Source of the DNA: Candidatus Kuenenia stuttgartensis
GTDB taxonomy: Bacteria > Planctomycetota > Planctomycetia > Pirellulales > UBA1268
Assembly: GCA_945870505.1 (NCBI GenBank)
Contig: CAMBSN010000001.1
Location: 4,795 to 68,794, forward strand
DNA: 64,000 nucleotides
Direction of reading: 5' to 3'
In this document: positions 1-64,000 of the stretch, in pieces
Layout of the letters: each line of letters starts with the position of its first letter
Numbering within the stretch: position 1 is the stretch's first letter
Program-made: the position numbers and the translations under genes
Notes under the pieces: model-generated
Databases searched by the model: none
The model's input: the letters and a program-made list of their open reading frames with translations, nothing else
What the model was told of the DNA's origin: nothing

Positions 1-1966
1 CGAGCGCCCGCTTGAAGGCGGCAATCGCCTCATCTTTCTTGCCCTGCTTGAACATCGCCACGCCGTAGTTGTTCATCAGCGCGCCGATCGCCGGGTCGAA
101 GGGGATGTTTGGGTTGCCAGTCGCCTTGATGGCGTCTTCGCGCCCCTTTTCCATGCCCTGGATCAGTTCGAGGTACTTCTCCTCGGCCTCGGCAAACCGG
201 TTACCCGCGGCCAAGGCATTCGCGAGATTCATATGGATCGCGGGCACATGGGGTGTCACGCGGACCGCTTCCTTGAACTGCTCGATCGCGTCATCGAGCC
301 GTCCCTTTGACGAGAGGGCGGTGCCGAGGTTGTTGTGCGTCTCGCCAAGGTCTGGGCGGAGGGCCGTCGACCGCGTGAAATGGTGGAGCGCCCCCTTGAT
401 TTTCACCTGCGTCGCCGGGTCGAGCAGCACCGGATTCGGTACCGGGATGTCGTCCACGTGGCCGCGGGCGAACTTCTTCGCGCCGAGCCGGTTGTGGGCC
501 TGCCAGGCGTTTTCATTGTGCTGGAGCGTGTGGGTCCAGAGTTCGTCCTCGTTCACCCACGTGACGGCCAGTCCGTAGGACATCCAGGTAAGCAGGGCGA
601 GTCCGGCGGCGCAGCCCGCCACGAGGAGCGGCCGCTCGCCGGAGGGCAGCCGCTCGTACCAGGCCGCGACCGCTGCCGCAATCAGGGCGATCAACCCGAT
701 CATGGGCAGGTAGATGAAGTGGTCCGCCGCCCAGGTGATCCGCATGTAGGAGATCGTGATGAACCCGAGCACCGGAGCGACCATCAACACGAAGAAGCCG
801 AGGCCGAAGATCGCGTGCTTCCCCCACGTGGCACGGTTCTGCCAAAACCACCACGCCGCTCCCAGAATCACCGGGATCGGGAGGAGCTGCCAGGCCTTGG
901 GCGGGTCGATTTCCCAGCGGGTGTAGATCGGCAGGAGGTCCACCGGCCACAGGATCGTGGCGACGTAGAAAAGGGTCGACATCCCCGCGATCGCCAGCCG
1001 GGAGAGAATGCCCTTGATCGACGGCAGGCCGTTCTCGAAGTACGGCGGGACGATGATCGTCTCCTGCCCGATGGCCCGACCGTGCTGAAAGTAGATCGTG
1101 ACGATGCCGAGCACGATCGAGATCACAAAGAACGGTGCCGCCCGCACGAGGTCGCGGACCGTCACCTCGCCTCTTTTCCACCAGGCGTAGAGCAGTAGCA
1201 CCACTGGCAAGGCCACGACCGATGTCTTGGCCAACATCGACAGCAGGAAGAATACGATCGCAAGCCCGTACTGCCACCACTTCGCGGGATCGTCCTCGGC
1301 CGCATCGTCAAACTTCACGAAACTGATCGCCGCAAGCAGAAAGAGCGGCATCGAGAGCGTGTTCTTGAGTTCTGACACCCAGGCGACACTCTCCACGCAG
1401 ACAGGATGCACGGCAAAGAGGATCGCCCCAAACCAGGCGCATGGTATTTTCATCACGGCAAACAGCCGCCACAGCAGCAGCGAGCCGATTGCATGGAGCA
1501 CCACGCTCGTGGCATGGAAGCCCGTTGGCCACGGGGCCGACGGACCACCGGGCTGGGTTGGCCCCCCCGTTCGAGGATCCATCTGGAAGAATGGCCATTG
1601 GGCCCACAGCGCCGAGTAACTGAGCGGGAAGTAGTCGGCGCCGTCCGGGTTGAACCAGAGTTTGGCGAGCGTGGCGGCCGAGTCGGGTGGAACGTTCGGG
1701 TCGGGTGAGATGCGGTGCTGGACGATCTGGTTGGCAGTGAGCAGTTGGTCATCGTCCCAGAGCCAGTCGGCGTGATGCACCGGATGGCATACGGGGGAGT
1801 AGACCCAGAGGCAGGCGAGCACGATGACAGCGGCTCGCATCAGCAGTTCCTGCCAGCGACTTGCCGGCTCGACGTTCGCCGTCGAGGGAGTTATGGCCGA
1901 GGGAGGGGACTTTACCGAGCGGCCCTGGCCTTGCCTGGGGCTCACGTTCTCGCGGGGACTGGCCAT
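1..1966 (-). CDS. TPR-repeat polytopic membrane protein (TMTC/PMT-like architecture); C-terminus runs off the window
   Basis: Absent from the supplied ORF track because this minus frame has no stop before position 1. My translation from ATG 1966-1964 reads MASPRENVSPRQGQ..., with an upstream in-frame stop at 2024-2026. It shows many hydrophobic helices (LHAIGSLLLWRLFAVM, FFVISIVLGIVTIYF, HAIFGLGFFVLMVAPVLGFITI). TPR-like repeats follow (GETHNNLGTALSSKGRLDDAIEQFKEAVRVTP; NNYGVAMFKQGKKDEAIAAFKRAL). Confidence 0.7.
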   Translation of the reverse strand, partial: MASPRENVSPRQGQGRSVKSPPSAITPSTANVEPASRWQELLMRAAVIVLACLWVYSPVCHPVHHADWLWDDDQLLTANQIVQHRISPDPNVPPDSAATLAKLWFNPDGADYFPLSYSALWAQWPFFQMDPRTGGPTQPGGPSAPWPTGFHATSVVLHAIGSLLLWRLFAVMKIPCAWFGAILFAVHPVCVESVAWVSELKNTLSMPLFLLAAISFVKFDDAAEDDPAKWWQYGLAIVFFLLSMLAKTSVVALPVVLLLYAWWKRGEVTVRDLVRAAPFFVISIVLGIVTIYFQHGRAIGQETIIVPPYFENGLPSIKGILSRLAIAGMSTLFYVATILWPVDLLPIYTRWEIDPPKAWQLLPIPVILGAAWWFWQNRATWGKHAIFGLGFFVLMVAPVLGFITISYMRITWAADHFIYLPMIGLIALIAAAVAAWYERLPSGERPLLVAGCAAGLALLTWMSYGLAVTWVNEDELWTHTLQHNENAWQAHNRLGAKKFARGHVDDIPVPNPVLLDPATQVKIKGALHHFTRSTALRPDLGETHNNLGTALSSKGRLDDAIEQFKEAVRVTPHVPAIHMNLANALAAGNRFAEAEEKYLELIQGMEKGREDAIKATGNPNIPFDPAIGALMNNYGVAMFKQGKKDEAIAAFKRAL

Positions 1967-2361
1967 GAAACAGCGTTCCGGATGAGGGTCGGTTCCGTCC
2001 TGCGGGAGCAAAAGAATCGGCTCTCAGCCCCCGCGGACGGAGAGGTTTGCAGCCTAAACTCCGCACGGAATCGACACAATCGCCGCGGTTTTTCGTCGTT
2101 TCCCACTGTGGATGTTGCTTGACCCAATGCTGCCAGCGGTCTAAAACCGACGCTTAGTCTGCCCCTTGGGTAGGCATTTCCAGAGCAGGAACCGCTCGTG
2201 ACCGCGTGCTGATTCGGGTTTGGAGCCTTTCGAGACCGGCATGCCCTGTGGCATAGCCGGCGTGGTCTCCCCGTCAGCCCCGATGCGATCCTGCCGCGTG
2301 CGTCGTGACCATCCTTTGGGTCGCCGGCGGTAGTTTCATCGGCAGCTTCCAAGTCCGTCTC

Positions 2362-2390
2362 TTGACGCGGTCGTCGCCGTCGCCTTAAAT
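2362..2390 (+). promoter_or_regulatory. Candidate sigma-70-type promoter (TTGACG-17 bp-TTAAAT) upstream of the DUF1559 gene
   Basis: TTGACG at 2362-2367 and TTAAAT at 2385-2390 with a 17-bp spacer, 16 nt before ATG 2406. Promoter consensus in this lineage is uncertain. Confidence 0.25.
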
Positions 2391-2405
2391 GCAATAGAGT
2401 TGCAC

Positions 2406-3104
2406 ATGCCATTGAATCTCAAAAGTCGTCATCCCTCCGCGTTTACCCTCGTGGAGCTGCTCGTCGTGGTTTCGATCATCGCCGCACTGATCGGGCTGCT
2501 GCTCCCGGCCGTGCAGGCGTCGCGGGCAGCCGCCCGAAGGACACAGTGCTCCAGCAACCTCCGTCAAGTGGGACTCGCCGTGGCGCAGTTCTGCGATGCC
2601 CATCGCGGCCAGTTTCCCGACACGTCGCATAACCAGTCGGGCGATCTGGAGCAGTCGTGGATCTACACCGTCGCTCCCTTCATGGAGAGCGTCGACGCGA
2701 TCCGCATCTGCCCCGACGACCTCAAGGCGGCAGACCGACTCGACCAGAAACTGACCAGCTACGTGATGAACGCCTACCTGACGAACGAGCCACGGTCGTT
2801 CGTCGTCACCAACCACAACAAGCTCCGCGCGTCGTCAAAGACGCTCGTGGCTTTCGAAATCGCTGACCAAAAGGCCCCAATCATCGAAAATGATCACGTG
2901 CACAACCACGCCTGGTTCACGTCGCTGACCGTCGCTCGCAAGCAGGTGCTCCAGAAGATCGAGGCCGACGCCGCCATCGAGCGACATGCCGGCTCGTCCC
3001 ACTTTCTCTACGCCGACTGGCACGTCGGGCCGACGCCCGCCGTCACCGTGGCCGAGTGGGCCGACACCCAAACCCCCACCGACAACTTCTGCATTCCCAA
3101 ATAG
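2406..3104 (+). CDS. DUF1559-type protein with prepilin N-terminal cleavage/methylation domain
   Basis: N-terminus [48 protein letters not shown] (pilin-like methylation motif plus DUF1559 start). C-terminal HFLYADWHV. The ORF track starts at TTG 2400; I prefer ATG 2406. Confidence 0.8.
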
Positions 3105-3146
3105 GGTACGGCAGTGCTCACGTTTTCCTGACAGGAGAATCTCATC

Positions 3147-4043
3147 GTGCGTTCGCTCCGAGTTGGCCGTTGCATCGTGATTCCCGTCGTGCTGATGGCC
3201 ACCCTCGTTGCCGCCGTCTCCGCCCAGGATGTGCATTACGACGTGTTCGTCACCTCGAGCGGCTCGAGCCTCGTCATCGGCGGCTACGACGACGCGGCCA
3301 CGACGGCGACCGTGCCGGCCGATCAGATGCGGGTGTTCGGCGGAGAGGTCGTGCCGGCCACCGGTACCGCCGCCCCCTACGAGAGCGCGAGTCCCGGCGA
3401 GCCGGGCTTCCGCGCCGCCACGCAGTCGTTCCTCAACAACCCCTCGCTGACCACGCCGGCGGGCGTCTACACAGCCCTGCCTGGCAGCACGCCCCTAACA
3501 TTCTCGTTCCTGCCAATCTCGATCGGCAGCGACAGCCGCAACCTCTTCTACTGGAGCGGCACCGGGAGCGTCGCCTTCGCGCCGGTCGGCGCCGACGTGT
3601 CGCTCGACCTCGCCAAACAGGGAGGAGGAGGCTGGACGACCGGCATCAACGGATCCTCGGCCGCGGTGATCGCCGGCAACACCATTCAGGTGACGTCGGC
3701 GGGCGTCTCCGCGGGAACGGTGCACACGCACCTGTTCACGTCGATCGCCAAGGCCGGAGCCGCTCCAGACCAGGGCTTCTATCTCTATGCCATGCAACTT
3801 GGAATGACGGGCTTGCAGTCATCCGATTCGCTGTATTTCGTTGTCGGAGCCCTCGACCCGGCCACCCTGACTCCCGAGCAGTTTGCCGACTTCGAGATGG
3901 CCCACGGCCTGGCTGAGGTCTGGGTCGAAAACAACCTGGCTGCGGTGCCGGAACCAGCAAGCTTCGCGATCATCGGCCTTGGGCTGGCTGGACTGGCCGG
4001 GACCGCGTCGCGGCGCATGGCGGCCCGGGCCAGCCGCCGCTGA
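3147..4043 (+). CDS. PEP-CTERM sorting-domain secreted protein
   Basis: Signal-peptide-like N-terminus (VVLMATLVAAVSAQD). C-terminal VPEPASFAIIGLGLAGLAGTASRR matches the PEP motif, a TM helix and a basic tail. GTG start with GGAG upstream. Confidence 0.75.
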   Translation: MRSLRVGRCIVIPVVLMATLVAAVSAQDVHYDVFVTSSGSSLVIGGYDDAATTATVPADQMRVFGGEVVPATGTAAPYESASPGEPGFRAATQSFLNNPSLTTPAGVYTALPGSTPLTFSFLPISIGSDSRNLFYWSGTGSVAFAPVGADVSLDLAKQGGGGWTTGINGSSAAVIAGNTIQVTSAGVSAGTVHTHLFTSIAKAGAAPDQGFYLYAMQLGMTGLQSSDSLYFVVGALDPATLTPEQFADFEMAHGLAEVWVENNLAAVPEPASFAIIGLGLAGLAGTASRRMAARASRR

Positions 4044-4095
4044 TACCCGCCACCGCCAGGCGGACGTTCCGGAAAATACCGGGCCTCCGTCGGTT

Positions 4096-5172
4096 ATGAG
4101 GCTGCAGAGTCTGCGGTTGTCCTTTTGGGCATGTTCCTCCACCGGGAACGCCCAGAGGAGCAAAACCGTGATTGCTGCCGCCAAAAAGGCGTTGAAACTG
4201 CTGCCACGCGGCCGGACGACACGCCCCGCCTCGCGGATCACCGCCGCCGATGTGGCCGCCGCCCGCCGGCGGGCTGAACTCGCCGCCCGACGCGAGGCTT
4301 TGTTCGCCCGTGAGATCGACTACATCCCCTGCCGCCAGTTCCTCAAGGCCGACGCCGAGGCCTTGGCGACCAAACCCCCGGCCGACGCCGCCGTGCCGCT
4401 GGAGTCTCATGACGGACCGCCGGCAGATGCCAAGGGACTCACTCCCTACCTCGCCAGCCTGTATCAAAACCGGCTGCTCTCCAAGGCCGAGGAGCAGTTT
4501 TACTTCCGGCGGATGAACTGGCTGAAGTTCCGCGCCGCGACGACTCGCGGGCGGCTCGACCGCCGCCGAGCGACTCTGCGGCAGATCGAGCAGGTCGAGG
4601 GCTGGCTCACCGAAGCTGAGACCGTGAAGGCGATCCTCATCACCTCGAACCTCCGCCTCGTCGTCTCGATCGCGAAGAAGTTCATCGATCCCTCATGGAC
4701 GTTTGACGAACTCGTCAGCGAGGGCAACGTGGCGCTGATGCGGTCGGTGGAAAAGTTCAACTTCGCGCTCGGCAACCGCTTCAGCACCTACGCAACCTAC
4801 GCCGTCCAACGACATTTCTTCCGCCTCTCGCACCGCGGTCGCCAGTTCCGCAAGCGGTTCGTGACCGACGACGAGGCGCTTCGCGATCGTGCCGAGGCGG
4901 AACTGAACGCCGAGTACTGCTCGACGGAGCAGATCGACGTACTCAAGAAACTCTTCAGCCAGTTCCTCGGCGACCTCGAACCTCGGGAGCGGAAGATCGT
5001 CGTGGCCCGGTTCGGCTTCGATGGCAAGCCACCCCGGACCTTCCGCGAACTCGGCAGCCAGATGGGCGTCTGCAAGGAGCGGATCCGCCAGATCCAATCC
5101 CGTGCCATGGAAAAGCTCCGGTCCATGGCCTCCGAGGCCAGGCTCGAGCAGACCGTCGGCGACTGGCTCTGA
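4096..5172 (+). CDS. Sigma-70 family RNA polymerase sigma factor
   Basis: Region 2: NLRLVVSIAKKF...ELVSEGNVALMRSVEKFNFALGNRFSTYATYAVQRHF. Region 4 HTH: RTFRELGSQMGVCKERIRQIQSRAMEKLR. The ORF-track start at 3883 overlaps the upstream PEP-CTERM gene, so I use the first ATG after it (4096). Confidence 0.8.
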   Translation: MRLQSLRLSFWACSSTGNAQRSKTVIAAAKKALKLLPRGRTTRPASRITAADVAAARRRAELAARREALFAREIDYIPCRQFLKADAEALATKPPADAAVPLESHDGPPADAKGLTPYLASLYQNRLLSKAEEQFYFRRMNWLKFRAATTRGRLDRRRATLRQIEQVEGWLTEAETVKAILITSNLRLVVSIAKKFIDPSWTFDELVSEGNVALMRSVEKFNFALGNRFSTYATYAVQRHFFRLSHRGRQFRKRFVTDDEALRDRAEAELNAEYCSTEQIDVLKKLFSQFLGDLEPRERKIVVARFGFDGKPPRTFRELGSQMGVCKERIRQIQSRAMEKLRSMASEARLEQTVGDWL

Positions 5173-5193
5173 GACGGGGCATGATTATCCCGG

Positions 5194-5344
5194 GCGTTCG
5201 CGAAGCTCGGAACTGCCCCCGCCCGTCGCTGCATCCCGTAGCACAGGTTTTCAACCTGTGTGTCTTCCCGGTTCGCATTGGGATCGGGTGTGATTCCGGA
5301 AGGGGGAGCAGCCGGATGAGAGGCACGCGCAGAAGCCGGTGAGA
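5194..5344. repeat. Intergenic mosaic repeat, copy A (left module, palindrome 5236-5260, right module)
   Basis: GCGTTCGCGAAGCTCGG and about 84 bp of right flank (GTTCGCATTGGGATCGGGTG.GATTC.GGAAGGGGGAGCAGCCGGAT...GGCACGCGCAGAAG.CGGTGA) are shared at roughly 90 percent (by eye) with 27244-27510. Core palindrome CCGTAGCACAGGTTTTCAACCTGTG. Confidence 0.85.
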
Positions 5345-5498
5345 CTTGTGCCACGTCGCGGTCGCGCCGAAGCGTTTGAGAAGAGAACTCACAAGTCCCG
5401 CCGGCGCCGAGCATGTCGCCGGCCGGCTGCGGGGCCGCTCCGACAAGCGACGATCAACTTGTAAACCGCATGAGCCTCTGAAGCCCGACGAAAAAGCC

Positions 5499-5527
5499 TT
5501 GCACGGCCAGACGTCGATCCCTATCCT
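5499..5527 (+). promoter_or_regulatory. Candidate promoter (TTGCAC-17 bp-TATCCT) upstream of lpxD
   Basis: Hexamers at 5499-5504 and 5522-5527 with 17-bp spacing, about 50 nt before ATG 5576. Motif match only. Confidence 0.2.
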
Positions 5528-5575
5528 CCCGCTCCGCCCGGACTCCGGACGGAGGCCCCACGGGAGGATTGCAGC

Positions 5576-6631
5576 ATGGCGATCACGCTCTCAGAACTGG
5601 CAACGAAGGTCAGCGGCACGCTCGTCGGCGGTGAGCCGACGCAGTCCGTAAATGGCGCCGCCACGCTCGACTCCGCCGCGGCCGGCGACATCACACTCGT
5701 TGACGCGGCCGACAAACTCCATCTGCTCGCCAAGAGCCGCGCCGGCGCCGCGATCGTGCCCACAGGCACCGGCCCGCTGGATCGGCCGTCGATCGAGGTC
5801 GCCGACGTCCACGCCGCGTTCACCGCCGCGATCATCACGTTCCGGCCGCCGCGGTCCGAGCCCCGGATCGGCGTGAGCCCCCTGGCGGTCGTGCACTCCA
5901 CCGCCCGACTCGCTTCCGACGTCGACGTGCATCCGTTCGCGACAATTGGCGCCGACGTCGAAATCTCCGCCGGGGCCACGATCCACTCCGGCGCCCGGAT
6001 CATGGCCGGCTGCCGGATCGGCGCCGCGAGCGTCGTCTTCCCGAACGCGGTGCTCTACGAGAACACCGTCGTGGGCGCGCGGTGCATCGTCCACGCCGGC
6101 GTGGTGCTCGGCGCCTACGGCTTTGGCTACAAGCCCGGTCCCGATGGCTACACGATCTCGGCCCAGCTCGGCTGGGTCGAACTCGCCGACGACGTCGAAG
6201 TTGGCGCCGCCACCACGATCGACCGCGGCACCTACGGCCCAACGGTGATCGGCGCGGGCACCAAGATCGACAACCTGGTGATGATCGCCCACAACTGCCG
6301 CCTCGGTCGCCACAACATGATCTGTTCGCAGGTCGGCGTGGCGGGCAGCACGACGACCGGCGACTGGGTGGTGATGGCTGGCCAGGTCGGCGTCCGCGAC
6401 CACGTGCACATCGGCGAGAAGGCGATACTCGGCGCCCGCTCGGGAGTGTCCAACGACGTCGAGCCTGGGAAGATCGTGCTCGGTGAACCGGCGATCGACC
6501 TCCGCGATCGCAAGCTGCAGCTCGCCACGATCTCGAAGCTTCCGGAGATGCGTCGCGAGCTCAAGCAACTCACCGCCCGCGTCGCCAGCCTCGAAGGAAC
6601 AAGCGGCCGGGGAACCGCCGAGGCCGCCTGA
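5576..6631 (+). CDS. lpxD: UDP-3-O-acylglucosamine N-acyltransferase
   Basis: 351 aa. LpxD-type N-terminal domain followed by a long hexapeptide-repeat beta-helix (GARIMAGCRIGAASVVFPNAVLYENTVVGARCIVHAGVVLG ... MICSQVGVAGSTTTGDWVVMAGQVGV). An lpxI homolog lies immediately downstream. Confidence 0.9.
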   Translation: MAITLSELATKVSGTLVGGEPTQSVNGAATLDSAAAGDITLVDAADKLHLLAKSRAGAAIVPTGTGPLDRPSIEVADVHAAFTAAIITFRPPRSEPRIGVSPLAVVHSTARLASDVDVHPFATIGADVEISAGATIHSGARIMAGCRIGAASVVFPNAVLYENTVVGARCIVHAGVVLGAYGFGYKPGPDGYTISAQLGWVELADDVEVGAATTIDRGTYGPTVIGAGTKIDNLVMIAHNCRLGRHNMICSQVGVAGSTTTGDWVVMAGQVGVRDHVHIGEKAILGARSGVSNDVEPGKIVLGEPAIDLRDRKLQLATISKLPEMRRELKQLTARVASLEGTSGRGTAEAA

Positions 6632-6642
6632 CGAGGAAGTCC

Positions 6643-7569
6643 ATGCCCGCCCCGCGCTCCCCCGCCTGCGACCGTCCCCCTCTCGATGGAGAGATCGTCG
6701 GCATCCTCGCCGGCTGGGGACGCTATCCGGTCGTGGTGGCCGAGGAGATCCGCCGCCGTGGCGGCCGCACCGCCATCCTGGCGATCCGCGACCACGCCGA
6801 CGCCGCCCTCGAGCCACTCGCCGACGTGCACGGTCACATCGGTATCGCCGAGATCGGCACGGCGGTGGAGTTTTTTCGCCGTGCCGGAGCCGCGCGGGCG
6901 ACGATGGCCGGCAAGATCCACAAATCGAAGATCTTCGCCCGCGGGGCCTGGGTCCGGCACATGCCCGACTGGACCGGCCTCGCGACGTTCTGGCCCCATT
7001 TCGTCAGCCGTCGCCGCGACAACTGCGACGACTCGCTGCTCAACGCGATCGCCGCCACGTTCGACGCGGCGGGGGTGGCGATCTGCCCGGCCACCGACTT
7101 CGCCCCCAACCTGCTCGCCGCCGACGGCGCGATCGCCGGCCCTGCCCCCACCCGGCAGCAGCTCGCCGACGTGGCCTTCGGCTGGCGGCTCGCCAAGGAA
7201 CTCGGACGGCTCGACATCGGCCAGACGGTGGTGGTCAAGGACCGCGCCCCGCTGGCCCTTGAGGCGATCGAGGGCACTGACGAGTGCATCCGACGCGCCG
7301 GCCGGCTCTGCCCAACCGGCGGCATGACCGTGGTGAAGGTGGCGAAGCCGCAACAGGATCTACGGTTCGACATGCCGACGATCGGCGCAGGCACGCTGGA
7401 GTCGCTGGCTGCGGCAGGCGCCACCGTGCTCGCCATTGAAGCGGGGCGGACGATTCTCATCGACGAGCCCGAGCTTGCCGCCACCGCGCAGCGGCTCGGC
7501 ATCTGCGTGGTTTCGTGCCACGATGCCGACGGCCTGCCATTCGTCGAGGGCTTTCCCGACGCGGCATGA
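6643..7569 (+). CDS. lpxI: UDP-2,3-diacylglucosamine pyrophosphatase LpxI (DUF1009 family)
   Basis: Motifs GILAGWGRYPVVVAEE, LDIGQTVVVKDRAPLALEAIEGTDECIRRAG, VVKVAKPQQDLRFDMPTIG. Lies directly downstream of lpxD. Confidence 0.75.
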   Translation: MPAPRSPACDRPPLDGEIVGILAGWGRYPVVVAEEIRRRGGRTAILAIRDHADAALEPLADVHGHIGIAEIGTAVEFFRRAGAARATMAGKIHKSKIFARGAWVRHMPDWTGLATFWPHFVSRRRDNCDDSLLNAIAATFDAAGVAICPATDFAPNLLAADGAIAGPAPTRQQLADVAFGWRLAKELGRLDIGQTVVVKDRAPLALEAIEGTDECIRRAGRLCPTGGMTVVKVAKPQQDLRFDMPTIGAGTLESLAAAGATVLAIEAGRTILIDEPELAATAQRLGICVVSCHDADGLPFVEGFPDAA

Positions 7570-7606
7570 AGCCGAGGTCGCATCGGCGGCTTATACTGCC
7601 GGTCGT

Positions 7607-8392
7607 ATGCTCGTACGACGAATCCACGACGCGCTGTTCATCGCCTGGCTCTGCCTCGCAGCGCTGGTTCCCCACGGCAGTGCCGCCGACGCGACATCCG
7701 GACGGCCGCTGGAGATTGACACGGCAGTCGATGCGTCGATCCCAATCCCGCCGGCCGCAACGCACCATCGCGGCCGCGAGATCGCCCAGACGATGCACTT
7801 CACCGGCGCGCCGTGGCTTGTGCGTGAGAGTCGCCAGCGGGAAGAAGACTGCAGGCTCTTGCTCGATGCACTCGACGTGCGGCCCGGCCAGACCATCTGC
7901 GACATGGGCTGCGGCAACGGCTTTTACACGCTCGAACTCGCGCGGCGAGTTGGCCCCGAAGGTCTTGTGTACGCGGTCGACATCCAGCCGGAGATGCTCC
8001 GGATGCTCGCCGAACTGGCCGGCCGGGAGGGGCTCACGAATATCCGGCCGGTGCTCGGCACCGCGATCGATCCCCGACTGCCAGTCGCCACGATCGACCT
8101 CTGCCTGTGCGTCGACGTCTATCACGAGTTCTCCCACCCCGACGCGATGCTCGCCCGCGTCCGCGAGAGCCTCGCCGGCGGGGGGCGGCTGGCGCTCGTC
8201 GAGTTTCGTGGCGAGGACCCAGCGGTCCCGATCAAGCCGCTTCATAAGATGACTAAGGCCCAGATCCGCTGGGAGCTCGAACCGGCCGGTTTCGAGGTAG
8301 TGGGAGAGTTCGACCGCCTGCCCTGGCAGCACCTCGTGTTCCTCGGGGCGAAACAGCCCGGCGACCCGGTGAAGAGCCTGGAAAAACCGTGA
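7607..8392 (+). CDS. Class I SAM-dependent methyltransferase with an N-terminal signal-peptide-like segment
   Basis: SAM motif I ICDMGCGNGFYTLELA, then VYAVDIQPEML and GGRLALVEF. N-terminus MLVRRIHDALFIAWLCLAALVPHGSAADA. Start moved to ATG 7607 to avoid overlap with lpxI. Confidence 0.75.
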   Translation: MLVRRIHDALFIAWLCLAALVPHGSAADATSGRPLEIDTAVDASIPIPPAATHHRGREIAQTMHFTGAPWLVRESRQREEDCRLLLDALDVRPGQTICDMGCGNGFYTLELARRVGPEGLVYAVDIQPEMLRMLAELAGREGLTNIRPVLGTAIDPRLPVATIDLCLCVDVYHEFSHPDAMLARVRESLAGGGRLALVEFRGEDPAVPIKPLHKMTKAQIRWELEPAGFEVVGEFDRLPWQHLVFLGAKQPGDPVKSLEKP

Positions 8393-8550
8393 AATCACGG
8401 GTTTCGTGCCCCCCCAAGGCCGGGTTCTGATTATTCCGACGGCGCCAGGTTGCATTCGCCTCCGGCCAGCCGGATACTGGTTTCAGCAGTCAGCCTCGGA
8501 CCGGAGAGGGTCTCGCTGACCTACCGCTGACCTACCCATGCTGGTGCCCT

Positions 8551-9633
8551 ATGGCGATTCGCCCATCGAGTTTTGCGTCGGCCGACTCTGCCGTTCGCGA
8601 TCCGCGCGGTGGGTCGCTTGATCCCGCGGTGGTCGTCGATGCGTCGGGTGGTACCCGGCTCTCGACCGCAGGTGAATCGACCAACTGGGTGCTCGGCAAC
8701 AGTGCGGCGATGCGCCGGATCGCGAAGTCGATCGAGCGAGCCGCCGAGGTCGAGTGCACGGTCCTCGTCTGCGGTGAAACCGGCACGGGCAAGGAACTCT
8801 GGGCCAGGCTGCTCCACCGCAGCGGTCCGCGCCGCAACAAGGCCTTCATTCCGGTCAACTGCGCGGCCCTCACGCCGTCGCTTGCGGAAAGCCAACTCTT
8901 CGGCCACGAGAAGGGTTCGTTCACCGGTGCCAACGGGCGTTCGCTCGGTATCTTCCGGGCCGCCGAGGGTGGCATGGTGTTTCTCGACGAGATCGGGGAG
9001 ATGCCGCATGAACTGCAGTCCAAACTGCTTCGCGTGCTGCAGCAGCGCGAGGTGCTCCCCGTCGGCGCCAACGAGCCTGAGCCCATCGATGTGCAGATTG
9101 TCGCGGCCACCAATCGCGACCTCGAAAAAGAGGTCGAGAAGGGAACATTCCGCGAGGATCTCTACTACCGCCTCAACATGATCGAGCTACGGGTGCCGTC
9201 GCTCCGTGAACGGGCCGAGGACATCCCGTCGTACATCGAGTTCTTCTCGATGAAGTTCGCCGATCGTTACCGGCTGCCGAAGTGGAGTCCGAGTGCAGAG
9301 GCGCTCGCCGAGTTCTGCTCGTTCGAGTGGCCGGGCAACGTCCGCCAACTTGAGCACGTGATCGAGCAGGCCTACGTCCTGCAAATGGAGCCCAAGGTTC
9401 CGACGCGGAAGTCGGCAGAGGGTGGGACCACGGGGGTTGCCGTCCCCGGACGCCTGCCCTGCCTCGACCTTGCCAAACTCCGAGAGCAGGCGATCCGCGA
9501 GGCCCTGCAGATGACCCGCGGCCACAAGGCGAATGCTGCCAAGCTTCTTGGCGTCCACGCCAACACGATGACGCGGCTGCTCAAGGAAATCGAGGGCGGC
9601 GAGTCCGCAACCGACGACGACTCGGCCGCCTAG
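8551..9633 (+). CDS. Sigma-54-dependent transcriptional activator (bEBP) lacking an N-terminal sensory/receiver domain
   Basis: AAA+ core: Walker A GETGTGKE; sigma-54 contact loop GHEKGSFTGA (GAFTGA variant); Walker B MVFLDEIGEM; RVLQQREV. C-terminal Fis-type HTH GHKANAAKLLGVHANTMTRLLKEI. Only about 55 aa precede the AAA+ domain. Confidence 0.85.
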   Translation: MAIRPSSFASADSAVRDPRGGSLDPAVVVDASGGTRLSTAGESTNWVLGNSAAMRRIAKSIERAAEVECTVLVCGETGTGKELWARLLHRSGPRRNKAFIPVNCAALTPSLAESQLFGHEKGSFTGANGRSLGIFRAAEGGMVFLDEIGEMPHELQSKLLRVLQQREVLPVGANEPEPIDVQIVAATNRDLEKEVEKGTFREDLYYRLNMIELRVPSLRERAEDIPSYIEFFSMKFADRYRLPKWSPSAEALAEFCSFEWPGNVRQLEHVIEQAYVLQMEPKVPTRKSAEGGTTGVAVPGRLPCLDLAKLREQAIREALQMTRGHKANAAKLLGVHANTMTRLLKEIEGGESATDDDSAA

Positions 9634-9643
9634 TTCTTTCCGA

Positions 9644-10546
9644 CTAGTTCTTTCCCACTGGCCCGCTTTTCGGGTCTCTAGTTGCTGCGTCGCCGCTAGG
9701 TGCGGCTTGCTGGGCCGGCGCCTCCTCGGGCTTGGAAGGTGTCAGCGGCTTTGGCGGCGCCGGCTTTTTCTCCACGGGCCGCGGCCGGTCGTCGTGGTTG
9801 AGTGCCGACGTCCAGCAGCCGCACACATACTTGTCGATCATCCCGATCCGTCGCATGCGATCTCCGTCGACGTCGGTGTAGTACAGGTCGTTCGTGAAGG
9901 CGCCATTTTCATCGAGGTCGCGAAACCGGTCGGCCTCCGTCGGCGTCGCGTCGCCGTCCATGTCGAGCCAGGGCTCGCTGGTCAAGCCTGCCGAGAGAAT
10001 CGACGATCGTGACACCGGCTCGCCGTGGAGCACGAGCGAACGCCCCTCGTGCCAGTCGCCGGCGAACAGCCCACCCGCCTCGAGTGCGATCCGGCCGGCG
10101 TCGAGGAACATCCTATCGCCAACTGGCTTGAGCCCCGAAAGGAGCGGGAGCATCGAGAAGGTGACGAGCGCCCCGCCCGCCACCAGCAGGCCGCCGAGCC
10201 CTCCGGCGACTGCCCCACAGACGCGGTTGGCGACCGCGACGGCGGCCTCGCCGTCATCCAGGGGCTGGTCTTCCTCGTCGCGGTGCAACCCGCGGCGGAT
10301 CAGGGCGAACGTGCCCCAGAGCAGTCCTGCAAACACGACCAGCATGATCCACGACTGGGGCACAAGCGGCCCCAGAACCATCTGAATACCGGCATCGACG
10401 AGGCCGGCGACCGGTTCGTGAGCCACCGTCGCAACGGTCAGGCAGGCCAGGAGCTCGAGCGCTGCCACGACCGCCGCCAGAAGGCCGTGGCGGAAGCCCA
10501 GCCAGCCGCAGCCGAGCACGCTGGCGATCACGAGAAGGTCGTACAT
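9644..10546 (-). CDS. CvpA-like integral membrane protein with Asp-rich (DxDxDG-like) C-terminal region
   Basis: N-terminal hydrophobic helices (MYDLLVIASVLGCGWLGFRHGLLAAVVAALELLACLTV...). C-terminal DMDGDATPTEADRFRDLDENGAFTNDLYYTDVDGD and a Pro/Lys-rich tail. Starts 37 bp downstream of the GspE-like gene on the same strand. Confidence 0.5.
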   Translation of the reverse strand: MYDLLVIASVLGCGWLGFRHGLLAAVVAALELLACLTVATVAHEPVAGLVDAGIQMVLGPLVPQSWIMLVVFAGLLWGTFALIRRGLHRDEEDQPLDDGEAAVAVANRVCGAVAGGLGGLLVAGGALVTFSMLPLLSGLKPVGDRMFLDAGRIALEAGGLFAGDWHEGRSLVLHGEPVSRSSILSAGLTSEPWLDMDGDATPTEADRFRDLDENGAFTNDLYYTDVDGDRMRRIGMIDKYVCGCWTSALNHDDRPRPVEKKPAPPKPLTPSKPEEAPAQQAAPSGDAATRDPKSGPVGKN

Positions 10547-10583
10547 GGCAAGTCCGGTCGTGGGGTGGAAATAACGGGTCGGG

Positions 10584-12362
10584 TCAGCCGGTCACCCGCA
10601 GGATCTCATTGACGGTGGTGTCGCCGTGCACGACCTTCGTCAGGCCGTCGATCTGCATGGTGAGCGTGCCATTGAGCACGGCGGCCGCCTTGAGGTCGCG
10701 AGCCGAGGGCTTGTCCGTGATCAACTTGCGGATCTGGTCGTTCATCACGAGCAACTCGTGCACGGGCACGACGCCGTGGAATCCGGTCTGACCGCACGCG
10801 TCGCATCCCTTTTCCTTGTAGATGTGCTTGATGGCGCCCGGCTTCAGGTTGAACTTCCGCACCAGTGACTCGGGTGGCTCGCAAGGCACCTTACACTTGG
10901 GGCAGAGCCTGCGAGCGAGCCGCTGCGCCAGGATGGCCGTCACTGCCGTCTGCACGAGCATCGGCTCAACACCCAGGTCGAGCAGCCTCATGAGCGCGTC
11001 AATGGTGTCACGGGCCTCGAAGGTGGCGAACACGAAGTGCCCCGTGAGGGCCGCCTGCATCGCGATCTCGCTGGTCTTGCGATCGTCGAGATCGCCAATC
11101 ATCACGACATCCGGGTCCTTCCGCATTACCATCTGCAACACGCTGGCAACCGTTGCACCACCGGCCAGATCCACCTCGATCTGGACGATGTCGTCGAGCG
11201 GTTGCTGCACCGACGCCTCGACCGTCATGATCTTTCGTTTCCTGGCGTCGAGTTCCCGGAGGGCTGCGTAGAGCGTCGTCGTGCGCCCGGCTCCGCTCGG
11301 CCCCACCACCAGCAGCATGCCATAGGGCCTGGAGACGGCCTCGCGGAGCTGGGCGAGGAGCTTGGGGCGAAATCCCAGGGATTCGAGCCCACGCTGATGC
11401 TGGGCCGCATCGGCCCGCTTGAGCCGCAAGAGCATCCGCTCACCAGTGGCTGGGCCCGTCGACTCGACATCAATCTGATACCGCACGCCCCGCAGCAGCA
11501 CGCCGAAAGTCCCCTTTCGGCTCGTGTCGGTATCGGTACCAGCCATGTCGGCCATCACCTTGAGCGTTGCCATCACCCCTCGGGCCTCATCGCTGCCGAT
11601 TTTCTCCAGGCTCTTGTCGCTGCCGCGCGCATGAGCCTTCACTTCGTAGCGGTTATCGGCGGGCTCGAAACTGAGCGTCGCGGCGTTGGCGCGGATGATC
11701 GACTGCAGCAGCTGCTGCGCCTTGAGCACATTCGGTGACACCCGGGTTTCGGGTTTGCCACCCGGCGCAATCGTCATCACGACGGTGCCGTCCTTCTTGA
11801 GGAAGCTGAAGGCGTCGGCTGGTATGATCGCCTTGCCTTTGCGCTTCCCCGACTTTGTCTTCGCGGTGGTTCCGGTCAGTCGCCGTCGCCAGCCACCGAT
11901 CAGGTCAGCGACCTGTTCCTTGAGGCTCCGGGGCGGGCCTCTGTCGGCCGCCCCCGTGGTCCATGGTGCGACGTGCGGCCGGAGCTCAGCCGCCAGATTC
12001 CTGAGCCCTCCCTTGGCCAGCACGCGACGGCCTTCCGGCAATCCTGCATCCTTGGCACGGATGAAGAGAATGGTTGCGACCGCCAGGCAGACTGCGACCG
12101 CCGGCACCGACCACGGAATCCTCAGCACACAGCTCGCCAGCAGCGCCAGGCCGATGACCCCAAAGGTCAGATTCCAGCGACCAGCCTCGTCGGCCCCCAA
12201 AGCCTCGCCCGTTCTCCGCACCCAACCCGCGGCGATGATGCAGGCGGCGATCGCGAGACACAGGCCCATCGTCAGAGCGAGCGGTCCCCAGGGAACAGCC
12301 TGAAACGACGGCACCTCAATCGCGGCCAGCGGGACGAGCGCCGCCGGATCCCGTATCACCAT
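10584..12362 (-). CDS. Membrane-anchored GspE/PilB-family (type II/IV secretion ATPase-like) protein with degenerate catalytic motifs
   Basis: The C-terminal half aligns by eye with secretion ATPases: LLVVGPSGAGRTTTLYAAL, DPDVVMIGDLDD, ALTGHFVFATFEARD, RLCPKCKVPC...KGCDACGQTGFHG. N-terminal hydrophobic helices are LALTMGLCLAIAACIIAAGWV, LTFGVIGLALLASCVL and AVAVCLAVATILFI. Start is ATG 12362, with alternative ATG 12395. The ORF-track start at 12845 overlaps the upstream gene. Confidence 0.8.
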   Translation of the reverse strand: MVIRDPAALVPLAAIEVPSFQAVPWGPLALTMGLCLAIAACIIAAGWVRRTGEALGADEAGRWNLTFGVIGLALLASCVLRIPWSVPAVAVCLAVATILFIRAKDAGLPEGRRVLAKGGLRNLAAELRPHVAPWTTGAADRGPPRSLKEQVADLIGGWRRRLTGTTAKTKSGKRKGKAIIPADAFSFLKKDGTVVMTIAPGGKPETRVSPNVLKAQQLLQSIIRANAATLSFEPADNRYEVKAHARGSDKSLEKIGSDEARGVMATLKVMADMAGTDTDTSRKGTFGVLLRGVRYQIDVESTGPATGERMLLRLKRADAAQHQRGLESLGFRPKLLAQLREAVSRPYGMLLVVGPSGAGRTTTLYAALRELDARKRKIMTVEASVQQPLDDIVQIEVDLAGGATVASVLQMVMRKDPDVVMIGDLDDRKTSEIAMQAALTGHFVFATFEARDTIDALMRLLDLGVEPMLVQTAVTAILAQRLARRLCPKCKVPCEPPESLVRKFNLKPGAIKHIYKEKGCDACGQTGFHGVVPVHELLVMNDQIRKLITDKPSARDLKAAAVLNGTLTMQIDGLTKVVHGDTTVNEILRVTG

Positions 12363-12468
12363 GAAGATTCCCGGACTGCCGCAGCCAACATGCATGGATG
12401 AATCCGCGTCGGCCGCTGCCGCACCTACTCCTGTTCGCGGACGAAAGTATACCTCCAACGACAACTCT

Positions 12469-14334
12469 TCATCCCGGCTCGCGCGGTGCCTCCGGCGGCG
12501 CGGGAAATGCCCGCGTCGGCTCAAGGTCGGCGGCGGCCGCCTGGGCCCGGAGCGTCTCGCCGAGACGTGCCCAGACCCGCGAACGGATCGTGTCGGGCGT
12601 CCAGGCCCAAATCCGGGCGCGCATGAGCACTGGCGTCGAAGCCTGTCGCATCGCACTTTCGTACGACGCATCCACGATTTCCGGAAACGGCGGAAGCTTC
12701 GCTTCCTTGGCGACGTGCTTCGTGCCCGGAGCGCTGGCGGCGTACCGCCGATCGTAGACCGAATACGCCAACTGCATGAACCGGTTGAAGGTGTCGAGCC
12801 GTCCTTTGGCGAGGCCGTCGAGCATGGCCCGTTGCACCATGGCATCGAGAAACTGCCGTGTGTTGGACACGTCGATGTCCATCACGCCCCCAAGCCGCAT
12901 CGCCAGGAACCCTTCCAGTCCCTCAGTGTAGAGCGGTTGGTCGCCGCGTCCGGAATCACTGGCGATGGTCACGAGCTTGCCAAAGCAGCCGGCGGCCTGG
13001 GCTTCATCGCCGTAGAGGTAGGAAAACACCGTTGCCTGCTCCAGGAATGACTCGTACCCGCGAAGCAGGTCATCGATGGTCGCGCGGCCAAACTCCGCGG
13101 CCGAGACACCTTCTGCCGACTGGATCGACTGCACCGCGTTCTGCATCCCACGCTCATAGCCGTCGATGAACCGTGGATCGGGCAGGACGTCGAGCCGGTC
13201 CGAGAGCGGGTCGAATTCGATCCGCCCCGTCCGCATCAAATGCTGAAGGTTGCCCAGCCGCGTGCGGATGATCGTCAACTCGTTGAGCTGTTCGCGATGC
13301 CTTCCCTCGCGGCCGATCGCGATGCCTCGTTCCGCCCAGTAGATGCCGTGGGCATGGGGATGCCCCCAGTCCAATGGCCCATACCGCTCCATCTGCTTGA
13401 GCATGAACTCGGGCGACATGCGGTAGCGGTCGATCAGCACGCGTTTCTGTAGATGGGGCACGAGCCGATCGAAGACCGCCTGCGAGAGCCGCGGGTCGGC
13501 AAGCAGAGCGGTGAGCAGATCGCGGTTAGTGCCCGTCGGCAGCGCCTTCCCAGCGAGGAGTTGTGTGTCGAGCGACGCATCGTAGAGGGCCGCGCGGCCG
13601 AACATGCGGAGAAGGTTTTCGTCTGGCTTCTCCCCGTGCTCGGCCAGGAGCGCGAGGGCATCGGCAACGTCACGATCTTCCCGGAACGACTCCTGATCGT
13701 CCGGGGCCGAGGCAATCCGACGAAACCGCTCGATGGCCTCGGCCGTCGTCCGGCCGCCGGTCAGGTCACCGAGCAACTCCCGAAACTCCCGCACGAGCCG
13801 GGCCTTGTAGTACCAGTGCTCACGGTCGGTTTTGCCGCCGATCTTGTGGAAGTAAATCCAGCCGAGTTCCATCGGCAGGTTCGCGTCGCCGGGATTGAGC
13901 GGAATGCCCTGACTCCGCAGCAGGTCGACACCGCGATTGATCCATTCCCACCGCTCGTCGGCTGACTTGGTGCACACCGAGATGTTGTAGGCGAGGTTCC
14001 AGGCCTGAAAGGCCCAGACCCGGGGAAACCGCGGCTGGAGCGCCGTAATCCACTGGGCGAGCGTCTGCGCTTCGAAGAACTCGCCGGCCTCCTGCAGGGC
14101 GTCGGCCCGCGCCCAGAGGACATCGACCGCCAGCCCGCGAAACGTGCCCAGCGCCGCCGTCGCGAGGGCCACGTGCGGCGGCATCCCCTTGGTGCCTTCC
14201 ATGGAAACGACGAGCCCAAGCGTCTCTCGCTGCCGTCCAATCGACCGGGCTGTCGCGCCGGCACCCACAAGGCAGGCGACGAGCAACGTCGCGGCGATCA
14301 CCTCGATGAAACGATCGGTCATGGGCCGCGGCAC
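12469..14334 (-). CDS. Hypothetical membrane-anchored protein (621 aa), no domain recognised
   Basis: Single N-terminal hydrophobic helix (FIEVIAATLLVACLVGAGA). The rest looks helical and Trp/Arg-rich (WAFQAWNLAYNISV, ERWEWINRGVDLLRSQGIPLNP, GHPHAHGIYWAERG). GC-rich third codon positions. Starts 9 bp after the upstream permease gene. GTG 14334 or ATG 14322. Confidence 0.6.
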   Translation of the reverse strand: MPRPMTDRFIEVIAATLLVACLVGAGATARSIGRQRETLGLVVSMEGTKGMPPHVALATAALGTFRGLAVDVLWARADALQEAGEFFEAQTLAQWITALQPRFPRVWAFQAWNLAYNISVCTKSADERWEWINRGVDLLRSQGIPLNPGDANLPMELGWIYFHKIGGKTDREHWYYKARLVREFRELLGDLTGGRTTAEAIERFRRIASAPDDQESFREDRDVADALALLAEHGEKPDENLLRMFGRAALYDASLDTQLLAGKALPTGTNRDLLTALLADPRLSQAVFDRLVPHLQKRVLIDRYRMSPEFMLKQMERYGPLDWGHPHAHGIYWAERGIAIGREGRHREQLNELTIIRTRLGNLQHLMRTGRIEFDPLSDRLDVLPDPRFIDGYERGMQNAVQSIQSAEGVSAAEFGRATIDDLLRGYESFLEQATVFSYLYGDEAQAAGCFGKLVTIASDSGRGDQPLYTEGLEGFLAMRLGGVMDIDVSNTRQFLDAMVQRAMLDGLAKGRLDTFNRFMQLAYSVYDRRYAASAPGTKHVAKEAKLPPFPEIVDASYESAMRQASTPVLMRARIWAWTPDTIRSRVWARLGETLRAQAAAADLEPTRAFPAPPEAPREPG

Positions 14335-14343
14335 CAGGGGGCT

Positions 14344-16185
14344 TCAGGTCGATGAACGGATGAGGTCGCGCCGCTCGAACAGGGCCCAGGCGGCCAGGCC
14401 AATCACGAGTGGGTAGATCAGTCCGATCCTCCACAGGCACGCCAGCACGTCGCTGGCCGGGATCAGCATCCCGGTTGAGAGCCTACCCACGGCATCAAAG
14501 TCAGAGAACGCCGGCGTCAGCCAGAGCGCGAGGTCGGTGACAAACCCGAACAGCATGCGGAAGGCCTCGTAGAACCGGAACTCGCTGGCCAGGGTTGCAG
14601 CCCGTCCCGCTCGCTCCACCACCGACCCCAGGAAGGATGTCGAGACCATGTTGTAGAGTCCCAGCGCGTCACGGAGAAAGCCGCTCCCGAGGGCCGTCGC
14701 ATAGACAACCAGCGACGCCAGGATCGCCATCGGTAGGCCCAGACAAGACGCCGCGGCAACCGCCACCGCCGCCACCATCGTGAGCTTGATCCAAACCACC
14801 GCCAGGCAGCGGATGAAGTTGCCGTCAAACCCGCCGGCCCGGTGGAGAATCCGCAGGCCATCGCCGGGAGAAAACGTAATCGTCGTTGGCTTTGTCTCGC
14901 CATCAGGAACGAGGTTTCGATTGGCGATGGTCAGTCGCAGATTGCCCTCCTCATCCACGGCCTCCACCGGCAGATCGAGAACGTGCACCGCCTGGGTGGG
15001 CAGGATCTGCTCCACGTGGTCACCGTCCATCACCGGCCACGGACGGTCATTGAGCCAGATCGCGAACCGCACGTCTGCCAGGTCGACCTCAACGTTGTAG
15101 GCCCGTGGCTTGAGTTGCAGCTGCAGCGTGGTGTCAGCCGTGCCTGCCGCCCGCCGCTTCGCGTCACCGAGACCTCGAAACACGTAGGTCGACACCGTAT
15201 CAGGCGTGACGGTATGCCACTGCCAGTCGTATTCCTGGCGAATCCGCCTGCGGGCAGCACCGGGATTCCTCTCGAAGGCGTCGGGCTCATCCTCCTCCAA
15301 CTGCTGGATCGCGGCGGCGATCGCCGCGTCGTATTCGACGGGGTTCGCGGGCTCTGGATCGAGGGCGATGCGGGCGGTGAGGACCTGCTCCGTCACAGCC
15401 GCGCGATCCTGCGGATCCGTCGCTTCCGTGCCGGCTAGCAGCCTCACGAACGTGGCCGTGCCCGCTCCCACCAGAGCGACCATCAGCAGGTCGAAGAGCG
15501 CGATCCCGAGCCACTTGCCCACCAGGTATTCCCACCGCTGCAACGGCTTGACGAGCGTCATGTGAATGCGGCCCGAGTCGATGTCGCCGCAGATCGAGCC
15601 GCACGCCAGGACGATGGTGAGTAACGAGAGGATCACGCCGGTGACGCCCAGCGACCAGCTCAGGAGAAACTGCACGCGGTAGTGCAGCCGCTCCGAGTGG
15701 TCGAGCGCCAGCGGCAGCGTGGGCACCAGCACGAGGACGAGCATCGCAAGCCCAAGCGACACCCGCATCCGCACGGCCTCGTCAACCACCGCGCGAGCCA
15801 CGCCGATGACGCCCGTCGAGCCTGAGAGCAGGAGATGAATACCGGCAAGCCCGAGCCAGCAGCCCGTCGCCATGCCAATCACGCCGGCCAGCCCGGTGGC
15901 CTCAAGTAGCCGGCCGTGCCGCACGAGAAACCAGACGGCAACCACGGCCGCGACGGTGGCGATGACGGCCGTCGCCTTCCGCCGCCACTGCGGCGTGGCC
16001 TGAAACTCCCGCCATGCCCACCAGGCACACAGGGCCGCAACGCAGGCCTGCACGACGATGCCGATGCCCACGCCAACACCCCGTGCACACGCCTCGGCGA
16101 CGAGACTGCCGACGGCAAGGAGAAGCAGGGGGCGTCCTGCACGGCGCCAGGGCTGAGCCGGTCTGTTCATCACGGCCACTGTCAC
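14344..16185 (-). CDS. ABC-2-type transporter permease-like protein with extra N-terminal helices and a large (~250 aa) soluble insert
   Basis: Polytopic at both ends. GDIDSGRIHMTLVKPLQRWEYLVGKWLG resembles the conserved loop of ABC-2 (NosY/GldF-like) permeases and is paralogous to TREIENKTVLTVVSKPVPRPVLVIGKYVG in 21864-22850. GTGA overlap with the ATPase gene (alternative ATG 16170). Confidence 0.6.
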   Translation of the reverse strand: MTVAVMNRPAQPWRRAGRPLLLLAVGSLVAEACARGVGVGIGIVVQACVAALCAWWAWREFQATPQWRRKATAVIATVAAVVAVWFLVRHGRLLEATGLAGVIGMATGCWLGLAGIHLLLSGSTGVIGVARAVVDEAVRMRVSLGLAMLVLVLVPTLPLALDHSERLHYRVQFLLSWSLGVTGVILSLLTIVLACGSICGDIDSGRIHMTLVKPLQRWEYLVGKWLGIALFDLLMVALVGAGTATFVRLLAGTEATDPQDRAAVTEQVLTARIALDPEPANPVEYDAAIAAAIQQLEEDEPDAFERNPGAARRRIRQEYDWQWHTVTPDTVSTYVFRGLGDAKRRAAGTADTTLQLQLKPRAYNVEVDLADVRFAIWLNDRPWPVMDGDHVEQILPTQAVHVLDLPVEAVDEEGNLRLTIANRNLVPDGETKPTTITFSPGDGLRILHRAGGFDGNFIRCLAVVWIKLTMVAAVAVAAASCLGLPMAILASLVVYATALGSGFLRDALGLYNMVSTSFLGSVVERAGRAATLASEFRFYEAFRMLFGFVTDLALWLTPAFSDFDAVGRLSTGMLIPASDVLACLWRIGLIYPLVIGLAAWALFERRDLIRSST

Positions 16186-17309
16186 GGCTGTCGGTTCGTG
16201 AGTCGATCGATGAGTGCCGTATCGACGGGTCCGGTGGCCTCAGCCACCGGCTCAACGGCCGTCGCGCCAGTAGTTGGCGTTGCCGATTCCACCTGAGGCG
16301 CTGGCTCAACGGCCGCAGCCTCCGAAGGTGCCGCTCCCGAACGAAGAAAGTCGGCAACCCGCCCTCCGGAGGTGGCCCCGCTGGTCCGGGCCCCTTCCGC
16401 ACGGGCCTGCTCGACGATCTCCAGAAAGAGCGACTCCATCCGTCGCCGCGGCCGCTCGACGTCAACAGAGTCGATCCCGTGCCGCTCAAGCACACCGCGG
16501 ACCTCGGCCACCACCGCAGGCGGCAGGGCGGCGGTCCGGATCGTCGTGCAGTCCTCCTGCGCGAGCAGTTCGTCGCAGGTGCCCTCGGCCCGCACCCGGC
16601 CGCCAAACATGATCGCCACGCGGTCGCAGAGATCCTCGACGTCCGACAGCTGATGCGTGCAGAGCAGCACCGTCTTGCCGCGGCGCCCGAGGTCGGCGAT
16701 GAGATCCTTGATCTGCTTCGCCCCAACCGGATCCATCCCGCTGGTGGGCTCGTCGAGGATCAGCAGCTGCGGGTCGTTGATCAGGCTCTGGGCAAGCCCG
16801 ACCCGCCGCTGCATGCCCTTGGAAAACTCGCCCACTGGCCGGTGCTCGACCGCGTCGAGCCCCACCATCTCGAGAAGCATGTCGATCCGTTCGCGACGCA
16901 CCCGCGTGGGCAGGCGAAACAGCCGGCCGTAGTAGTCGAGCGTTTCCCGGGCCGACAGAAAGCGATAGAGGTAGCTCTCCTCTGGCAGGTAGCCGATCCG
17001 TTGCTTGGAGGCCACATCCCGCGGACGACGGCCAAGCACCGCGATCCGGCCCGATGTCGGCGAGATTAACCCGAGGATCATCTTGATGGTGGTGCTCTTC
17101 CCGGAACCGTTGGGACCGAGAAGCCCGTAGATCTGCCCGCGGCGGACCTCAAGGTCGACACCCTCCACGGCCCTGACCCGCGGCCGCAGCCAGAAGTCGC
17201 GAAACGTCTTGGTGAGCCCCGCGCACTTGATGTCGACACCATCGGCTGCGTCGACGGGCCGCCCGGGCGCGGTCTCGGGATCCTGCCGCTCGTTATCTGT
17301 CGCGATCAT
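16182..17309 (-). CDS. ABC transporter ATP-binding protein with Ala/Pro/Thr-rich C-terminal extension
   Basis: Walker A GLLGPNGSGKST, signature FSKGMQRRVGLAQ, Walker B LLILDEPTSGMD, H-loop LLCTHQL. Confidence 0.9.
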   Translation of the reverse strand: MIATDNERQDPETAPGRPVDAADGVDIKCAGLTKTFRDFWLRPRVRAVEGVDLEVRRGQIYGLLGPNGSGKSTTIKMILGLISPTSGRIAVLGRRPRDVASKQRIGYLPEESYLYRFLSARETLDYYGRLFRLPTRVRRERIDMLLEMVGLDAVEHRPVGEFSKGMQRRVGLAQSLINDPQLLILDEPTSGMDPVGAKQIKDLIADLGRRGKTVLLCTHQLSDVEDLCDRVAIMFGGRVRAEGTCDELLAQEDCTTIRTAALPPAVVAEVRGVLERHGIDSVDVERPRRRMESLFLEIVEQARAEGARTSGATSGGRVADFLRSGAAPSEAAAVEPAPQVESATPTTGATAVEPVAEATGPVDTALIDRLTNRQP

Positions 17310-17351
17310 CGCATCCTCCCTGCCGCCTCAAACCCGTGGCCGCATACCAAG

Positions 17352-18608
17352 TCACCTGCCAGACTCCGCCTGCTTTTCCTTGAGTGACCGGATCTGTTCC
17401 TGCTGCCGCTCCTTCTGAATCACGGGATCGCGATTGAGCTGTAGTTCGAGCTTGCCAGGGACGGTGTAGAACGTCTCCACGTCGCCGGTCAGGATCCGCT
17501 CACGGGCATCCTCCCAGAGCCGCGAGAGGATGATCCGTGGATTGCGTTCGTACTGGGGAAGGAGCCGCTGGAAGGTCTCGCTATCCCCCTTCACCCGCTC
17601 CACCACCTGGGTGCGGTAGGTCTTCGCCGCATTGACGACCTGGGCGACCTCGCCGCCGATCGATGCCCCCTCGATCCTCAGCTCGCCAAACGCTTCCTCG
17701 ATTCCCCGCTCGCTGGCCGCGGCCTCGTCCGGGGTGCCGGCCTCGCCAGCCCGCTCAAACCGATCGAGCAGGGCCAGGATCTTCTCCGCCCCCTCGCCGG
17801 CCGTCTCGCCCAGGATTCGCGCTCGATCCTGCTGGGCCGTCACGATCCGCTGTGACCGATCCGACTCGGCGGTGGTGACGGCGTCAAAGCTGGCGATCAC
17901 GCTCACCGGCGCCGACACCTTATCGAGCGTCAACTGGTCGACCGTCAGCCCCGTACCCATTTCCGTGAGCCGCCGCTGCGCCACGGCCGTCGCCACCTCT
18001 CGGTTGACCACGCCCTTCAAGAGATCGTCCGCGGGCAGCTGCGCGATCGCCTGGACGATCCCCTGCTGGGTGGCACAGGCGACGAGGCTCTCGGCGAGCG
18101 GACGCTCCCCCACATTGGTCGTGTAGGCGACCGGATCGGTCACGCGGTACGTCACGGTCCAACGGGCGTGGGCGATGTTCATGTCGCCCGTCACGAGGGA
18201 GCCGTCGCGGACCGGATTGAGCGGCCGGGCGCGAGAGTTACGGATCTGATCCCGGGTCATGCCCTGGTCGCGATCACCCGACTCGTACCAGAACGCCTCG
18301 TCGATCGCGAGCGTCATGGGCCGCGTGTCGATCTTAATAACCTGCTCGAGCGGAAACGGAGCCGCCAGATAAGTGCCCCGCTCCAGCACCCGCTGGCCGG
18401 GGCTCCCCACGTAGTCGCCGAATCGTAGCCGCAGCGCCACTTCGTTCGATCCGACACTGAACGTGCCGCTGAAGGCGTAGGCGATGAGGGCCACGACCAT
18501 CGCGGCCTTAAGGAGGCCAAAACTCACCCGCAGTGCCTCGGCAAGCGACTGCTGGGCGGGATCGAGAGGCTCGATATCGGCCTCGGAACGGTCGGTGGAA
18601 TTCGTCAT
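17352..18608 (-). CDS. SPFH/band-7 domain protein, HflK-like
   Basis: N-terminal TM helix. SPFH core (NEVALRLRFGDYVG..., SLVTGDMNIAHARWTVTYRVTDPVAY, GLTVDQLTLDKVSAP), then a long coiled-coil-like tail. ATGA overlap with the upstream SPFH gene. Confidence 0.75.
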   Translation of the reverse strand: MTNSTDRSEADIEPLDPAQQSLAEALRVSFGLLKAAMVVALIAYAFSGTFSVGSNEVALRLRFGDYVGSPGQRVLERGTYLAAPFPLEQVIKIDTRPMTLAIDEAFWYESGDRDQGMTRDQIRNSRARPLNPVRDGSLVTGDMNIAHARWTVTYRVTDPVAYTTNVGERPLAESLVACATQQGIVQAIAQLPADDLLKGVVNREVATAVAQRRLTEMGTGLTVDQLTLDKVSAPVSVIASFDAVTTAESDRSQRIVTAQQDRARILGETAGEGAEKILALLDRFERAGEAGTPDEAAASERGIEEAFGELRIEGASIGGEVAQVVNAAKTYRTQVVERVKGDSETFQRLLPQYERNPRIILSRLWEDARERILTGDVETFYTVPGKLELQLNRDPVIQKERQQEQIRSLKEKQAESGR

Positions 18609-19609
18609 CGTCCGACCCCGCCCCCTGTGGCCTGCGGGGGACGTCCGGCCGGCTTCCCGGTAGGTAGCCCCTGCCCTGGGTCGCGGTTGAACCAGTCGAG
18701 GATCCCGAGACTGTCTGCCGAAAGCACGAACGTCGTGTTGTGGTCGAGCATCTTCTTGAGCGCCTCCACCTTCCGTAGGAAGATCGCAAACTCTTCGTTC
18801 TTGGCGAAGCTCTCGTACTCCTTCGAGGCCTCGCGGTCTCCCTGCGAGCGGATCGCCTGGGCCCGCCTCTCGGCGAAAGCGAGGATCCTATCCCGGGAAC
18901 TCTTGGCCTCACTGCGAATGGCGGAGGCCTGGGCCTGACCCTCTTGAAGCGCGTTCTCCGCAAGCCGCTCGCGGGTTTTGATCATTGTCTCGAAGATCTT
19001 CTCGGTGGTCGCTTCCGGGAGCACGAGCTTATAGATGCCCACGCTCTCAACCTTAAGGCCGTAGCCGGATTGTTCCAGCGACTTTTCCAGCGCCTGCTTC
19101 GCTTCATCTTCGATCGCGGCGAGTTTGAGCTTGTCGCGGTCGAGATTCACGAGCTCGTCGAGACGGTAGCGACTGATAATGCCGCGGATCTCCCGCAGTC
19201 GGCTGGCAAGCTGACGTGCCGCCTCGCTCGGATCCTTGAGGGTGATATAGAAATCAAGCGGGTTCTCGATTCTCCACGTTAGGTACGTGCGCACGATGAC
19301 GCTCTTGCCGTCGGCGGTCTGCAACTCCTCGATCTTGTCCTCGAGGAGTTGCAGCCGCTTGGAATAGTGGGTGATCTTGTGGATCGGCCACGGCAGCCGC
19401 CACTTCAGGCCGGGTGTGTCCTGCACGCTCCCCTCGTCAGCCTTGTCGAAGGTCGTGCGGACCGCCACCTGGTCGTAACGGACCTGATAGAGAAACATGT
19501 GGGAGAGCAGGGCCGCTGCGATCAGGCAGCCGATCAGGATCGTGAATGAGTTTTTCATGGGTCTGTCGTCTCCGTGCCGCCATGCAAGGCCAGCACGCTC
19601 CAGGGTCAT
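18605..19609 (-). CDS. SPFH/band-7 domain protein, HflC-like
   Basis: TM helix FTILIGCLIAAALLSHMF. YQVRYDQVAVRTTFDK...PGLKWRLPWPIHKI, LTWRIENPLDFY, GLKVESVGIYKLVLPE, RERLAENALQEGQAQASAIRSEA. ATGA overlap with the upstream gene; alternative start ATG 19558 (MKNSF). Confidence 0.8.
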   Translation of the reverse strand: MTLERAGLAWRHGDDRPMKNSFTILIGCLIAAALLSHMFLYQVRYDQVAVRTTFDKADEGSVQDTPGLKWRLPWPIHKITHYSKRLQLLEDKIEELQTADGKSVIVRTYLTWRIENPLDFYITLKDPSEAARQLASRLREIRGIISRYRLDELVNLDRDKLKLAAIEDEAKQALEKSLEQSGYGLKVESVGIYKLVLPEATTEKIFETMIKTRERLAENALQEGQAQASAIRSEAKSSRDRILAFAERRAQAIRSQGDREASKEYESFAKNEEFAIFLRKVEALKKMLDHNTTFVLSADSLGILDWFNRDPGQGLPTGKPAGRPPQATGGGVGR

Positions 19610-21729
19610 TGTCCGAGCAGGGTGTCGAGGGCCGAGGTCGGGTCGCTGAAGTCCATCTGCAGGATCGGGAGGTCCCCCTGGTCGCCGGCGATGATGAACT
19701 TCCGCCGCTCCGCCAGGCCGTCGGCAAGCACCTCGAGGAACTTCCGCACGCGGTAGTAGTTCGGCGACTTTTCGAAGGCCAAAAGCTCCCCGGCGAAACG
19801 CTCGCGGGCGCTGCGTTCGCCGACCGCCTTCGTCCAGCGGTAGCCGCGGGCGGCGTGAATCAGTTCCGCAGCCTCGCCTCGGGCCTCGCCGAGCAGCGTC
19901 TCGATGTCGAGTTCCAGGATCGCGGTCCGCCGAGCCACGGCTGGGTCGTCGCCCACGGTCGTCCGCAGGGCATCGAGTTCGAGGATCGCGGCGTTAATCC
20001 GGTTGCTGTGGTCGACCGAGCCGGCCACCTTCGCCAACATCGTCACAGCTTCTTTCCGACCCGCCTCGATCAGCGTCTCTCGCTCCTGTTGGGCGCCGAT
20101 CTGCCGGTGGAATGCCCGGGCCACCTTACCTCCCGGTGGCTTGAGGACTGTCACCGAAACGCCCACCACGTCAAGCCCCAACCCGAGGCGGTTGGCCCGA
20201 TCCTGAATCGCCTTTTCCAACACGACGCCCCCTTCAGTGCGGCCGCTGGTCAGCAGTTCGTCGAGGCAGTGGCTGACGAAATAGCGGCTCGCCTCCTGCT
20301 GGGCAATCAGGGTGATCGCCTCCCGCGGGGATAGCGAACCTTCTAGAAAGTCGAGGAGGTCGCGGACGCGGTATTGGACAACGAGGTCGGCGGCGATGAC
20401 CGCCAGCCCACCCGCGCCCTCAGCCCGCGCGTCGAGGACCGTCGGGTAGTACTCCATGCCGACCGTGTCGAATCGATCGTCGCCGCTGCTCCAGAGAATC
20501 GCCTGCTGGTTCGCCGAGCGACCGATGGGATCGCTCGAGACTTCGATCTGCAGCACTTTGCCAACGGGGTAGGTCGCGGCAGTCTCGATCGGCCACGGCA
20601 GCTTGATGTGGATGCCGGGCCCCCGGGCGGCCCCCCGCACCGCACCACACCGCATCACCACGCCCTGCTCATCGGGGCCGACGACTACGAGCGTCGACAG
20701 GGCCACCAGCACGGCACCGCCAAGAATCGTGAGCGGCGTGATGGCCCGTCCGAGGAGCCGGTAGAGCCAGCTCCGCGAGACCTCGACGCCGAACTGGTAG
20801 TTGATCAACTCGCCGACCACCTGCCCCAGCGACTCGGGTGCCGTCAGCAGGCCGAGCACTCGGCTGTCGAACGCCGGCCTCGGAACCTCGCCTGGCCGCC
20901 GCGGCCGGTAGGCTTCCAGCAGGCCCGTGAGCAGAATCTCAGACCCGACGAGCATCATCACGCAGGGCACCGCCACCGCGACGATGCGGAAGAACGAGGT
21001 GTCGTCGAGAAGCGCCGCCACGACTGCTCCCGCCAGCACGAGCGCGGCGAGCACGAAGCAGCTCATCAGGTAGCTGGCGCCACCCCGCAGCAGTCGCCAG
21101 GCCCTGACGCGTGTGTAGCCGCTGATCCAGCGAGCGGAGATGAAGGCCACGAACGCAATCGCCGCCGAGACGAACAGGAGCCCCACCGGGCTCGCCCCCG
21201 GCGCGAGTGTGGTTACCACGTTCGGTCCAGCCGCGGCGGCAAGCCGCCAGAACCGCCACACGAGCGCCGCACCGGCGACGATCAGATAGACCGCCACCAG
21301 GAAACTCACCGCCGGAAGCCCGACGCCGAGCAGGCTCGACAGCCGCTGGCGCGCTCGCTGGAGTTCGTCGGAAAGATCGCCGAACAGCACGGACGATGCG
21401 GCGTCTTGCGCCGCGAGTTTCTCCGCGGCCAGGGATTCCCGCCGCTCCGCGTCGTACTGCGCGTAGACCAGCGCCAGAATGATCCAGATCGGCAGTCCAC
21501 CCAGCATGTGCCAGGTCGCCGCCTGGATCGCGGGGCTCTGCGTCCAGAGGCCAACAAGCGCCGTCGCGACCGTCAGTCCCACCTGGATGACCAGGCCGGC
21601 GATGGCGGCATTGGTACCGCGGCGGTAGACGAGAGGATCGTCGATCACGAATGAAGGTTCCGGCTGGCAGGATGCCCACGGCCGGCGCAGAATGCCGCCC
21701 GAGTCTGTCAACGGACTCCAGTTTACCAT
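19606..21729 (-). CDS. Polytopic membrane protein with C-terminal SPFH/band-7 domain
   Basis: The first ~380 aa contain about 7 hydrophobic helices. The SPFH core follows (GPDEQGVVMRCGAV...GIHIKLPWPIE, DLVVQYRVRDLLDF, GLDVVGVSVTVLKPP, AFHRQIGAQQERE). Start is uncertain: ATG 21729 avoids overlap with the divergent gene, while the ORF track gives 21906. Confidence 0.7.
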   Translation of the reverse strand: MVNWSPLTDSGGILRRPWASCQPEPSFVIDDPLVYRRGTNAAIAGLVIQVGLTVATALVGLWTQSPAIQAATWHMLGGLPIWIILALVYAQYDAERRESLAAEKLAAQDAASSVLFGDLSDELQRARQRLSSLLGVGLPAVSFLVAVYLIVAGAALVWRFWRLAAAAGPNVVTTLAPGASPVGLLFVSAAIAFVAFISARWISGYTRVRAWRLLRGGASYLMSCFVLAALVLAGAVVAALLDDTSFFRIVAVAVPCVMMLVGSEILLTGLLEAYRPRRPGEVPRPAFDSRVLGLLTAPESLGQVVGELINYQFGVEVSRSWLYRLLGRAITPLTILGGAVLVALSTLVVVGPDEQGVVMRCGAVRGAARGPGIHIKLPWPIETAATYPVGKVLQIEVSSDPIGRSANQQAILWSSGDDRFDTVGMEYYPTVLDARAEGAGGLAVIAADLVVQYRVRDLLDFLEGSLSPREAITLIAQQEASRYFVSHCLDELLTSGRTEGGVVLEKAIQDRANRLGLGLDVVGVSVTVLKPPGGKVARAFHRQIGAQQERETLIEAGRKEAVTMLAKVAGSVDHSNRINAAILELDALRTTVGDDPAVARRTAILELDIETLLGEARGEAAELIHAARGYRWTKAVGERSARERFAGELLAFEKSPNYYRVRKFLEVLADGLAERRKFIIAGDQGDLPILQMDFSDPTSALDTLLGQ

Positions 21730-21863
21730 CGAGAAAACCACCGGCTGCCAGAGCCTGGACGGAGGTCGAGTCTCGGCCTTCGTGCGGGAACCGCCCCCGA
21801 GCGATCGACGGCCGGTGGTAAGGTGGCCGTCCGCCATCCATACCCCCGGCTTGCAGACAGCCC

Positions 21864-22850
21864 ATGCTCCTCCTCGCCGTCGCCCGTAACGCGTTCCTTG
21901 AGTCAATTCGCCAGCCGGTATTCCTGGTACTCGTGCTGGCTGGCATCGTGGCGCTTGTGCTCAACGTTAATCTGGCCGCCTTCACGCTCGAGGACGATAC
22001 CAAGCTCTTCATCGACCTGGGCCTGAGCACGCTGTTCCTGGTCGGACTGCTCCTCGCCGCCTTCACGGCGACGAGCGTGCTGACCCGGGAGATCGAGAAC
22101 AAGACGGTGCTGACCGTCGTCAGCAAGCCCGTGCCGAGACCCGTGCTGGTCATCGGCAAGTACGTCGGCGTGGTGGCGGCGCTCGCCATCGGCTACTGGT
22201 CGCTGGCGGCCATGTTTCTCCTGGCGATCCGCCATCGGGTGCAGTCGGGTGTCGGTGCCGAAGTGGCCTTCGACCTGCCGGTACTCATCTTCTCGCTCCT
22301 GTTTGGTGGGCTGGCTCTCGCCGGCTCGGCGCTGGCCAACTACCTCCATCGCCGCCCCTTCCCGAGCGTGTTCGTAGTCAGCCTTGCGGCCGCGCTCACT
22401 GCGGCGCTCGGCGTGGTCTGGTGCATTGACCGGAACTGGCGATTCCAGAGCCCTGCCGTGGACTGGAACCCCCAGGTCATGATCGGGCTGCTGCTGGTGT
22501 TTGAGGCCCTCGTCGTGCTCGCCGCCGTGGCGATTGCGGCGAGCACGCGCCTGGGTCAGATCCCGACGCTCCTCGCCTGTCTCACGGTGTTCCTCGTGGG
22601 CCTGGTGAGTGAGTACTTCCTGGGCACAGTCGTGGGGGCGACCGACCGGCCCGCCTGGCTGCGGGCCGTCTGCTGGCCGTTCTACGTGGCCGTGCCGAAC
22701 CTGCAGTTCTTCTGGCCCGCCGATGCCCTCACCCAGGGCCACGCGATCACCGGCGGCTACATCGGCGCCGTCACGCTCTACGCGGCCTTCGTCGCCGCCG
22801 CGATGCTCAGCCTGGCCGTGCTGCTCTTCCAGCGGCGCGACGTCGGCTAG
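21864..22850 (+). CDS. ABC-2-type transporter permease
   Basis: Six or more hydrophobic helices. N-terminal LLAVARNAFLESIRQPVFLVLVL and loop motif TREIENKTVLTVVSKPVPRPVLVIGKYVG. Divergent from the SPFH/ABC cluster. Confidence 0.65.
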   Translation: MLLLAVARNAFLESIRQPVFLVLVLAGIVALVLNVNLAAFTLEDDTKLFIDLGLSTLFLVGLLLAAFTATSVLTREIENKTVLTVVSKPVPRPVLVIGKYVGVVAALAIGYWSLAAMFLLAIRHRVQSGVGAEVAFDLPVLIFSLLFGGLALAGSALANYLHRRPFPSVFVVSLAAALTAALGVVWCIDRNWRFQSPAVDWNPQVMIGLLLVFEALVVLAAVAIAASTRLGQIPTLLACLTVFLVGLVSEYFLGTVVGATDRPAWLRAVCWPFYVAVPNLQFFWPADALTQGHAITGGYIGAVTLYAAFVAAAMLSLAVLLFQRRDVG

Positions 22851-24858
22851 CCTCTACCTCGGCAAGCCGCTCAGCCTCCGAGCGTTCGATCTCTTCGCCG
22901 CAGCGGACGAGGCGGGCCGAGTTGAAAATGACGATCAGGCCACTGACGATGTGCAGGAACGCTGCCATCACCGGAGAGACATAGCCGGCCCCCGCCAGGG
23001 CCAGGAACACGACGATGAAGGCGGCGCCGATCACCATGTTCTGCCGAATAACACCGATCGTCCGCCGTGAAAGCTCGATCAGGAACGGCACGCGGTTGAG
23101 ATTGCTGTTGAGCAGGGCGATGGTTGCGGAATGAATCGCCACGTCGCTGCCAGCAGCGCCCATCGCGATCGAGATGTCACCGGCGGCGAGCGCCGGGGCG
23201 TCATTGACGCCGTCGCCGATCACTGCCACGCGGTGCCCCTGCGCCTTGAGGGCGTCGACCATCTCGAGCTTCTCGTGCGGCAGCACCTCGGCCTTGAACT
23301 CACTGAAGTGCATCTGCTCGGCCACCCGCCGCGCCACGCTCCGGCGGTCGCCGGTGAGGATCACCAGCCGCTTGAGGCCCAGGGCCCGCAGGCGATCCAC
23401 TGCCTCGGCCGCCTCGGGCCGGGCGTTGTCCTCGAGTCCGATCCAGCCGACAAGCCGGCCGTCTCGCACCACGAACAGCACGCTCAGACCATCGGCAGCG
23501 TCGCTGGCCTGCACCTCCTCGATCGCCCGGGCCTCTGCGGCGGCGAGGCCGCCGTTAGTTCCGGCGAGCCAGGCGGCCCGCCCCACCATCACCCGACTGC
23601 CGTCGACGGTGGCCACCACGCCCCGACCGGCCACCTCCTCGAAGACCTCGGGCCTGACCAGCGGGAGATTCGCCCGCCTCGCCATTTCGGTGACGGCCCG
23701 AGCCACGGGATGGCGACTGTCCTGCTCGACCGATGCGGCGAGCCGCAGCAGGTCAGACGCCTCCACGCCGCCGACAGGGGATAGCCGGGTGACCGCGAGC
23801 ACGCCGGTTGTCAGCGTGCCGGTCTTGTCAAACACGATCGCCGTCAGGTTGCGGGCGGCCTCGAGCGTGACCACGCTCTTGACCAAGACGCCGAGCCTCG
23901 CGGCCGCAGAAAGGGCCGCCACCATCGCCGTGGGCGTGGCCAGAATCAGCGCGCTGGGGCAGGCCACGACGAGCATGGCGATCGCCCGACTAAAGGCGGT
24001 CTCGGGATCGCTCCGCAGCGCGAAGAATAGCACCACACCAACCAGCATCAGCACCGTCGGCGTGTACCAGACGGCGTACTGGTCGACCAGCCGCATGATC
24101 GGCGTCCGCGTGCGCTCGGCTTGCAGGATCAGGTCCTTGACGCGTCCGAGCAGCGTGTCGGCACCCGCCTTCGTGACCTCAATGTCGAGAGCTCCGGTGA
24201 GGTTGATCGTGCCACCGAAGACCTCGTCGCCCCCCAGTTTGTCGGCTGGCAGCGATTCTCCGGTGATGCTCGCCTGGTTCACGGTGCTGGTGCCCGCGAG
24301 AATGCGGCCATCGGCGGGGATCGTGTCGCCGGGGCGGACGCGGACGCGGTCACCCGGACGGAGATCCTTGGCTTCGACGACTTCCTCGCGGCCATCCTGG
24401 GCGTTCGCCCCACCCACGAGACGATGCGCCCTCGTCGGCGCCAGTTTGATGAGCGACTCAATGCTCGCCTGGGCCCCAATCGCCGTCCGTTTCTCGATCA
24501 GCGACGAGACGATCATGAACAGCGCAACAGCGGCACTTTCCTGATACTTCCCCGAGGCCGCCGCGCCCACGACGGCGAGGGCCACCAGCGCGTTCATGCC
24601 CGCCTGACCCTTCACCAGATCCTTGACGGCGGCGGCCACCAGCGGCGCCCCCATGAGCAGGGCGGCCAGAGCGGCCGGGATCGCTGGATAAAAATCCTTC
24701 GCCCACAGGAATTGGGCGACGAGGGAACAGGCCAGCAGCGTGGCGCCCACCAACGTGGCGGCGATCTGCAGTCGGAGCGTGCGGCCAACGGCGGCGTCTG
24801 CCGCCGCGGGCGCTATATCGCCGGATGCCGATTCGATGGGGATCGTCGCCGAAGCCAT
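22807..24858 (-). CDS. P1B-type (heavy-metal) P-type ATPase without an N-terminal metal-binding domain
   Basis: TGES (SITGESLPADK), DKTGTLT, SRHPVARAV (HP motif), GDGVNDAPALAAGDISIAMG. The transmembrane metal motif reads VVACPSALILATP. Start at ATG 24858 (MASATIP); the longer ORF-track start is Arg-rich. Confidence 0.9.
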   Translation of the reverse strand: MASATIPIESASGDIAPAAADAAVGRTLRLQIAATLVGATLLACSLVAQFLWAKDFYPAIPAALAALLMGAPLVAAAVKDLVKGQAGMNALVALAVVGAAASGKYQESAAVALFMIVSSLIEKRTAIGAQASIESLIKLAPTRAHRLVGGANAQDGREEVVEAKDLRPGDRVRVRPGDTIPADGRILAGTSTVNQASITGESLPADKLGGDEVFGGTINLTGALDIEVTKAGADTLLGRVKDLILQAERTRTPIMRLVDQYAVWYTPTVLMLVGVVLFFALRSDPETAFSRAIAMLVVACPSALILATPTAMVAALSAAARLGVLVKSVVTLEAARNLTAIVFDKTGTLTTGVLAVTRLSPVGGVEASDLLRLAASVEQDSRHPVARAVTEMARRANLPLVRPEVFEEVAGRGVVATVDGSRVMVGRAAWLAGTNGGLAAAEARAIEEVQASDAADGLSVLFVVRDGRLVGWIGLEDNARPEAAEAVDRLRALGLKRLVILTGDRRSVARRVAEQMHFSEFKAEVLPHEKLEMVDALKAQGHRVAVIGDGVNDAPALAAGDISIAMGAAGSDVAIHSATIALLNSNLNRVPFLIELSRRTIGVIRQNMVIGAAFIVVFLALAGAGYVSPVMAAFLHIVSGLIVIFNSARLVRCGEEIERSEAERLAEVEASRRRAAGRAARPG

Positions 24859-24964
24859 GGCGTCAACTATATCCACGCTCGCCGCGCCGCAACGGACCAA
24901 CAAAAAACCGCGGCCGCCCGAAGGCGGCCGCGGCATGCAATCGTTGTCGCCAAGGCGGGATCGA

Positions 24965-26062
24965 TCACTCGTATGAGCCGGTCTGTGCCGTGCGCAGACG
25001 ACGTGTCCACATCTGGTCGGCGACCTCTTGGTAGCCAAGGTCTCCGATCGTCCCATCCTTCGCATTGCCGAGATAACCGTCACCCGTGTTCTTGACCTCC
25101 GTCGCACCCGACGTGACCGTGTCCTGAACCTTCTCGACGTGCAGGTCGGCGAACAGGATCGGCGCGTAGCCGCCGCCGCCGCCAGCCGTCTTCGGCTGGT
25201 GAAGGGGTTCGATCGCCGTGAACTCGTGAATCTTCACGCCCGCGGTGGTGTCACCGGTCACGGTTCCCGCAACCGTCATGCCGCCAGTGAAACTCTGCGT
25301 CAGCAGGTCGTTCGCCTTGACGACCGGACTGCCGACAAAGTTGACCATGGTCGTCGCATCAGCAGCGAGGACCGGGGTCGCTGCCGCCCGGGCCGGTCCC
25401 ATCAACGCCACGCGGGCCGCGGTCGTATTACCCTGGGCGAGGTGGTTCTGCGTCAGCGGACCATCACCATTCGTCAGGCTCTTCGTGCCCGGGTCATAGC
25501 CGGTCGAGGCCGTGGGGTCGCCGCGGCTGAAGTGCCACGTGGTGGCGTAGTTGGTGTTATGGCCTTGATCCCACACTTCTTTGGCCTTCGCGTCGCCACC
25601 AAAGGCAGTTTCGCCCGACTTGCTGGCGAAGGAGTCGGCACTTTCCCAGCGGCCAGCGTCGATGCCGCTCTGAAAGTTGGCGGTCGTATCGCTGCCACTG
25701 ACACCCATGTACGAGGCCGTCGTCGCGCTGACCTTGTTACGGCTGCCTTGGTCGAGGGCCTTGCCCGGCTGCGACACCTTCTGGGTGATCAGATCGGCCA
25801 CCCAGCCATATGTGCGGACATCGCCGTCACGGCAGTGGTCATAGGCACCGGAACTGTAGTTCCCGTTGTTGGCATTCGCGTAAAGTTCGAATCCGCGTCC
25901 GAAACCCGACATGTTGCTGGCGCTGCCCGAGGCGTTGGCCGCCGAGCGGGCTGACGAAAGGGCTGGCAGCAGCAGGGCCACCAGAACGCCGATGATCGCG
26001 ATCACGACCAGCAGCTCGACGAGCGTGAAGCCGCGACGAACGCGGCACGACGAACGACTCAT
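24965..26062 (-). CDS. DUF1559-type protein with prepilin N-terminal cleavage/methylation domain
   Basis: [45 protein letters not shown], and C-terminal ILFADLHV. Start at ATG 26062 (MSRSSCRV). Confidence 0.8.
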
Positions 26063-26305
26063 GAGAAGAGTTCCTTCTTGAGGGATGTGACCGTTCAGGA
26101 CACGCCACACAGAGTGGACACCAGACCTGACGGGATTCGGATGCAGTCGTATACGCAGCGAACCCCCAAAAGGATCATTTCGCCCGCCGCCCCGTGACGA
26201 AGACTGTCTGTCCGAAGAATCACATCCTAACGCCAACGAAAGGACCAGTCGATCGCGAGGCCAAAAAAATCGGCATTTTCTGAGGAAACCACTCTCTCGG
26301 GTGGG

Positions 26306-26755
26306 CTACCGAATCCGGCAGGATCCATCCGCACAGCCGCCTGAGATGCGGTAACGGTTGCGGGCCACCAGGCGATAGAGGGCGGCCCAGAGCGGCATGC
26401 TGCCTGGCACATGGAGCGGCAGGGCAAGCGGCCACAGGGCTACCAGTCGCCGGGAGAGGTAACGGACGGCCGCCGCCCCCCGCCATTCCCGACCGCGGGT
26501 GTCCACCACCACCATCTCCTCCATCATTTCCTGCCGCGACAACCCCGGAAAGGCCTCCAAAACGCTTGGGTCGTGGAGGGATGTGAACTCCAGCCGGCCG
26601 GTGAGGTCGAGCCGGCGAAGGATCGAGATTTGGCCGCGGCAGAAGCGACAGTTGCCGTCGTAGAGCACGGTATCGCGGGGCGGCAGAGATGGCGGGGCGG
26701 AAGGTGATCGGGCCTGGGCCATGGTGGCGCCCCGGTGGCGATGAATGAACTCCAT
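26306..26755 (-). CDS. DCC1-like thiol-disulfide oxidoreductase (DUF393 family)
   Basis: VLYDGNCRFCRGQISILRRLD (CxxC), then AAAVRYLSRRL and LYRLVARNRYRISG. Alternative start ATG 26722. Confidence 0.75.
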   Translation of the reverse strand: MEFIHRHRGATMAQARSPSAPPSLPPRDTVLYDGNCRFCRGQISILRRLDLTGRLEFTSLHDPSVLEAFPGLSRQEMMEEMVVVDTRGREWRGAAAVRYLSRRLVALWPLALPLHVPGSMPLWAALYRLVARNRYRISGGCADGSCRIR

Positions 26756-26805
26756 GCTCCTAACCGCTCATCGGCACCGCCGCCAACGCGGGCGTCGCTT
26801 TTCGA

Positions 26806-27051
26806 TTAGAGATGGCCGATCGACCCGCGACCCACCGGCCCCGCCGACGGCCGCAGGTTGAGGTTGCCGAAGTGGAGAATCGTGCCCGCTCCGATGGAGA
26901 GCAGCGTCCACGGAGCCCAATCGGGGGCGGTCATCGTCCTGGCCGGCCCGCTGCCATCGATCGGCACCACCACGGCGGAATCGACCAGGAGCATCTCGAC
27001 GCCCAAGACGCAGGCGAAGATCCCCGCCGCCAGAAGAACGCTCTTCGTCAT
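26806..27051 (-). CDS. Small two-helix membrane protein (81 aa), hypothetical
   Basis: MTKSVLLAAGIFACVLGVEMLLV ... APDWAPWTLLSIGAGTILHF. GC-rich third positions. Resembles the small protein at 49450-49725. Confidence 0.4.
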   Translation of the reverse strand: MTKSVLLAAGIFACVLGVEMLLVDSAVVVPIDGSGPARTMTAPDWAPWTLLSIGAGTILHFGNLNLRPSAGPVGRGSIGHL

Positions 27052-27243
27052 CGTTGCCTGCCGCCGCTGGGCCGTATCTCCTCGCCGGGACGTCGACCAC
27101 CCGACGCTCCGCTCCTCATGCATCGACACGGGACAGCTTGCTCCGTGAACGTCCAGGCGACTCGGGCAGGGTGGAACGGTCATGCCGGCCATGCAGGGTG
27201 CGGCCGATGCCCCGGCTCATACGATTTACACGTTGACCCTCGC

Positions 27244-27510
27244 GCGTTCGCGAAGCTCGGGGCTGCCCGTGCCATCTCGCCGGACGCTCGCTGCGGGCAT
27301 CCTGCCCTTCCGCTCGCTCGAAGGAAACCTCGCTTCGCCCTCCAGGCTTCGCTCGGTTTCCTACGCCGCTCGATTGGCACGGGCAGCCCCTCGCTGGCGC
27401 CCCGTAGCACAGGTTGGCAACCTGTGTGTCTGCTCGGTTCGCATTGGGATCGGGTGCGATTCTGGAAGGGGGAGCAGCCGGATCGGAGGCACGCGCAGAA
27501 GACGGTGACA
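27244..27510. repeat. Intergenic mosaic repeat, copy B (most complete: left module, inverted-repeat-bounded module 27259-27390, palindrome 27402-27426, right module)
   Basis: Shares flanks with copy A. The internal segment is bounded by GGGGCTGCCCGTGCC (27259-27273) and GGCACGGGCAGCCCC (27376-27390). Palindrome CCGTAGCACAGGTTGGCAACCTGTG. Confidence 0.85.
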
Positions 27511-27609
27511 TGTGCGGACGCCGGGCGCGGGTATTCCGTACGAGCACTGAACTCGCACATGCCGCCGGCTGCGGATTCGCAACGACGCAAGGATCAGGTG
27601 TGACCCGTG

Positions 27610-29703
27610 TCAGGCGTCGGCAGCCGCGGCGGCGTCGCCATGGTCGGCAACATGGGTCCGCACCGGCCGCCGGTCGGTGTCGGTGCCAGGCACGAGCTGC
27701 GGAGCCCCGGTCGAGGCCTCCACGATCGCCTTGAGTTCGGCGCCGTCGATCACCTCGCACTCCATCAGCCGCGCAGTCACCGCCTCGAGGGCCACGCGCC
27801 GCGTCTCGATGATCCGCCGCACCTTGGCCATGCCCTCGTCGATGATCCGGCGGACTTCCTCATCGATCTCACGGGCGGTCTGCTCGCTGTGGCTACGGGC
27901 GGCGGGCAGGTCGGCCCCGGCGGCGGCGAGGAACGGAGACCGCGGGCTCTCCCGGTACGTCACCCTCCCGAGCCGGCTCATGCCGTAGTCCATCACCATC
28001 GACCGGGCAATCTCGCTGGCCCGCTCGAGGTCGTTCTGGGCACCGGTGGAGACGTCGGCGTAGACGGCCTCCTCGGCGATCGTGCCGGCGAGCAACACCT
28101 GGATCCGACTCTCGAGTTCACTCTGCGTGAGCAGGTAGCGGTCGTCCTCCGGCCGCTGCATGGTGTAGCCGAGCGCCGCGAGGCCGCGGGGGATGATCGA
28201 CACCTTGTGAACGGGATCGGTGTTGGGCAGCGAGTAGGCGACCAGGGCGTGGGCTGCCTCGTGGTAGGCCACCCGCTTCTTTTCGTCCTCGTGGATCACC
28301 CGCTTCTTCTTCTCGAGCCCGGCGGTCACCCGCTCCACGCCCTCGTTGAACTCCTCCATGCCCACGGCCGACTTGTTGTTGCGAGCAGCAAGCAGGGCCG
28401 CCTCGTTGACGAGGTTCGCGAGGTCCGCACCGACAAAGCCCGAGGTGATCCGAGCGATCTGCCCGAGTTCGACGGCTGGATCGAGTTTCACCTTCGACAC
28501 GTGCACCTTGAGGATCGACTCGCGGCCACGAACGTCGGGGCGATCGACGAGCACGTGGCGGTCGAACCGTCCGGGCCGCAGGAGTGCCGGGTCGAGCGTC
28601 TCAGGACGATTGGTCGCGGCGAGCACGATCACGCCCGAGTTGCTGCCGAAGCCGTCCATCTCCACGAGCAGGGCGTTGAGCGTCTGCTCGCGCTCGTCGT
28701 TGCCGCCGACGACGCTCGTCCCGCGGGTCTTGCCGAGCGCGTCGAGTTCGTCGATGAAGATGATGCAGGGGGCCTTCGCCGCGGCCTGCTGGAACATGTC
28801 GCGAACCCGCGCCGCCCCAACACCCACGAACATCTCCACGAAGTCGCTGCCGGAAAGGCCGAAGAAGGGCACGCCTGCCTCGCCGGCGATCGCCTTGGCC
28901 AGCAGCGTCTTGCCGGTCCCAGGCGGCCCGACGAGGAGCACACCCTTAGGGATGTGTCCGCCGAGCACCTGGTACTTCTCGGGGCTTCTCAGAAACTCGA
29001 CGACTTCCCGGAGTTCATCCACTGCCTCGTCGATGCCGGCGACGTCGTCGAAGGTGATCCCGAGATCTTCCTGGGCATACATCTTGCCGCGGCTCCGGCC
29101 GAAAGCCATCGGACTGCCAGCGCCGCCGATCCGCCGCATCATCACGAAGAACAGCACACCAAAGAGGCCCGTCAGGAACAGCATCGGCAGCCAGTTCCGC
29201 CAGGGACTCGGGGGATCCTCGTAGCGAAACGGAACACCGTATTCCTTGAGGGTCTTCATCAACTCCGACTCGGAGTTCTCGCTGGGGAGCTTGGCTGCGC
29301 GGAACCGTCGCTCCCCGTTCGCGAGGCCGCCCACCAGCGGCCGGCGGGGCTGACTCGACTCGTCGGCGGGGTGGGCGGCGGCGATGCCCCGCGGCGCTTC
29401 GCGGACCCTTCCCGACACCTCAAAGGCCCCGATGACCACGTCATGCAAGTCGCCGTAGCGGACCGCCGCCGCATCGCCCTCGGACTTCTGCAGGGTCACG
29501 AAGCGGTCAGGGCCATCCGTCGCCGAAGCTGCGATCAGCCGCTCCAGATCGCTGTAGGAGATTTCGACGTCCGGGGCGACGCTGACAAGGCTGAGGGCGA
29601 ACAGGCTGGCGACGCCGGCAGCCACCAGCGACCAGATGAGGTTTCCACCCACGGCCGGCTTGCGGTCAGCTGGACGCTTGGGATTGTCGCGTTTCTTGGC
29701 CAT
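27610..29703 (-). CDS. ftsH: ATP-dependent zinc metalloprotease FtsH
   Basis: Walker [24 protein letters not shown], Walker [12 protein letters not shown], second region of homology, zinc site HEAAHALV. Start ATG 29703 (MAKKRD) or 29727. Confidence 0.92.
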
Positions 29704-29945
29704 GCCGCTCGAGCGTTCAAAGAGCACCGACCGGCCGCAACTGACCGATGGGGAAGCCCCTAATCGTAAGCGGACACATCACCCGCGACAAACGACCTCC
29801 CACCTCAAATCGCGAGCCTTGCGGGAAAAGCGGCGGAAAATCGCGTGCCCTGATCTGGATCGCGGTGGAAGTTCCCCGCGACACCCCATAGACTTTCCCG
29901 ATCGTGATCACCGGCCGTTTCGCCACTTCCGCGTTCCCTCCCCGC

Positions 29946-31169
29946 ATGGCAGATACCTCGTCCGGGGGATCGCCCGTGGTGGCTGCCACCCGCGCCCTGC
30001 CGCGGGAACCCGGCGGGCCGCTCCGCGTGGCCGTCCTCGGATCGACGGGGAGCATCGGCCGCAGCACGCTCGACGTGATCGAAGCTTCCGCCGGCCGGTT
30101 CAGCACCTGGCTGCTCGCAGCCCACCGAAGTGCGTCGGCCTTGCTCGAACAGGCCCACCGCATGCGGCCCGCCTGGATGGTTGTGGTCGACGAGAAGGCG
30201 GCCGCCGACGTTGATCCGCGATCGCTTCCGGCCGGCACGCGACTCGCCGTGGGGGCGGAAGCCCTCGACGACCTCGTTCGCGATCCGGCTATCGACCGTG
30301 TGGTGTCGGCAATCGTGGGAGCCGCCGGCTTACGGAGCACGTGGGCGGCAATCGAGGCCGGCAAGACGGTGGCCCTGGCCAACAAGGAAACGCTGGTGAT
30401 GGCCGGGCCACTCGTGATGGCGCTGGCGTCACGGTGCAACGCCACGATCCTGCCGGTCGATAGCGAACACTCTGCCGTGCATCAGGCCCTCTGTTCCGGC
30501 CGGCATGTGGACGTCAAGCGGATCGTGCTCACCGCCAGCGGCGGGCCGTTCCGAACAAAGCCTCGCGAGGCGCTCGCCACGGTCACTCCGGCCGAGGCCC
30601 TCGAGCATCCCACGTGGTCGATGGGCCCCAAGATCACCGTCGATTCCGCCACGATGATGAACAAGGCGCTCGAGATCATCGAGGCGCGGTGGCTGTTCGA
30701 CATGCCGGCCGAGAAGATCGCGGTGCTCGTCCACCCTCAGTCGATCGTCCACTCGCTGGTCGAGTTTGTCGACGGATCGGTGATCGCCCAACTCAGCCCG
30801 CCCGACATGCGGCTCCCGATTCAGTACGCCCTCACCCATCCCGAGCGGACCGAAGGCCCGGCGCGGACGTTCGATTTCACGCGGCCGATGACGCTGGAGT
30901 TTGAGCCGCCGGACGTCGAGCGATTCCCAGCGGTGCGGCTCGGCCACGAGGCGGCCGCCCGGGGCGGCACGGCCGGGGCGGTGCTCAATGCGGCCAACGA
31001 GGCGGCCGTAGGCCGATTCCTTGCGGGCGGGCTGCGATTCACCGACATTGCCGAGGCGTGTTCACGGGTGCTGGATGGGCATTCGTTCGAAGCGGAACCC
31101 ACGCTCGACGAGATTCTCAGGCTCGACTCGTGGGCCAGACAGGAGGTCGCGAAGTGGTCGGGTGCCTGA
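29946..31169 (+). CDS. dxr: 1-deoxy-D-xylulose-5-phosphate reductoisomerase
   Basis: VAVLGSTGSIGRSTLDV, LANKETLVMAG, PVDSEHSAVHQ, HPTWSMGPKITVDSATMMNKALE. Classical dxr-rseP synteny. Confidence 0.9.
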   Translation: MADTSSGGSPVVAATRALPREPGGPLRVAVLGSTGSIGRSTLDVIEASAGRFSTWLLAAHRSASALLEQAHRMRPAWMVVVDEKAAADVDPRSLPAGTRLAVGAEALDDLVRDPAIDRVVSAIVGAAGLRSTWAAIEAGKTVALANKETLVMAGPLVMALASRCNATILPVDSEHSAVHQALCSGRHVDVKRIVLTASGGPFRTKPREALATVTPAEALEHPTWSMGPKITVDSATMMNKALEIIEARWLFDMPAEKIAVLVHPQSIVHSLVEFVDGSVIAQLSPPDMRLPIQYALTHPERTEGPARTFDFTRPMTLEFEPPDVERFPAVRLGHEAAARGGTAGAVLNAANEAAVGRFLAGGLRFTDIAEACSRVLDGHSFEAEPTLDEILRLDSWARQEVAKWSGA

Positions 31170-33229
31170 TGCTGTTTCACGTGGTGCCGATTCTCGGTGG
31201 CACGTGGCTGGAATGGTTCGCGCAGCCCGCGAACCTGTGGGTCGTGCTCCAGGTCGCTGGCGGCCTGGGGTTCGTGATCTTCGTACACGAACTCGGACAC
31301 TTCCTGGTCGCCAAGGCCTGCGGGGTGAAGTGCGAGAAGTTCTTCCTCGGGTTCGACGTGGGCGGGCTCAAACTCGCGAGCTTCAAGGCCGGCGAGACGG
31401 AATACGGCATCGGGATCCTGCCGCTGGGCGGCTACGTGAAGATGCTCGGCCAGGATGACAACCCGGCCGCCGCGACCTCCGAGGCGCAGCGTGCCAAGCT
31501 CTCGGGCGACCTGCCCGCCGAGCCCGTCGCCGGACCGCACTCCGCCTGGGATCCCCGCAGCTATCCCGCGCAGAGCGTCCCCAAGCGGATGGCGATCATC
31601 TCGGCCGGCGTGATCATGAACGTGATCTTCGCCGTGCTCATGGCGTCGCTGGCCTATGGGATCGGCGTCCGCGAGATGACCTGCGCGCTTTCGAGCGTCC
31701 GCACCGGGGGCGCCGCCTGGCGGGCAGGCCTGCGGACGGGCGACGAGATCGTCGCGATCGCCGGCCGCAAGGACCCGATCTTCAACGACCTCCGCCACGG
31801 CGTGACGGTCGGTAGCGTTTCCAAGGGAATCGAGTTCACCATTCGCCGCCCAGCCGACGGCTCGGAGCGGACGGTCGTTCTCAAGCCCGACACCGACCTG
31901 GGGGCGCCGACGATCGGCGTCACAAGCCCCTATTCGCTGACGCTGCCCGCCGACATCTCCAAGGGGCTCGCGGGGGCTGCGGCGCTCGCACAGCCGGCAT
32001 TCGAGGGAGGCGACACGATCCGCGCCGTTGATGCCACGCCCGTGTCGAGCTACGCCGAACTGCTTGCCCTGATCGCCGCAAAGCCCGCGACCGCGGTCAC
32101 ACTGACGGTCGACCGGAAATCGCAGACCGCCGACGGCAAGGCGGGCCCGGCGACGAGCGTGTCGATCGCACTGCCGCCGCAGCCGAGGCTTGTGACCGGC
32201 ATGGCCATGACGCCGCTGGCGATCAAGGCCGTGCAGGACGACTCCCCTGCAGCCGCGGCCGGCATTCGCGCGGGTGAGCGGCTCGTCGCCATCAACGGCG
32301 ATCCCATCGGCGACCCGTTTACGCTCGACGAACGGCTCCGGACCCGCGTCGGCGAGGCAGTGACGCTCACACTCGCCGCAGCCGACGGCACGACCCGCAC
32401 CGTCGAGGTCCGGCCCCGCGCCGTCACCTGGCGGGACGACGAGACGGCCGGGATCGGCAGCCCGCTGTCGATCTCGTCGCTCGGTGTGGCGATTCCGGTG
32501 CAGGCGACGGTCGCGGCCGTCACCCCCGAGAGTCCAGCCGCCCGTGCCGGCATCAAAGCCGGTGATCGGATCGTGCGGGCCGTCGTCGTCGAGCCAGGCG
32601 AGAAGCCCGATCCGAAGGCCGGCATCGACTTCTCCGACCGAGAGCCCAACTGGCCGATTGTGGCGGCGCTGATCCAGCATCTGCCGGCAGGCACCTCGCT
32701 TTCGGTCACCGTTGAGTCTGCGGCGGGCGACCGGCAGGATGTGGCGCTGAAGCCCGAGCCGGCTGCCGGCGAGTACGTTGCGGACCGCGGCCTCGTCTTT
32801 GAGCCGATCTACAAGACGATGAAGGCGGGATCGATCGCCGGGGCACTGCGGCGGGGGCTCCTCAAGACGAAGGAGGATCTCTCGATGGTCTATGGGTTCC
32901 TCGGCAAGCTCACGCGACAGCAGATCAGCCCGCGGCTCCTCGGTGGGCCGATCGAGATCGCAAAGCAGGCGGGCCGCTCGGCGAGCGAGGGCTTCGGCCG
33001 GCTCCTCCTCTTCCTGACGATGCTCAGCGCGAACCTGGCGGTCGTGAACTTCCTTCCCATACCCGTGCTCGACGGCGGGCACATGGTGTTCCTCGCCTAC
33101 GAGGGAATCCGCGGCAAGCCGCCAAGCGAGGGCGTGGTGGTGGTGCTCAGCTACCTGGGGCTCGCCCTGATCCTCTCGCTGATGTTCTTCGTGTTCGGGC
33201 TCGACCTCGGCCTGATCCCGAGGCGGTAG
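31169..33229 (+). CDS. rseP: RIP site-2 metalloprotease RseP (M50) with an extended PDZ region
   Basis: HELGHFLVAK near the N-terminus and NFLPIPVLDGGH near the C-terminus. The intervening region is long with several PDZ-like segments (AAAAGIRAGERLVAINGD; AARAGIKAGDRIVRA). TGATG overlap with the dxr stop. Confidence 0.85.
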   Translation: MLFHVVPILGGTWLEWFAQPANLWVVLQVAGGLGFVIFVHELGHFLVAKACGVKCEKFFLGFDVGGLKLASFKAGETEYGIGILPLGGYVKMLGQDDNPAAATSEAQRAKLSGDLPAEPVAGPHSAWDPRSYPAQSVPKRMAIISAGVIMNVIFAVLMASLAYGIGVREMTCALSSVRTGGAAWRAGLRTGDEIVAIAGRKDPIFNDLRHGVTVGSVSKGIEFTIRRPADGSERTVVLKPDTDLGAPTIGVTSPYSLTLPADISKGLAGAAALAQPAFEGGDTIRAVDATPVSSYAELLALIAAKPATAVTLTVDRKSQTADGKAGPATSVSIALPPQPRLVTGMAMTPLAIKAVQDDSPAAAAGIRAGERLVAINGDPIGDPFTLDERLRTRVGEAVTLTLAAADGTTRTVEVRPRAVTWRDDETAGIGSPLSISSLGVAIPVQATVAAVTPESPAARAGIKAGDRIVRAVVVEPGEKPDPKAGIDFSDREPNWPIVAALIQHLPAGTSLSVTVESAAGDRQDVALKPEPAAGEYVADRGLVFEPIYKTMKAGSIAGALRRGLLKTKEDLSMVYGFLGKLTRQQISPRLLGGPIEIAKQAGRSASEGFGRLLLFLTMLSANLAVVNFLPIPVLDGGHMVFLAYEGIRGKPPSEGVVVVLSYLGLALILSLMFFVFGLDLGLIPRR

Positions 33230-33233
33230 CCGC

Positions 33234-33899
33234 ATGGTCGCTCACCCGCGGTCGGCGGTGCCGGATGCGTTTCCGCCAGCGGGTGTCACGGCGATCGTCT
33301 TCGACGTGGTCGGCACGCTCGTCGAGCCGGCCGTGAGCGTGGCCGACACCTACGCGGCCGCGGGGCGGCGACAGGGGGTCGATCTCGATCCGGCGACGGT
33401 CGCCCGACGATTCGCCACGGCTTGGCGGCGTCAGGAATCGATCGACGCGGCGGCAGCGACCCCATTCGTCACGTCGCGCAGCCGCGAGCGGGAGCGATGG
33501 CGGGAGATCGTGGCCGATGTCTTCGGCCCCGGCGACGCAACCGCGGCCATCTTCACCGACCTCTGGGCGCACTTCGCCCTGCCGCAGGCCTGGCGGCCCG
33601 TGCCGCGCGGGGTGACGTTGGCTCAGACGGCGATCGACGCTGGGCTCGTCGTGGCGGTGGCGAGTAACTTCGACGAACGCCTGCTCGACATCGCACCGCA
33701 CCTCGACCCGCTGACCCGCGTCGCCGGCGTGTTTCCGTCATCGGAGATCGGCTGGCGAAAGCCGGCGGCGGAATTCTTCCGCCAGGTCGAGCGGCGGCTC
33801 GAGCGCCGCCCCGAGCAACTCCTCTACGTGGGCGACGATCCCGATCTCGACGTCATGGCGGCGGCCAACGCCGGCTGGCAGTCGCTGCTCGTAGGCTGA
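33234..33899 (+). CDS. HAD-superfamily hydrolase (subfamily IA-like)
   Basis: Motif I IVFDVVGTLVEP, motif II VASNFD, motif III/IV YVGDDPDLDVMAAANAG. Confidence 0.75.
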   Translation: MVAHPRSAVPDAFPPAGVTAIVFDVVGTLVEPAVSVADTYAAAGRRQGVDLDPATVARRFATAWRRQESIDAAAATPFVTSRSRERERWREIVADVFGPGDATAAIFTDLWAHFALPQAWRPVPRGVTLAQTAIDAGLVVAVASNFDERLLDIAPHLDPLTRVAGVFPSSEIGWRKPAAEFFRQVERRLERRPEQLLYVGDDPDLDVMAAANAGWQSLLVG

Positions 33900-33906
33900 T
33901 CGATGC

Positions 33907-35100
33907 TCACGCCGACGGCGCCGCCCGAATGGGCCCGCCCACGGCGAGCAGGCCGGCGGCGACGGCCGCGAGGGCCGCCGTCACGGCAAACGCCGTAGCG
34001 GCGCCGTCCGCACCGCGGTCCCAGAGCCATCCTGCGAGCAGGCCAGCGGGCAGCGCCATCAGGCCCTGCACGAGCGCATACCAGCCGAAGGCCGTCCCCT
34101 GACGGCCGTCGGGGGAGAGGGCCGCGACGAGCGCGCGCTCCGCCGGCTCCGTGATTCCGTAGGCCATCGCGACGACGAGCATGCAGGCGACTGCGGTTAC
34201 GAGTGAGTTGGCGAGGGCGAGCCCGCCGTAGGCAGCTGCGAAGGCAAGCCAGCCGACCACGAGCGTGGGCCGTGGTGCGAGCCGATCGACGAGCGGTCCG
34301 GCACGAGACGCCGTGATGCTCTTCACCACGCCGATAGCAAACCAGATAAGCGGAATGGCGTAGGCAGCGACGCCGAGATCGGCGACCCGCAGCAGGAGAA
34401 ACTGCTCGCTGGCGGCGCCGAGGGCCCAGATGGCGACACACCCCAGGAGGTGCAGCTGCGGCGCGGAGAGCGGAGCCGACGCGGGCGTGGCGGCGACTGT
34501 CGGCCGCGGCGGGTCGCGGACGAACTTCCAGATCACGGCGAGGGTCGCGAGCCCGGGCAGGATGGCGAGCAGGAAGAGCGTCCGCTCGCGGCCCGGAAAC
34601 GCGAGCAGGAAGAGCATCGCGACGAGCGGTCCGAGCGCGGCGCCCGCATGATCCATGGCGCGGATGTGGCCGAAGGCGCGGCCGCGGATCGCTGGCTCGA
34701 CGAGGTCGGTGACGAGCGCGTCGCGGGGCGCCGAGCGGATTCCCTTGCCGAACCGGTCGGCGGTCCGCACGGCAATCACCCCGAGCGGTGTGGCCACGAG
34801 CCCCATGAGCGGACGCAGGATCGCCGAGAGGCCGTAGCCGATGAGCACGAGTGGCCGGCGGCCGAGTCGGTCGGATGCCGCACCGGCGAACAGCCGCACG
34901 ACCGCCGCCACGGCGTTGGCGAGGCCGTCGATCAGTCCGATGTCGACCCCTGTGCCCCCGAGCCCCTTCACGAACGCGGGCAGGAGCGGATAGATCGCCT
35001 CACTAGAGAGATCTGTCAGAAAACTCGTCCAGCCAAGTGCCCGCACGGTGGCGGGCAACTCGGCTTGTGCCCGCACGGTGGCGGGCGATGGTGTGTTCAT
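33907..35100 (-). CDS. MFS transporter
   Basis: About 12 hydrophobic helices. MFS motif A-like SDRLGRRPLVLIGY. Confidence 0.75.
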   Translation of the reverse strand: MNTPSPATVRAQAELPATVRALGWTSFLTDLSSEAIYPLLPAFVKGLGGTGVDIGLIDGLANAVAAVVRLFAGAASDRLGRRPLVLIGYGLSAILRPLMGLVATPLGVIAVRTADRFGKGIRSAPRDALVTDLVEPAIRGRAFGHIRAMDHAGAALGPLVAMLFLLAFPGRERTLFLLAILPGLATLAVIWKFVRDPPRPTVAATPASAPLSAPQLHLLGCVAIWALGAASEQFLLLRVADLGVAAYAIPLIWFAIGVVKSITASRAGPLVDRLAPRPTLVVGWLAFAAAYGGLALANSLVTAVACMLVVAMAYGITEPAERALVAALSPDGRQGTAFGWYALVQGLMALPAGLLAGWLWDRGADGAATAFAVTAALAAVAAGLLAVGGPIRAAPSA

Positions 35101-35141
35101 CTCACGGGCTCAAAAAATGATCCGACGTCGCGCGTGGGCTC

Positions 35142-35315
35142 GGGGCTGCCCATACCCCGTCGCCGGACGTTCGCTGCGGGCATCCTGCCCTCCGCTCACT
35201 CGATGCTGCCCTCGCTTCGCCATCCTGGCTGCGCTCGGCCAGCAACGCCGGCTCCTGGGGCACGGGCAGCCCCTCTCTGCATCGTTCTTCCGTAGCACAG
35301 GTTGTCAACCTGTGC
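35142..35315. repeat. Intergenic repeat, copy C (inverted-repeat-bounded module 35142-35273 plus palindrome 35290-35315)
   Basis: GGGGCTGCCCATACC...GGCACGGGCAGCCCC. Roughly 90 percent identical by eye to the reverse complement of 56798-56926. Palindrome CCGTAGCACAGGTTGTCAACCTGTGC. Confidence 0.85.
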
Positions 35316-35359
35316 CTGTCCGCTTCGCGCGCGGTCGTGTCGTTGACCTACACACAAAA

Positions 35360-37165
35360 TCACTGCCGGTCGGCCCCGGTGTCGAGCACCGCCATGAACG
35401 CCTTCTGCGGAATATCGACGCTGCCGATGCTCTTCATCCGCTTCTTGCCTTCCTTCTGCTTCGCCCAGAGCTTCTTCTTCCGGGAGATGTCGCCGCCGTA
35501 GCACTTCGCCGTCACGTTCTTCCGCATCGCGGAGATCGTCTCGCGGGCGATCACCTTCGTGCCGATCGCGGCCTGCAGGGCGATCTCGAACATATGGCGG
35601 TCGATCTCCCCGCGGAGCTTCTTGACGATCGCCCGGCCGCGGCGGTCGGCGTCGCGGCGGTCGCAGATAATCGAGAGCGCGTCGACTTGCTTGCCGCCGA
35701 CTAAGATGTCGAGTCGCACGAGGTCGGCGGAGAAGTAGCCCACCAACTCGTAGTCCATCGTGCCATAGCCCCGCGTCACGCTCTTCAGCTTGTCGTGGAG
35801 GTCGTAGATCACCTCGCCGAGCGGCAGATCGAAGGTGACCATCGCCCGCGTCGGCGAGAGGTATTCGGTCTTGAGATAAACGCCGCGGCGGTCGGTGCAG
35901 AGCTGCATCACCGGGCCGATCTGCTCGACCGGCACGAGGAAGTTGGTCCGCACGATCGGCTGGAGAAACTCGTCGATCTGCCCGGTGTCGGGCACATCCT
36001 GCGGGTTGGTGATGTCGATCGTCTCGCCGGTCGTCTTCTTGATCCTGTAGGTGACGTTGGGCGCAGTCTGGACAAGGTCGATGTCGTGCTCCTTCTCCAG
36101 CCGCTGCTGGATGATCTCCATATGGAGGAGCCCAAGGAAGCCACAGCGGAAGCCGAAGCCGAGGGCCTCGCTGCTCTCCGGGGCGTATTCGAACGAGGGA
36201 TCGTTGATCGCCAGCTTTTCCAGCGCGTCGCGGAGTTCTTCGAAGTTCTCCCCTTCGCTCGGATAGAGGCCGCAGTAAACCATCCGCTGCGGTGGCTTGT
36301 AGCCCGGCATGGGTGCAGCGGCATGGTCGCCCGGGATCGTCACCGTGTCGCCGATGTGCACCTGCTTGACGTCCTTGATGTTGCACACCAGGTAGCCCAC
36401 TTGGCCCGCCGAGAGCGTCTCGCAGGCCCGCCGCTGCGGGACGAACTGGCCGAGTTCGAGCACCTCGTGGGTTGTGCCCGTCTCCAAGAAGCGGATTTTC
36501 TGCCCCTTGGTGACCGTGCCGTCGATGAGCCGCACGTAGGTGATCGCGCCGCGGTAGCTGTCGTAGTGGCTGTCAAAGATCAGCGCCCGCAGGGTCGCGT
36601 CGGGATCGCCCTTGGGGGGCGGAATCCGCTCGATGATCGCGGCCAAGAGGTCATCGATTCCGATGCCGGTCTTGGCGCTGGCCTTGATCACCTCAGAGGG
36701 CTCGATGGCGAGGCTCTGCTCCATCTCACGGAGCACCTCGTCCACCCGGGCGTGCACGAGATCGACCTTGTTGATCACCGGCACGATCGTCAGATCCAGG
36801 TTGATCGCCGCGTAGGCATTGGCCACCGTCTGGGCCTCGACCCCCTGGAAGGCATCGACGAGCAGCAGCGCGCCTTCGCAGCACGCCAGGCTCCGGGAAA
36901 CCTCGTAGTGGAAGTCGACGTGGCCCGGCGTGTCGATCAGGTTGAGTTCGTACAGCTCCCCCTTGTGCCGGTATTCCATCCGCACCGCTCGGGCCTTGAT
37001 CGTGATCCCACGCTGCCGCTCGAGCTCCATATCGTCGAGCATCTGCTCCTTGAGCTGACGCTTTTCCACCGTGCCGGTCGACTCCAGCAGCCGGTCGGCC
37101 AGCGTGCTCTTGCCGTGGTCGATGTGGGCGATGATCGAAAAATTGCGGATGTGCTTGCAGTCCAT
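35360..37165 (-). CDS. lepA: Translation elongation factor 4 (LepA)
   Basis: IRNFSIIAHIDHGKSTLADRLL, DTPGHVDF, NKVD, and the LepA-specific C-terminus (KCYGGDISRKKKLWAKQKEGKKRMK). Start ATG 37165. Confidence 0.93.
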   Translation of the reverse strand: MDCKHIRNFSIIAHIDHGKSTLADRLLESTGTVEKRQLKEQMLDDMELERQRGITIKARAVRMEYRHKGELYELNLIDTPGHVDFHYEVSRSLACCEGALLLVDAFQGVEAQTVANAYAAINLDLTIVPVINKVDLVHARVDEVLREMEQSLAIEPSEVIKASAKTGIGIDDLLAAIIERIPPPKGDPDATLRALIFDSHYDSYRGAITYVRLIDGTVTKGQKIRFLETGTTHEVLELGQFVPQRRACETLSAGQVGYLVCNIKDVKQVHIGDTVTIPGDHAAAPMPGYKPPQRMVYCGLYPSEGENFEELRDALEKLAINDPSFEYAPESSEALGFGFRCGFLGLLHMEIIQQRLEKEHDIDLVQTAPNVTYRIKKTTGETIDITNPQDVPDTGQIDEFLQPIVRTNFLVPVEQIGPVMQLCTDRRGVYLKTEYLSPTRAMVTFDLPLGEVIYDLHDKLKSVTRGYGTMDYELVGYFSADLVRLDILVGGKQVDALSIICDRRDADRRGRAIVKKLRGEIDRHMFEIALQAAIGTKVIARETISAMRKNVTAKCYGGDISRKKKLWAKQKEGKKRMKSIGSVDIPQKAFMAVLDTGADRQ

Positions 37166-37307
37166 GACGAGATTGTACCGTGAATGGAGGTTTTTTCTCG
37201 GAGTCGCCGGGGGACACGCAGCCCGTCGGAGGACATGCTCATCGCCGGCGGGATTTGCGATTTCATCGCCCAACCGGTACCGAGCAGGTTCCGTGAGGCG
37301 CAAATCG

Positions 37308-37450
37308 CACCGGCTCTTGCGCGTGCCTCCGACGGGCTGCTCCTCCTGCCTATCGTTCGAGGCGCAGGCTGCGGGATCGGGGCGAGGATGGCGAGCGTCG
37401 GCTATCCTGCCGTTGGCGAGCCAACTCGTCCCGTCCCGCAGCCGGATGAG
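37308..37450. repeat. Intergenic repeat, copy D (inverted fragment of the A/B right module plus second-family module 37373-37447)
   Basis: CACCGGCTCTTGCGCGTGCCTCCGACGGGCTGCTCC matches the reverse complement of the A/B right module. GGGATCGGGGCGAGGATGGCGAGCGTCGGCTATCCTGCCGTTGGCGAGCCAACTCGTCCCGTCCCGCAGCCGGAT matches 45240-45314. Confidence 0.8.
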
Positions 37451-37485
37451 GCGAGTTGTTGTTGCGTCTGCAAGACACGCTGCGA

Positions 37486-38526
37486 TCAGCCGTGCTTCCG
37501 CCGGTGGTCGAGGCGGGCGAGGCCGGCGGCGCCGATCGAGCCCGCGTCGCCACCGAGGCTGGCGTAACGGATGCTCGTCCGCTCCGCGAGCACCGGGAAC
37601 GTGCGGCGATGGACTTCGTCCTTCACCCGCTCGAGAAACATCCGGCCCACGGGGTTTGCCTCGCGGCCGAAGGTCATCGCGCCGCCGATCAGCACCGTTT
37701 CGGGATCGATCGCATGCATGAGCGTGACGATGCCGATACCCAGCCAGCGGGCGACCTCCATCAGCACATCGGTGGCGAGGGCGTCGCCCCGCTCCGCCTC
37801 GCGGGCCACCAGGATCGGCGTGAGTTCCTCGCCGCCGGCCACCGCAGCTGCAAGCGAGCCCGTGGCCCCGGCGGCGATCCGCTCCCGGGCCATCGCCTTC
37901 AGCGACGTGGCACTCGTGTACGCCTCAAGGTGGCCGGGCTGGCCGCACGGGCACATTCGCGCAGTCGGCGCCGGATCAACGAGGATGTGGCCGCACTCCG
38001 AACCGTGGCTATGCGCCCCCTCCACGTTGACGTCACCGATGATGATTCCGCCGCCGACGCCCGTGCCGAGCGTCAGCAGCACGAGCGACGAGGCCTCCTT
38101 CGCCGAGCCCACCCAAAACTCTCCGTAGCCGGCGGCGTTGGCGTCGTTGGCGAACGTCACCTCGCGTCCCGAGTGCGCCGCCACGCGATCGCGGAGCGGA
38201 AAATCGTCCCAGCCCGGCAGGTTGCCCGCCCGCACGATCGTGCCGTTGGGAATGTCGAGCGGCCCGGGCGAGCCGAGGCCCACACGCGCGATATCGGCCG
38301 TGGCGATCCCCGCGAGCGAGGCGAGCGTGTGCACGGAGCGGCCCATGCGGGCCGCGGCGTCCTCCGGCCCGCGCGACACATGCGTGGGCTCGGTGTGAAA
38401 CGCCAGCAGGCTACCCGCGTCGTCGACGAGCGCAGCCTTGATGTTCGTGCCACCGAGATCGACGCCGGCGTAGAGCGGCCGCGTCGCCGCGGCCAGCGGT
38501 AGAAGCACCCGATCGTCAGCCATCAT
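37486..38526 (-). CDS. ROK-family sugar kinase (glucokinase-like)
   Basis: LYAGVDLGGTNIKAALV, GGGIIIGD, ROK zinc motif ECGHILVDPAPTARMCPCGQPGHLEAY. ATGA overlap with the upstream peroxidase gene. Confidence 0.8.
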   Translation of the reverse strand: MMADDRVLLPLAAATRPLYAGVDLGGTNIKAALVDDAGSLLAFHTEPTHVSRGPEDAAARMGRSVHTLASLAGIATADIARVGLGSPGPLDIPNGTIVRAGNLPGWDDFPLRDRVAAHSGREVTFANDANAAGYGEFWVGSAKEASSLVLLTLGTGVGGGIIIGDVNVEGAHSHGSECGHILVDPAPTARMCPCGQPGHLEAYTSATSLKAMARERIAAGATGSLAAAVAGGEELTPILVAREAERGDALATDVLMEVARWLGIGIVTLMHAIDPETVLIGGAMTFGREANPVGRMFLERVKDEVHRRTFPVLAERTSIRYASLGGDAGSIGAAGLARLDHRRKHG

Positions 38527-40007
38527 TCAGGCAGCCGTGCCGTCTCCACCGGCGGCGTCGGACTCGTGCACGCCTTCATGAAGTCGACGAGCGCCGCCTT
38601 CTCCTGGGCCGTAAGGTTCAGCGGTTTGATCTTGTCGCTCAAGTGCGAGTTCGGATGGCCACCTTTGTCGTACCACTCGACCACCTCCTCGAGCGTGGCC
38701 ACCGAGCCGTCGTGCATGTAGGGAGCCGTCAAGGCGGCGTTACGGACCGTCGGCGTCTTGAAGGCGCCGGTGTCGGCCTCTTCCTTCGTGACCACGAACC
38801 GGCCGAGATCGGGCTCCGCCTTGTCCATGCCGATGCCAAGGTTGTGATATTTCTCGTCGGCGAGGTTGGCACCGACGTGGCAGGCGGTGCAGTTGGCCTT
38901 GCCGAAGAAGAGGTCGCGGCCCAGCGTGGCCGACTCGTCCAGCGGATGGGCCTCGGCCGCCGCCTTGGCCGCCTTGTACTTCGCCGCGAGTTCCTCGTCG
39001 TCGGCGATGTCCTCTTCGTCCATCTTCGTGAACGGCAGAAGCTGCTCGTGGTAGTCGTAGGCTGACGGCGCCGTGACGATCGCCCGCTCGAAGGCGGCGA
39101 TCGCCTGCCCCACACGGTCGATCGTGAGCTCACCGAAGATCGCATCGAACTGCTTCTTATAGACCGGGTTCTCGGAGAGCCGCGCGACGACGCCCTCGTG
39201 CGTGAATCCCATCTCGGTCGGATTTTGGATCGGGCCCACCGCCTGGGCCTCGAGCGAGTCCACGCGGCCATCCCAGAACTGCTTACCCGTCAGGATCCGG
39301 TTAAACGACACCGGTGAGTTCCGGCCACCCAGCTGTCCGCGGATGCCGACGCCGGTCTTCGTGTTCGCCGAGTAGCCCATCGACGGGTCGTGGCAGCTGG
39401 CGCAGGAGACCGTTGAGTCGGCTGAGAGCCGGGTGTCGAAATAAAGCTGACGGCCGAGTTCGATCTTGGCGCGGGTGAGCGGATTGGCGTCGAGGCCGGT
39501 GATCTGGCTGGCGCCCTGCGAAAGGCCGAGCGGCAGCACCGGCGCGAGGACCCGCGAGTTCTTCGGGTTTGCGAGCCACTCGTCGACCTCGGCGAGTGTG
39601 ATCGGGCCCGTGCCGGGCATTCCGGCGGTGAGCGATGGCTCACCGAGCTCAACCTTCTCGGCGGGCTCTTGCGAACTCGCACTCGCCGCGGAGGTCGTCG
39701 TGGGTGCCGCGACAGACGGTGTGGCACCCGGCTTCGCTGCCGCGGCGATCGCCGTGTCGGCGTCCGCTGCGCGGGCATCGACATCCTGCCGCGAGGCGTC
39801 GATCGCCTGTGCCGTGTCCGCGGCCGGAGACGTGGCCGCCGTTCCACCAGCAGCCGGCGCCATCTCGATCGTCTCGATCTCGACCACGTCCTCGCGGGCG
39901 ATCGGACCACCGGCCGGCGCACAGCCGCCGACGAGCACGAGACCACCGAGGGCGAGCGTCATGGACAGCACATGAATCCGCTCACATCCGCCAACTGCCA
40001 TGGCCAT
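38523..40007 (-). CDS. Di-haem cytochrome c peroxidase (CCP/MauG family), probable lipoprotein
   Basis: Two CxxCH sites (CASCHDP, CTACHVG). FKTPTVRNAALTAPYMHDGS. N-terminal LVLVGGCAP lipobox-like sequence with alternative start ATG 39962. Ala/Thr-rich linker. Confidence 0.85.
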   Translation of the reverse strand: MAMAVGGCERIHVLSMTLALGGLVLVGGCAPAGGPIAREDVVEIETIEMAPAAGGTAATSPAADTAQAIDASRQDVDARAADADTAIAAAAKPGATPSVAAPTTTSAASASSQEPAEKVELGEPSLTAGMPGTGPITLAEVDEWLANPKNSRVLAPVLPLGLSQGASQITGLDANPLTRAKIELGRQLYFDTRLSADSTVSCASCHDPSMGYSANTKTGVGIRGQLGGRNSPVSFNRILTGKQFWDGRVDSLEAQAVGPIQNPTEMGFTHEGVVARLSENPVYKKQFDAIFGELTIDRVGQAIAAFERAIVTAPSAYDYHEQLLPFTKMDEEDIADDEELAAKYKAAKAAAEAHPLDESATLGRDLFFGKANCTACHVGANLADEKYHNLGIGMDKAEPDLGRFVVTKEEADTGAFKTPTVRNAALTAPYMHDGSVATLEEVVEWYDKGGHPNSHLSDKIKPLNLTAQEKAALVDFMKACTSPTPPVETARLPE

Positions 40008-40134
40008 GTCACAGTCTCCAGATCACATCGGTAAACACGTCACAAACCCGTCGGTTGATCCCAATCACGGAATCAACCGGGAAATAGTGTAAGCAGGCCT
40101 CGGACTGTGGCCATACCCCGCCGTACGCCACCCG

Positions 40135-40632
40135 TCAGCCGCGTCGGAGGAGATCCGGCACTGCCAGCCACTCGAGTTCGCCGGGATGACCGAGGCCGTC
40201 GGCGAACGAGATCGATGCGACCGCCCCTTTCTCCATCCGAACTGCGGCCGAGCCGTCGCCGATCGACGCCGCCACCAGCCGGCCGACGCACGGGGAATGG
40301 CCGACCCAGGCAACGGTGCCTGCATCCTGGGCCACAGTCCACTCGACGATTCGATGCCAGTCCGATCCCGGCGCGAGTGCCTCGACGACCACCACCGGCG
40401 GCCGCCCGGGTAGGCCGGCGGAGAGGATCTCGGCCGTCTCGCGAGTCCGCACCAGGGGGCTCGTGGCAATCGCGTCTACCTCCATGCCGTCGCGAGCGAG
40501 CCGCTTCACGAGCCGCGCGAATCGCCGGCTGCCCTTGCGGGTGAGCCGCCGCGAGAAGTCGTCGCCCTCGGGCGAGACATCCTCGGCGATGGCGTGACGG
40601 ATGATGTAGAGACGGGTCGTGAGTGCGGCCAT
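40135..40632 (-). CDS. sixA: Histidine phosphatase family protein, SixA-like phosphohistidine phosphatase
   Basis: RLYIIRHAIAE (RH catalytic motif), SPLVRTRETAEIL, WVGHSP. Size about 165 aa. Confidence 0.65.
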   Translation of the reverse strand: MAALTTRLYIIRHAIAEDVSPEGDDFSRRLTRKGSRRFARLVKRLARDGMEVDAIATSPLVRTRETAEILSAGLPGRPPVVVVEALAPGSDWHRIVEWTVAQDAGTVAWVGHSPCVGRLVAASIGDGSAAVRMEKGAVASISFADGLGHPGELEWLAVPDLLRRG

Positions 40633-40680
40633 GATGTTTGCGATTGTGGCGACCGCCGGCGGGGCGAACAAGCGGGTGGC

Positions 40681-41604
40681 TCAGACTCTCCGCCAGAGGT
40701 CGCCCCACTCGAGGCCCGAGGCCCGCACGGCTGGCTCAGCATCGCGCCGCCAGCGCACCGCGTCGACCGGGTATCCGGCCGTTGGCTCGAGGCCGGCCAT
40801 GCGGTTGCCCCACCAGTCGTTGAAGGCTGCCATCGAAAGCTCGCGGACATACTTCGCCGTCATGCTCGCCAGGGCCACCGGCAGCCGCGACTCCCCGCGC
40901 ACCGAAAACTCGATTCGGCAGCGGGCCTCCGGGAGACGGTAGGCCGACCATTCCGGCGTCTCCGAGATCACCTGCACGAGTGGTGCGGCGAACGCCCGCG
41001 ACACGAGCGGCGCGTAGCGACGCCGGCCGCCGTGCCGATCGCACCACACCACCGACTCGCCGGCCGCAGCGTTCACAAACAGCGCAGCGAGGTCGAGCGT
41101 GGCCCGCGAGAGGATGTCGCTCTTGTTGAGACCGGTGTCGAGTAGGGCGTTGAACTCGCGGGGCTGCACGAGCCGGCAGCAGACCGCGACGAGCCGCAGG
41201 CCGCCGGAGGCGAGCGCGGCGGAGGCCTTTTCGGCCACAGCGGCCACGTCATCGCGGCTGAGCTCACGTGGCAACCGCAGCCGCTTCGCGGCCTCCGCCC
41301 ACTCGGCCGGCGAGCCGCCCCCAGCGGCCACCGCCTCAAGCAGGCCGGCCCAGCCACCTGGCACGCCGCCGCCAGCGGCGGCAACGCCCGCCAGCGCGCC
41401 ACGCTCGAGCCCGGCGAATCCGCCGCCGCCTCGGAAGATCCGCTTGGAGTCGCCCCACAGGCCGTCGATCCCGGTCATGGCCGCCGCGAAGGCCGCCTCC
41501 ACGCCGGCCGAATCCGCAGCCGACTCCCAGCACGTCGCCGCGACGACGAGCGGCCCGAGGTTCGGGCCGTAGCCGGCCTCGTCGGTGCCGACGACGAGCG
41601 TCAT
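40681..41604 (-). CDS. Divergent RNase HII-family-like protein
   Basis: MTLVVGTDEAGYGPNLGPLVVAA (compare GxDEAGRGPxxGPxV), WGDSKRI (DSK motif), ALASMTAKYVRE (compare ASIxAKVxRD). Only the C-terminal 308 aa of the 566-aa track ORF look like protein. Confidence 0.5.
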   Translation of the reverse strand: MTLVVGTDEAGYGPNLGPLVVAATCWESAADSAGVEAAFAAAMTGIDGLWGDSKRIFRGGGGFAGLERGALAGVAAAGGGVPGGWAGLLEAVAAGGGSPAEWAEAAKRLRLPRELSRDDVAAVAEKASAALASGGLRLVAVCCRLVQPREFNALLDTGLNKSDILSRATLDLAALFVNAAAGESVVWCDRHGGRRRYAPLVSRAFAAPLVQVISETPEWSAYRLPEARCRIEFSVRGESRLPVALASMTAKYVRELSMAAFNDWWGNRMAGLEPTAGYPVDAVRWRRDAEPAVRASGLEWGDLWRRV

Positions 41605-42113
41605 GGGCTTCCCCCGCCCGCAGGCCACTGCCGACAGTATTCGTAGACCGCGATCGACGCAGACGTGGCAGCGTTGAGGCTGTGCGGCATACCCGCCATC
41701 GGGATCTCGGCGACCCGATCGAGGCGGTCGAGTTCGTCCTGCTCGAGCCCCGACCGCTCGTTGCCGATCACGAGCACCGTCTTGGCGGCGAACGAAAACG
41801 CAAACAGACTCTCCGACCGCGTGGTCTGCTCGAGACCAACGATCTCGTAGCCCTCGGCCTTGAGCCGGTCGAGCACCGGCGGCAGGCTGCGGTGCACCGC
41901 CACCTCGACCGACTCGGCGCCGTCGCGGGCGATCCGCCCGTGGATGCCGGCGGCCCCGCAGGCGATCACTCGCGAAATGCCGAAGCAGCCGCAGGTCCGT
42001 ACGATGTGGGAGAGGTTCACGTGGCTCCGCATCACGGCACAGGCCACGACCAGCTGCCGCGGCGCGGCGAGGACCCCCGGAGGCTTGTGACGGATGTGCT
42101 CGAATCGCGACAT
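41601..42113 (-). CDS. SpoU/TrmH-family RNA 2'-O-methyltransferase
   Basis: NLSHIVRTCGCFG, VLVIGNERSGLEQDEL, IPMAGMPHSLNAATSASIAVYE. ATGA overlap with the downstream RNase HII-like gene. Confidence 0.75.
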   Translation of the reverse strand: MSRFEHIRHKPPGVLAAPRQLVVACAVMRSHVNLSHIVRTCGCFGISRVIACGAAGIHGRIARDGAESVEVAVHRSLPPVLDRLKAEGYEIVGLEQTTRSESLFAFSFAAKTVLVIGNERSGLEQDELDRLDRVAEIPMAGMPHSLNAATSASIAVYEYCRQWPAGGGSP

Positions 42114-42702
42114 GGCGGAAGGCTCCCGGCCGGCGGGCGACGCGAAGGGATTGTGCGGCAGGCGCGCCGCCCTGGGAATGCTCGGCGGCGTGGCGGCTGC
42201 TGGGCTCGCCTGGGCCCGCGCCGCCGCTGACCCCATCGAGCTGAAGCCGGTCGATCATGAGGGCCTCTTGAGAGAGGTCGCGCGGCACCGTGGCAAGGTT
42301 GTCGTGCTCGACTGCTGGAGCACCTCGTGCCCGCCCTGCATCAAGGAGTTTCCCGGGCTCGTCCGCCTGGCAGCCGCCCATCCCGAGAGCGTGGTCTACC
42401 TGTCACTGGCGCTCGACTACGAGGGAATCGGCACGTTCGAGGAGGCGGTGCCGCCAGTTCGTGAGTTCCTCGAGGGAGTTGGGGCGCACCGCATCATCAA
42501 CATGATCGCAACGGAGGAGGCCGATTCGATGTACAAGAAGCTCGACCTTGCAGGCGTGCCGGCGGTCTATGTCTGGCGGCCCGACGGCTCGCTCGCCGTG
42601 CGGTACGACGACGATCACGCCGCTCAGGCGCTCGGCCGGCCATTCACGTATGCCGACGTGGAAGCGACGGTGAATAGCCTGCTCGCTCCGTCGGGCCGTT
42701 GA
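42112..42702 (+). CDS. TlpA/redoxin-family thiol-disulfide oxidoreductase with twin-arginine-like signal
   Basis: GRRAALGMLGGVAAAGLAWA (RR signal-like). VVLDCWSTSCPPCIKEFP (CxxC). Candidate starts are ATG 42094 or 42112, and both overlap the 5' end of the divergent SpoU gene. Confidence 0.7.
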   Translation: MAEGSRPAGDAKGLCGRRAALGMLGGVAAAGLAWARAAADPIELKPVDHEGLLREVARHRGKVVVLDCWSTSCPPCIKEFPGLVRLAAAHPESVVYLSLALDYEGIGTFEEAVPPVREFLEGVGAHRIINMIATEEADSMYKKLDLAGVPAVYVWRPDGSLAVRYDDDHAAQALGRPFTYADVEATVNSLLAPSGR

Positions 42703-42759
42703 GCCAGCCGCAACGGCACGGGTAGACTCCGTTCGAGATGCATCCCCCGGAGTGACCCG

Positions 42760-44412
42760 ATGGCCGGCACCAGCCCCCGCGACCGCGTCGCCGAGCCCCG
42801 GCGTGCCGACGGCTCACGCCGTGGCGACGTCGTCAGGAATCCGCTCGCCAGCGGCCGCGAGACGATCGAGTCGATCGTTGTCGCCTTCACGCTCGCGCTC
42901 CTCTTTCGGGCCTTTGAAGCCGAGGCGTTCGTGATTCCCACCGGGTCGATGGCGGTGACCTTGATGGGCCGCCACAAGGATCTCGCCTGCTCGTCGTGTG
43001 GGGCCGTGTTTCAGGTCGGGGCCAGCCAGGAATGGGATGAACTGGCCGGCCGCGTCCGCCCCGACCGGATCGTGCCCGCCGCCCGCTGCTTCAACTGTGG
43101 CACCGACATCCCGCTGGCGATCCGTCCGGGCCAGCCCGATCCTCGATATCCCTCGTTCAACGGCGACCGCATCCTCGTTGACAAGTTCGCCTACGACTTC
43201 TCAGACCCCAAGCGGTGGGACGTGGTCGTCTTCAAGTATCCCGAGGATGCCAAGACCAACTACATCAAGCGGCTCGTCGGCCTCCCCGGCGAGACGGTCG
43301 TGATCGCCGGGGGCGACATCTGGACAGCCCGCGGCGACGAGCCGGCGGCGATCGCCCGCAAGCCGCCTGAGCGGATGCTCGCGATGCTCCAGTGCGTGAG
43401 TGACTCGGACCACGTATCGCCCGAACTCGCGAAGGCTGGCTGGCCGACGGCCTGGGTCAACTGGTCGGCAGCCGATTCGGGCGGCTGCCAGTGGGCGACC
43501 GACGACGCCGGCCGCTCGTTCTCCGCGGCGTGCAACGGCGACAACTCGGCCACGCTCCGCTACCGCCATCTCGTGCCGGCCTTCGACGACTGGCGGACGA
43601 TCCGGGCTGGCGGCCGCCCCGCAGCGCCGTCGCCCACGCCCATCAATGACTTCCAGCCCTACAACACGCAGCCCACGCGACTGCATGCCGTGGGCGACCT
43701 CGCGGTGGAATGCGCGCTCGAGACTCGCTCGACCTCCGGCCGCATCGCCTTCGACCTCGTCGAGGCCGGGGAGCAGCACCGCGTGGAGATCGACCTCGCC
43801 GACGGCCGTGCGAGCCTCGCCGTGCCCGGCGGGGCGGCGCCGGCCACCGCAGCCACGCCCGTTTACGGCCGCGGCTCGTGGCGGATCCAGTTTGCCAACG
43901 TGGACGACGAACTCTCGCTCTTCGTCGATGGCCGGCGGATCGCATTCGACGCGCCGACCGCCTGGTCGCGGCCGCTCCCCACTGAGCCGCCTGCCCTCGA
44001 GACGAAGCCCGCCACGCCGGGCTCCGCGGTCCCCAGCGATCTGGCGCCCGCGGGCATCACGGTTACCGCCGCCGACGTGCGGGTCACGGGCTTGCGCGTC
44101 CTCCGCGACCTCTTTTACATCGCCGCCGTTGACGTCGAGGGGAACGGCCGCGTGATCGAAGACGACTCGCTGGAGTTCCCGCTCACCGAGGGGCAATACC
44201 TGATGCTGGGCGACAACTCCGCTGCCAGCAAGGACAGCCGCCTCTGGCTCGACGGCCACCACGTCGACCGCCGGCTCTTGATCGGCAAGGCCCTCGTGGT
44301 CTTCTGGCCGCACGCCGTTCCCGCCTCCTGGAGCATTCCGCTGCGGTTCCGCGGCTGGGATTTGCGATTGCCCTCGTGGCCCAACTTCGGGAGGATGCGG
44401 TTCGTGCGCTAG
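42760..44412 (+). CDS. lepB: Signal peptidase I (S26), unusually large, with a Cys4 insertion
   Basis: Catalytic Ser box IPTGSMAVTL, Lys box YIKRLVGLPGE, box E MLGDNSAASKDSR. Insertion CSSCG...CFNCG. 550 aa. Confidence 0.85.
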   Translation: MAGTSPRDRVAEPRRADGSRRGDVVRNPLASGRETIESIVVAFTLALLFRAFEAEAFVIPTGSMAVTLMGRHKDLACSSCGAVFQVGASQEWDELAGRVRPDRIVPAARCFNCGTDIPLAIRPGQPDPRYPSFNGDRILVDKFAYDFSDPKRWDVVVFKYPEDAKTNYIKRLVGLPGETVVIAGGDIWTARGDEPAAIARKPPERMLAMLQCVSDSDHVSPELAKAGWPTAWVNWSAADSGGCQWATDDAGRSFSAACNGDNSATLRYRHLVPAFDDWRTIRAGGRPAAPSPTPINDFQPYNTQPTRLHAVGDLAVECALETRSTSGRIAFDLVEAGEQHRVEIDLADGRASLAVPGGAAPATAATPVYGRGSWRIQFANVDDELSLFVDGRRIAFDAPTAWSRPLPTEPPALETKPATPGSAVPSDLAPAGITVTAADVRVTGLRVLRDLFYIAAVDVEGNGRVIEDDSLEFPLTEGQYLMLGDNSAASKDSRLWLDGHHVDRRLLIGKALVVFWPHAVPASWSIPLRFRGWDLRLPSWPNFGRMRFVR

Positions 44413-44467
44413 AGTGGCCGGCGGGCCGCCCGCATCAGCTCAGCCCCGCCCCGACGGAGTGGCATGG

Positions 44468-45202
<735 letters not shown>

Positions 45203-45239
45203 GCGGAAACAGGGCCGCCGTTACGCTGCGGTAGGCGGA

Positions 45240-45314
45240 GGGATCGGGGGGAGGCCGGCGAGCGTCGGCTATCCTGCCGTTGGCGAGCCGACTCATCCCG
45301 TCCCGCCGCCGGAT
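45240..45314. repeat. Intergenic repeat, copy E (second-family module)
   Basis: GGGATCGGGGGGAGGCCGGCGAGCGTCGGCTATCCTGCCGTTGGCGAGCCGACTCATCCCGTCCCGCCGCCGGAT is about 90 percent identical by eye to 37373-37447. Contains a bulged stem GAGCGTCGGCT/AGCCGACTC. Confidence 0.8.
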
Positions 45315-45375
45315 TTCGCGAGTGCAGTCATGGGGTGTCGGGGTACGATAGGTGCTCCTCCGAGGAGACCCTCTC

Positions 45376-45816
45376 ATGCGTCGCATCGCGTCATCGATCC
45401 TGCTCGTCTGCCTTCTCATCCTGGCGCGGCATGCCAGCGCCACCGACACCGCCGTGGCCGAGCCAGCCGTCCCGGCGATCGACCCGGCTGACGCACGCGG
45501 CCACGCCGGCGAGGAGTGCACGGTCGAGTTCACCGTCGAGTCCGCCCGCAAGCTACCCGGCAAGGCCGTCTGCTTCCTCAACTCCTGCCGCGACCACCGC
45601 GACGAGAAAAACTTCACGGTCATGATCTTCAAGGGCGGACTCGACCGTCTGAAGGCCGACGGCATTGAGAGCCCCGCCGAGCATTTCGAGAAGGCGACGA
45701 TCCGTGTCCGCGGCGTGATTGAGGATCGGGATGGTCGCCCCCAGATCGTCGTCGAGGAACCCGGACAGATCACCATCGTGGAAAAGGTCGAAGAACCTGC
45801 GGCCGCGAGGGAGTGA
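45376..45816 (+). CDS. Secreted hypothetical protein (possibly OB-fold-like), upstream partner of the nuclease gene
   Basis: Signal peptide MRRIASSILLVCLLILARHASA. Pattern GEECTVEFTVESARKLPGKAVCFLNS...FTVMIF...ATIRVRGVIEDRDGRPQIVVEEPGQI. Its stop is 1 nt before the SNase start. Confidence 0.45.
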   Translation: MRRIASSILLVCLLILARHASATDTAVAEPAVPAIDPADARGHAGEECTVEFTVESARKLPGKAVCFLNSCRDHRDEKNFTVMIFKGGLDRLKADGIESPAEHFEKATIRVRGVIEDRDGRPQIVVEEPGQITIVEKVEEPAAARE

Positions 45817-45817
45817 C

Positions 45818-46399
45818 ATGAGGGCGCCTGCCCGCCGCTTCGTGCTTCCGCCGCCTCCGAGGGGCATGCCCCGACGGCTTCGCATGTGGTACGCGGTGGC
45901 AGCAGCGGTCGTGTCGGCGGTCGTGGCCGCCTCGGCGCCCTTGTGCCCGGCGACCGACGCCCAAGGGAGACCCGCCTGGCGGGTCGAGATGATCAACGAC
46001 GGCGATACCGTCACCTGCCTCGACACCGAGGGGCGGCGGGTGCGGGTGCGGCTCGTGGGCATCGATGCCCCGGAACTCGACCAGCCGACGGGCCGCGAGT
46101 CGCGGGCGGCCCTCGTGGCCAAACTCGCCGGCGGCCTGGTGCAGGTGGAAGGCGACGCCCGCGACCAGCACGGCCGACTGCTCGGCACACTCCGCCTCGA
46201 CGATCGCGATCTCAACCGGGAGATGGTGGCCGAGGGCTGGGCCTGGGCGTTTACGGGGTTCGCAGAGGATAGCGACCTGATCGCCGCCGAGTCAGCGGCC
46301 CGCCGGGCGCGCCGCGGCGTCTGGGCCGACCCGCAGCCGCTGCCACCGCGACAATGGCGGGAACTCCACCCGCCCCACTCGGGCCCCGGTTCGTATTGA
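45818..46399 (+). CDS. Secreted thermonuclease (staphylococcal nuclease, SNase family)
   Basis: INDGDTVTC, VRVRLVGIDAPELDQP, DQHGRLLGTL, NREMVAEGWAWAF, ARRARRGVWAD. N-terminal hydrophobic signal. Confidence 0.8.
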   Translation: MRAPARRFVLPPPPRGMPRRLRMWYAVAAAVVSAVVAASAPLCPATDAQGRPAWRVEMINDGDTVTCLDTEGRRVRVRLVGIDAPELDQPTGRESRAALVAKLAGGLVQVEGDARDQHGRLLGTLRLDDRDLNREMVAEGWAWAFTGFAEDSDLIAAESAARRARRGVWADPQPLPPRQWRELHPPHSGPGSY

Positions 46400-46459
46400 T
46401 TCCCCGGATTCGCTCCCCGCCCTTCCCCGCCACGCCTCCGCTGGTTTAGCGTCACGCCC

Positions 46460-47725
46460 ATGAGTTCGCCGAACGACATCGTGATCACGGGCCTCGGTGT
46501 CGTCAGCCCGATCGGCATGGGCCGCCAGGCATTCTGGAGTTCCATGGTCGCCGGCAGCAGCGGCATCCGGCCGCTCACGAGCTTCGACGCCTCGGGCCTG
46601 GCAGTCCAGTTCGGCGGTCAGATCGTGGACTTCGATCCCAAGCTTGCCGTGCGGCCCCGCAAAAGCCTCAAGGTGATGAGCCGCGACATCCAGCTCGGCT
46701 TCGCCGCCACCGACCTGGCGATCGCCGACGCGGGACTCGTCCCCGGCGCCGTTGCCCCGGAGCGGTTCGGCATCGTCTTCGGCAGCGACATGATCTACGC
46801 CGACATCGAGGATCTGGAGGGTACGTACCGCCGCTCGGTCGTCGATGGCCGGTTCGACTACTCGCGCTGGGCCGAGGCCATCCAGCAGGAGGTGCATCCC
46901 CTCTGGCTCCTCAAGCACCTGCCCAACATGACGGCGTCGCACGTGGCGATCGCCCACGATGCCCGCGGCCCCAACAACTCGATCGTCCTCGGCGACGTCT
47001 CAGGACTTCTGGCGATCGCCGAGGCGGCAAGCGTCATCCGCCGCGGCTGGGCCGATGTGATGCTCGCCGGTGGCACCGGCTGCCGGCTCCATCCGACGGC
47101 GATGGTGGCCCGGGGCGCCGCCCAACTCTCGCACCGCGGCGACGACTTCGAAGCGGCTTCGCGGCCCTTCGACCTCGACCGCGACGGCCTCGTCAATAGC
47201 GAGGGCGCGGGCACGATCGTCCTGGAATCCCGCAGCCACGCCGAGCGGCGCGGGGCCACGATCCTCGGCCGGGTGCTCGCCACAGCATCTCGCTGCGAAC
47301 CCCGCGCCCGGTGGCACGGGTTCAGCGGCAGTTCGCTGCGGCAGGCGCTCCGGGCGGCCCGCGAGGCGGCTGGCCTCGCGGTCACCGACGTGGGCCACGT
47401 CAACGCTCACGGCCTGTCCACCGTCGACATGGACCGCGCCGAGGCGGCCGCGATCGTCGCCGAGCTCGGCGACGTGCCGGTCACCGCGCCAAAGGCGGCC
47501 TTCGGTCATCTCGGGGCCGGTGGCGGCGTGGTCGAGCTGATGGCGAGCGTGCTTGGGCTCGAGGCGGGCGTGGTGCCAGTCACGCGGAACTACCGGACAC
47601 CCGACCCTGCCTGTCCCGTCAACGTGGTGAGCGGAGAGCCGCTCGCCGGCCGCCCCGCCACCGCCATCGCGGTGAATGCCTGCACCACGGGCCAGGCTGT
47701 CGCCGTGGTGATCGCCGGGGCGTGA
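46460..47725 (+). CDS. Beta-ketoacyl-ACP synthase II (FabF)-like protein with Asp replacing the active-site Cys
   Basis: IVITGLGVVSPIG, GPNNSIVLGDVSGLLAI...ADVMLAGG, VNAHGLST, PKAAFGHLGAGGG. An ungapped by-eye alignment to E. coli FabF places D at the C163 position. Confidence 0.8.
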   Translation: MSSPNDIVITGLGVVSPIGMGRQAFWSSMVAGSSGIRPLTSFDASGLAVQFGGQIVDFDPKLAVRPRKSLKVMSRDIQLGFAATDLAIADAGLVPGAVAPERFGIVFGSDMIYADIEDLEGTYRRSVVDGRFDYSRWAEAIQQEVHPLWLLKHLPNMTASHVAIAHDARGPNNSIVLGDVSGLLAIAEAASVIRRGWADVMLAGGTGCRLHPTAMVARGAAQLSHRGDDFEAASRPFDLDRDGLVNSEGAGTIVLESRSHAERRGATILGRVLATASRCEPRARWHGFSGSSLRQALRAAREAAGLAVTDVGHVNAHGLSTVDMDRAEAAAIVAELGDVPVTAPKAAFGHLGAGGGVVELMASVLGLEAGVVPVTRNYRTPDPACPVNVVSGEPLAGRPATAIAVNACTTGQAVAVVIAGA

Positions 47726-47764
47726 CCTGCGAGGGTCACACCGGCGACGCTGGTAAGGATCGAA

Positions 47765-49189
47765 TCACCACGAGCCGTTGAAGCCGAACGACAAGCCGTT
47801 GGCGAAGGTCTGTCCGCCGGTGTTGATCACGCCGGTACTACGCTGGTCGAGGTTGAACTGCTTGATCGAGGAGGCAATGCCTGCCACCCAGAGAAAGTCG
47901 TAGCCGACCTGGAGCGAAAAGTTGGGCTTGATTTGCCAGCCGGCTAGGAGCGTCAGGTCGCCGATGAAGCCGGCCGTCGTTTGGTTGGCAGATTGCGTGA
48001 ACGAGAAGGCACCCTGGGCAAAGGGCTGCCCGTCAGGCCGCGTGGGCGAGCCGGTGGTGTTGATGCCGTAGGCCTCCTGGCTCATGCTGTCGAACGCGAT
48101 GCAGGGCGCGGCACGCCCGCGGAGGCCCCAGTAGTAGAACTCGCTCTGGCTGATGAGTTCGCCGCCGATGTTGAGGCCCAAGAGCCAGTTGTCCGTGTTG
48201 ATCACGTAGTCGCCGCCAAACTGCGTGCCAGACGGTGTCCCGGCCACGGGATTACTGCTCAGGATTCGGAAGTACTCGGTGGTATTCGCCAGCCGAATGC
48301 CCGTGATCAGCGCGGGGAGCCAGCCGCGTTCGGCATGCCGAATCCAGTTGCCGCCCGGCGACATCACCATCTGATCGCGGCCGAGCCGGCGGCGGAGTTT
48401 GTAGTTCCACTCCCAGCTGTTGAGGTCGGAGCGGAACCAGGTGTCGTAGGTACCAGCACCGTTGAAACCAGGGGCATTGTAACCCATGGGGGTTTCAAAG
48501 CCTCGGCCACCGAGGGAGTTGAAGCCAGAGTGATTGCTCCAGGCCAGGCCGCCGTAGTAGACGAACTCGAAGGCCCGATCCCGGTCGAGGTAGTCGCGAC
48601 CAAGCGACTTGCCGATCGTCACCCGGGCACCCGGCGCGACGTTGAACGGATTCGCCCACGTCGTGTACTGGGGAAACTTAAAGCCCAATCGATAGGGCAG
48701 CGGAACGGTGTCCGTGGCGATCGGTGTGCGAATCTCGCGGCTGCGTTCCATCCACAGCGATTCGCCGCCGACATACCAGCCGCCGTTCCAGAACCAGCGG
48801 CCGGAACTCGCCTCGAAGGGCATCTCATCGACGTTGAAGTCGTCCATCAGCATGCCGTCGAGGCCCTGCGACGAGACGTCGAGCACCCGGGGCTCGCCGG
48901 CCGACTCGGCCACCGATTCGATGATCGGGGGACCTGAATCATTGACCATGGCACCGTCGGCGAGGATCGATTCGACCTCTCCCGAGATCGACCCACCGGC
49001 GTCGGGATCGAGCATGATCCGGTCGTCGATGATCATGGCCTCGGGGGCCGCGTCACTGGCATCGGACAGAACCGCCGGCATGGCGGCGGGATCGATCCCG
49101 TCAGCGGCATGCAGCCCCTGTGAGCACACGCTGCCCCAGGCTGTCATGGTTGCGAGAACGATCAGTCGGTACTTCAGGCGAGTGGTCAC
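47765..49189 (-). CDS. Outer-membrane beta-barrel protein (BBP7-like)
   Basis: Signal peptide (LIVLATMTAWGSVCSQGLHA). Alternating aromatic/Gly-rich strands. C-terminal GLSFGFNGSW ends in an aromatic residue. Confidence 0.55.
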   Translation of the reverse strand: MTTRLKYRLIVLATMTAWGSVCSQGLHAADGIDPAAMPAVLSDASDAAPEAMIIDDRIMLDPDAGGSISGEVESILADGAMVNDSGPPIIESVAESAGEPRVLDVSSQGLDGMLMDDFNVDEMPFEASSGRWFWNGGWYVGGESLWMERSREIRTPIATDTVPLPYRLGFKFPQYTTWANPFNVAPGARVTIGKSLGRDYLDRDRAFEFVYYGGLAWSNHSGFNSLGGRGFETPMGYNAPGFNGAGTYDTWFRSDLNSWEWNYKLRRRLGRDQMVMSPGGNWIRHAERGWLPALITGIRLANTTEYFRILSSNPVAGTPSGTQFGGDYVINTDNWLLGLNIGGELISQSEFYYWGLRGRAAPCIAFDSMSQEAYGINTTGSPTRPDGQPFAQGAFSFTQSANQTTAGFIGDLTLLAGWQIKPNFSLQVGYDFLWVAGIASSIKQFNLDQRSTGVINTGGQTFANGLSFGFNGSW

Positions 49190-49449
49190 GGTCGGCCTCT
49201 CTCGGTGGCGGTTCGATCGGATGCGGAATAACCATCACGATCGACAGGTTCATCGTCCTCGGCACGACCGCTTCCACAGTAAATTTCCGCAGGGTCGTTC
49301 ATTGCTTGCCTCATTTACCAGGGATCCCGCCCTTTCTCTTCCCAGCCGGCCAAGAGCCGCTGGCCCTCCAACCGGAACATCCCATTCGACCGCGTCACAG
49401 GAGGCTGCGGTCATCGGGAGGGGTGGCTCGATTCGATGACAGGGGCACC

Positions 49450-49725
49450 ATGGCACCCACGACACTCACGCGGCAGCACCTCTTGCTCGCCGGCCTGCTC
49501 TTGTTCTTCGCGGGCATCCAGTTCCGGATGGTCCAGTCGTTCACGCTCAACGAGAAGTCGAGCACGTTCGTCGCGGCGCGCATGGGGGCCGGTCCGCAGG
49601 CCGCTGCCTGGCAGTCAGCTCCGCTCCGCAAGGTTGTGGAACCGCCGCGGTGGCTGGGGCTCGCGCTGATGTCGGCCGGCGCGGTGCTGACAGTCAAGAG
49701 CCTGTCAATGCGCGGCTCCGCCTGA
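49450..49725 (+). CDS. Small two-helix membrane protein (91 aa), hypothetical
   Basis: HLLLAGLLLFFAGIQF ... EPPRWLGLALMSAGAVLTV. Similar layout to 26806-27051. Confidence 0.4.
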   Translation: MAPTTLTRQHLLLAGLLLFFAGIQFRMVQSFTLNEKSSTFVAARMGAGPQAAAWQSAPLRKVVEPPRWLGLALMSAGAVLTVKSLSMRGSA

Positions 49726-49769
49726 CGGTCACGCACGTGCCGATAGCCAACCCTCTCCTCCGTAGCCCG

Positions 49770-50042
49770 TCAGTCGTCGTCGCCCGGCGACGCCTGCTCG
49801 TCGGCGAAGGGGTTGAGGATGCAGGCCTCCTCGCCAAGGACGTCTTCCTCGTCAGGGTCGCAGACGAGAGCAAGCAGGGCGTTTTTCTCGCTCTCGGAAA
49901 TCTCGGCCCGACGAAAACTCCGCAGGATCTCGGGCACGGGATCGGCGAGCGACCCGTCCAGCTCGATCCTGACGCGACCGTGCACGAGGCCGCGACGGCC
50001 AGCGAACAACTCGCAGAGCGAGACAAGATCTTCCCGGTTCAT
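49770..50042 (-). CDS. Small acidic hypothetical protein (90 aa)
   Basis: About 80 percent G/C at third codon positions in this frame (counted by eye). Acidic C-terminus DPDEEDVLGEE...ASPGDDD. No motif recognised. Confidence 0.35.
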   Translation of the reverse strand: MNREDLVSLCELFAGRRGLVHGRVRIELDGSLADPVPEILRSFRRAEISESEKNALLALVCDPDEEDVLGEEACILNPFADEQASPGDDD

Positions 50043-50185
50043 GCGCGTACCTTCCTAGTGGCGGACGGAACTGACAACTCTACGGCGGTCGCCGGAGAAA
50101 AGTTCGCCTCGCGTGGCCGCCGGGCCGTGGAGCGAATGGACGAGTGGACACATGGCAGCGGCCTTACACGTACGAGGTGATTCCC

Positions 50186-51229
50186 ATGGAAGCGACACGA
50201 ACGAGGGTTTCCCCGGCGATCGACTGCCTCGTGACGGGCGGCACCGGCCTCGTGGGCAACAACGTGATCCGGATGCTCGTGGACCAGGGCCGCCGGGTGC
50301 GGACGCTCGTCCGAGAACGGTCTGGCGACCGCGAGTTGGCCGGCGTCGACGTGGAACGGACCGTTGGCGACGTGACCGATCCGGAGGCCGTCCGGCAGGC
50401 CGTTGCCGGGGCCCGTGTGGTGATCCACTCGGCGGCGATGGTGCACGTCGGCTGGCGACGGCTCGCTGACATGCGTCGGGTGAACGTCGAGGGCACCCGC
50501 CTCGTTGCCGAAGCAGCCCGACGGGAAGGGGCAAGGCTCGTCCACGTGTCGAGCGTCAACGCCCTGGGCTTGACCGGCAACGCCACCCCTGCCGACGAGG
50601 AGATTCCGTTCGGCAACACGATCGAATGCCCCTACGTGGTCACCAAGCGCGAGGCCGAGCAGGTCGTCCTCGACGAGGTGGCCCGCGGCCTCGATGCGGT
50701 GATCGTCAATCCCGTTTTCATGCTCGGTCCCTGGGACTGGAAGCCTTCAAGTGGCCGGATGCTCATGGAGGTGGCAGCGGGGCGAGGGTTGCTCGCGCCC
50801 CCCGGCTCCCAGCACTTCGGCGACTCCCGCGACATCGCGGCCGGGATCGTCGCGGCGATGGGGAAAGGGAAGCCGGGCCGCCGTTACATCCTCGGCGGCC
50901 ACCATCTTCGGTTCATCGACGCCTGGACGCTGTTTGCCCAGGTGTCCGGCTGCCGCCCTCCCCGGGGCGAGGCACCGCTCCGCGTGGTACGGTTCGCGGG
51001 CCGCGTGGGAGACCTGATCTCCGGTTGGGTCGGCCGCGAGGGGCCGCTCAACTCGGCCGCCGCGAGCATGTCGCTGTTGTGCCAGCACTACTCCAGCGAC
51101 CGGGCCATCTCAGAGCTGGGCTACTCGATCCGCCCACTGGAGGAGTCAGTCGAGACGGCCTGGCGGTGGTTCATCGACAACGGCTACGCCAAGCCATCGA
51201 AGAGCCCGACGCGAAGGAGGGCGTCTTAA
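50186..51229 (+). CDS. NAD-dependent epimerase/dehydratase (extended SDR) family protein
   Basis: Rossmann motif LVTGGTGLVGNNV, HSAAMV, YVVTKREAE (YxxxK). Start ATG 50186. Confidence 0.8.
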   Translation: MEATRTRVSPAIDCLVTGGTGLVGNNVIRMLVDQGRRVRTLVRERSGDRELAGVDVERTVGDVTDPEAVRQAVAGARVVIHSAAMVHVGWRRLADMRRVNVEGTRLVAEAARREGARLVHVSSVNALGLTGNATPADEEIPFGNTIECPYVVTKREAEQVVLDEVARGLDAVIVNPVFMLGPWDWKPSSGRMLMEVAAGRGLLAPPGSQHFGDSRDIAAGIVAAMGKGKPGRRYILGGHHLRFIDAWTLFAQVSGCRPPRGEAPLRVVRFAGRVGDLISGWVGREGPLNSAAASMSLLCQHYSSDRAISELGYSIRPLEESVETAWRWFIDNGYAKPSKSPTRRRAS

Positions 51230-51247
51230 GCCGCGGAAAGCCAAAAA

Positions 51248-51321
51248 TGGGCGATATAGGACTCGAACCTATGACCCCCAGCTTGTCGAGCTGGTGCTCT
51301 AACCAACTGAGCTAATCGCCC
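51248..51321 (-). tRNA. tRNA-Val (anticodon GAC)
   Basis: The reverse complement GGGCGATTAGCTCAGTTGGTTAGAGCACCAGCTCGACAAGCTGGGGGTCATAGGTTCGAGTCCTATATCGCCCA folds as a cloverleaf. Acceptor GGGCGAT/ATCGCCC, D arm GCTC/GAGC, anticodon stem CCAGC/GCTGG with loop TCGACAA, T arm ATAGG/CCTAT with TTCGAGT. No encoded CCA. A T-tract follows. Confidence 0.85.
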
Positions 51322-51486
51322 GCGGGTGCACTTTGTGCATGATGAGTCTCGCGCCCAAACTGGGGCGAGTCAAGCGACGACAAGCCGGGCGGCGGGAAAC
51401 CACCATCTCCGCTTGTCGCCCGCTCGAGAGGGCGGATACGCTCGGGATCTCACCCAAAAAACATCCTTGCAGCGGCTTTCTGCACC

Positions 51487-53508
51487 ATGCTCAACGTTCG
51501 CCTCTCCGACGGCACGGTTCGCCAGTGTGAGTCTCCCGCCCGCGTCACCGACGTCATCGGGGCCGGATCGACCGGCCCAAGCAGCCCGAAGGAGGGTCGT
51601 GGCCGCCCGATCGCGGCGGTGCTCGACGGCAAGACCGTGGGCCTCGACGCCCCGCTCCCAGCCACCGGTACGGTCGATCTGGAGCCCCTCTATGCGGGTG
51701 ATGCCCGGGCACTCCCGGTGATGCGGCACTCCGCGGCCCACGTCATGGCCCGCGCGGTGATGCGACTGTTCGAGGGCGTCGAACTCGCCTTCGGGCCCAC
51801 GGTTGGCGAAGGGTTTTATTACGACATGCGGGCGTCCCGCCCGATCACCGACGAGGATCTCCCGGCCATCGAGGCCGAGATGAAGCGGATCATCGAGGCC
51901 GACGAGGCCTTTGAGCGGGTCGAGGTGCCGCGGGAGAAAGCGGTGGAGATCGTCCGCGGTCTCAACCAGCCGCTCAAGGCCGAGCACATCGAAACGGGCC
52001 TCGCCGCACATCCCTCCCTCTCCTTCTACCGCCAGGGCGAGTTTGTCGACCTCTGCCGTGGGCCCCACGTGCCGGGCCCGGGCTGCATCGGCGCCTTCAA
52101 GCTCACCAACATCGCCGGCGCCTACTGGAAGGGCGACGCCAACAACGCCCAGCTCCAAAGGCTCTACGGCACCGCCTGGTTCTCGCAGGCCGACCTCGAC
52201 GCGCATCTGGTGGCCCTGGAAGAAGCCCGCCGCCGCGACCACCGACTGCTTGGCAAGCAGCTCGATCTCTTCACCACCAGCCCACTGGTCGGGTCGGGGC
52301 TCATACTCTGGATGCCGAAGGGCGCCGTCCTCCGCGGCACCCTCGAGAGTTTCGTGCGGGAAGAGCTCGCCGCCCGCGGCTATCAGCCGGTCTACACGCC
52401 CCACATCGGCAAGGTCGATCTCTACAAGATCTCGGGCCACTATCCCTACTACGCCGACAGCCAGTTCAAGCCGATCGTCATGAGCGACGACGAGCAGTAT
52501 CTGCTCAAGCCCATGAACTGCCCGCACCACACGATGATCTACAAGGCGCGGCCGCACAGCTATAAGGACCTTCCCTTGCGACTGGCCGAGTTCGGCACGG
52601 TCTACCGCTACGAGCAGTCGGGCGAGCTCGGCGGCATGACGCGGGTGCGGGGCTTCACGCAGGACGACGCCCACATCTTCTGCACCCACGAGCAGGTGGA
52701 GCAGGAGGTGGAGGGCTGCATCAACTTCACACTGAAAGTCCTCGAGAGCTTGGCCTTCGACAACTTCCGGGTCCGTCTCGGGTTCCGCGATCCGGCGAGC
52801 GACAAGTACGTGGGGCCGCCCGAGCGGTGGGACGAGGCCGAGACGGCCATCGAGCGGGTGGCCCGGCGAATGAACCTTCCCGGTTGCGAGCCCGAGCCGG
52901 GCGAGGCGGCCTTCTATGGCCCGAAGATCGACTTCGTGATCAACGACTCGCTCGGCCGCGAGTGGCAACTCGGCACGGTGCAACTCGACTACAACCTGCC
53001 AAGTGCCGAGCGATTCGACCTCGAATACATCGGGGCCGACAACGCCAAGCACCAGCCGGTGATGATCCACCGGGCGCCGCTGGGGAGCATGGAACGCTTC
53101 GTGGGAGTGCTCATTGAGCACTTCGCGGGCGCCTTCCCGCTCTGGCTGGCGCCCGAGCAGGTGCGGGTGATTCCCGTGAGCGAGAAGAGTGAGGGCTACG
53201 CCCAGCAGGTGAAGGCCCGGCTCGAGGCCGCTGGCCTTCGGGTCGGCGTCGATCTCGCGGCGGAAAAGCTCGGGGCCAAGATCCGCACGGCCCAACTGGA
53301 ACTGATCCCGATGATGGTCGTCTGCGGCCCGCGGGACGAGGCGGCCGGCACGGTGAGCCTCCGCGACCGCGTGGACGGCGACCTCGGTGCCATGACCCTG
53401 GAGGCGGCGGTCGAGCGGCTGCGCGACGAAAATGCCCGGCGGGCGGTCCGCCATCGTCCCAAGCCTTTAGCGATCGGCGGATCGCAGGCTCTGGCGGCCG
53501 ATTACTGA
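51487..53508 (+). CDS. thrS: Threonyl-tRNA synthetase
   Basis: N-terminal TGS-like domain, editing-domain motif RHSAAHVMA, class II core (FRDPASDKY... region, RAPLGSMERF), and a C-terminal anticodon-binding domain. 673 aa. Confidence 0.93.
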   Translation: MLNVRLSDGTVRQCESPARVTDVIGAGSTGPSSPKEGRGRPIAAVLDGKTVGLDAPLPATGTVDLEPLYAGDARALPVMRHSAAHVMARAVMRLFEGVELAFGPTVGEGFYYDMRASRPITDEDLPAIEAEMKRIIEADEAFERVEVPREKAVEIVRGLNQPLKAEHIETGLAAHPSLSFYRQGEFVDLCRGPHVPGPGCIGAFKLTNIAGAYWKGDANNAQLQRLYGTAWFSQADLDAHLVALEEARRRDHRLLGKQLDLFTTSPLVGSGLILWMPKGAVLRGTLESFVREELAARGYQPVYTPHIGKVDLYKISGHYPYYADSQFKPIVMSDDEQYLLKPMNCPHHTMIYKARPHSYKDLPLRLAEFGTVYRYEQSGELGGMTRVRGFTQDDAHIFCTHEQVEQEVEGCINFTLKVLESLAFDNFRVRLGFRDPASDKYVGPPERWDEAETAIERVARRMNLPGCEPEPGEAAFYGPKIDFVINDSLGREWQLGTVQLDYNLPSAERFDLEYIGADNAKHQPVMIHRAPLGSMERFVGVLIEHFAGAFPLWLAPEQVRVIPVSEKSEGYAQQVKARLEAAGLRVGVDLAAEKLGAKIRTAQLELIPMMVVCGPRDEAAGTVSLRDRVDGDLGAMTLEAAVERLRDENARRAVRHRPKPLAIGGSQALAADY

Positions 53509-53536
53509 GACCCGCGGCCACCGGGCCGACGATGCC

Positions 53537-53905
53537 ATGCCTCGTTTTGCCCTGCTCGAACACACCGGGGCCCCAGACGATCCGACAGGCCGGCACGTCG
53601 ATCTGCTGGTGGAGGATGGCGACCAGTGCCGCACCTGGCGGCTGGCCGACCTGCCGCATGCTGATGGGCCCGCCGTCACGGCCGTGGAAATCGCCCCTCA
53701 CCGCCTGGCGTGGCTCGACCACCTCGACGGGCCCGTCTCGGACGGCCGTGGCCACGCCCGCCTGATCGATTCGGGCACATGCCGAATGGTGACGCACCAA
53801 GGCGACGCCGTGATCCAGATCGAGAGCGGTGCCACGGCCGTTTTCCTGAGAATTCGCGACGGCATGTGCGCCGCCACGCGAGAGCAGCCTGAACGGCCAT
53901 TCTGA
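53537..53905 (+). CDS. Hypothetical protein resembling the LigD_N (polymerase/ligase N-terminal phosphoesterase-like) fold family
   Basis: RFALLEHTG...GRHVDLLVEDGDQCRTWRL...HRLAWLDHLDGPVSDGRGHARLIDSG recalls the FxxxxH..HxDLxLE..G.L.SW...H...YLxxEG pattern. Recognition is by memory only. Confidence 0.4.
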   Translation: MPRFALLEHTGAPDDPTGRHVDLLVEDGDQCRTWRLADLPHADGPAVTAVEIAPHRLAWLDHLDGPVSDGRGHARLIDSGTCRMVTHQGDAVIQIESGATAVFLRIRDGMCAATREQPERPF

Positions 53906-53924
53906 GCCCTGGCTGATTTCATCA

Positions 53925-54021
53925 GAAATGCGCTGTTTCACCGGAAATGCGAAACACATTCGCAACTCTAGGGAAATCATTTCGCCAATCTTGCGAATTC
54001 TTTCACCAATGTTGCGAATTT
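53925..54021. promoter_or_regulatory. Cluster of short repeated motifs in a low-GC intergenic region (candidate operator/enhancer sites)
   Basis: GAAATGCG occurs twice (53925-53932, 53944-53951). ATTCGCAA at 53958-53965 is the inverted form of TTGCGAAT at 53991-53998 and 54012-54019. The latter two sit in an 18-nt direct repeat C(G/A)CCAAT(C/G)TTGCGAATT(C/T) at 53983-54000 and 54004-54021, spaced 21 bp apart. Confidence 0.45.
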
Positions 54022-54150
54022 CGACATTGTTTAGACCTGATGAGCGACACTCTTTAGGGGGGACTCTGAAAAACAGAAATCGGCGTTTTGCACGAACAAA
54101 ATCGGATTGGCGGTCTTGCGCCGCCCAAAAATCACCAGATTGGTGAGCCT

Positions 54151-54166
54151 CGGCGCGCCGTTTGCA
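54151..54166 (+). promoter_or_regulatory. Candidate sigma-54 (-24/-12) promoter for the PEP-CTERM gene
   Basis: CGGCGCGCCGTTTGCA compared with consensus TGGCACG-N4-TTGCA. The GG and GC dinucleotides have correct 12-nt register, with two mismatches. About 60 nt upstream of ATG 54227. Confidence 0.3.
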
Positions 54167-54226
54167 TTTCCCTCTTTCGTCGGCGGCCGTGACTCCGCCG
54201 AGGGAAATCAACCAAGGAATACAACC

Positions 54227-55057
54227 ATGGCTACTCGTCGCGTCGGTCTTGCCTTTCTTGCCGTGCTCGCACTTGCGATTCAAGCATCCGCGGGTATCTA
54301 CGTCCCGCCGCAGGCAGCAGATATCAGCGGGACCACGCCCTCCGGGCTTTCCTGGTCGGCCGTCGCCACCGGAACGGCCCTTCCTATTCGCACCAGTGCC
54401 ACCAGTGCCTTTAACGGACAGCCCGGTGCCGTCGCCTACTTCAACACGCTGACGGGCCAGTTGCAGGTCGACCCCAAGGGACTCAACCTCAACTCGATGA
54501 TCATCACGTACACCACCGGCACGTTAAACATCAGTGGCACCACCCCTGGCCCGTTCACCTACGCAACTGGCACCGGCGCGAACGCGTACTCGCCGTTGAC
54601 CGGCACACCCAAAACGTTCCCCGCCAAAGACCCCACGACTGCCGGCCTTGCCCCGACCACGTTTCCCGCCCGCGTCGGTACCACTATCGGAGCTCCCCTG
54701 GCAGCGTCCCTGGCCACCACGGGCGACGTCGGCAACATTGCCTCCACCTCAGGCTTCTGGGATCTGGGATGGAGTTTCCCGCCGAATCTCGTGAACTCGG
54801 GCAGCGTCTCGGCGATGGTCATCAGCAACTTCAAGACGATCAACCAGAACTCGAATGCCAACGCCAACATCCTCGGCTACGGACTCGGATCTGCGACGTT
54901 CCAGTACGGGATCAATGGTGCCACTGGCACCCAGGTCGGTGCCGTGATCCCGGTGGTGCCGGAGCCTTCGACCTACGCTCTGCTCGGAGCCGCCTCGCTC
55001 GCCATCGGTGCCATCTGCCGGCGACGCAGTGGCACGAATGCCGCCGACGTCGGCTGA
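54227..55057 (+). CDS. PEP-CTERM sorting-domain secreted protein
   Basis: Signal peptide MATRRVGLAFLAVLALAIQASA. Thr/Gly-rich body. C-terminal VPEPSTYALLGAASLAIGAICRRR. Confidence 0.75.
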   Translation: MATRRVGLAFLAVLALAIQASAGIYVPPQAADISGTTPSGLSWSAVATGTALPIRTSATSAFNGQPGAVAYFNTLTGQLQVDPKGLNLNSMIITYTTGTLNISGTTPGPFTYATGTGANAYSPLTGTPKTFPAKDPTTAGLAPTTFPARVGTTIGAPLAASLATTGDVGNIASTSGFWDLGWSFPPNLVNSGSVSAMVISNFKTINQNSNANANILGYGLGSATFQYGINGATGTQVGAVIPVVPEPSTYALLGAASLAIGAICRRRSGTNAADVG

Positions 55058-55209
55058 CAGTTCCGCCGAGTTTGAGGAATCGATTCCTTGACCAGAGAAG
55101 TTCCCATGATTGTCGTTGCGATCGGTGTGACGTCTGAGGAGATCCGGCCGAAGCGCTAGCCCGTCACGGGGCTATGAAGCGGATTCGCAAAGCCCTTCCA
55201 CGGTAGACT

Positions 55210-55251
55210 GGGGCGGCAGGCCAAACGGGCCTGCCGCCCCTTTCCCGTTTT
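55210..55251 (+). terminator. Rho-independent terminator-like hairpin
   Basis: Perfect 13-bp stem GGGGCGGCAGGCC (55210-55222) / GGCCTGCCGCCCC (55228-55240), 5-nt loop AAACG, followed by TTTCCCGTTTT. Lies about 150 nt after the PEP-CTERM stop and 20 nt before the glnA ATG. Confidence 0.55.
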
Positions 55252-55270
55252 CAGCCCGGTAGGTGCCTGC

Positions 55271-56683
55271 ATGAAACCCCGCGAAGTGCTCGCGATGTGC
55301 CGCGAGAAGGAAGTCAAGGCCGTTGACCTGCGGTTCACCGACTTCCTCGGGGCCTGGCAGCACTTCACGATCCCCGTTGCCAAGCTCGAGGAAGACACCT
55401 TCTCCGCCGGCCTCGGTTTCGACGGCTCGAGCATCCGCGGCTGGCAGGCGATCAACGAGAGCGACATGCTGCTCGTGCCCGAACCCACGACCGCCTTTGT
55501 TGACCCGTTCGCCTCGATCCCCACGCTCGTAATGATCTGCATGGTGCAGGATCCGATCACGAGGGAAGACTATTCCCGCGACCCGCGCAACATCGCCCGC
55601 AAGGCGGTCAACTACTTAAAGTCCACCGGCATTGCCGACACCTGCTTCATCGGCCCCGAGGCCGAGTTCTTCGTGTTCGACGACGTCCGCTTCGACCAAA
55701 ACGCCCATGAGGGCTACTTCCACCTCGATTCGTGCGAGGCCGAGTGGAACCGGGGCCGCGCCGAGGGACCAAACCTCGGCTACAAGCTCCGGCACAAGGA
55801 GGGCTACTTCCCTTGCGCCCCATCCGATCAGCTGATGGACGTCCGCAACGAGATGATGCAGACGATGATCCACTGCGGGATCGACGTCGAGGCCCAGCAC
55901 CACGAAGTGGCCACGGCGGGCCAGTGCGAGATCGACATGCGGTTTCAGGAACTCGTCCGCATGGCCGATCAGATGTGCCTCTACAAATACATCGTGCGGA
56001 ACGTCGCCCGCCGGCACGGCAAGACGGCCACCTTCATGCCCAAGCCGATCTTCGGCGACAACGGCTCCGGCATGCACACCCACATCTCGCTCTGGAAGGA
56101 AGGCCACCCGCTGTTCGCCGGCACGGGCTACGCCGGCCTCTCCGAGATGGCCCTCCACGCCATAGGCGGCATCCTCCGCCACGCCCCGGCGATCCTCGCG
56201 ATCTCGAATCCCACCACCAACAGCTACAAGCGGCTCGTGCCCGGCTACGAGGCCCCAGTCAACCTCGCCTACTCGCAGCGAAACCGCTCGGCCAGCTGCC
56301 GGATCCCGATGTATTCGGCGAGCCCGAAAACAAAGCGGGTGGAGTTCCGCTGCCCCGACCCGACCTGCAATCCATACCTCGCCTTCTCGGCGATCCTGCT
56401 GGCAGCGATCGACGGCATCCAAAACAAGAACCACCCGGGCGAGCCGCTCGACCGCGACATCTACGACATGCCGCCGGAGGAACTGAAGCACGTGCCCAAG
56501 GCCCCGGCCTCGCTCGACGAGGCCTGCGACGCTCTGGAGCGAGACAGCGGCTTCTTGCTTCGTGGCGACGTGTTCACCGACGACGTGATCGCGACGTGGC
56601 TGAAGTGGAAGCGGCAGCGAGAGATCGACCCGATGCGGCTCCGGCCGCATCCGTATGAGTTCTGCCTGTACTTTGACGCCTGA
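55271..56683 (+). CDS. glnA: Glutamine synthetase type I
   Basis: [52 protein letters not shown]. The adenylylation-loop-like [11 protein letters not shown] retains the Tyr. 470 aa. Confidence 0.93.
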
Positions 56684-56797
56684 CGAGCCCTCCACGAGCA
56701 ACGGATTGATGAAGCCCGCGGTTGGACGGTGACTCCGGCCGCCATCCCCTCGCTGGCGCTCGGGGCTTGCTGAGTGCGTCCAGCGAGGTATCAGCGA

Positions 56798-56975
56798 GGG
56801 GCTGCCCGTGCCCGGGAGCCGGCGTTGCTGGCCAGCAAAGCCAGGATGGCGAAGCGCAGCCAGCATCGAGTGAGCGAAGGGCAGGATGCCCGGAGCGAAC
56901 GTCCGGCGACGGGCATGGGCAGCCCCGAGCGGCGGCCGACGCCGGTGAGGCACAGGTTGAAAACCTGTGCTACGG
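56798..56975. repeat. Intergenic repeat, copy F (inverted-repeat-bounded module 56798-56926 plus palindrome 56950-56975; opposite orientation to copies B and C)
   Basis: GGGGCTGCCCGTGCC...GGGCATGGGCAGCCCC. Palindrome GCACAGGTTGAAAACCTGTGCTACGG. Confidence 0.85.
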
Positions 56976-58604
56976 GTTTGTCATCACGAAGCCCACGTCG
57001 TCGTTGCCGTCCGGGGCTGAATCTCGCCACGGCGGAGGCCCGCCGTCGTCGCCGCCGTCGGGCCCGATCGAATAGACCGAGAGCCCATCGTCACCCCGCT
57101 TCATCACGAGCGGCTTGCCGCCCTCGGCAAACGGGTCCGCAGGCAGCATGAATGGCGGCGTGTCCCCGAACGCTGCCGGCTCGAGCGGGAGCACGCCGGT
57201 CGCCAGCCGCTGCTTCGTGGCCGCCACGAGTACCGTGGCCGCGCGGTGCGCCGTTTCACTGCGAGCGCGGGCCTGAAACACACTGCTGAGTGCGGGAACC
57301 ATCATCCGGGAGAGCATCCCGGGCGGATGCTCGAGCAGATTCTTTTCCAGGGTCTCAGCCTCTCGCTTCATCTGCGGGTAGTCCGTGCGTTCCTCACGGC
57401 GGGCCGCCAGTTGCTCAAAGCTTCGCATCAGCCGCCGGTATCCGTCGAGGTCGCCCGGCAGGAAAAACACCCGGAAGATCGGGCCGACGTCGCAGACCTT
57501 GGACACCTTGTCCGCCTGATCAGGACCGAAAACCTCGCTCGACGCCATCCGTCCATCAGCGAATCCCGCGAAGCTCGCGAGTCCAAACGCCTCCTCGCCA
57601 TAGAGCGCTGGCAGGAGGTCGAGCGGGCGGCCTACGAGATCGCGGACCTCCGGCGAATCGAGGAGCGGCGCGTCGGCGGCGGCCAACCGTGGCAGCAGGT
57701 CGGCGAGTTCCGCCAGGGCGACGTGATCGAGGGCGTTGCCCACGAGATACGACACCAGGATCGGCTCCGCTGCCGCATGACGGCCGAGTCGCTGAATCCG
57801 GACGATGTCGGCCAATGCGTCGGCGTGCCGCCCCTCGGCCGCAGCCCGCCGCGCGGCAAGGGCCAGAAGCCGGCTCTCACTCCGGATCATCTGGACTTCC
57901 GAGAGGATCATGGCCATCGACGGCCGGCTCCAGTCGCGGGTGAAGCGACAGGCGTCGCGGTCGGCAGCGCGGCGGATCAGTTCCAGCGTCGCCGCATGAC
58001 GGGCGAGAAACATCGTGACCGCCTCTCGCATTACGTCGCCGGTTGGATCGATCGGCGAATCCTCGGCGCCAAACTCTTTGTCGGCCACGATCGCCGCACC
58101 GGCCTGCAGGTGCAGGGGCGCAGCGTTCTCGTCGTCGGCCACGATCGGCGGCAGGTTCCCCTGTATCAGGCTCGCGGCCTCGAGCCGCAAGTACGGAGCC
58201 TGGGCGACGACCGCGTTGTCGAGGATCAGGAGCACACCCGCGGTCACGGCCGCGGCGATCGTAGCCAGCGCGATGAGGCCGATGAGCGGCCAGCGGGCGG
58301 CCGGCGGCTCGCCCCCGTCGCGCGGCGTAAGGCCGGCCCGCACGATCCACGCGCCGCCGATCACGAGCGACAAGAGCACCGTGATCACCTGCGGAAACCA
58401 GTTTGGATGGATCCGCATCCCGAACGCGAGCCACCACGCTGCCGCCACGACGGGGAGCAGCGTGATCACGGGCAGGGCGGCCCCCACCGCCGCGAGGAGG
58501 GCCTTGAGCCAGCCCCGCTCCACCCTGGCCGCCGCCGCCGTGCAGGCCGCCGTCCAGAGCAGCCCCGCTGCCCCGGCGAACAGAAAAAACAAACCATGTC
58601 CCAT
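56970..58604 (-). CDS. Hypothetical membrane-anchored protein (544 aa)
   Basis: About 5 N-terminal helices (LFFLFAGAAGLLWTAA, LLAAVGAALPVITLLPVVAAAWWLAF, VITVLLSLVIGGAWIV, LIGLIALATIAAAVTAGVLLIL). Helical body. C-terminal LSVYSIGPDGGDDGG motif, which I recall as recurrent in this lineage (memory only). Confidence 0.6.
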   Translation of the reverse strand: MGHGLFFLFAGAAGLLWTAACTAAAARVERGWLKALLAAVGAALPVITLLPVVAAAWWLAFGMRIHPNWFPQVITVLLSLVIGGAWIVRAGLTPRDGGEPPAARWPLIGLIALATIAAAVTAGVLLILDNAVVAQAPYLRLEAASLIQGNLPPIVADDENAAPLHLQAGAAIVADKEFGAEDSPIDPTGDVMREAVTMFLARHAATLELIRRAADRDACRFTRDWSRPSMAMILSEVQMIRSESRLLALAARRAAAEGRHADALADIVRIQRLGRHAAAEPILVSYLVGNALDHVALAELADLLPRLAAADAPLLDSPEVRDLVGRPLDLLPALYGEEAFGLASFAGFADGRMASSEVFGPDQADKVSKVCDVGPIFRVFFLPGDLDGYRRLMRSFEQLAARREERTDYPQMKREAETLEKNLLEHPPGMLSRMMVPALSSVFQARARSETAHRAATVLVAATKQRLATGVLPLEPAAFGDTPPFMLPADPFAEGGKPLVMKRGDDGLSVYSIGPDGGDDGGPPPWRDSAPDGNDDVGFVMTNP

Positions 58605-58996
58605 CAGGGAGCCTCCACGATCAGCCCGGGGACGTGCGAGAAATGTTCATGGTAAGCAACGATCCGGCCGCCGTTCTCCAACGCGGCGGCCGCGATCCAG
58701 ATGTCGTTGGTGGGAATAGGCGTCCCATGCCGACGCAGCGTTGCCACCAACGCCCCGTATCGCTCCGCCACGTTGTCGGTGATATCGATCAGACTGACGC
58801 CGGGCTGCCGCCGAAACTGGCCCAAGAGGGCCACGTTCTCCGCGGCCCGCGAACCCGCATGAAAACCGGCATGGAGCTCACCGAGGACGGTGGCCGGGAT
58901 GCATACTTCGTCAGCGTGCTCGAGCAGGGTCTGAAGCGGCGTGTGGCCCCGCATAAGCCGGCTGTAGCCGCTTGTGTCGAGGCACAGGCGGATCAC
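58604..58996 (-). CDS. vapC: PIN-domain toxin VapC
   Basis: MIRLCLDTSGY (first acidic residue), LGELHAG, TNDIWIAAAALENG. 130 aa. 4-bp overlap with the upstream antitoxin gene. Confidence 0.85.
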   Translation of the reverse strand: MIRLCLDTSGYSRLMRGHTPLQTLLEHADEVCIPATVLGELHAGFHAGSRAAENVALLGQFRRQPGVSLIDITDNVAERYGALVATLRRHGTPIPTNDIWIAAAALENGGRIVAYHEHFSHVPGLIVEAP

Positions 58997-59244
58997 TGCC
59001 AGACCTCCTCGTCGAGCCGTTCAAGCTGCCCAACTGCCTCGTCAAACGCGGCTGCCTCGTCGGAAGTCCAACGCCCACCGAACGCCGTCAGGTCTCGCTT
59101 TGGTCCGGTGGGCCGAGTGATCCCGGTGACCTCTTCCAACAGGCGGACCACGGTCTGATTCAGGCTGCTTCCCGTACGACTCGCGAGCTGCCGCAGCCTG
59201 GCTTCGACCGATTCAGGGAGGTTGCGGACAGTGATTTGAGGCAT
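58993..59244 (-). CDS. vapB: Ribbon-helix-helix antitoxin (VapB/FitA-like)
   Basis: MPQITVRNLPESVEARLRQLASRTGSSLNQTVVRLL has typical RHH N-terminal beta-strand plus helices. 83 aa. Precedes vapC. Confidence 0.75.
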   Translation of the reverse strand: MPQITVRNLPESVEARLRQLASRTGSSLNQTVVRLLEEVTGITRPTGPKRDLTAFGGRWTSDEAAAFDEAVGQLERLDEEVWQ

Positions 59245-59256
59245 AAATGAATCCAG

Positions 59257-59294
59257 AATGCCTGCATTTTAGCATGCATTAAGCAATCGCTCAA
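59257..59294 (-). promoter_or_regulatory. Candidate vapBC promoter with overlapping dyad-symmetric operator
   Basis: On the minus strand: TTGAGC (59294-59289), 17-bp spacer, TAAAAT (59271-59266), 21 nt before the ATG. Dyads TGCAT-N6-ATGCA (59263-59278) and AATGC...GCATT (59257-59280) overlap the -10. The region is locally low in GC. Confidence 0.45.
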
Positions 59295-59379
59295 AACCTT
59301 CGGTTTCCAGCCTGCCACACCCGCCCTATTCTGGAAGCATCTCCGGGCCGTGATGCCCGCCTTGCGCACTGGAGCCACC

Positions 59380-61149
59380 ATGGCAGACGCCGAACCCACC
59401 GATATCCTCGCCGCCACCGCCCCCAAGCCCTCCGCCGTGGAGCTGACCAAGTCTGCGAGCAACTATCTCGCGGGCGACATCGCCAAGGAACTCACCGACG
59501 GTGCCGCCGGTTTCGGCAAGGGCTCGATCCAGCTGCTCAAGAACCACGGCACCTACCAACAGGACGACCGCGAGACCCGGAAGAAGTCGGCCGACGGCAA
59601 GAAGAGCGAGCGGCAGGTCTCGTTCATGATCCGCACCTGCGTGCCCGGCGGCAAGCTGACGGCGGCGCAGCTGCTCTCGGCGATCGACCTGGGCGACGAG
59701 GTGGGCAACGGCACGATCCGGCTCACCACCCGGCAGGCGATCCAGCACCACGGGGTGGTGAAGGGGGATCTCAAGCCCTTCATGCGGCGGATCCACGACG
59801 TCCAGATGTCCTCGCTGGCCGCCTGCGGCGACGTCGAGCGGAACATCATGTGCTGCCCGGCCCCGATCCACGGCAACCCGGTTCGCGACGAGATGCAGGC
59901 CAAGGTGGACGAACTGGCCAAACACCTCGCCCCGCGGACGCGGGCCTACTACGAGATCTGGCTGACCGACCCCGACACGGGCGAGAAGACGCTTGCCGGG
60001 GGCACCTCGGCCGACAAAGACGTAGAGCCTATCTACGGCCCCACCTACCTGCCGAGGAAGTTCAAGACGGCCTTCGCACTTCCTGAGGACAACTGCACTG
60101 ACGTCTACGCCAACGACCTCGGCTTTCTCGTCGTCCACGAGAACGGGAAAATCCTCGGCTACAACGTGCTGGCGGGCGGCGGGATGGGCGTGACGCCGAG
60201 TGCCGCCAAGACCTTTCCTGCCCTCGGCAAGCGGCTCGGCTTCGTGCCCCCGGAAGACGTGTGCGCGATTGCCGAGGCGATCATCAAGGTGCAGCGGGAC
60301 TTCGGCAACCGCTCCGACCGCAAGACGGCCCGCCTCAAGTACACGATCCACACGATGGGCCTCGAGGCCTTCCGCACGAAGGTCGAGGAGTATTTCGGCA
60401 AGCCGCTGGCCCCCTGCCATCCGGCCGATGTCCACGGCTTCGACGACCACATCGGCTGGTTCGAGCAGGGGGACGGAAAGTATTTCTATGGGCTCAACGT
60501 CGAAAACGGCCGGGTGCACGACACCGGCGACTTCCGGCTCAAGACGGCGCTGCGGCGGATCCTGCACGACATCAAGCTGGGCGTGCGGATCACGGCGCAC
60601 CAGAGCCTGCTGTTCACCGACCTCGCCATCACCGACCGCGAACGGATCGTGAAGATCCTCCACGACCACGGCGTGAAGATCTCCGAGGAGATCTCCACCT
60701 TGCGCCGCTGGAGCATGGCCTGCGTGGCCCTGCCCACCTGCGGCCTGGCCGTGGCCGAGAGCGAGCGGGTGCTGCCCGGGCTCATCGACTCGCTCGAGCC
60801 CGAGGTCGCGAAGCTCGGCCTCGCCCACGACGCCTTCACGGTGCGGATGACCGGCTGCCCCAACGCCTGCGCCCGCCCCTACAACTCCGACATCGGCATC
60901 GTCGGCCGGACCCTCGGCAAGTACACGATCTTTCTCGGCGGCCGCCTGCTCGGCGACCGGCTCAACGAGCAGTACAAGGACGTCGTCCCCTTCGAGGATC
61001 TGTCCAAGGAGATCACGGCCGTGCTCACCTGCTACAAGGCCGAACGGAAGGCCGGCGAGACGCTTGGCGACTTCTGCCACCGCAAGGGCGTCGATGGTGT
61101 CCGCACCTGGGCTGACCAGTGGCTTGCCGGCGCCCGCGGCCACGGCTGA
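59380..61149 (+). CDS. cysI: Assimilatory sulfite reductase hemoprotein (siroheme/4Fe-4S)
   Basis: LLKNHGTYQQDDRE. Cys clusters MACVALPTCGLA and TGCPNACARP. Two nitrite/sulfite reductase repeats. The electron donor (NADPH flavoprotein versus ferredoxin) cannot be decided from the sequence. Confidence 0.85.
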   Translation: MADAEPTDILAATAPKPSAVELTKSASNYLAGDIAKELTDGAAGFGKGSIQLLKNHGTYQQDDRETRKKSADGKKSERQVSFMIRTCVPGGKLTAAQLLSAIDLGDEVGNGTIRLTTRQAIQHHGVVKGDLKPFMRRIHDVQMSSLAACGDVERNIMCCPAPIHGNPVRDEMQAKVDELAKHLAPRTRAYYEIWLTDPDTGEKTLAGGTSADKDVEPIYGPTYLPRKFKTAFALPEDNCTDVYANDLGFLVVHENGKILGYNVLAGGGMGVTPSAAKTFPALGKRLGFVPPEDVCAIAEAIIKVQRDFGNRSDRKTARLKYTIHTMGLEAFRTKVEEYFGKPLAPCHPADVHGFDDHIGWFEQGDGKYFYGLNVENGRVHDTGDFRLKTALRRILHDIKLGVRITAHQSLLFTDLAITDRERIVKILHDHGVKISEEISTLRRWSMACVALPTCGLAVAESERVLPGLIDSLEPEVAKLGLAHDAFTVRMTGCPNACARPYNSDIGIVGRTLGKYTIFLGGRLLGDRLNEQYKDVVPFEDLSKEITAVLTCYKAERKAGETLGDFCHRKGVDGVRTWADQWLAGARGHG

Positions 61150-61184
61150 CCGTCGCCCCTCCCCCGAAAGCCCGGTCTCGCGCC

Positions 61185-62528
61185 ATGCGGCATCGAAGCT
61201 CGATCGTGGCCCTCGTGGTCGCAGCCGCGCTGGCGGCGACGGCAGGCGCCGAAACGCCACCCGCCGAAGTTCTCGACGTCGCCCCGGTCTGGGCAGGCCA
61301 TCCCGTCGGATTCTCGTTGCTCACCGTAAGCGACCGGCAGTTGGTCGGATTCTACAACGCCGACCGCCGACTCACCGTGGCGGTGCGGTCGCTCGGCGAG
61401 AAGGGCTGGACGTTCGTGCCGCTTCCCAGGCACACCGGCTGGGACAGCCACAACTCCATCGTGATGGCAGTCGACCGCGACGGTTTCGTGCACCTCGCAG
61501 CCGACATGCATGCCTCGCCGCTCGTCTCCTTCCGCTCGCGTCACCCGCTGAGTGAGCCGTTCACCGCCGACTCGTTCGAGCCGATGCACCGCATGATCGG
61601 CGACCAGGAGAGCCGCGTCACGTATCCCAGGTTTCTCCACGATGCCGCCGGCGATCTCGTGTTCATGTATCGGCACGGCTCGAGCGGCAATGGCGATCAG
61701 ATCCTCAACCGGTACGACGCCACAACCCGGCAGTGGCGTCGGCTCCTCGACCAGCCGCTCACGTGCGGAAGGGCCGGCGACGCGACGATGAACGCCTACT
61801 TCCACGGACCGGTCCACGGCCCCGACGGCTTCTTCCATCTCGCCTGGGTGTGGCGCGACACCCCCGACTGCGGCACCTGCCACGACGTCTGCTACGCCCG
61901 GAGTCGCGATCTCGTCTCCTGGGAGCGGAGCGACGGCACGCCGCTCGGGCTACCGATCACGGCGGCCACCTGCGAGGTCATCGATCCGGTTCCGGCGGGC
62001 GGGGGGCTGCTCAATGGCCTTGTGCGAATCGGCTTCGACGCGGCCCACCGTCCCGTGCTCTCCTATCACAAGTACGACGATACGGGCCGTTCGCAGATCT
62101 TCACCGCGCGGCTCGAGGATGGCCGCTGGCGGATTCGGCAGACGAGCGATTGGTTGGAACGCATCGCGTTTTCAGGCCGCGGCTCGATCGGCCTCGAGGC
62201 TTCCGTGGGGTCGGTGACGCTGGCCGACGACGGCACGCTGCTCCTGGATCACCGTACCCCGACCGAGAGCGGCACCTGGCGGCTCGACCCCGACACGCTT
62301 GCGGCCGTGGGGATCGCCGCTCCGCGACGCCGCACGCCCGCACCGCTCGGCCGCGTCGAATCGCCGTGGCCCGGAATGCAGGTCCGCTGGCAGAGCGACT
62401 CGGGCGTCCCGCCGCCTGGCCGACGATTCATGCTTCGCTGGGAGACCCTCGGCCCCAACCGCGACAGGCCACGGCCCGAGCCCCTGCCACCGCCGAACAT
62501 GCTCCGGGTGATCGAGGTCGCCGACTGA
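61185..62528 (+). CDS. Secreted BNR-4 repeat-like protein
   Basis: Signal peptide MRHRSSIVALVVAAALAATAGA. Motifs GWDSHNSIVMAVDRDGFVHLAADMHASPL, YRHGSSGNGDQI, FHLAWVWRD..., VCYARSRDLVSWERSDG. Confidence 0.6.
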   Translation: MRHRSSIVALVVAAALAATAGAETPPAEVLDVAPVWAGHPVGFSLLTVSDRQLVGFYNADRRLTVAVRSLGEKGWTFVPLPRHTGWDSHNSIVMAVDRDGFVHLAADMHASPLVSFRSRHPLSEPFTADSFEPMHRMIGDQESRVTYPRFLHDAAGDLVFMYRHGSSGNGDQILNRYDATTRQWRRLLDQPLTCGRAGDATMNAYFHGPVHGPDGFFHLAWVWRDTPDCGTCHDVCYARSRDLVSWERSDGTPLGLPITAATCEVIDPVPAGGGLLNGLVRIGFDAAHRPVLSYHKYDDTGRSQIFTARLEDGRWRIRQTSDWLERIAFSGRGSIGLEASVGSVTLADDGTLLLDHRTPTESGTWRLDPDTLAAVGIAAPRRRTPAPLGRVESPWPGMQVRWQSDSGVPPPGRRFMLRWETLGPNRDRPRPEPLPPPNMLRVIEVAD

Positions 62529-62577
62529 GACGCCGGTGCCTCCGTGAGTGCCTGGCGAGCGACACCGATCGAAGGCG

Positions 62578-62603
62578 GCACAGGTTGAAAACCTGTGCTA
62601 CGG
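62578..62603. repeat. Solo copy G of the palindromic core
   Basis: GCACAGGTTGAAAACCTGTGCTACGG is identical to the core at 56950-56975. Lies between convergent gene ends (62528 and 62619). Confidence 0.85.
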
Positions 62604-62618
62604 TGGAAGGCCTATGAC

Positions 62619-63920
62619 TCAGGCCGGGAGGTCGTCCCACATCGGGCACCAGAGCGGCGTCCGGGGGAAGAGCTGCCCGGCGAGCTTCTGCGCCATCTGC
62701 GTAGAGGGCTCCATGCGGCCGGCGGCCACCGCCTCGACCGGATCGCACTGGCCAAGCAGCAACCGCCCCAACTCATCGTCGGAAAGCCGCAGGTAGCTGC
62801 GGCCCACCCGCCCCGGATGCACCGTTGCCTCGCGCGGCTCCTTGGCATCGACGATGATCGAGCCGCGGAACGAGGGGGCATCGAGCCCGAGTTCCACCGT
62901 CTCCTTGATCTCGGCGGCGACCACGCGGGCCGCCACTGCCGGCGTCTGGGCCGAGAGCAGGTCGAGCGGCCGGAAGACCTTGGCGACGATCATCCGATCG
63001 CCCCCCTGCACGAGGCTCATCCCACCGGCCACGGCCTCGTGGAGCGGATCGGCAGCGCTCGACTCGTAGACGATCTCCTGGCGGTCGTTCTCGATCGCCT
63101 CGGCGCAAACTCTGGCGAGGATCTCTCGCTCCAGGCCGGCGAACTCGGGGTCGGCCATGACCTCGAGCACGCGGTTGCCCGCCTGGATGCAGTAGCCGAC
63201 GATCCGGGCGTTCGATTCGTGCAGCTCATAGCGGTCTTGGCCGACGAGCGCGACGATGATCGAGTCAAAAGCGCCACGGCTCACCAGCCACCGGCAGTAG
63301 TTCTCGCTGCGGTCGATCGGGCCGATGAACCGCGAGACATTCTGCTTGTAGATCCGCAAGATCGCCGGCAGCTCGACGTGCCGCCACTGCCGCATCGTCA
63401 CCGCCTCGCCGTCGCGCTGTGGCGACTCGAGGAGTCGCGCCAGGATGTCGGTCGGCCGACCGGGCGTCGCGGAATCACGACCGAGAACGCTCCAGCCGAG
63501 TTCGTGAAACGAGGGTGCGATGCGGGTCCGCGAGAAGGCCACGGCCGCCCCCGACTGCCGGATGCGGTCTTCGGCTGCACGGACGAGCCGCTGGCCGTGA
63601 CCGGCACCGCGGCACTCGGGTAGCACGGCGACGCGATCGAGCACCGCGCCGCGGACGACGGCCGAACCGACCATCAACTCACGGGGCACGATCTCGACGT
63701 GTCCGACGATGCGGCCGGAGAGCCTGGCCACGAGCCTGTTGGCCGAATCGTGCTCGGGATGATCGACGGCCGCGTGGAACTCAGCCCGCGACGGGGGCGC
63801 GGGCAGGCCCGCGAGGAGTTGCAGGATTTCGCTCTGGTCACCGGCCCGAGCGGGAGCCACCTGGCACTCCTCGAGCATCCAGGCCGGGGGCTTGAGCGGC
63901 AGCACCGGGTGATGGGGCAT
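62619..63920 (-). CDS. GNAT-family N-acetyltransferase with C-terminal extension (Eis-like architecture)
   Basis: Acetyl-CoA motif VAVLPECRGAGHGQRLV. About 280 further residues resemble the second GNAT plus SCP2-like tail of Eis-type enzymes (architecture inference). Confidence 0.65.
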   Translation of the reverse strand: MPHHPVLPLKPPAWMLEECQVAPARAGDQSEILQLLAGLPAPPSRAEFHAAVDHPEHDSANRLVARLSGRIVGHVEIVPRELMVGSAVVRGAVLDRVAVLPECRGAGHGQRLVRAAEDRIRQSGAAVAFSRTRIAPSFHELGWSVLGRDSATPGRPTDILARLLESPQRDGEAVTMRQWRHVELPAILRIYKQNVSRFIGPIDRSENYCRWLVSRGAFDSIIVALVGQDRYELHESNARIVGYCIQAGNRVLEVMADPEFAGLEREILARVCAEAIENDRQEIVYESSAADPLHEAVAGGMSLVQGGDRMIVAKVFRPLDLLSAQTPAVAARVVAAEIKETVELGLDAPSFRGSIIVDAKEPREATVHPGRVGRSYLRLSDDELGRLLLGQCDPVEAVAAGRMEPSTQMAQKLAGQLFPRTPLWCPMWDDLPA

Positions 63921-64000
63921 GTGGTGAATCGCGGGCCGCTTTGCGATCGGACGCCGTGAGACAACCGTGCCGGACGGTCGAATTTCGACGGTTTCGACAA

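Follow-up and report, generated by a model that had tools for sequence, protein, structure and literature searches.

A membrane-anchored PilB/GspE homolog with a replaced catalytic set, a probable pseudo-ATPase conserved in one lineage of Pirellulales

A gene found in a 64-kb stretch of planctomycetal DNA (hereafter the window, i.e., the whole stretch analyzed) encodes a membrane-anchored protein of the PilB/GspE type that is probably a functional pseudo-ATPase, serving as a static or gated scaffold or regulator. The features by which pseudoenzymes are operationally recognized were all found for this protein: homology to an enzyme family, loss of the catalytic residues, and purifying selection. 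An initial annotation had suggested a pseudo-ATPase from motifs read by eye, and this reading is strengthened by the findings that the losses are clade-wide, that the former catalytic positions drift, and that the fold domains have a dN/dS of 0.07-0.09. Judging from the sequence, ATP hydrolysis appears to have been lost, and the canonical way of binding Mg-ATP is probably gone as well.

For motors of the PilT, PilB and GspE types, the catalytic core has been described as invariant (PMC5424180). A natural clade that lacks this core and yet is kept by selection would imply a second use of the fold, one that is not enzymatic. In our literature searches, we found no account of a PilB/GspE that is anchored in the membrane or that is degenerate in nature. 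Databases label all the proteins considered here as "GspE/PulE family protein" or "type II secretory ATPase", and for the degenerate clade (clade B, see below) the ordinary GspE label is functionally misleading.

Gene and start site

10584..12395, minus strand: gene for the membrane-anchored degenerate PilB/GspE homolog, 603 aa (open reading frame and Pfam T2SSE match)

Sequence comparison places the start codon of this gene most probably at 12395 (ATG). The initial annotation had begun the protein 11 codons downstream, at 12362 (592 aa); this start was abandoned because homologs (P0001, P0003-P0006) open with the same MH.G.GS N terminus and because the gene was called as 603 aa on a public contig identical to the window (L090). 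The exact 603-aa protein is present in public protein collections, and the identical gene sequence occurs in two independent assemblies. These two assemblies, together with a pattern common to 20 full-length homologs, argue that the degenerate motifs are not a product of chance or error.

The maximal open reading frame at this location, 753 aa, was rejected as the gene: it extends over the end of the 62x gene, located upstream (see below), and lacks support from homologs. The window DNA is 66% GC, and this overlap indicates that open reading frame calls are unreliable there.

Fold and membrane anchor

12048..12290, minus strand: three transmembrane (TM) helices (residues 36-116), following a conserved VPSFxGxPW motif (hydropathy and AF2 model)
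11736..12047, minus strand: cytoplasmic linker (residues 117-220; AF2 secondary structure)
11406..11735, minus strand: N2D domain (residues 221-330; alignments)
10587..11387, minus strand: C-terminal ATPase-fold domain, CTD (residues 337-603; Foldseek matches to 5tsh, 5oiu and 5zfr)

The protein scores about 259.9 bits in the Pfam T2SSE family (PF00437; cut-off 24.9), in a match that spans positions 13-370 of the 370-position profile. Its AF2 model has a pLDDT of 83, which rises above 90 across most of the C-terminal domain. Foldseek gave TM-scores of 0.87-0.90 to PilF and PilB at 31-34% identity (5tsh, 5oiu and 5zfr were matched); for PilB_Gm (5tsh), E was 1e-37, TMt 0.90 and rmsd 2.9 Å. The profile match and these scores bear out the earlier view that the PilB/GspE fold is kept, and the predicted structure supports retention of the two-lobed, RecA-like motor fold made of N2D and CTD. 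The equivalog cut-offs of NCBIfam were not reached, neither for GspE (TIGR02533, 317 vs. 630) nor for PilB (TIGR02538, 288 vs. 676).

The three N-terminal hydrophobic helices mentioned in the initial annotation were upheld by hydropathy and by the AF2 model, which places them at residues 36-66, 68-91 and 96-116 with pLDDT values of 81-94, in agreement with the Kyte-Doolittle peaks. In the linker, two helices are accompanied by a disordered stretch rich in Lys and Arg and by a conserved FxFLKKDG β-hairpin, with low pLDDT at residues 145-152 and 175-190; K201, D202 and G203 of the hairpin are conserved or nearly invariant. No match to the N1D/GSPII domain (PF05157) was obtained even at E ≤ 5, and residues 1-220 consist of the TM helices and the linker.

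Family A and clade B

The planctomycetal membrane-anchored GspE-like proteins fall into two sets, family A and clade B, and their union is a grouping made in this study, not a curated family. Clade B is monophyletic and is represented by 20 full-length sequences that are 42-93% identical and share the catalytic losses. Family A (e.g., P0056 and P0099), also from Planctomycetota, is larger and catalytically intact and carries the same N-terminal anchor; the VPSFxGxPW motif with its three TM helices is conserved in both sets, as are the linker hairpin, a length of 575-600 aa, and the zinc site. In databases, family A is labeled only as "GspE/PulE family protein". The window locus has the full combination of VPSFxGxPW with three TM helices, the FLKKDG hairpin, and a CvpA-like gene directly downstream. 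When a genome collection was scanned with a mixed alignment of A and B, family A and canonical GspE, and no clade B, were among the matches listed.

Other intact clusters of TM-anchored GspE-like proteins exist besides family A. The anchor is not tied to the degeneration, since intact proteins carry it too.

Catalytic motifs

11274..11303, minus strand: Walker A, GPSGAGRTTT vs. GPTGSGK(S/T); Lys replaced by Arg371 at the phosphate-binding position
11205..11225, minus strand: Asp box, TVEASVQ vs. TIEDPVE; Glu393 kept, Mg-binding Glu (PilB_Gm E357) replaced by Gln397
11082..11108, minus strand: atypical Walker B and catalytic position, VVMIGDLDD vs. IIMVGEIRD; Glu replaced by Asp435 (PilB_Gm E395), Arg replaced by Asp437
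11007..11045, minus strand: His box, TGHFVFATFEARD vs. TGHLVIATLHTND; His453 kept, γ-phosphate His replaced by Glu460, Asn replaced by Arg462
10794..10904, minus strand: tetracysteine zinc motif, CPKC...CDAC (Cys498, 501, 531 and 534; alignment)

The register was set by phmmer alignments to the solved PilF, GspE and PilB structures, with PilB_Gm numbering assigned via the 5zfr alignment, and the motif register that had been drawn by eye was the same in the profile and structure-based alignments. Residue roles, and the catalytic set universally conserved in PilT-like ATPases, were taken from work on G. metallireducens PilB (McCallum 2017, PMC5424180). Every residue that this work calls universally conserved, i.e., the Walker A Lys, the catalytic Glu, the Asp-box Glu that binds Mg, the His-box His and two Arg fingers, is replaced in the window protein. 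Degeneracy of the catalytic motifs, as proposed earlier, was thus found for the Walker A Lys, the catalytic Glu, the Mg-binding Glu and the second His of the His box. The Asp box had also been called degenerate, which is true of its last Glu, the Mg ligand, but not of its first Glu (TVE, position 393), which is retained and invariant.

Position 371 is Arg in 20/20 clade B sequences and Lys in 41/42 of family A. Glu460 is the equivalent of PilB_Gm H420, which contacts the γ-phosphate; all 20 clade B proteins have Glu or Asp here, and all 42 of family A have His (His453 is the H413 equivalent). Arg or Lys occupies position 462 in 20/20 of clade B, and Asn in 41/42 of family A. The catalytic position 435, Glu in 42/42 family A proteins, is more variable in clade B (Asp in 14, Ser in two, and one each of Glu, Pro, Gly and Arg), as is position 397, the Mg ligand (Glu in seven, Ala in five, Gln in four, Lys in three and Gly in one). 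As a caveat, Arg can sometimes replace the P-loop Lys, and Asp435 is still acidic.

Beyond the losses listed in the initial annotation, both arginine fingers are gone. The N2D arginine-finger motifs ERRRPQDG(R) and D-x-R are lost (region 11463-11522): R271 of PilB_Gm corresponds to Thr296, and R286 to Asp309, or to Gln307 in one alignment, and residues 307-311 contain no Arg or Lys. Position 309 is Arg in 42/42 family A sequences and Asp, Gln, Glu or Lys in clade B. Of the 42 family A proteins, 41-42 retain the Walker Lys, the two Glu, the two His and the second Arg finger.

Other parts of the site have been retained. The tetracysteine motif, reported as intact, is invariant in 62/62 sequences. 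In the P-loop, G365, P366, G370 and T374 are strictly conserved, and T372 and T373 are nearly invariant. The conserved P-loop and Glu393 suggest that a phosphate-containing ligand is still bound, so that "static scaffold" perhaps claims too much.

An ATPase of a non-canonical kind, with Arg371 in place of the Walker Lys, Asp435 in place of the Glu, and Arg462 or another basic residue in place of the fingers, would be in keeping with the invariant P-loop glycines and threonines, the invariant Glu393, the new basic residue fixed at 462 and the strong purifying selection on the domains. We consider it very unlikely, because positions 435, 397 and 309 vary within the clade, as catalytic residues would not, and because a carboxylate in place of the γ-phosphate His should repel the γ-phosphate; in addition, the core evolves several-fold faster than that of the intact family.

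Evolution and selection

The homolog survey showed that the substitutions are kept across a clade of 20 full-length sequences and are not a one-off. Ten sites, K371R and H460E included, are fixed differently in clade B and family A, and 118 columns are invariant within clade B. A further 48 sites are invariant in family A yet free in clade B; these are concentrated in the nucleotide pocket, and the former catalytic positions drift freely inside the clade. For genome pairs of equal divergence, with ABC ATPases 81-84% identical, identity of the motor core is 93% in family A and 46-64% in clade B, i.e., the core of family A evolves slowly by comparison.

Selection was assessed by dN/dS between the window and L176 (92.7% identical), as L090 and L091 are identical or nearly so to the window and were unusable. 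The ratio was 0.16 for the whole gene, 0.066 for the C-terminal domain and 0.092 for N2D; neighboring genes gave 0.14 (the CvpA-like gene) and 0.05. The low values point to a functional pseudo-ATPase and not to a decaying gene, despite the fast-evolving core. That the gene is functionless, through decay or as an annotation artefact, might be suspected from the number of lost catalytic motifs and from the overlap of the 753-aa reading frame with the upstream gene, but we attach a negligible probability to it. The 603-aa reading frame is uninterrupted in at least 20 lineages, at identities as low as 42%, the 118 clade-invariant columns speak for constraint, the same sequence was recovered in independent assemblies, and the dN/dS of 0.07-0.09 on the fold domains effectively refutes decay.

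Genomic context

9644..10546, minus strand: CvpA-like (Colicin_V family) membrane protein, 300 aa, homologous to the genes downstream of the family A and clade B T2SSE genes examined
12469..14322, minus strand: upstream neighbor "62x", 617 aa, highly conserved, with an N-terminal TM helix and an α-solenoid
14344-16170, minus strand: ABC-2 permease (Pfam, NCBIfam and gene calls)
16182-17309, minus strand: ABC ATPase (Pfam, NCBIfam and gene calls)
17352-18608, 18605-19558 and 19606-21648, minus strand: three SPFH/Band-7 (HflK/C-like) genes (profile matches and gene calls)
24965..26062, minus strand: prepilin-like "geneX" (PF07963 N_methyl, 33.6 bits; class-III signal RRG|)

The CvpA-like gene starts 37 bp past the stop of the T2SSE gene and encodes a protein of approximately four TM helices whose C-terminal domain is acidic. 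Against PF02674, its family A homologs reach 33.5 bits, and the CvpA-like protein of the window only 15 bits. Downstream of the T2SSE gene, a CvpA-like gene is found in 9/9 clade B loci and in 25/27 family A loci. On the other side, 62x is directly upstream of the clade B gene in seven distinct loci. It matched no Pfam family, and a Foldseek search of its model against PDB returned generic TPR/α-solenoid noise (best E = 0.017), from which no function was assignable.

These genes belong to a conserved block, geneX-P-type ATPase-ABC2-SPFH-ABC-62x, that is syntenic with L101, L103 and L114. Its SPFH-ABC-62x part adjoins the T2SSE gene throughout clade B; no T2SSE gene follows 62x in four further 62x loci (L092-L095) or in the family A genome L114. 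The pair of TM-GspE and CvpA genes is found near the SPFH-ABC-62x block in both families, in differing gene orders, and this makes a functional link plausible. The initial annotation had proposed a scaffold or regulator for the neighboring ABC and SPFH proteins. This is one possibility among others: the block also occurs without an adjacent T2SSE gene in other genomes, and the commonest partner is the CvpA-like protein.

Family A loci have the same CvpA-like downstream gene, with DUF1559/N_methyl prepilin-like genes nearby, and are often near the ABC-62x block; they also carry a gene for a protein of ~460-480 aa and a TPR gene, both of which clade B loci lack. In nine loci, the genes called in the ±10 kb around the T2SSE gene included no T2SSF (PilC/GspF platform), and no PilM/GspL or secretin genes were seen near the loci examined. 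Intergenic gaps around the gene are short. A promoter and terminator scan of 9400-12700, of a kind uninformative for Planctomycetota promoters, found nothing in these gaps. A PADLOC scan of the operon gave generic ABC-ATPase similarity only, which indicates that it is not a known defence system.

A neighbor-joining (NJ) tree built from the ATPase core places clade B as the sister group of family A as a whole, whereas in a tree of CvpA proteins the B-linked sequences are a clade within the A-linked set. Given this disagreement, the deep NJ position of clade B is perhaps a long-branch artefact, and we treat it cautiously. Taken at face value, it is the position expected from an old duplication, and it fits an alternative in which the clade B protein is a regulatory, hetero-oligomeric subunit that forms mixed hexamers with an intact family A motor elsewhere in the genome and tunes this live motor, or else competes with it for CvpA-like or prepilin machinery. 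Clade B and its closest family A relatives do co-occur in lake metagenome samples (e.g., Ga0129333, L097 with L102 and L126; Ga0209229, L099 with L100), and regulation of live enzymes by dead paralogs, through activation or inhibition, is a known pattern (PMC5201418). Even so, this alternative appears unlikely. A second T2SSE gene is absent from the 64-kb window and from ±10 kb of every clade B locus, each pair has its own CvpA-like gene, and the nesting of B-linked CvpA proteins puts the deep split in doubt. Moreover, the family A pair sits just upstream of geneX...62x, where the window has FtsH and no T2SSE, suggesting one relocated copy and not two.

Proposed function

We favor the pseudo-ATPase reading and propose the following scheme. 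Clade B would descend from the Planctomycetota-specific, membrane-anchored and catalytically intact GspE-like ATPases of family A, with motor chemistry lost in one Pirellulales lineage. In the γ-phosphate pocket, a new fixed set (Arg371, acidic 460 and basic 462) would have taken over, and an ion pair between Arg371 and Glu460 may fill the γ-phosphate site. The protein would still assemble at the cytoplasmic membrane with its CvpA-like partner, presumably as an oligomer; gene order is the basis on which physical partners are suggested. There it could serve as a scaffold or regulator, either static or gated by a ligand or by conformation, and would not supply energy. The clade B pair would be transcribed at the end of an operon of SPFH, ABC transporter and 62x genes, and any energy need could fall to the ABC ATPase or another motor.

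A broader idea, which we offer as speculative and rather doubtful, is that these genes specify an undescribed five-part envelope machine of Planctomycetota, similar to type IV filament systems but without PilC/GspF, whose motor has become locked in one Pirellulales lineage. Its members may be the membrane-anchored GspE-like protein, the CvpA-like protein, N_methyl/DUF1559 prepilin-like proteins, the ABC transporter with 62x and, often, SPFH proteins. The locked, non-hydrolyzing motor would have its Arg371-Glu460 ion pair mimicking an occupied γ-phosphate site. If this is true, the machine would run without ATP hydrolysis by its own motor, e.g., on the adjacent ABC ATPase. Genomes of Planctomycetota each carry dozens of prepilin-like (DUF1559) genes that are orphans with respect to assembly machinery (PMC10632474).

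Clade B provides natural "dead" variants with which roles of the hexamer beyond ATP hydrolysis can be studied. The analysis also exposes family A as an unstudied set of intact, membrane-anchored proteins, paired with CvpA-like proteins, without a platform gene nearby, and widespread in Planctomycetota.

Comparison with known systems

The extension ATPases PilB (5TSH/5TSG), PilF of T. thermophilus (5OIU) and EpsE/GspE of Vibrio (1P9R/4KSR) have the same N2D and CTD fold as the window protein, and also share its tetracysteine zinc motif, a typical mark of PilB/GspE proteins, the atypical Walker B layout and the TGH of the His box. They differ in having N1D/GSPII where the window protein has three TM helices and a basic linker, and in their catalytic set and Arg fingers, all of which are replaced in the window protein. 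The canonical systems further encode PilC/GspF, PilM/GspL and a secretin, which window-type loci do not have nearby.

In GspL and PilM-PilN systems, a separate bitopic protein tethers the N1D of the motor at the inner membrane; 4PHT is the GspE-GspL complex. These tethers do the same motor-holding job for which the window protein carries an anchor in its own polypeptide.

Hexameric proteins of this family can also act as adaptor or signaling elements without hydrolysis of their own: in Vibrio cholerae, ATPase-dead PilT still allows retraction by way of PilU, and for PilB of M. xanthus nucleotide-state signaling has been described (reviewed in PMC11656802). Those cases are laboratory Walker-box mutants or moonlighting active enzymes. 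In clade B, by contrast, the loss is natural, affects multiple sites, is fixed in the clade, and is combined with a membrane anchor.

Gene Model, Fold, and Membrane Anchor

Gene calls of L090, a public contig identical to the window, were mapped onto the window and placed the T2SSE gene, which encodes a PilB/GspE homolog, in a co-directional array with intergenic distances from a 4-bp overlap to 73 bp:

19606-21648 (-), SPFH protein, 680 aa
18605-19558 (-), SPFH protein, 317 aa
17352-18608 (-), SPFH protein, 418 aa
16182-17309 (-), ABC ATPase
14344-16170 (-), ABC-2 permease
12469-14322 (-), 62x, 617 aa
10584-12395 (-), T2SSE gene
9644-10546 (-), CvpA-like protein, 300 aa

On either side of the T2SSE gene, the intergenic gaps were free of terminator-like sites in a promoter and terminator scan. 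The GC content of the window is 64-70%, and its mechanical ORF list is full of long spurious, overlapping ORFs; the first SPFH gene is a 766-aa ORF in this list versus 680 aa on the public contig.

The T2SSE gene is contained in a single long ORF on the minus strand (10584-12845). Its initial 150 codons extend over the 3'-terminal part of the upstream gene (stop at 12469). The maximal 753-aa product, which runs 376 bp into that gene, was rejected, and two candidate ATG starts were left, at 12395 and 12362. The initial annotation had used the latter (10584-12362, 592 aa). Its motifs are unaffected, but it is 11 residues short at the start, because the N-terminus MH.G.GS is common to the product starting at 12395 and homologs P0001 and P0003-P0006, the gene is called as 603 aa on L090, and the exact 603-aa protein is found in public collections. 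The 12395 start yields a 603-aa T2SSE-family product, whose residue numbering is used here.

This protein matched the Pfam T2SSE profile with 259.9 bits (cut-off 24.9), covering nearly the entire profile, and its C-terminal 375 residues matched the NCBIfam GspE and PilB equivalogs at approximately half their cut-offs. Hydropathy and an AlphaFold2 model (62 aligned sequences, mean pLDDT 83) located transmembrane (TM) helices at residues 36-66, 68-91, and 96-116, in agreement with the three hydrophobic N-terminal helices described initially. In the model, a pair of cytoplasmic helices comes next, then a Lys/Arg-rich linker that is disordered and a small β-hairpin (FSFLKKDGTVV), before N2D and the C-terminal domain (CTD). 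Foldseek comparison with PilB and PilF gave TM-scores of 0.87-0.90. An N-out, C-in topology would fit the positive charges after TM1 and TM3.

Catalytic Residues in Two Groups of Homologs

The catalytic motifs had been described by eye as degenerate and the tetracysteine motif as intact. Both claims were borne out by the Pfam T2SSE profile and by HMMER alignments to solved T. thermophilus PilF, Vibrio GspE, and Geobacter PilB, which set the register independently: no Lys, Glu, or His was restored at the Walker A Lys, catalytic Glu, and γ-phosphate His positions, and all four zinc cysteines are kept. Also kept are the P-loop glycines and threonines, Glu393 (first Asp-box), Thr451, and His453 (H413 equivalent). 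McCallum et al. 2017 (PMC5424180) catalogued the residues that show complete or high conservation among PilT-like ATPases.

A search of 5.8 billion proteins returned ~105 near-full-length relatives, all with an N-terminal hydrophobic domain, and motif extraction divided them cleanly in two. The majority, family A, is catalytically intact, since it has the motifs GPTGSGKTTT, TIEDPVE, VLLVGEIRD, and TGHFVFSTLHAND. Clade B (the query, P0001-P0011, P0013, P0015, P0027, P0040, P0050, P0054, P0062, P0067, P0068, P0089, and P0118) has GPxGxGR(T/S)(T/S)T, lacks the catalytic Glu, and has Glu or Asp instead of His. The homolog survey proposed initially thus found the motif losses and the TM anchor to be common to clade B. 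The anchor is not distinctive of the degenerate protein; it is ancestral and is present in family A too. When 1.84 billion representatives at 50% identity were searched with a profile, clade B collapsed to two or three clusters and family A to a single one, so the family is narrow; among the matches were also several further GspE-like clusters that are TM-anchored and have intact motifs. Source names put the family in Pirellulales or Planctomycetia.

Table. Residues at catalytic positions in the query, 20 clade-B, and 42 family-A sequences. Numbering of G. metallireducens PilB (PilB_Gm) was obtained by counting along the alignment to the PilB structure 5zfr.
Walker A Lys (phosphate binding): query Arg371; clade B, R 20/20; family A, K 41/42
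E357 (Mg-coordinating Asp-box Glu): query Gln397; clade B, E7, A5, Q4, K3, G1; family A, E 42/42
E395 (catalytic Glu): query Asp435; clade B, D14, S2, E1, P1, G1, R1; family A, E 42/42
Arg of GEIRD: query Asp437; clade B, P9, D7, G2, E1, A1; family A, R 42/42
H420 (γ-phosphate contact, His box): query Glu460; clade B, E or D 20/20; family A, H 42/42
Position 462: clade B, R or K 20/20; family A, N 41/42
R271 (arginine finger): query Thr296
R286 (arginine finger 2): query Asp309 (Gln307 in one alignment; residues 307-311 contain no basic residue); clade B, D10, Q6, E3, K1; family A, R 42/42

By these counts, the former catalytic positions are unconstrained in clade B, and three pocket positions have become fixed for new residues. 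A systematic comparison identified 10 sites conserved differently between the two groups and 48 sites conserved at ≥95% in family A and variable in clade B, the latter clustering in the ERRRPQDG, Asp-box, Walker-B, and His-box regions.

Family A itself is without the first arginine finger, PQDG-T (or G/A) replacing the canonical PQDG-R (T34, G6, A2 of 42); both fingers were reported to be completely conserved in PilT-like ATPases (PMC5424180). A truncated relative, P0261 (457 aa), has an Arg-containing Walker A (GPPGSGRTT), DPDVLLVGDIRD with the GEIRD Arg kept, and a disrupted His box; it may represent an intermediate, or else a member of that clade with a frameshift. The next-best matches after the two groups were ~1000-aa GspE-like proteins (P0106, P0110-P0119, P0242-P0255) with two tandem T2SSE ATPase units, both Walker A motifs being intact in most.

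Selection

Genome pairs of like divergence, in which ABC ATPase identity is 81-84%, were compared: motor-core identity was 93% for two family-A genomes but just 46-64% for clade-B genomes, and core constraint is therefore relaxed in clade B. For one pair, the query and its L176 homolog (92.7% identical), Nei-Gojobori dN/dS was 0.16 for the whole gene, 0.066 for the CTD, 0.092 for N2D, 0.22 for the linker, and 0.52 for the TM region; the CvpA-like neighbor gave 0.14 and a 62x fragment 0.05. The CTD and N2D values place the fold domains under strong purifying selection. Homologs as distant as 42% identity keep intact 603-aa ORFs, and 118 columns are invariant in clade B; together with the selection on the fold domains, this excludes a pseudogene. 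With motif losses across the clade, it also upholds the initial reading of a probable pseudo-ATPase.

Genomic Context and Origin of Clade B

The 300-aa downstream product is a CvpA/Colicin_V-family membrane protein; its Pfam match is weak (15 bits), and family-A homologs reach 33.5 bits (cut-off 29.3). Its gene is downstream of the T2SSE gene in 9/9 clade-B loci with downstream sequence (window/L090, L001, L004, L005, L006, L096, L097, L099, and L176) and in 25 of 27 family-A loci, and is the sole constant companion of the T2SSE gene. In its C-terminal soluble part (residues ~195-235), three close acidic motifs, DMDGDATPTEAD, DLDENGAFTNDL, and DVDGDRM, resemble DxDxDG calcium-binding loops in sequence. 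Convergent with this gene is a σ54-dependent activator (8551-9633 (+)) that, like PspF, has AAA+ and HTH domains only, a receiver or sensor domain being absent; the arrangement is kept in L001 and L090 and not in other clade-B loci.

The 62x gene is directly upstream of the T2SSE gene in seven distinct clade-B loci, in some of which the intervening space holds a TPR gene and, in the opposite orientation, a DUF1559 prepilin-like gene. The SPFH×3-ABC-ABC2-62x block is an independent module, since it occurs without an adjacent T2SSE gene in L092-L095. The ABC and SPFH genes, whose products were initially proposed as partners, lie in the same array as the T2SSE gene in the window, but the probable main partner is the CvpA-like protein. 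Family-A pairs repeatedly adjoin the same block in another order, 0-7 kb upstream of geneX-[P-type ATPase]-ABC2(-)-[SPFH×3]-ABC-ABC2-62x (L003, L009, L101, L103, and L114), and the geneX product is prepilin-like, with a G|FTLVE signal. The gene calls within ±10 kb of the loci, family A included, contain no PilC/GspF (T2SSF) family member.

In the window, geneX (24965-26062 (-)) has a textbook class-III signal (RRG|...) and opens a geneX-P-type ATPase-ABC2-SPFH-ABC-62x block; orthologs with 55-61% identity are located at this position in the family-A genomes L101, L103, and L114. The 62x protein has no Pfam family, is 64-95% identical among the 120 homologs listed, with a great many invariant Trp, Arg, and Pro residues, and is invariably preceded by an ABC ATPase and ABC-2 permease; its AlphaFold2 model (pLDDT 83, pTM 0.78), an N-terminal TM helix with an all-α solenoid, had no significant match in the PDB. 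HflK/C are modulators of FtsH, and an FtsH gene (27610-29727 (-), Peptidase_M41 and AAA) lies ~6 kb upstream of the three HflK/HflC-like SPFH genes, with prepilin-like, P-type ATPase, and ABC-2 genes between them. Unlike ordinary single-pass HflK/C, the first SPFH protein has a ~330-residue N-terminal extension with ~6-8 hydrophobic segments before Band_7.

In a neighbor-joining tree of the ATPase core, the clade-B sequences (20/20) form a monophyletic group, to which the whole of family A is sister. In the CvpA tree, the B-linked proteins are also monophyletic and are nested within A-linked ones, as sister to L003/L009/L017/L100/L101/L103/L125/L126. The deep position of clade B is probably a long-branch effect, because its slowly evolving partner nests B within A. 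Family-A genomes syntenic with the window have the A pair upstream of geneX, a site that in the window is taken by FtsH, without a T2SSE gene. Most simply, a single copy would have moved to the 3' end of the 62x operon before it degenerated, which would make clade B an orthologous replacement. A family-A paralog may also be present elsewhere in the genome; among the matches listed from a scan of a genome collection, there was no clade-B sequence.

Discussion

The T2SSE protein is a membrane-anchored PilB/GspE fold without the catalytic apparatus, maintained by selection and co-inherited with a CvpA-like membrane protein. It would not hydrolyze ATP, because the lost residues have established roles (PMC5424180). 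Canonical Mg-ATP binding is unlikely, since the Mg ligand and both phosphate-binding arginines are lost and a carboxylate replaces the γ-phosphate His. In P-loop ATPases, the Walker Lys contacts the γ-phosphate. Since PilB His420 does so too (PMC5424180), the fixed Arg371 and Glu/Asp460 could form a putative internal ion pair that fills the γ-phosphate pocket and locks one conformation. The protein might then serve, together with the CvpA-like protein, as a membrane scaffold or switch, and may be coupled to the SPFH-ABC-62x envelope module, with which it would be co-transcribed in the clade-B lineage. Precedents for hydrolysis-independent roles in the PilT/PilB family are a Walker-box-dead PilT that still supports retraction through PilU, and M. 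xanthus PilB, which signals by nucleotide state (PMC11656802).

Full-text literature searches turned up no account of a PilB/GspE that is membrane-anchored or naturally degenerate, and databases label proteins of both groups "GspE/PulE family protein". The intact parent family A and its associated gene set, themselves uncharacterized, may be the more important lead. The T2SSE protein is homologous to the PilB/GspE motors and would work like them. It fails five residue-level features that define the ATPase family, and the N1D domain, equivalog scores, and platform-gene context of PilB/GspE systems are all absent. Annotation as a GspE or PilB ATPase is not appropriate.

Follow-up and report, generated by a model that had tools for sequence, protein, structure and literature searches.

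According to the text of PMC3733652, GTAG-tagged REPs occur in Planctomycetes (R. baltica), Chloroflexi and further phyla, and REPs are typically found in more than 100 copies per genome according to the text of PMC2817692. Head-to-tail REP dimers are called rare in the text of PMC3733652, which also describes composites of P. putida and P. fluorescens in which a degenerate GTAG-1 REP is fused to an unrelated stem-loop, the resulting units being arranged as inverted repeats around a RAYT gene. A S. maltophilia REP of the same geometry as the palindromes described in this work is cleaved in vitro by TnpA-REP (PMC8266576). These palindromes reside in a stretch of 64 kb, analysed as a whole and called here the window. 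As in the GTAG REPs of the S. maltophilia group, taken from the text of PMC2817692, PMC3733652 and PMC8266576, a GTAG sequence precedes a perfect 8-bp stem that encloses a 3-nt loop, the unit being 23 nt long; as in GTAG REPs and REPtrons at large, the repeats are extragenic, lie mostly downstream of genes and are probably present in many copies per genome. Their stem, CACAGGTT, was not found in the text and supplements of PMC3733652, the consensus sequences of Figure 1 standing outside this comparison. The first-pass annotation had regarded a match to a described family as removing the novelty; within that same text and supplements, a match was found for the GTAG-REP class, not for this sequence. 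In contrast to GTAG REP systems, copies in the window are either single or arranged head-to-tail around a structured spacer of 140 nt. What is new is a REP family of the known GTAG-tagged class, which is found beside two undescribed structured repeats, called M and R.

Five matches to the core GCACAGGTT-N3-AACCTGTGC were found in the window at up to 2 mismatches, shuffled sequences giving 0.01, and the five cores in two orientations recognized by the first-pass annotation are borne out. The plus-oriented cores have CCGTA in front (5241, 27407, 35295), the opposite-oriented ones TACGG behind (56950, 62578). A looser pattern run over the window returned the identical five cores and no others, and the same five alone were retrieved by a scan for GT[AG]G plus any perfect 8-bp stem and a 3-5 nt loop. 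The unit measures 23-24 nt, and includes the GTAG head, conserved in all five window copies, and a 3-nt loop closed by a perfect 8-bp stem to which a single G-C or G-T pair is added. The head makes the REP asymmetric, and orientation can therefore be called. When folded as DNA, every copy forms a 9-bp hairpin with GTA unpaired (-7.6 to -9.5 kcal/mol, z -3.1 to -6.9). The loop, initially taken as variable, is indeed 3 nt long, but not free to vary throughout, its third base being C in 89 of 97 REP copies. On the basis of GC3-based gene calls and Pfam matches on neighbouring genes, all five copies are extragenic and located beyond gene 3' ends, two of them within convergent intergenic regions, in keeping with the placement noted at first reading. 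Copies A, D and E read in the sense, and B and C in the antisense, direction of the gene upstream of each. REP D contributes, through its GTAG, the TAG stop codon of the ORF at 56970-58604(-), and REP E is kept at the orthologous site of MAG EUL_327 (L007), with 96.5% identity over 86 nt. The 3' flanks of REPs are mixed C/T sequences, not T-runs; no intrinsic terminator was found around A or B, and no copy is followed by a U-tract. Neither REP pairs in alternating orientation, as in the BIME layout, nor inverted pairs of the REPIN type were found in the window, where copies stand alone or are placed head-to-tail with respect to M.

Table 1. Repeats and associated features of the window (positions are those of the window)
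Feature	Position	Strand	Comment
REP copy A	5238..5261	+	GTAG head, 9-bp stem, loop TTC, closing pair G-T
REP copy B	27404..27427	+	GTAG head, hairpin loop GGC, closing pair G-T
REP copy C	35292..35315	+	Loop GTC; 45 nt past the stop codon of opposite-strand lepA
REP copy D	56950..56973	-	Convergent intergenic region with glnA
REP copy E	62578..62601	-	Solitary; about 17 nt past the stop codon of the GNAT gene 62619-63920(-)
M copy B	27255..27396	+	Structured repeat of about 140 nt; the "132-bp insertion" of the first-pass annotation
M copy C	35138..35279	+	12 nt upstream of REP C
M copy D	56792..56930	-	After REP D on the minus strand, 20-nt spacer
M remnant in copy A (AACTGCCC / CCGCCCGTCGCTG)	5211..5231	+	Stubs of both outer-stem ends, read from the alignment
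Left flank L of A (GCGTTCGCGAAGCTCGG)	5194..5210	+	Motif is the usual REP-to-M spacer (GGTTCGC..GCTCGG)
Left flank L of B	27244..27260	+	Identical to L of A; final bases are the start of M
R copy A	5261..5476	+	Structured block of about 215 nt, begins with the REP-to-M spacer
R copy B	27427..27584	+	First 82 nt 91% identical to A
R third copy	37217..37390	-	Without REP, upstream of lepA, abuts M2
M2	37366..37456	+	91-nt palindromic repeat, CGGC-TATCCT-GCCG tip
M2 second copy	45233..45323		91-nt palindromic repeat
Left 30-nt inverted repeat of B composite (GGCTCATACGATTTACACGTTGACCCTCGC)	27214..27243	+	
Right inverted repeat of B composite	27587..27615	-	About 73% complementary to the left one (hand count)

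The exact core is found in more than 93 stretches of the genome collection, mostly in Planctomycetota MAGs among the matches listed. Three related, fragmentary MAGs host at least 42, at least 26 and at least 18 exact copies. The family avoids genes: in related freshwater Planctomycetota (408 kb, 70% of the bases being coding), 99 of 102 copies fall outside, and 3 within, coding sequences predicted by crude, GC3-based gene calls. Copies beyond those of the window, counted in related genomes, and their avoidance of coding regions bear out the proposal of an intergenic element made in the first-pass annotation. One orthologous intergenic site hosts three REPs and M in one MAG, versus one REP and one variant REP, and no M, in another; no clean pair of empty and filled sites for a single REP was found. 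The 23-mer recurs in Planctomycetota, Chloroflexota, Desulfobaccales and Cytophagales. In relatives the REP forms pairs with an inverted REP of a second type (CCGCAGGTT..., or CACAGACT... in the Cytophagales locus L022), as do Y/Z REPs and REPIN doublets, and inverted pairs of the REPIN type occur, for example, in L013 and L022.

Linkage to RAYT genes is evident in two other genomes. In L003, from Planctomycetota, a gene is symmetrically flanked by the exact core and by its GTGG variant (REP2> REP1> gene <REP1 <REP2), in inverted orientation as in REPtrons; in L022, arrays of the exact core lie on both sides of a 220-aa ORF. The regularly spaced copies of L022 were considered as a CRISPR array, and the idea was rejected, since they are alternating REP-A/REP-B units on either side of the RAYT gene. 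The two proteins reach NCBIfam NF047646 (REP-associated tyrosine transposase) with 80.3 and 81.4 bits, the curated cut-off being 80. With Pfam Y1_Tnp, whose cut-off is 23 bits, they score 27.2, which exceeds it, and 22.9, which narrowly misses it. Unlike usual REPtrons, a single 23-mer is shared by four groups, though the RAYTs of L003 and L022 are only 31% identical. A search with the L003 protein retrieved 443 relatives at E<=1e-10, many of them named RayT, and GT[AG]G-(C/A)ACAG..CTGT(G/T) hairpins flank all three relatives that were checked (Planctomycetes, Desulfobaccales, Chloroflexi). No RAYT gene was detected by searches run with six confirmed RAYTs and an approximate E. coli RAYT sequence, which covered the 64 kb of the window, 60 related loci and M-bearing metagenome contigs amounting to 779 kb.

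The locus at 27244-27510 is a composite made of spacer, M, REP and R. Comparison with copy A confirms the shared left flank of 17 nt, identical in A (5194-5210) and B (27244-27260), and the similarity on the right, estimated by eye at about 90% over some 84 nt, which amounts to 91.5% over 82 nt (92% over 108 nt, core included). The boundaries had to be redrawn. The right flank is not a unit, but the beginning of the longer repeat R, and similarity between A and B, correctly followed up to 27510, persists structurally to about 27584. B exceeds A by 116 nt, not by a 132-bp insertion, and the additional sequence is a discrete repeat of about 140 nt, M. The piece described in A as a degenerate half-site includes stubs from both ends of M, and A thus looks like a deletion derivative rather than an empty site. 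The B composite, 341 nt long, sits between 30-nt inverted repeats, the right one overlapping the ftsH stop codon (27610-27612). In a related genome (L045) the composite is inverted between conserved flanks at the orthologous locus, and has been reoriented or replaced since the split from this close relative. The 30-nt inverted repeats that surround A and B were discarded as ends of a high-copy MITE, as just 3 matches were found at <=7 mismatches.

M is a separate structured repeat family, previously undescribed. It is bounded by terminal inverted repeats of 16-18 bp (GCTCGGGGCTGCCC...GGGCAGCCCCTCGC), which form an outer stem enclosing two hairpins, one of 10 bp closed by a TCC loop, the other of 14 bp and capped by GCCA-TCC-TGGC. 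The ends of M are sharp. The window contains three copies, set among housekeeping genes at distances of 8-21 kb; metagenomes contain more than 100. M neighbours REP copies B, C and D, the adjacency at C and D having escaped the first reading. Of 46 base pairs, 41 covary, with a covariation score of 0.267; shuffles give 0.082 and slid controls no more than 0.057. Stems are variable and loops invariant (TCGCCGGACGTTCGC; CATCCTG twice), an invariance which is partly by construction, the central loop having served as search pattern. Covariance-model scores are 110-150 bits in the sense and 19-41 bits in the antisense orientation. G-T pairs (95) are set against 106 A-C mismatches, with no G-U excess. 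Where a REP is found next to M, orientation and spacing are fixed: in a set selected by REP, the flanking REPs were all in the same orientation at 27 of 28 M copies, L065 also having an inverted REP. The seemingly constant attachment of M to REPs (27 of 28 copies) was an ascertainment artefact of loci fetched by REP; in metagenomes searched by an M-only pattern, a REP lies within 100 nt of M in 9 of 95 full-length copies. M is found in convergent (23), tandem (21), and seldom divergent (4) intergenic regions, and in tandem contexts 10 copies are sense and 11 antisense. None of 49 M copies is flanked by a target-site duplication, direct matches being 2-5 nt at best, as expected by chance, and no longer element with the ends of M around a gene was found in about 1.4 Mb of loci. 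As sampled, M is confined to related Planctomycetota MAGs and to GC-rich contigs, most of which come from freshwater metagenomes. An integron attC nature was rejected by inspection, in view of the lack of R-box ends (GTTRRRY) and of the distances between copies. Literature searches with the core and the M loop sequence returned only chance matches to primers.

R is a third structured repeat of about 150-215 nt, with three copies in the window and a covarying long stem. In copy A, which is 93% identical to a copy in a related MAG (L045), the stem is formed by GCCGGTG.GACTTGTG and CACAAGTC.CGCCGGC. The remainder of copy B is diverged in sequence, yet a covarying hairpin is kept (ACATGTGCG / CGCACATG). 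R copies precede lpxD, lepA and a small gene. Their interpretation as promoters or 5' leaders was abandoned, since 3 are co-directional and 3 convergent, and no sigma-70-like site is present; a sigma-54 reading of GGCACG-N-GC, one base off by eye, was likewise dropped. In Rfam searches of the whole window only tRNA reaches the gathering threshold, and at E<=10 the regions of A, B and 37.2-37.5 kb give generic long-hairpin noise only, of the miRNA precursor type.

Other families of repeats deserve comparison. Like E. coli BIMEs and P. fluorescens REPINs, the elements are intergenic REP mosaics with conserved linker motifs. In contrast to these, for which inverted pairs are regarded as the usual mobile unit, the window lacks pairs in alternating orientation, and unlike BIME linkers M and R are long structured repeats which also exist alone. 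The initial description of a REP/BIME- or MITE-like modular family is essentially right as to REPs, given the GTAG head, the palindrome, the extragenic location and the RAYT flanks, and does not extend to a strict BIME layout. M resembles ERIC/IRU, Correia (NEMIS) and RPE sequences, being a sharp-ended, imperfect palindrome of about 140 nt, extragenic, multi-copy, inserted in either orientation, and devoid, as ERIC, Correia and RPE are, of coding capacity or a known mobiliser. It differs from them in having no sequence relation, no duplication of TA or any other target, and two internal hairpins which covary and have one tip, C(A/C)TCC(T/A)G, in common. In IS200/IS605 elements and PATEs, sub-terminal hairpins of one strand are recognized by a Y1/HUH enzyme, for which a tetranucleotide located 5' of each hairpin serves as guide, a feature which the REPs described here would share, and the REP>-M-REP> arrangement mimics the left and right ends of IS200/IS605, in direct orientation, around a cargo. 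Unlike IS200/IS605, no TnpA or TnpB gene is present, cleavage sites are undefined, and most M copies have no REP. The fusion of a GTAG REP to an unrelated structured sequence, the composite being itself repeated, recalls the P. putida and P. fluorescens composites, as given in the text of PMC3733652. Unlike these, M is much longer, independent, and around no gene that was seen.

We assign a probability of roughly three in four to the view that the hairpins are GTAG-tagged REPs spread by a RAYT, lying beside, or co-propagated with, the separate repeats M and R, locus B being one such composite. What was taken as a mosaic consists of at least three repeat families, REP, M and R, independent of one another and placed side by side. 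It is not a single element with an insertion, M being mostly free of REPs. A REP unit would correspond to GTAG-CACAGGTT-NNC-AACCTGTG. According to a mechanism modelled on the E. coli, S. maltophilia and Marinomonas systems, the single-stranded 23-nt REP would fold into a perfect hairpin of 8-9 bp, leaving the GTA(G) foot unpaired. A RAYT of the HUH/Y1 type, plausibly encoded by a single gene elsewhere in the genome, would bind the folded hairpin and, guided by GTAG, cut nearby, and the REP would be copied in trans. REP copies would survive where harmless, mainly just past gene 3' ends, and in this freshwater planctomycete lineage they may have settled beside, or been co-propagated with, M (about 140 nt) and R (about 150-215 nt). 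The anatomy of the REPs, the copies counted, their position outside genes, the linkage to RAYTs in other genomes and the structures of M and R are all direct observations; we infer the presence and action of a RAYT in this genome, and likewise the mode by which M and R have spread.

Roles at mRNA 3' ends as exonuclease barriers, attenuators or ribosome-stalling sites close behind stop codons are documented for some E. coli REPs, and hairpins, M and R could be similarly kept as RNA. The first-pass annotation likewise offered 3'-end stabilisation, termination or a small structured RNA as possible roles. The stability of the hairpins, the position of all five REPs past gene 3' ends, with D overlapping a stop codon and E closely following another, and the rarity of M in divergent regions are all compatible with this hypothesis, which is nevertheless unlikely. 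The location at 3' ends would be equally left by purifying selection acting on a selfish insert, no copy is followed by a U-tract or conforms to an intrinsic-terminator pattern, both REPs and M are found in mixed orientation, and G-T pairs in M do not exceed A-C mismatches, which speaks against a single transcribed strand being under selection. Nor would an RNA role explain the asymmetric GTAG head and the linkage to RAYTs. The same pair counts weigh against M, and perhaps R, being a multi-copy structured ncRNA gene, or a guide or regulatory RNA left by a mobile element, rather than a repeat at the DNA level. Very strong covariation, also seen in the long stem of R, sharp ends, variable stems with invariant loops, and sense scores far above antisense ones would fit such an RNA. 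Loop invariance is, however, partly due to the loop-based search pattern, many copies per genome lie in unrelated contexts and are randomly oriented with respect to the genes beside them, no signal resembling a promoter or a terminator was found, and Rfam has no match even at E<=10, and we regard this reading as quite improbable.

M and the larger composites could alternatively be classical MITEs, deletion derivatives of a DDE-type insertion sequence whose transposase would move them by way of their terminal inverted repeats, as the terminal inverted repeats, size, copy number and extragenic location of M, and the 30-nt inverted repeats bounding the B composite, may suggest. The proposal is very unlikely in the face of 49 M copies without target-site duplication, of the failure to find a parent element in about 1.4 Mb, and of covarying internal hairpins, atypical of DDE-type MITEs; the 30-nt inverted repeat, in turn, is not a repeat family. 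That the palindrome is the operator of a dimeric transcription factor, as its perfect 9-3-9 symmetry and conserved sequence might indicate, is hardly credible: none of the five copies is divergent or clearly promoter-proximal, two being convergent and one over a stop codon, and an operator would account neither for the asymmetric GTAG head nor for tandem arrays, dozens of copies per genome and RAYT flanks. A further possibility, rather unlikely in our view, is that M, rather than decaying selfish DNA, represents a new class of functionally constrained structured element of freshwater Planctomycetota, beside which the REP/RAYT system docks, composites such as B being invertible cassettes between 30-nt inverted repeats. 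M could then be a candidate scaffold for recognition by a protein or transposase on single-stranded DNA, or a candidate small RNA. Specific docking beside M would explain the fixed orientation and spacing of the adjacent REPs.

Interpreting the hairpins as GTAG-tagged REPs has consequences for annotation, as they should be labelled as such, and not as regulators or small RNAs. The REP/RAYT system is extended to uncultured freshwater Planctomycetota, and since the repeats coincide with many contig ends in related MAGs, they help explain why assemblies are fragmented. M provides a test case for whether compensatory changes in a palindrome arise from selection on the folded strand or from arm-to-arm copying during replication. 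Finally, one clade of RAYTs keeps the foot of the hairpin (GTAG plus CACAG) across at least four phyla, which informs on substrate recognition by domesticated transposases.

The core GCACAGGTT-N3-AACCTGTGC matches the window five times at up to two mismatches, against 0.01 matches in shuffled sequence. A looser pattern returned the identical five hairpins with no extra ones, and a scan of the window for GT[AG]G, any perfect 8-bp stem and a loop of 3-5 nt found these five only. Three lie on the plus and two on the minus strand, as the first-pass annotation had proposed, and its claim of an intergenic location holds too, all five being extragenic and surrounded by ordinary chromosomal genes, identified from reading-frame GC3 and Pfam matches. 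In copy D, the TAG stop codon of the upstream ORF comes from the GTAG of the repeat. Folded as DNA, each forms a 9-bp hairpin with unpaired GTA, at -7.6 to -9.5 kcal/mol; the G+C content of the window is 67%. GTAG-tagged REPs are recognised by just such a GTAG head on a short perfect palindrome (PMC2817692, PMC3733652). The geometry is that of the Stenotrophomonas maltophilia REP (23 nt, 8-bp perfect stem, 3-nt loop), which is cleaved in vitro by its RAYT, the REP-associated tyrosine transposase, in a GTAG-dependent manner (PMC8266576).

Repeated elements of the window and their neighbours
Feature	Position	Strand	Remark
REP copy A	5238	+	neighbours sigma-70 gene, lpxD
REP copy B	27404	+	neighbours small ORF, ftsH
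REP copy C	35292	+	neighbours MFS transporter gene, lepA
REP copy D	56973	-	neighbours glnA, hypothetical ORF
REP copy E	62601	-	neighbours BNR-repeat gene, GNAT gene
M copy B	27255-27396	+	extra sequence of B relative to A
M copy C	35138-35279	+	beside REP C
M copy D	56792-56930	-	beside REP D
R third copy	37217-37390	-	without REP, adjoins M2
M2	37366-37456 and 45233-45323		palindromic repeat, fourth family, 91 nt
Inverted repeats bounding the B composite	27214-27243 and 27587-27615		imperfect, 30 nt

A wider search for the core, which had been proposed as a check, was run on a collection holding one genome per species; at least 93 stretches, and in fact more, match GTAGCACAGGTT-N3-AACCTGTG. 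Among the matches listed, the majority reside in a few Planctomycetota MAGs, largely from freshwater samples, and the remaining ones in Chloroflexota, Desulfobaccales and Cytophagales. At two of the listed loci a gene lies between REPs. The planctomycete locus L003 is laid out as REP2> REP1> gene <REP1 <REP2; in the Cytophagales locus L022 a 220-aa ORF is bracketed by arrays in which the exact 23-mer alternates with another REP type in inverted orientation (GTAGCACAGACTTTCAGTCTGTG). Both proteins are at or above the NCBI curated cut-off for REP-associated tyrosine transposases, and both match Pfam Y1_Tnp, one above the cut-off and the other just below. With the L003 enzyme as protein query, 443 relatives pass E<=1e-10, and many of them bear the name RayT. 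Three of them, from Planctomycetes, Desulfobaccales and Chloroflexi, were inspected for flanks, and all have flanking hairpins with the foot GT[AG]G-(C/A)ACAG...CTGT(G/T) and differing distal stems. The window hairpin thus falls among the REPs that a single widespread RAYT clade serves, and conservation of the foot explains why the same 23-mer is found in several phyla. Neither the window nor the related planctomycete MAG loci yielded a RAYT gene.

The identical 23-nt REP is present in AT-rich Cytophagales (L022:3800-5210; L087; Cytophagales MAG, Arcicella sp. LKC2W). The L022 and L003 RAYTs are only 31% identical, and either the hairpin has been conserved in the long term, or it has moved between phyla. 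In L003 (1323-3704, MAG JACRIM010000039.1), the RAYT gene and the four flanking REPs are contained in one 793-aa ORF, as an in-frame insert of ~270 codons without a stop codon; the two ends of the ORF we take, by eye, to resemble the halves of PurH (IMP cyclohydrolase / AICAR transformylase). In three Chloroflexota MAGs (L035, L039, L083) the palindrome is fully symmetric (GTAGCACAGGTT-N3-AACCTGTGCTAC), each strand having its own GTAG head, and it occupies apparently syntenic sites with flanks 77-80% identical.

In the window plus 60 loci of related planctomycete MAGs (408 kb), 102 exact cores were counted, and only 3 of them fall in predicted coding sequence, under a deliberately crude mask covering 70% of bases; equal frequency inside coding regions, which would have spoken against an intergenic element, is thus not observed. 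Single related MAGs host at least 42, 26 and 18 copies. Contigs of these MAGs often end in or beside a REP or M copy (L004, L018, L020, L053, L057, L058, L072 and others); the repeats thus seem to break short-read assemblies, and MAG copy numbers are underestimates. Pyrimidines predominate in the 5' flank of REPs, where position -1 is C in 75% of copies, and the loop is NNC, the third base being C in 89 of 97 copies. At one orthologous intergenic site, three REPs and M in one MAG correspond in another to one REP and one variant REP, without M, which shows gain or loss of modules. Copy E is kept at the orthologous site of MAG EUL_327: REP E with its immediate flanks (62540-62625) is 96.5% identical to L007:1728-1813, with 3 differences in 86 nt, a small sample, and the surrounding 3 kb are about 87% identical.

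The extra sequence of B relative to A had been read as a 132-bp insertion. Extra sequence there is, for a net length of 116 nt, but it is not a mere insertion, corresponding to M, a separate structured repeat of ~140 nt. Copy A has only stubs of both M ends (5211-5231), and therefore looks like a deletion derivative. A covariance model identified in REP-selected loci 35 M copies, all from six related MAGs, scoring 110-150 bits in sense and 19-41 bits in antisense; nearly all are adjoined by REPs in a single orientation at fixed spacing. Since these loci had been selected by the REP pattern, metagenomes were sampled with an M-internal pattern instead. Of the 95 full-length M copies so retrieved, only 9 lie within 100 nt of a GT[AG]G hairpin, and M is thus a family of its own. 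Its conservation stops sharply at GCTCGGGG...CCCCTCGC, and no RAYT was found in 779 kb of M-bearing contigs.

M has an outer stem of 16-18 bp and two hairpins, one of 10 bp with TCC as its loop and one of 14 bp whose cap is GCCA-TCC-TGGC. In 101 copies, aligned by fitting to the model and hence biased toward the structure, 41 of 46 pairs change on both sides. The covariation score is 0.267, whereas shuffles give 0.082 (none of the 500 attains 0.267) and slid controls no more than 0.057; 28 copies aligned independently with MAFFT show the same pattern. M resides in convergent (23), tandem (21, in both orientations) and divergent (4) intergenic regions. G-T pairs (95) are not in excess of A-C mismatches (106), which, along with random orientation to genes, favours a palindrome that matters at the DNA level over an RNA read from one strand. 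Such a palindrome could be preserved by selection for either strand to fold, or by correction of one arm on the template of the other.

Copies A and B do share the 17 nt on the left and the ~84 nt on the right that had been reported, but the right-hand stretch is only the start of a third repeat, R, about 150-215 nt long. The similarity after the hairpin opens with the spacer TGTCTTCCCGGTTCGCATTGGG.TCGG, elsewhere the REP-to-M linker. Beyond 27508 B departs from A with the long stem kept, the distal 8 bp of which covary in six copies (ACTTGTG/CACAAGT, ACGTGTG/CACACGT, ACATGTGCG/CGCACATG). R as a promoter or leader was dropped, since it points the same way as the next gene in three cases and converges on it in three others. 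The third copy covers, at 37217-37303, the initial ~29 codons of the longest lepA ORF (35360-37303, TTG start); the Pfam GTPase match begins at residue 50, and the true lepA start probably lies further downstream. M2 is a long hairpin whose tip, CGGC-TATCCT-GCCG, recalls the CATCCTG tips of M; its window copies are 88% identical, and others occur in L016, L030, L200 and L177.

Copy B lies in the interval from the small ORF to ftsH (27244-27584, 341 nt), in the order spacer, M, REP, R. The right bounding inverted repeat overlaps the ftsH stop codon; the pair does not form a repeat family. L045 is the syntenic contig of MAG ZE-3NOV15-plancto6; there the two flanks keep the window's orientation (82% and 92%) and the interior aligns in reverse (77% over 342 nt), the L045 interior being nearer copy A (93%) than copy B. 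Recombination between the bounding inverted repeats may have turned the composite round; or each of the two lineages may separately have acquired a composite in the middle of a palindrome that was already there. An assembly artefact is unlikely, because the bounding repeats share no long exact words. L045 passes from the equivalent of window 6353-9642 to that of 26315-27243 with no more than about 60 nt between them. Either the window genome has thus gained the 16.7-kb block 9642-26315, which holds about 11 mostly minus-strand genes, or the relative has lost or rearranged it.

Propagation by a RAYT is the best-supported account of the hairpins, given their anatomy and distribution and their linkage to RAYT genes elsewhere; for this genome it is inferred. 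The substrate of the HUH/Y1 enzyme would be the folded single-stranded hairpin with its GTAG guide, the enzyme would be encoded elsewhere, and copies would survive at harmless sites. The hairpins may also act secondarily on the host at mRNA 3' ends, but neither terminator features nor orientation support this. Other readings are weaker: that the hairpin is an operator; that the composite is an inversion switch; that the elements derive from DDE-type MITEs, no target-site duplication having been found at M copies; and that M and R, structured as they are, are RNA genes, no match to M having been found in Rfam and the searchable literature.

PMC3733652 already describes GTAG REPs with their RAYTs, reports them from Planctomycetes and notes that they are at times fused to other stem-loops. 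New are this particular REP family with its foot shared across phyla, the prevalence of head-to-tail layouts that have a long structured spacer in the middle, and M and R as undescribed structured repeats, M being the one component that might be worth separate study.
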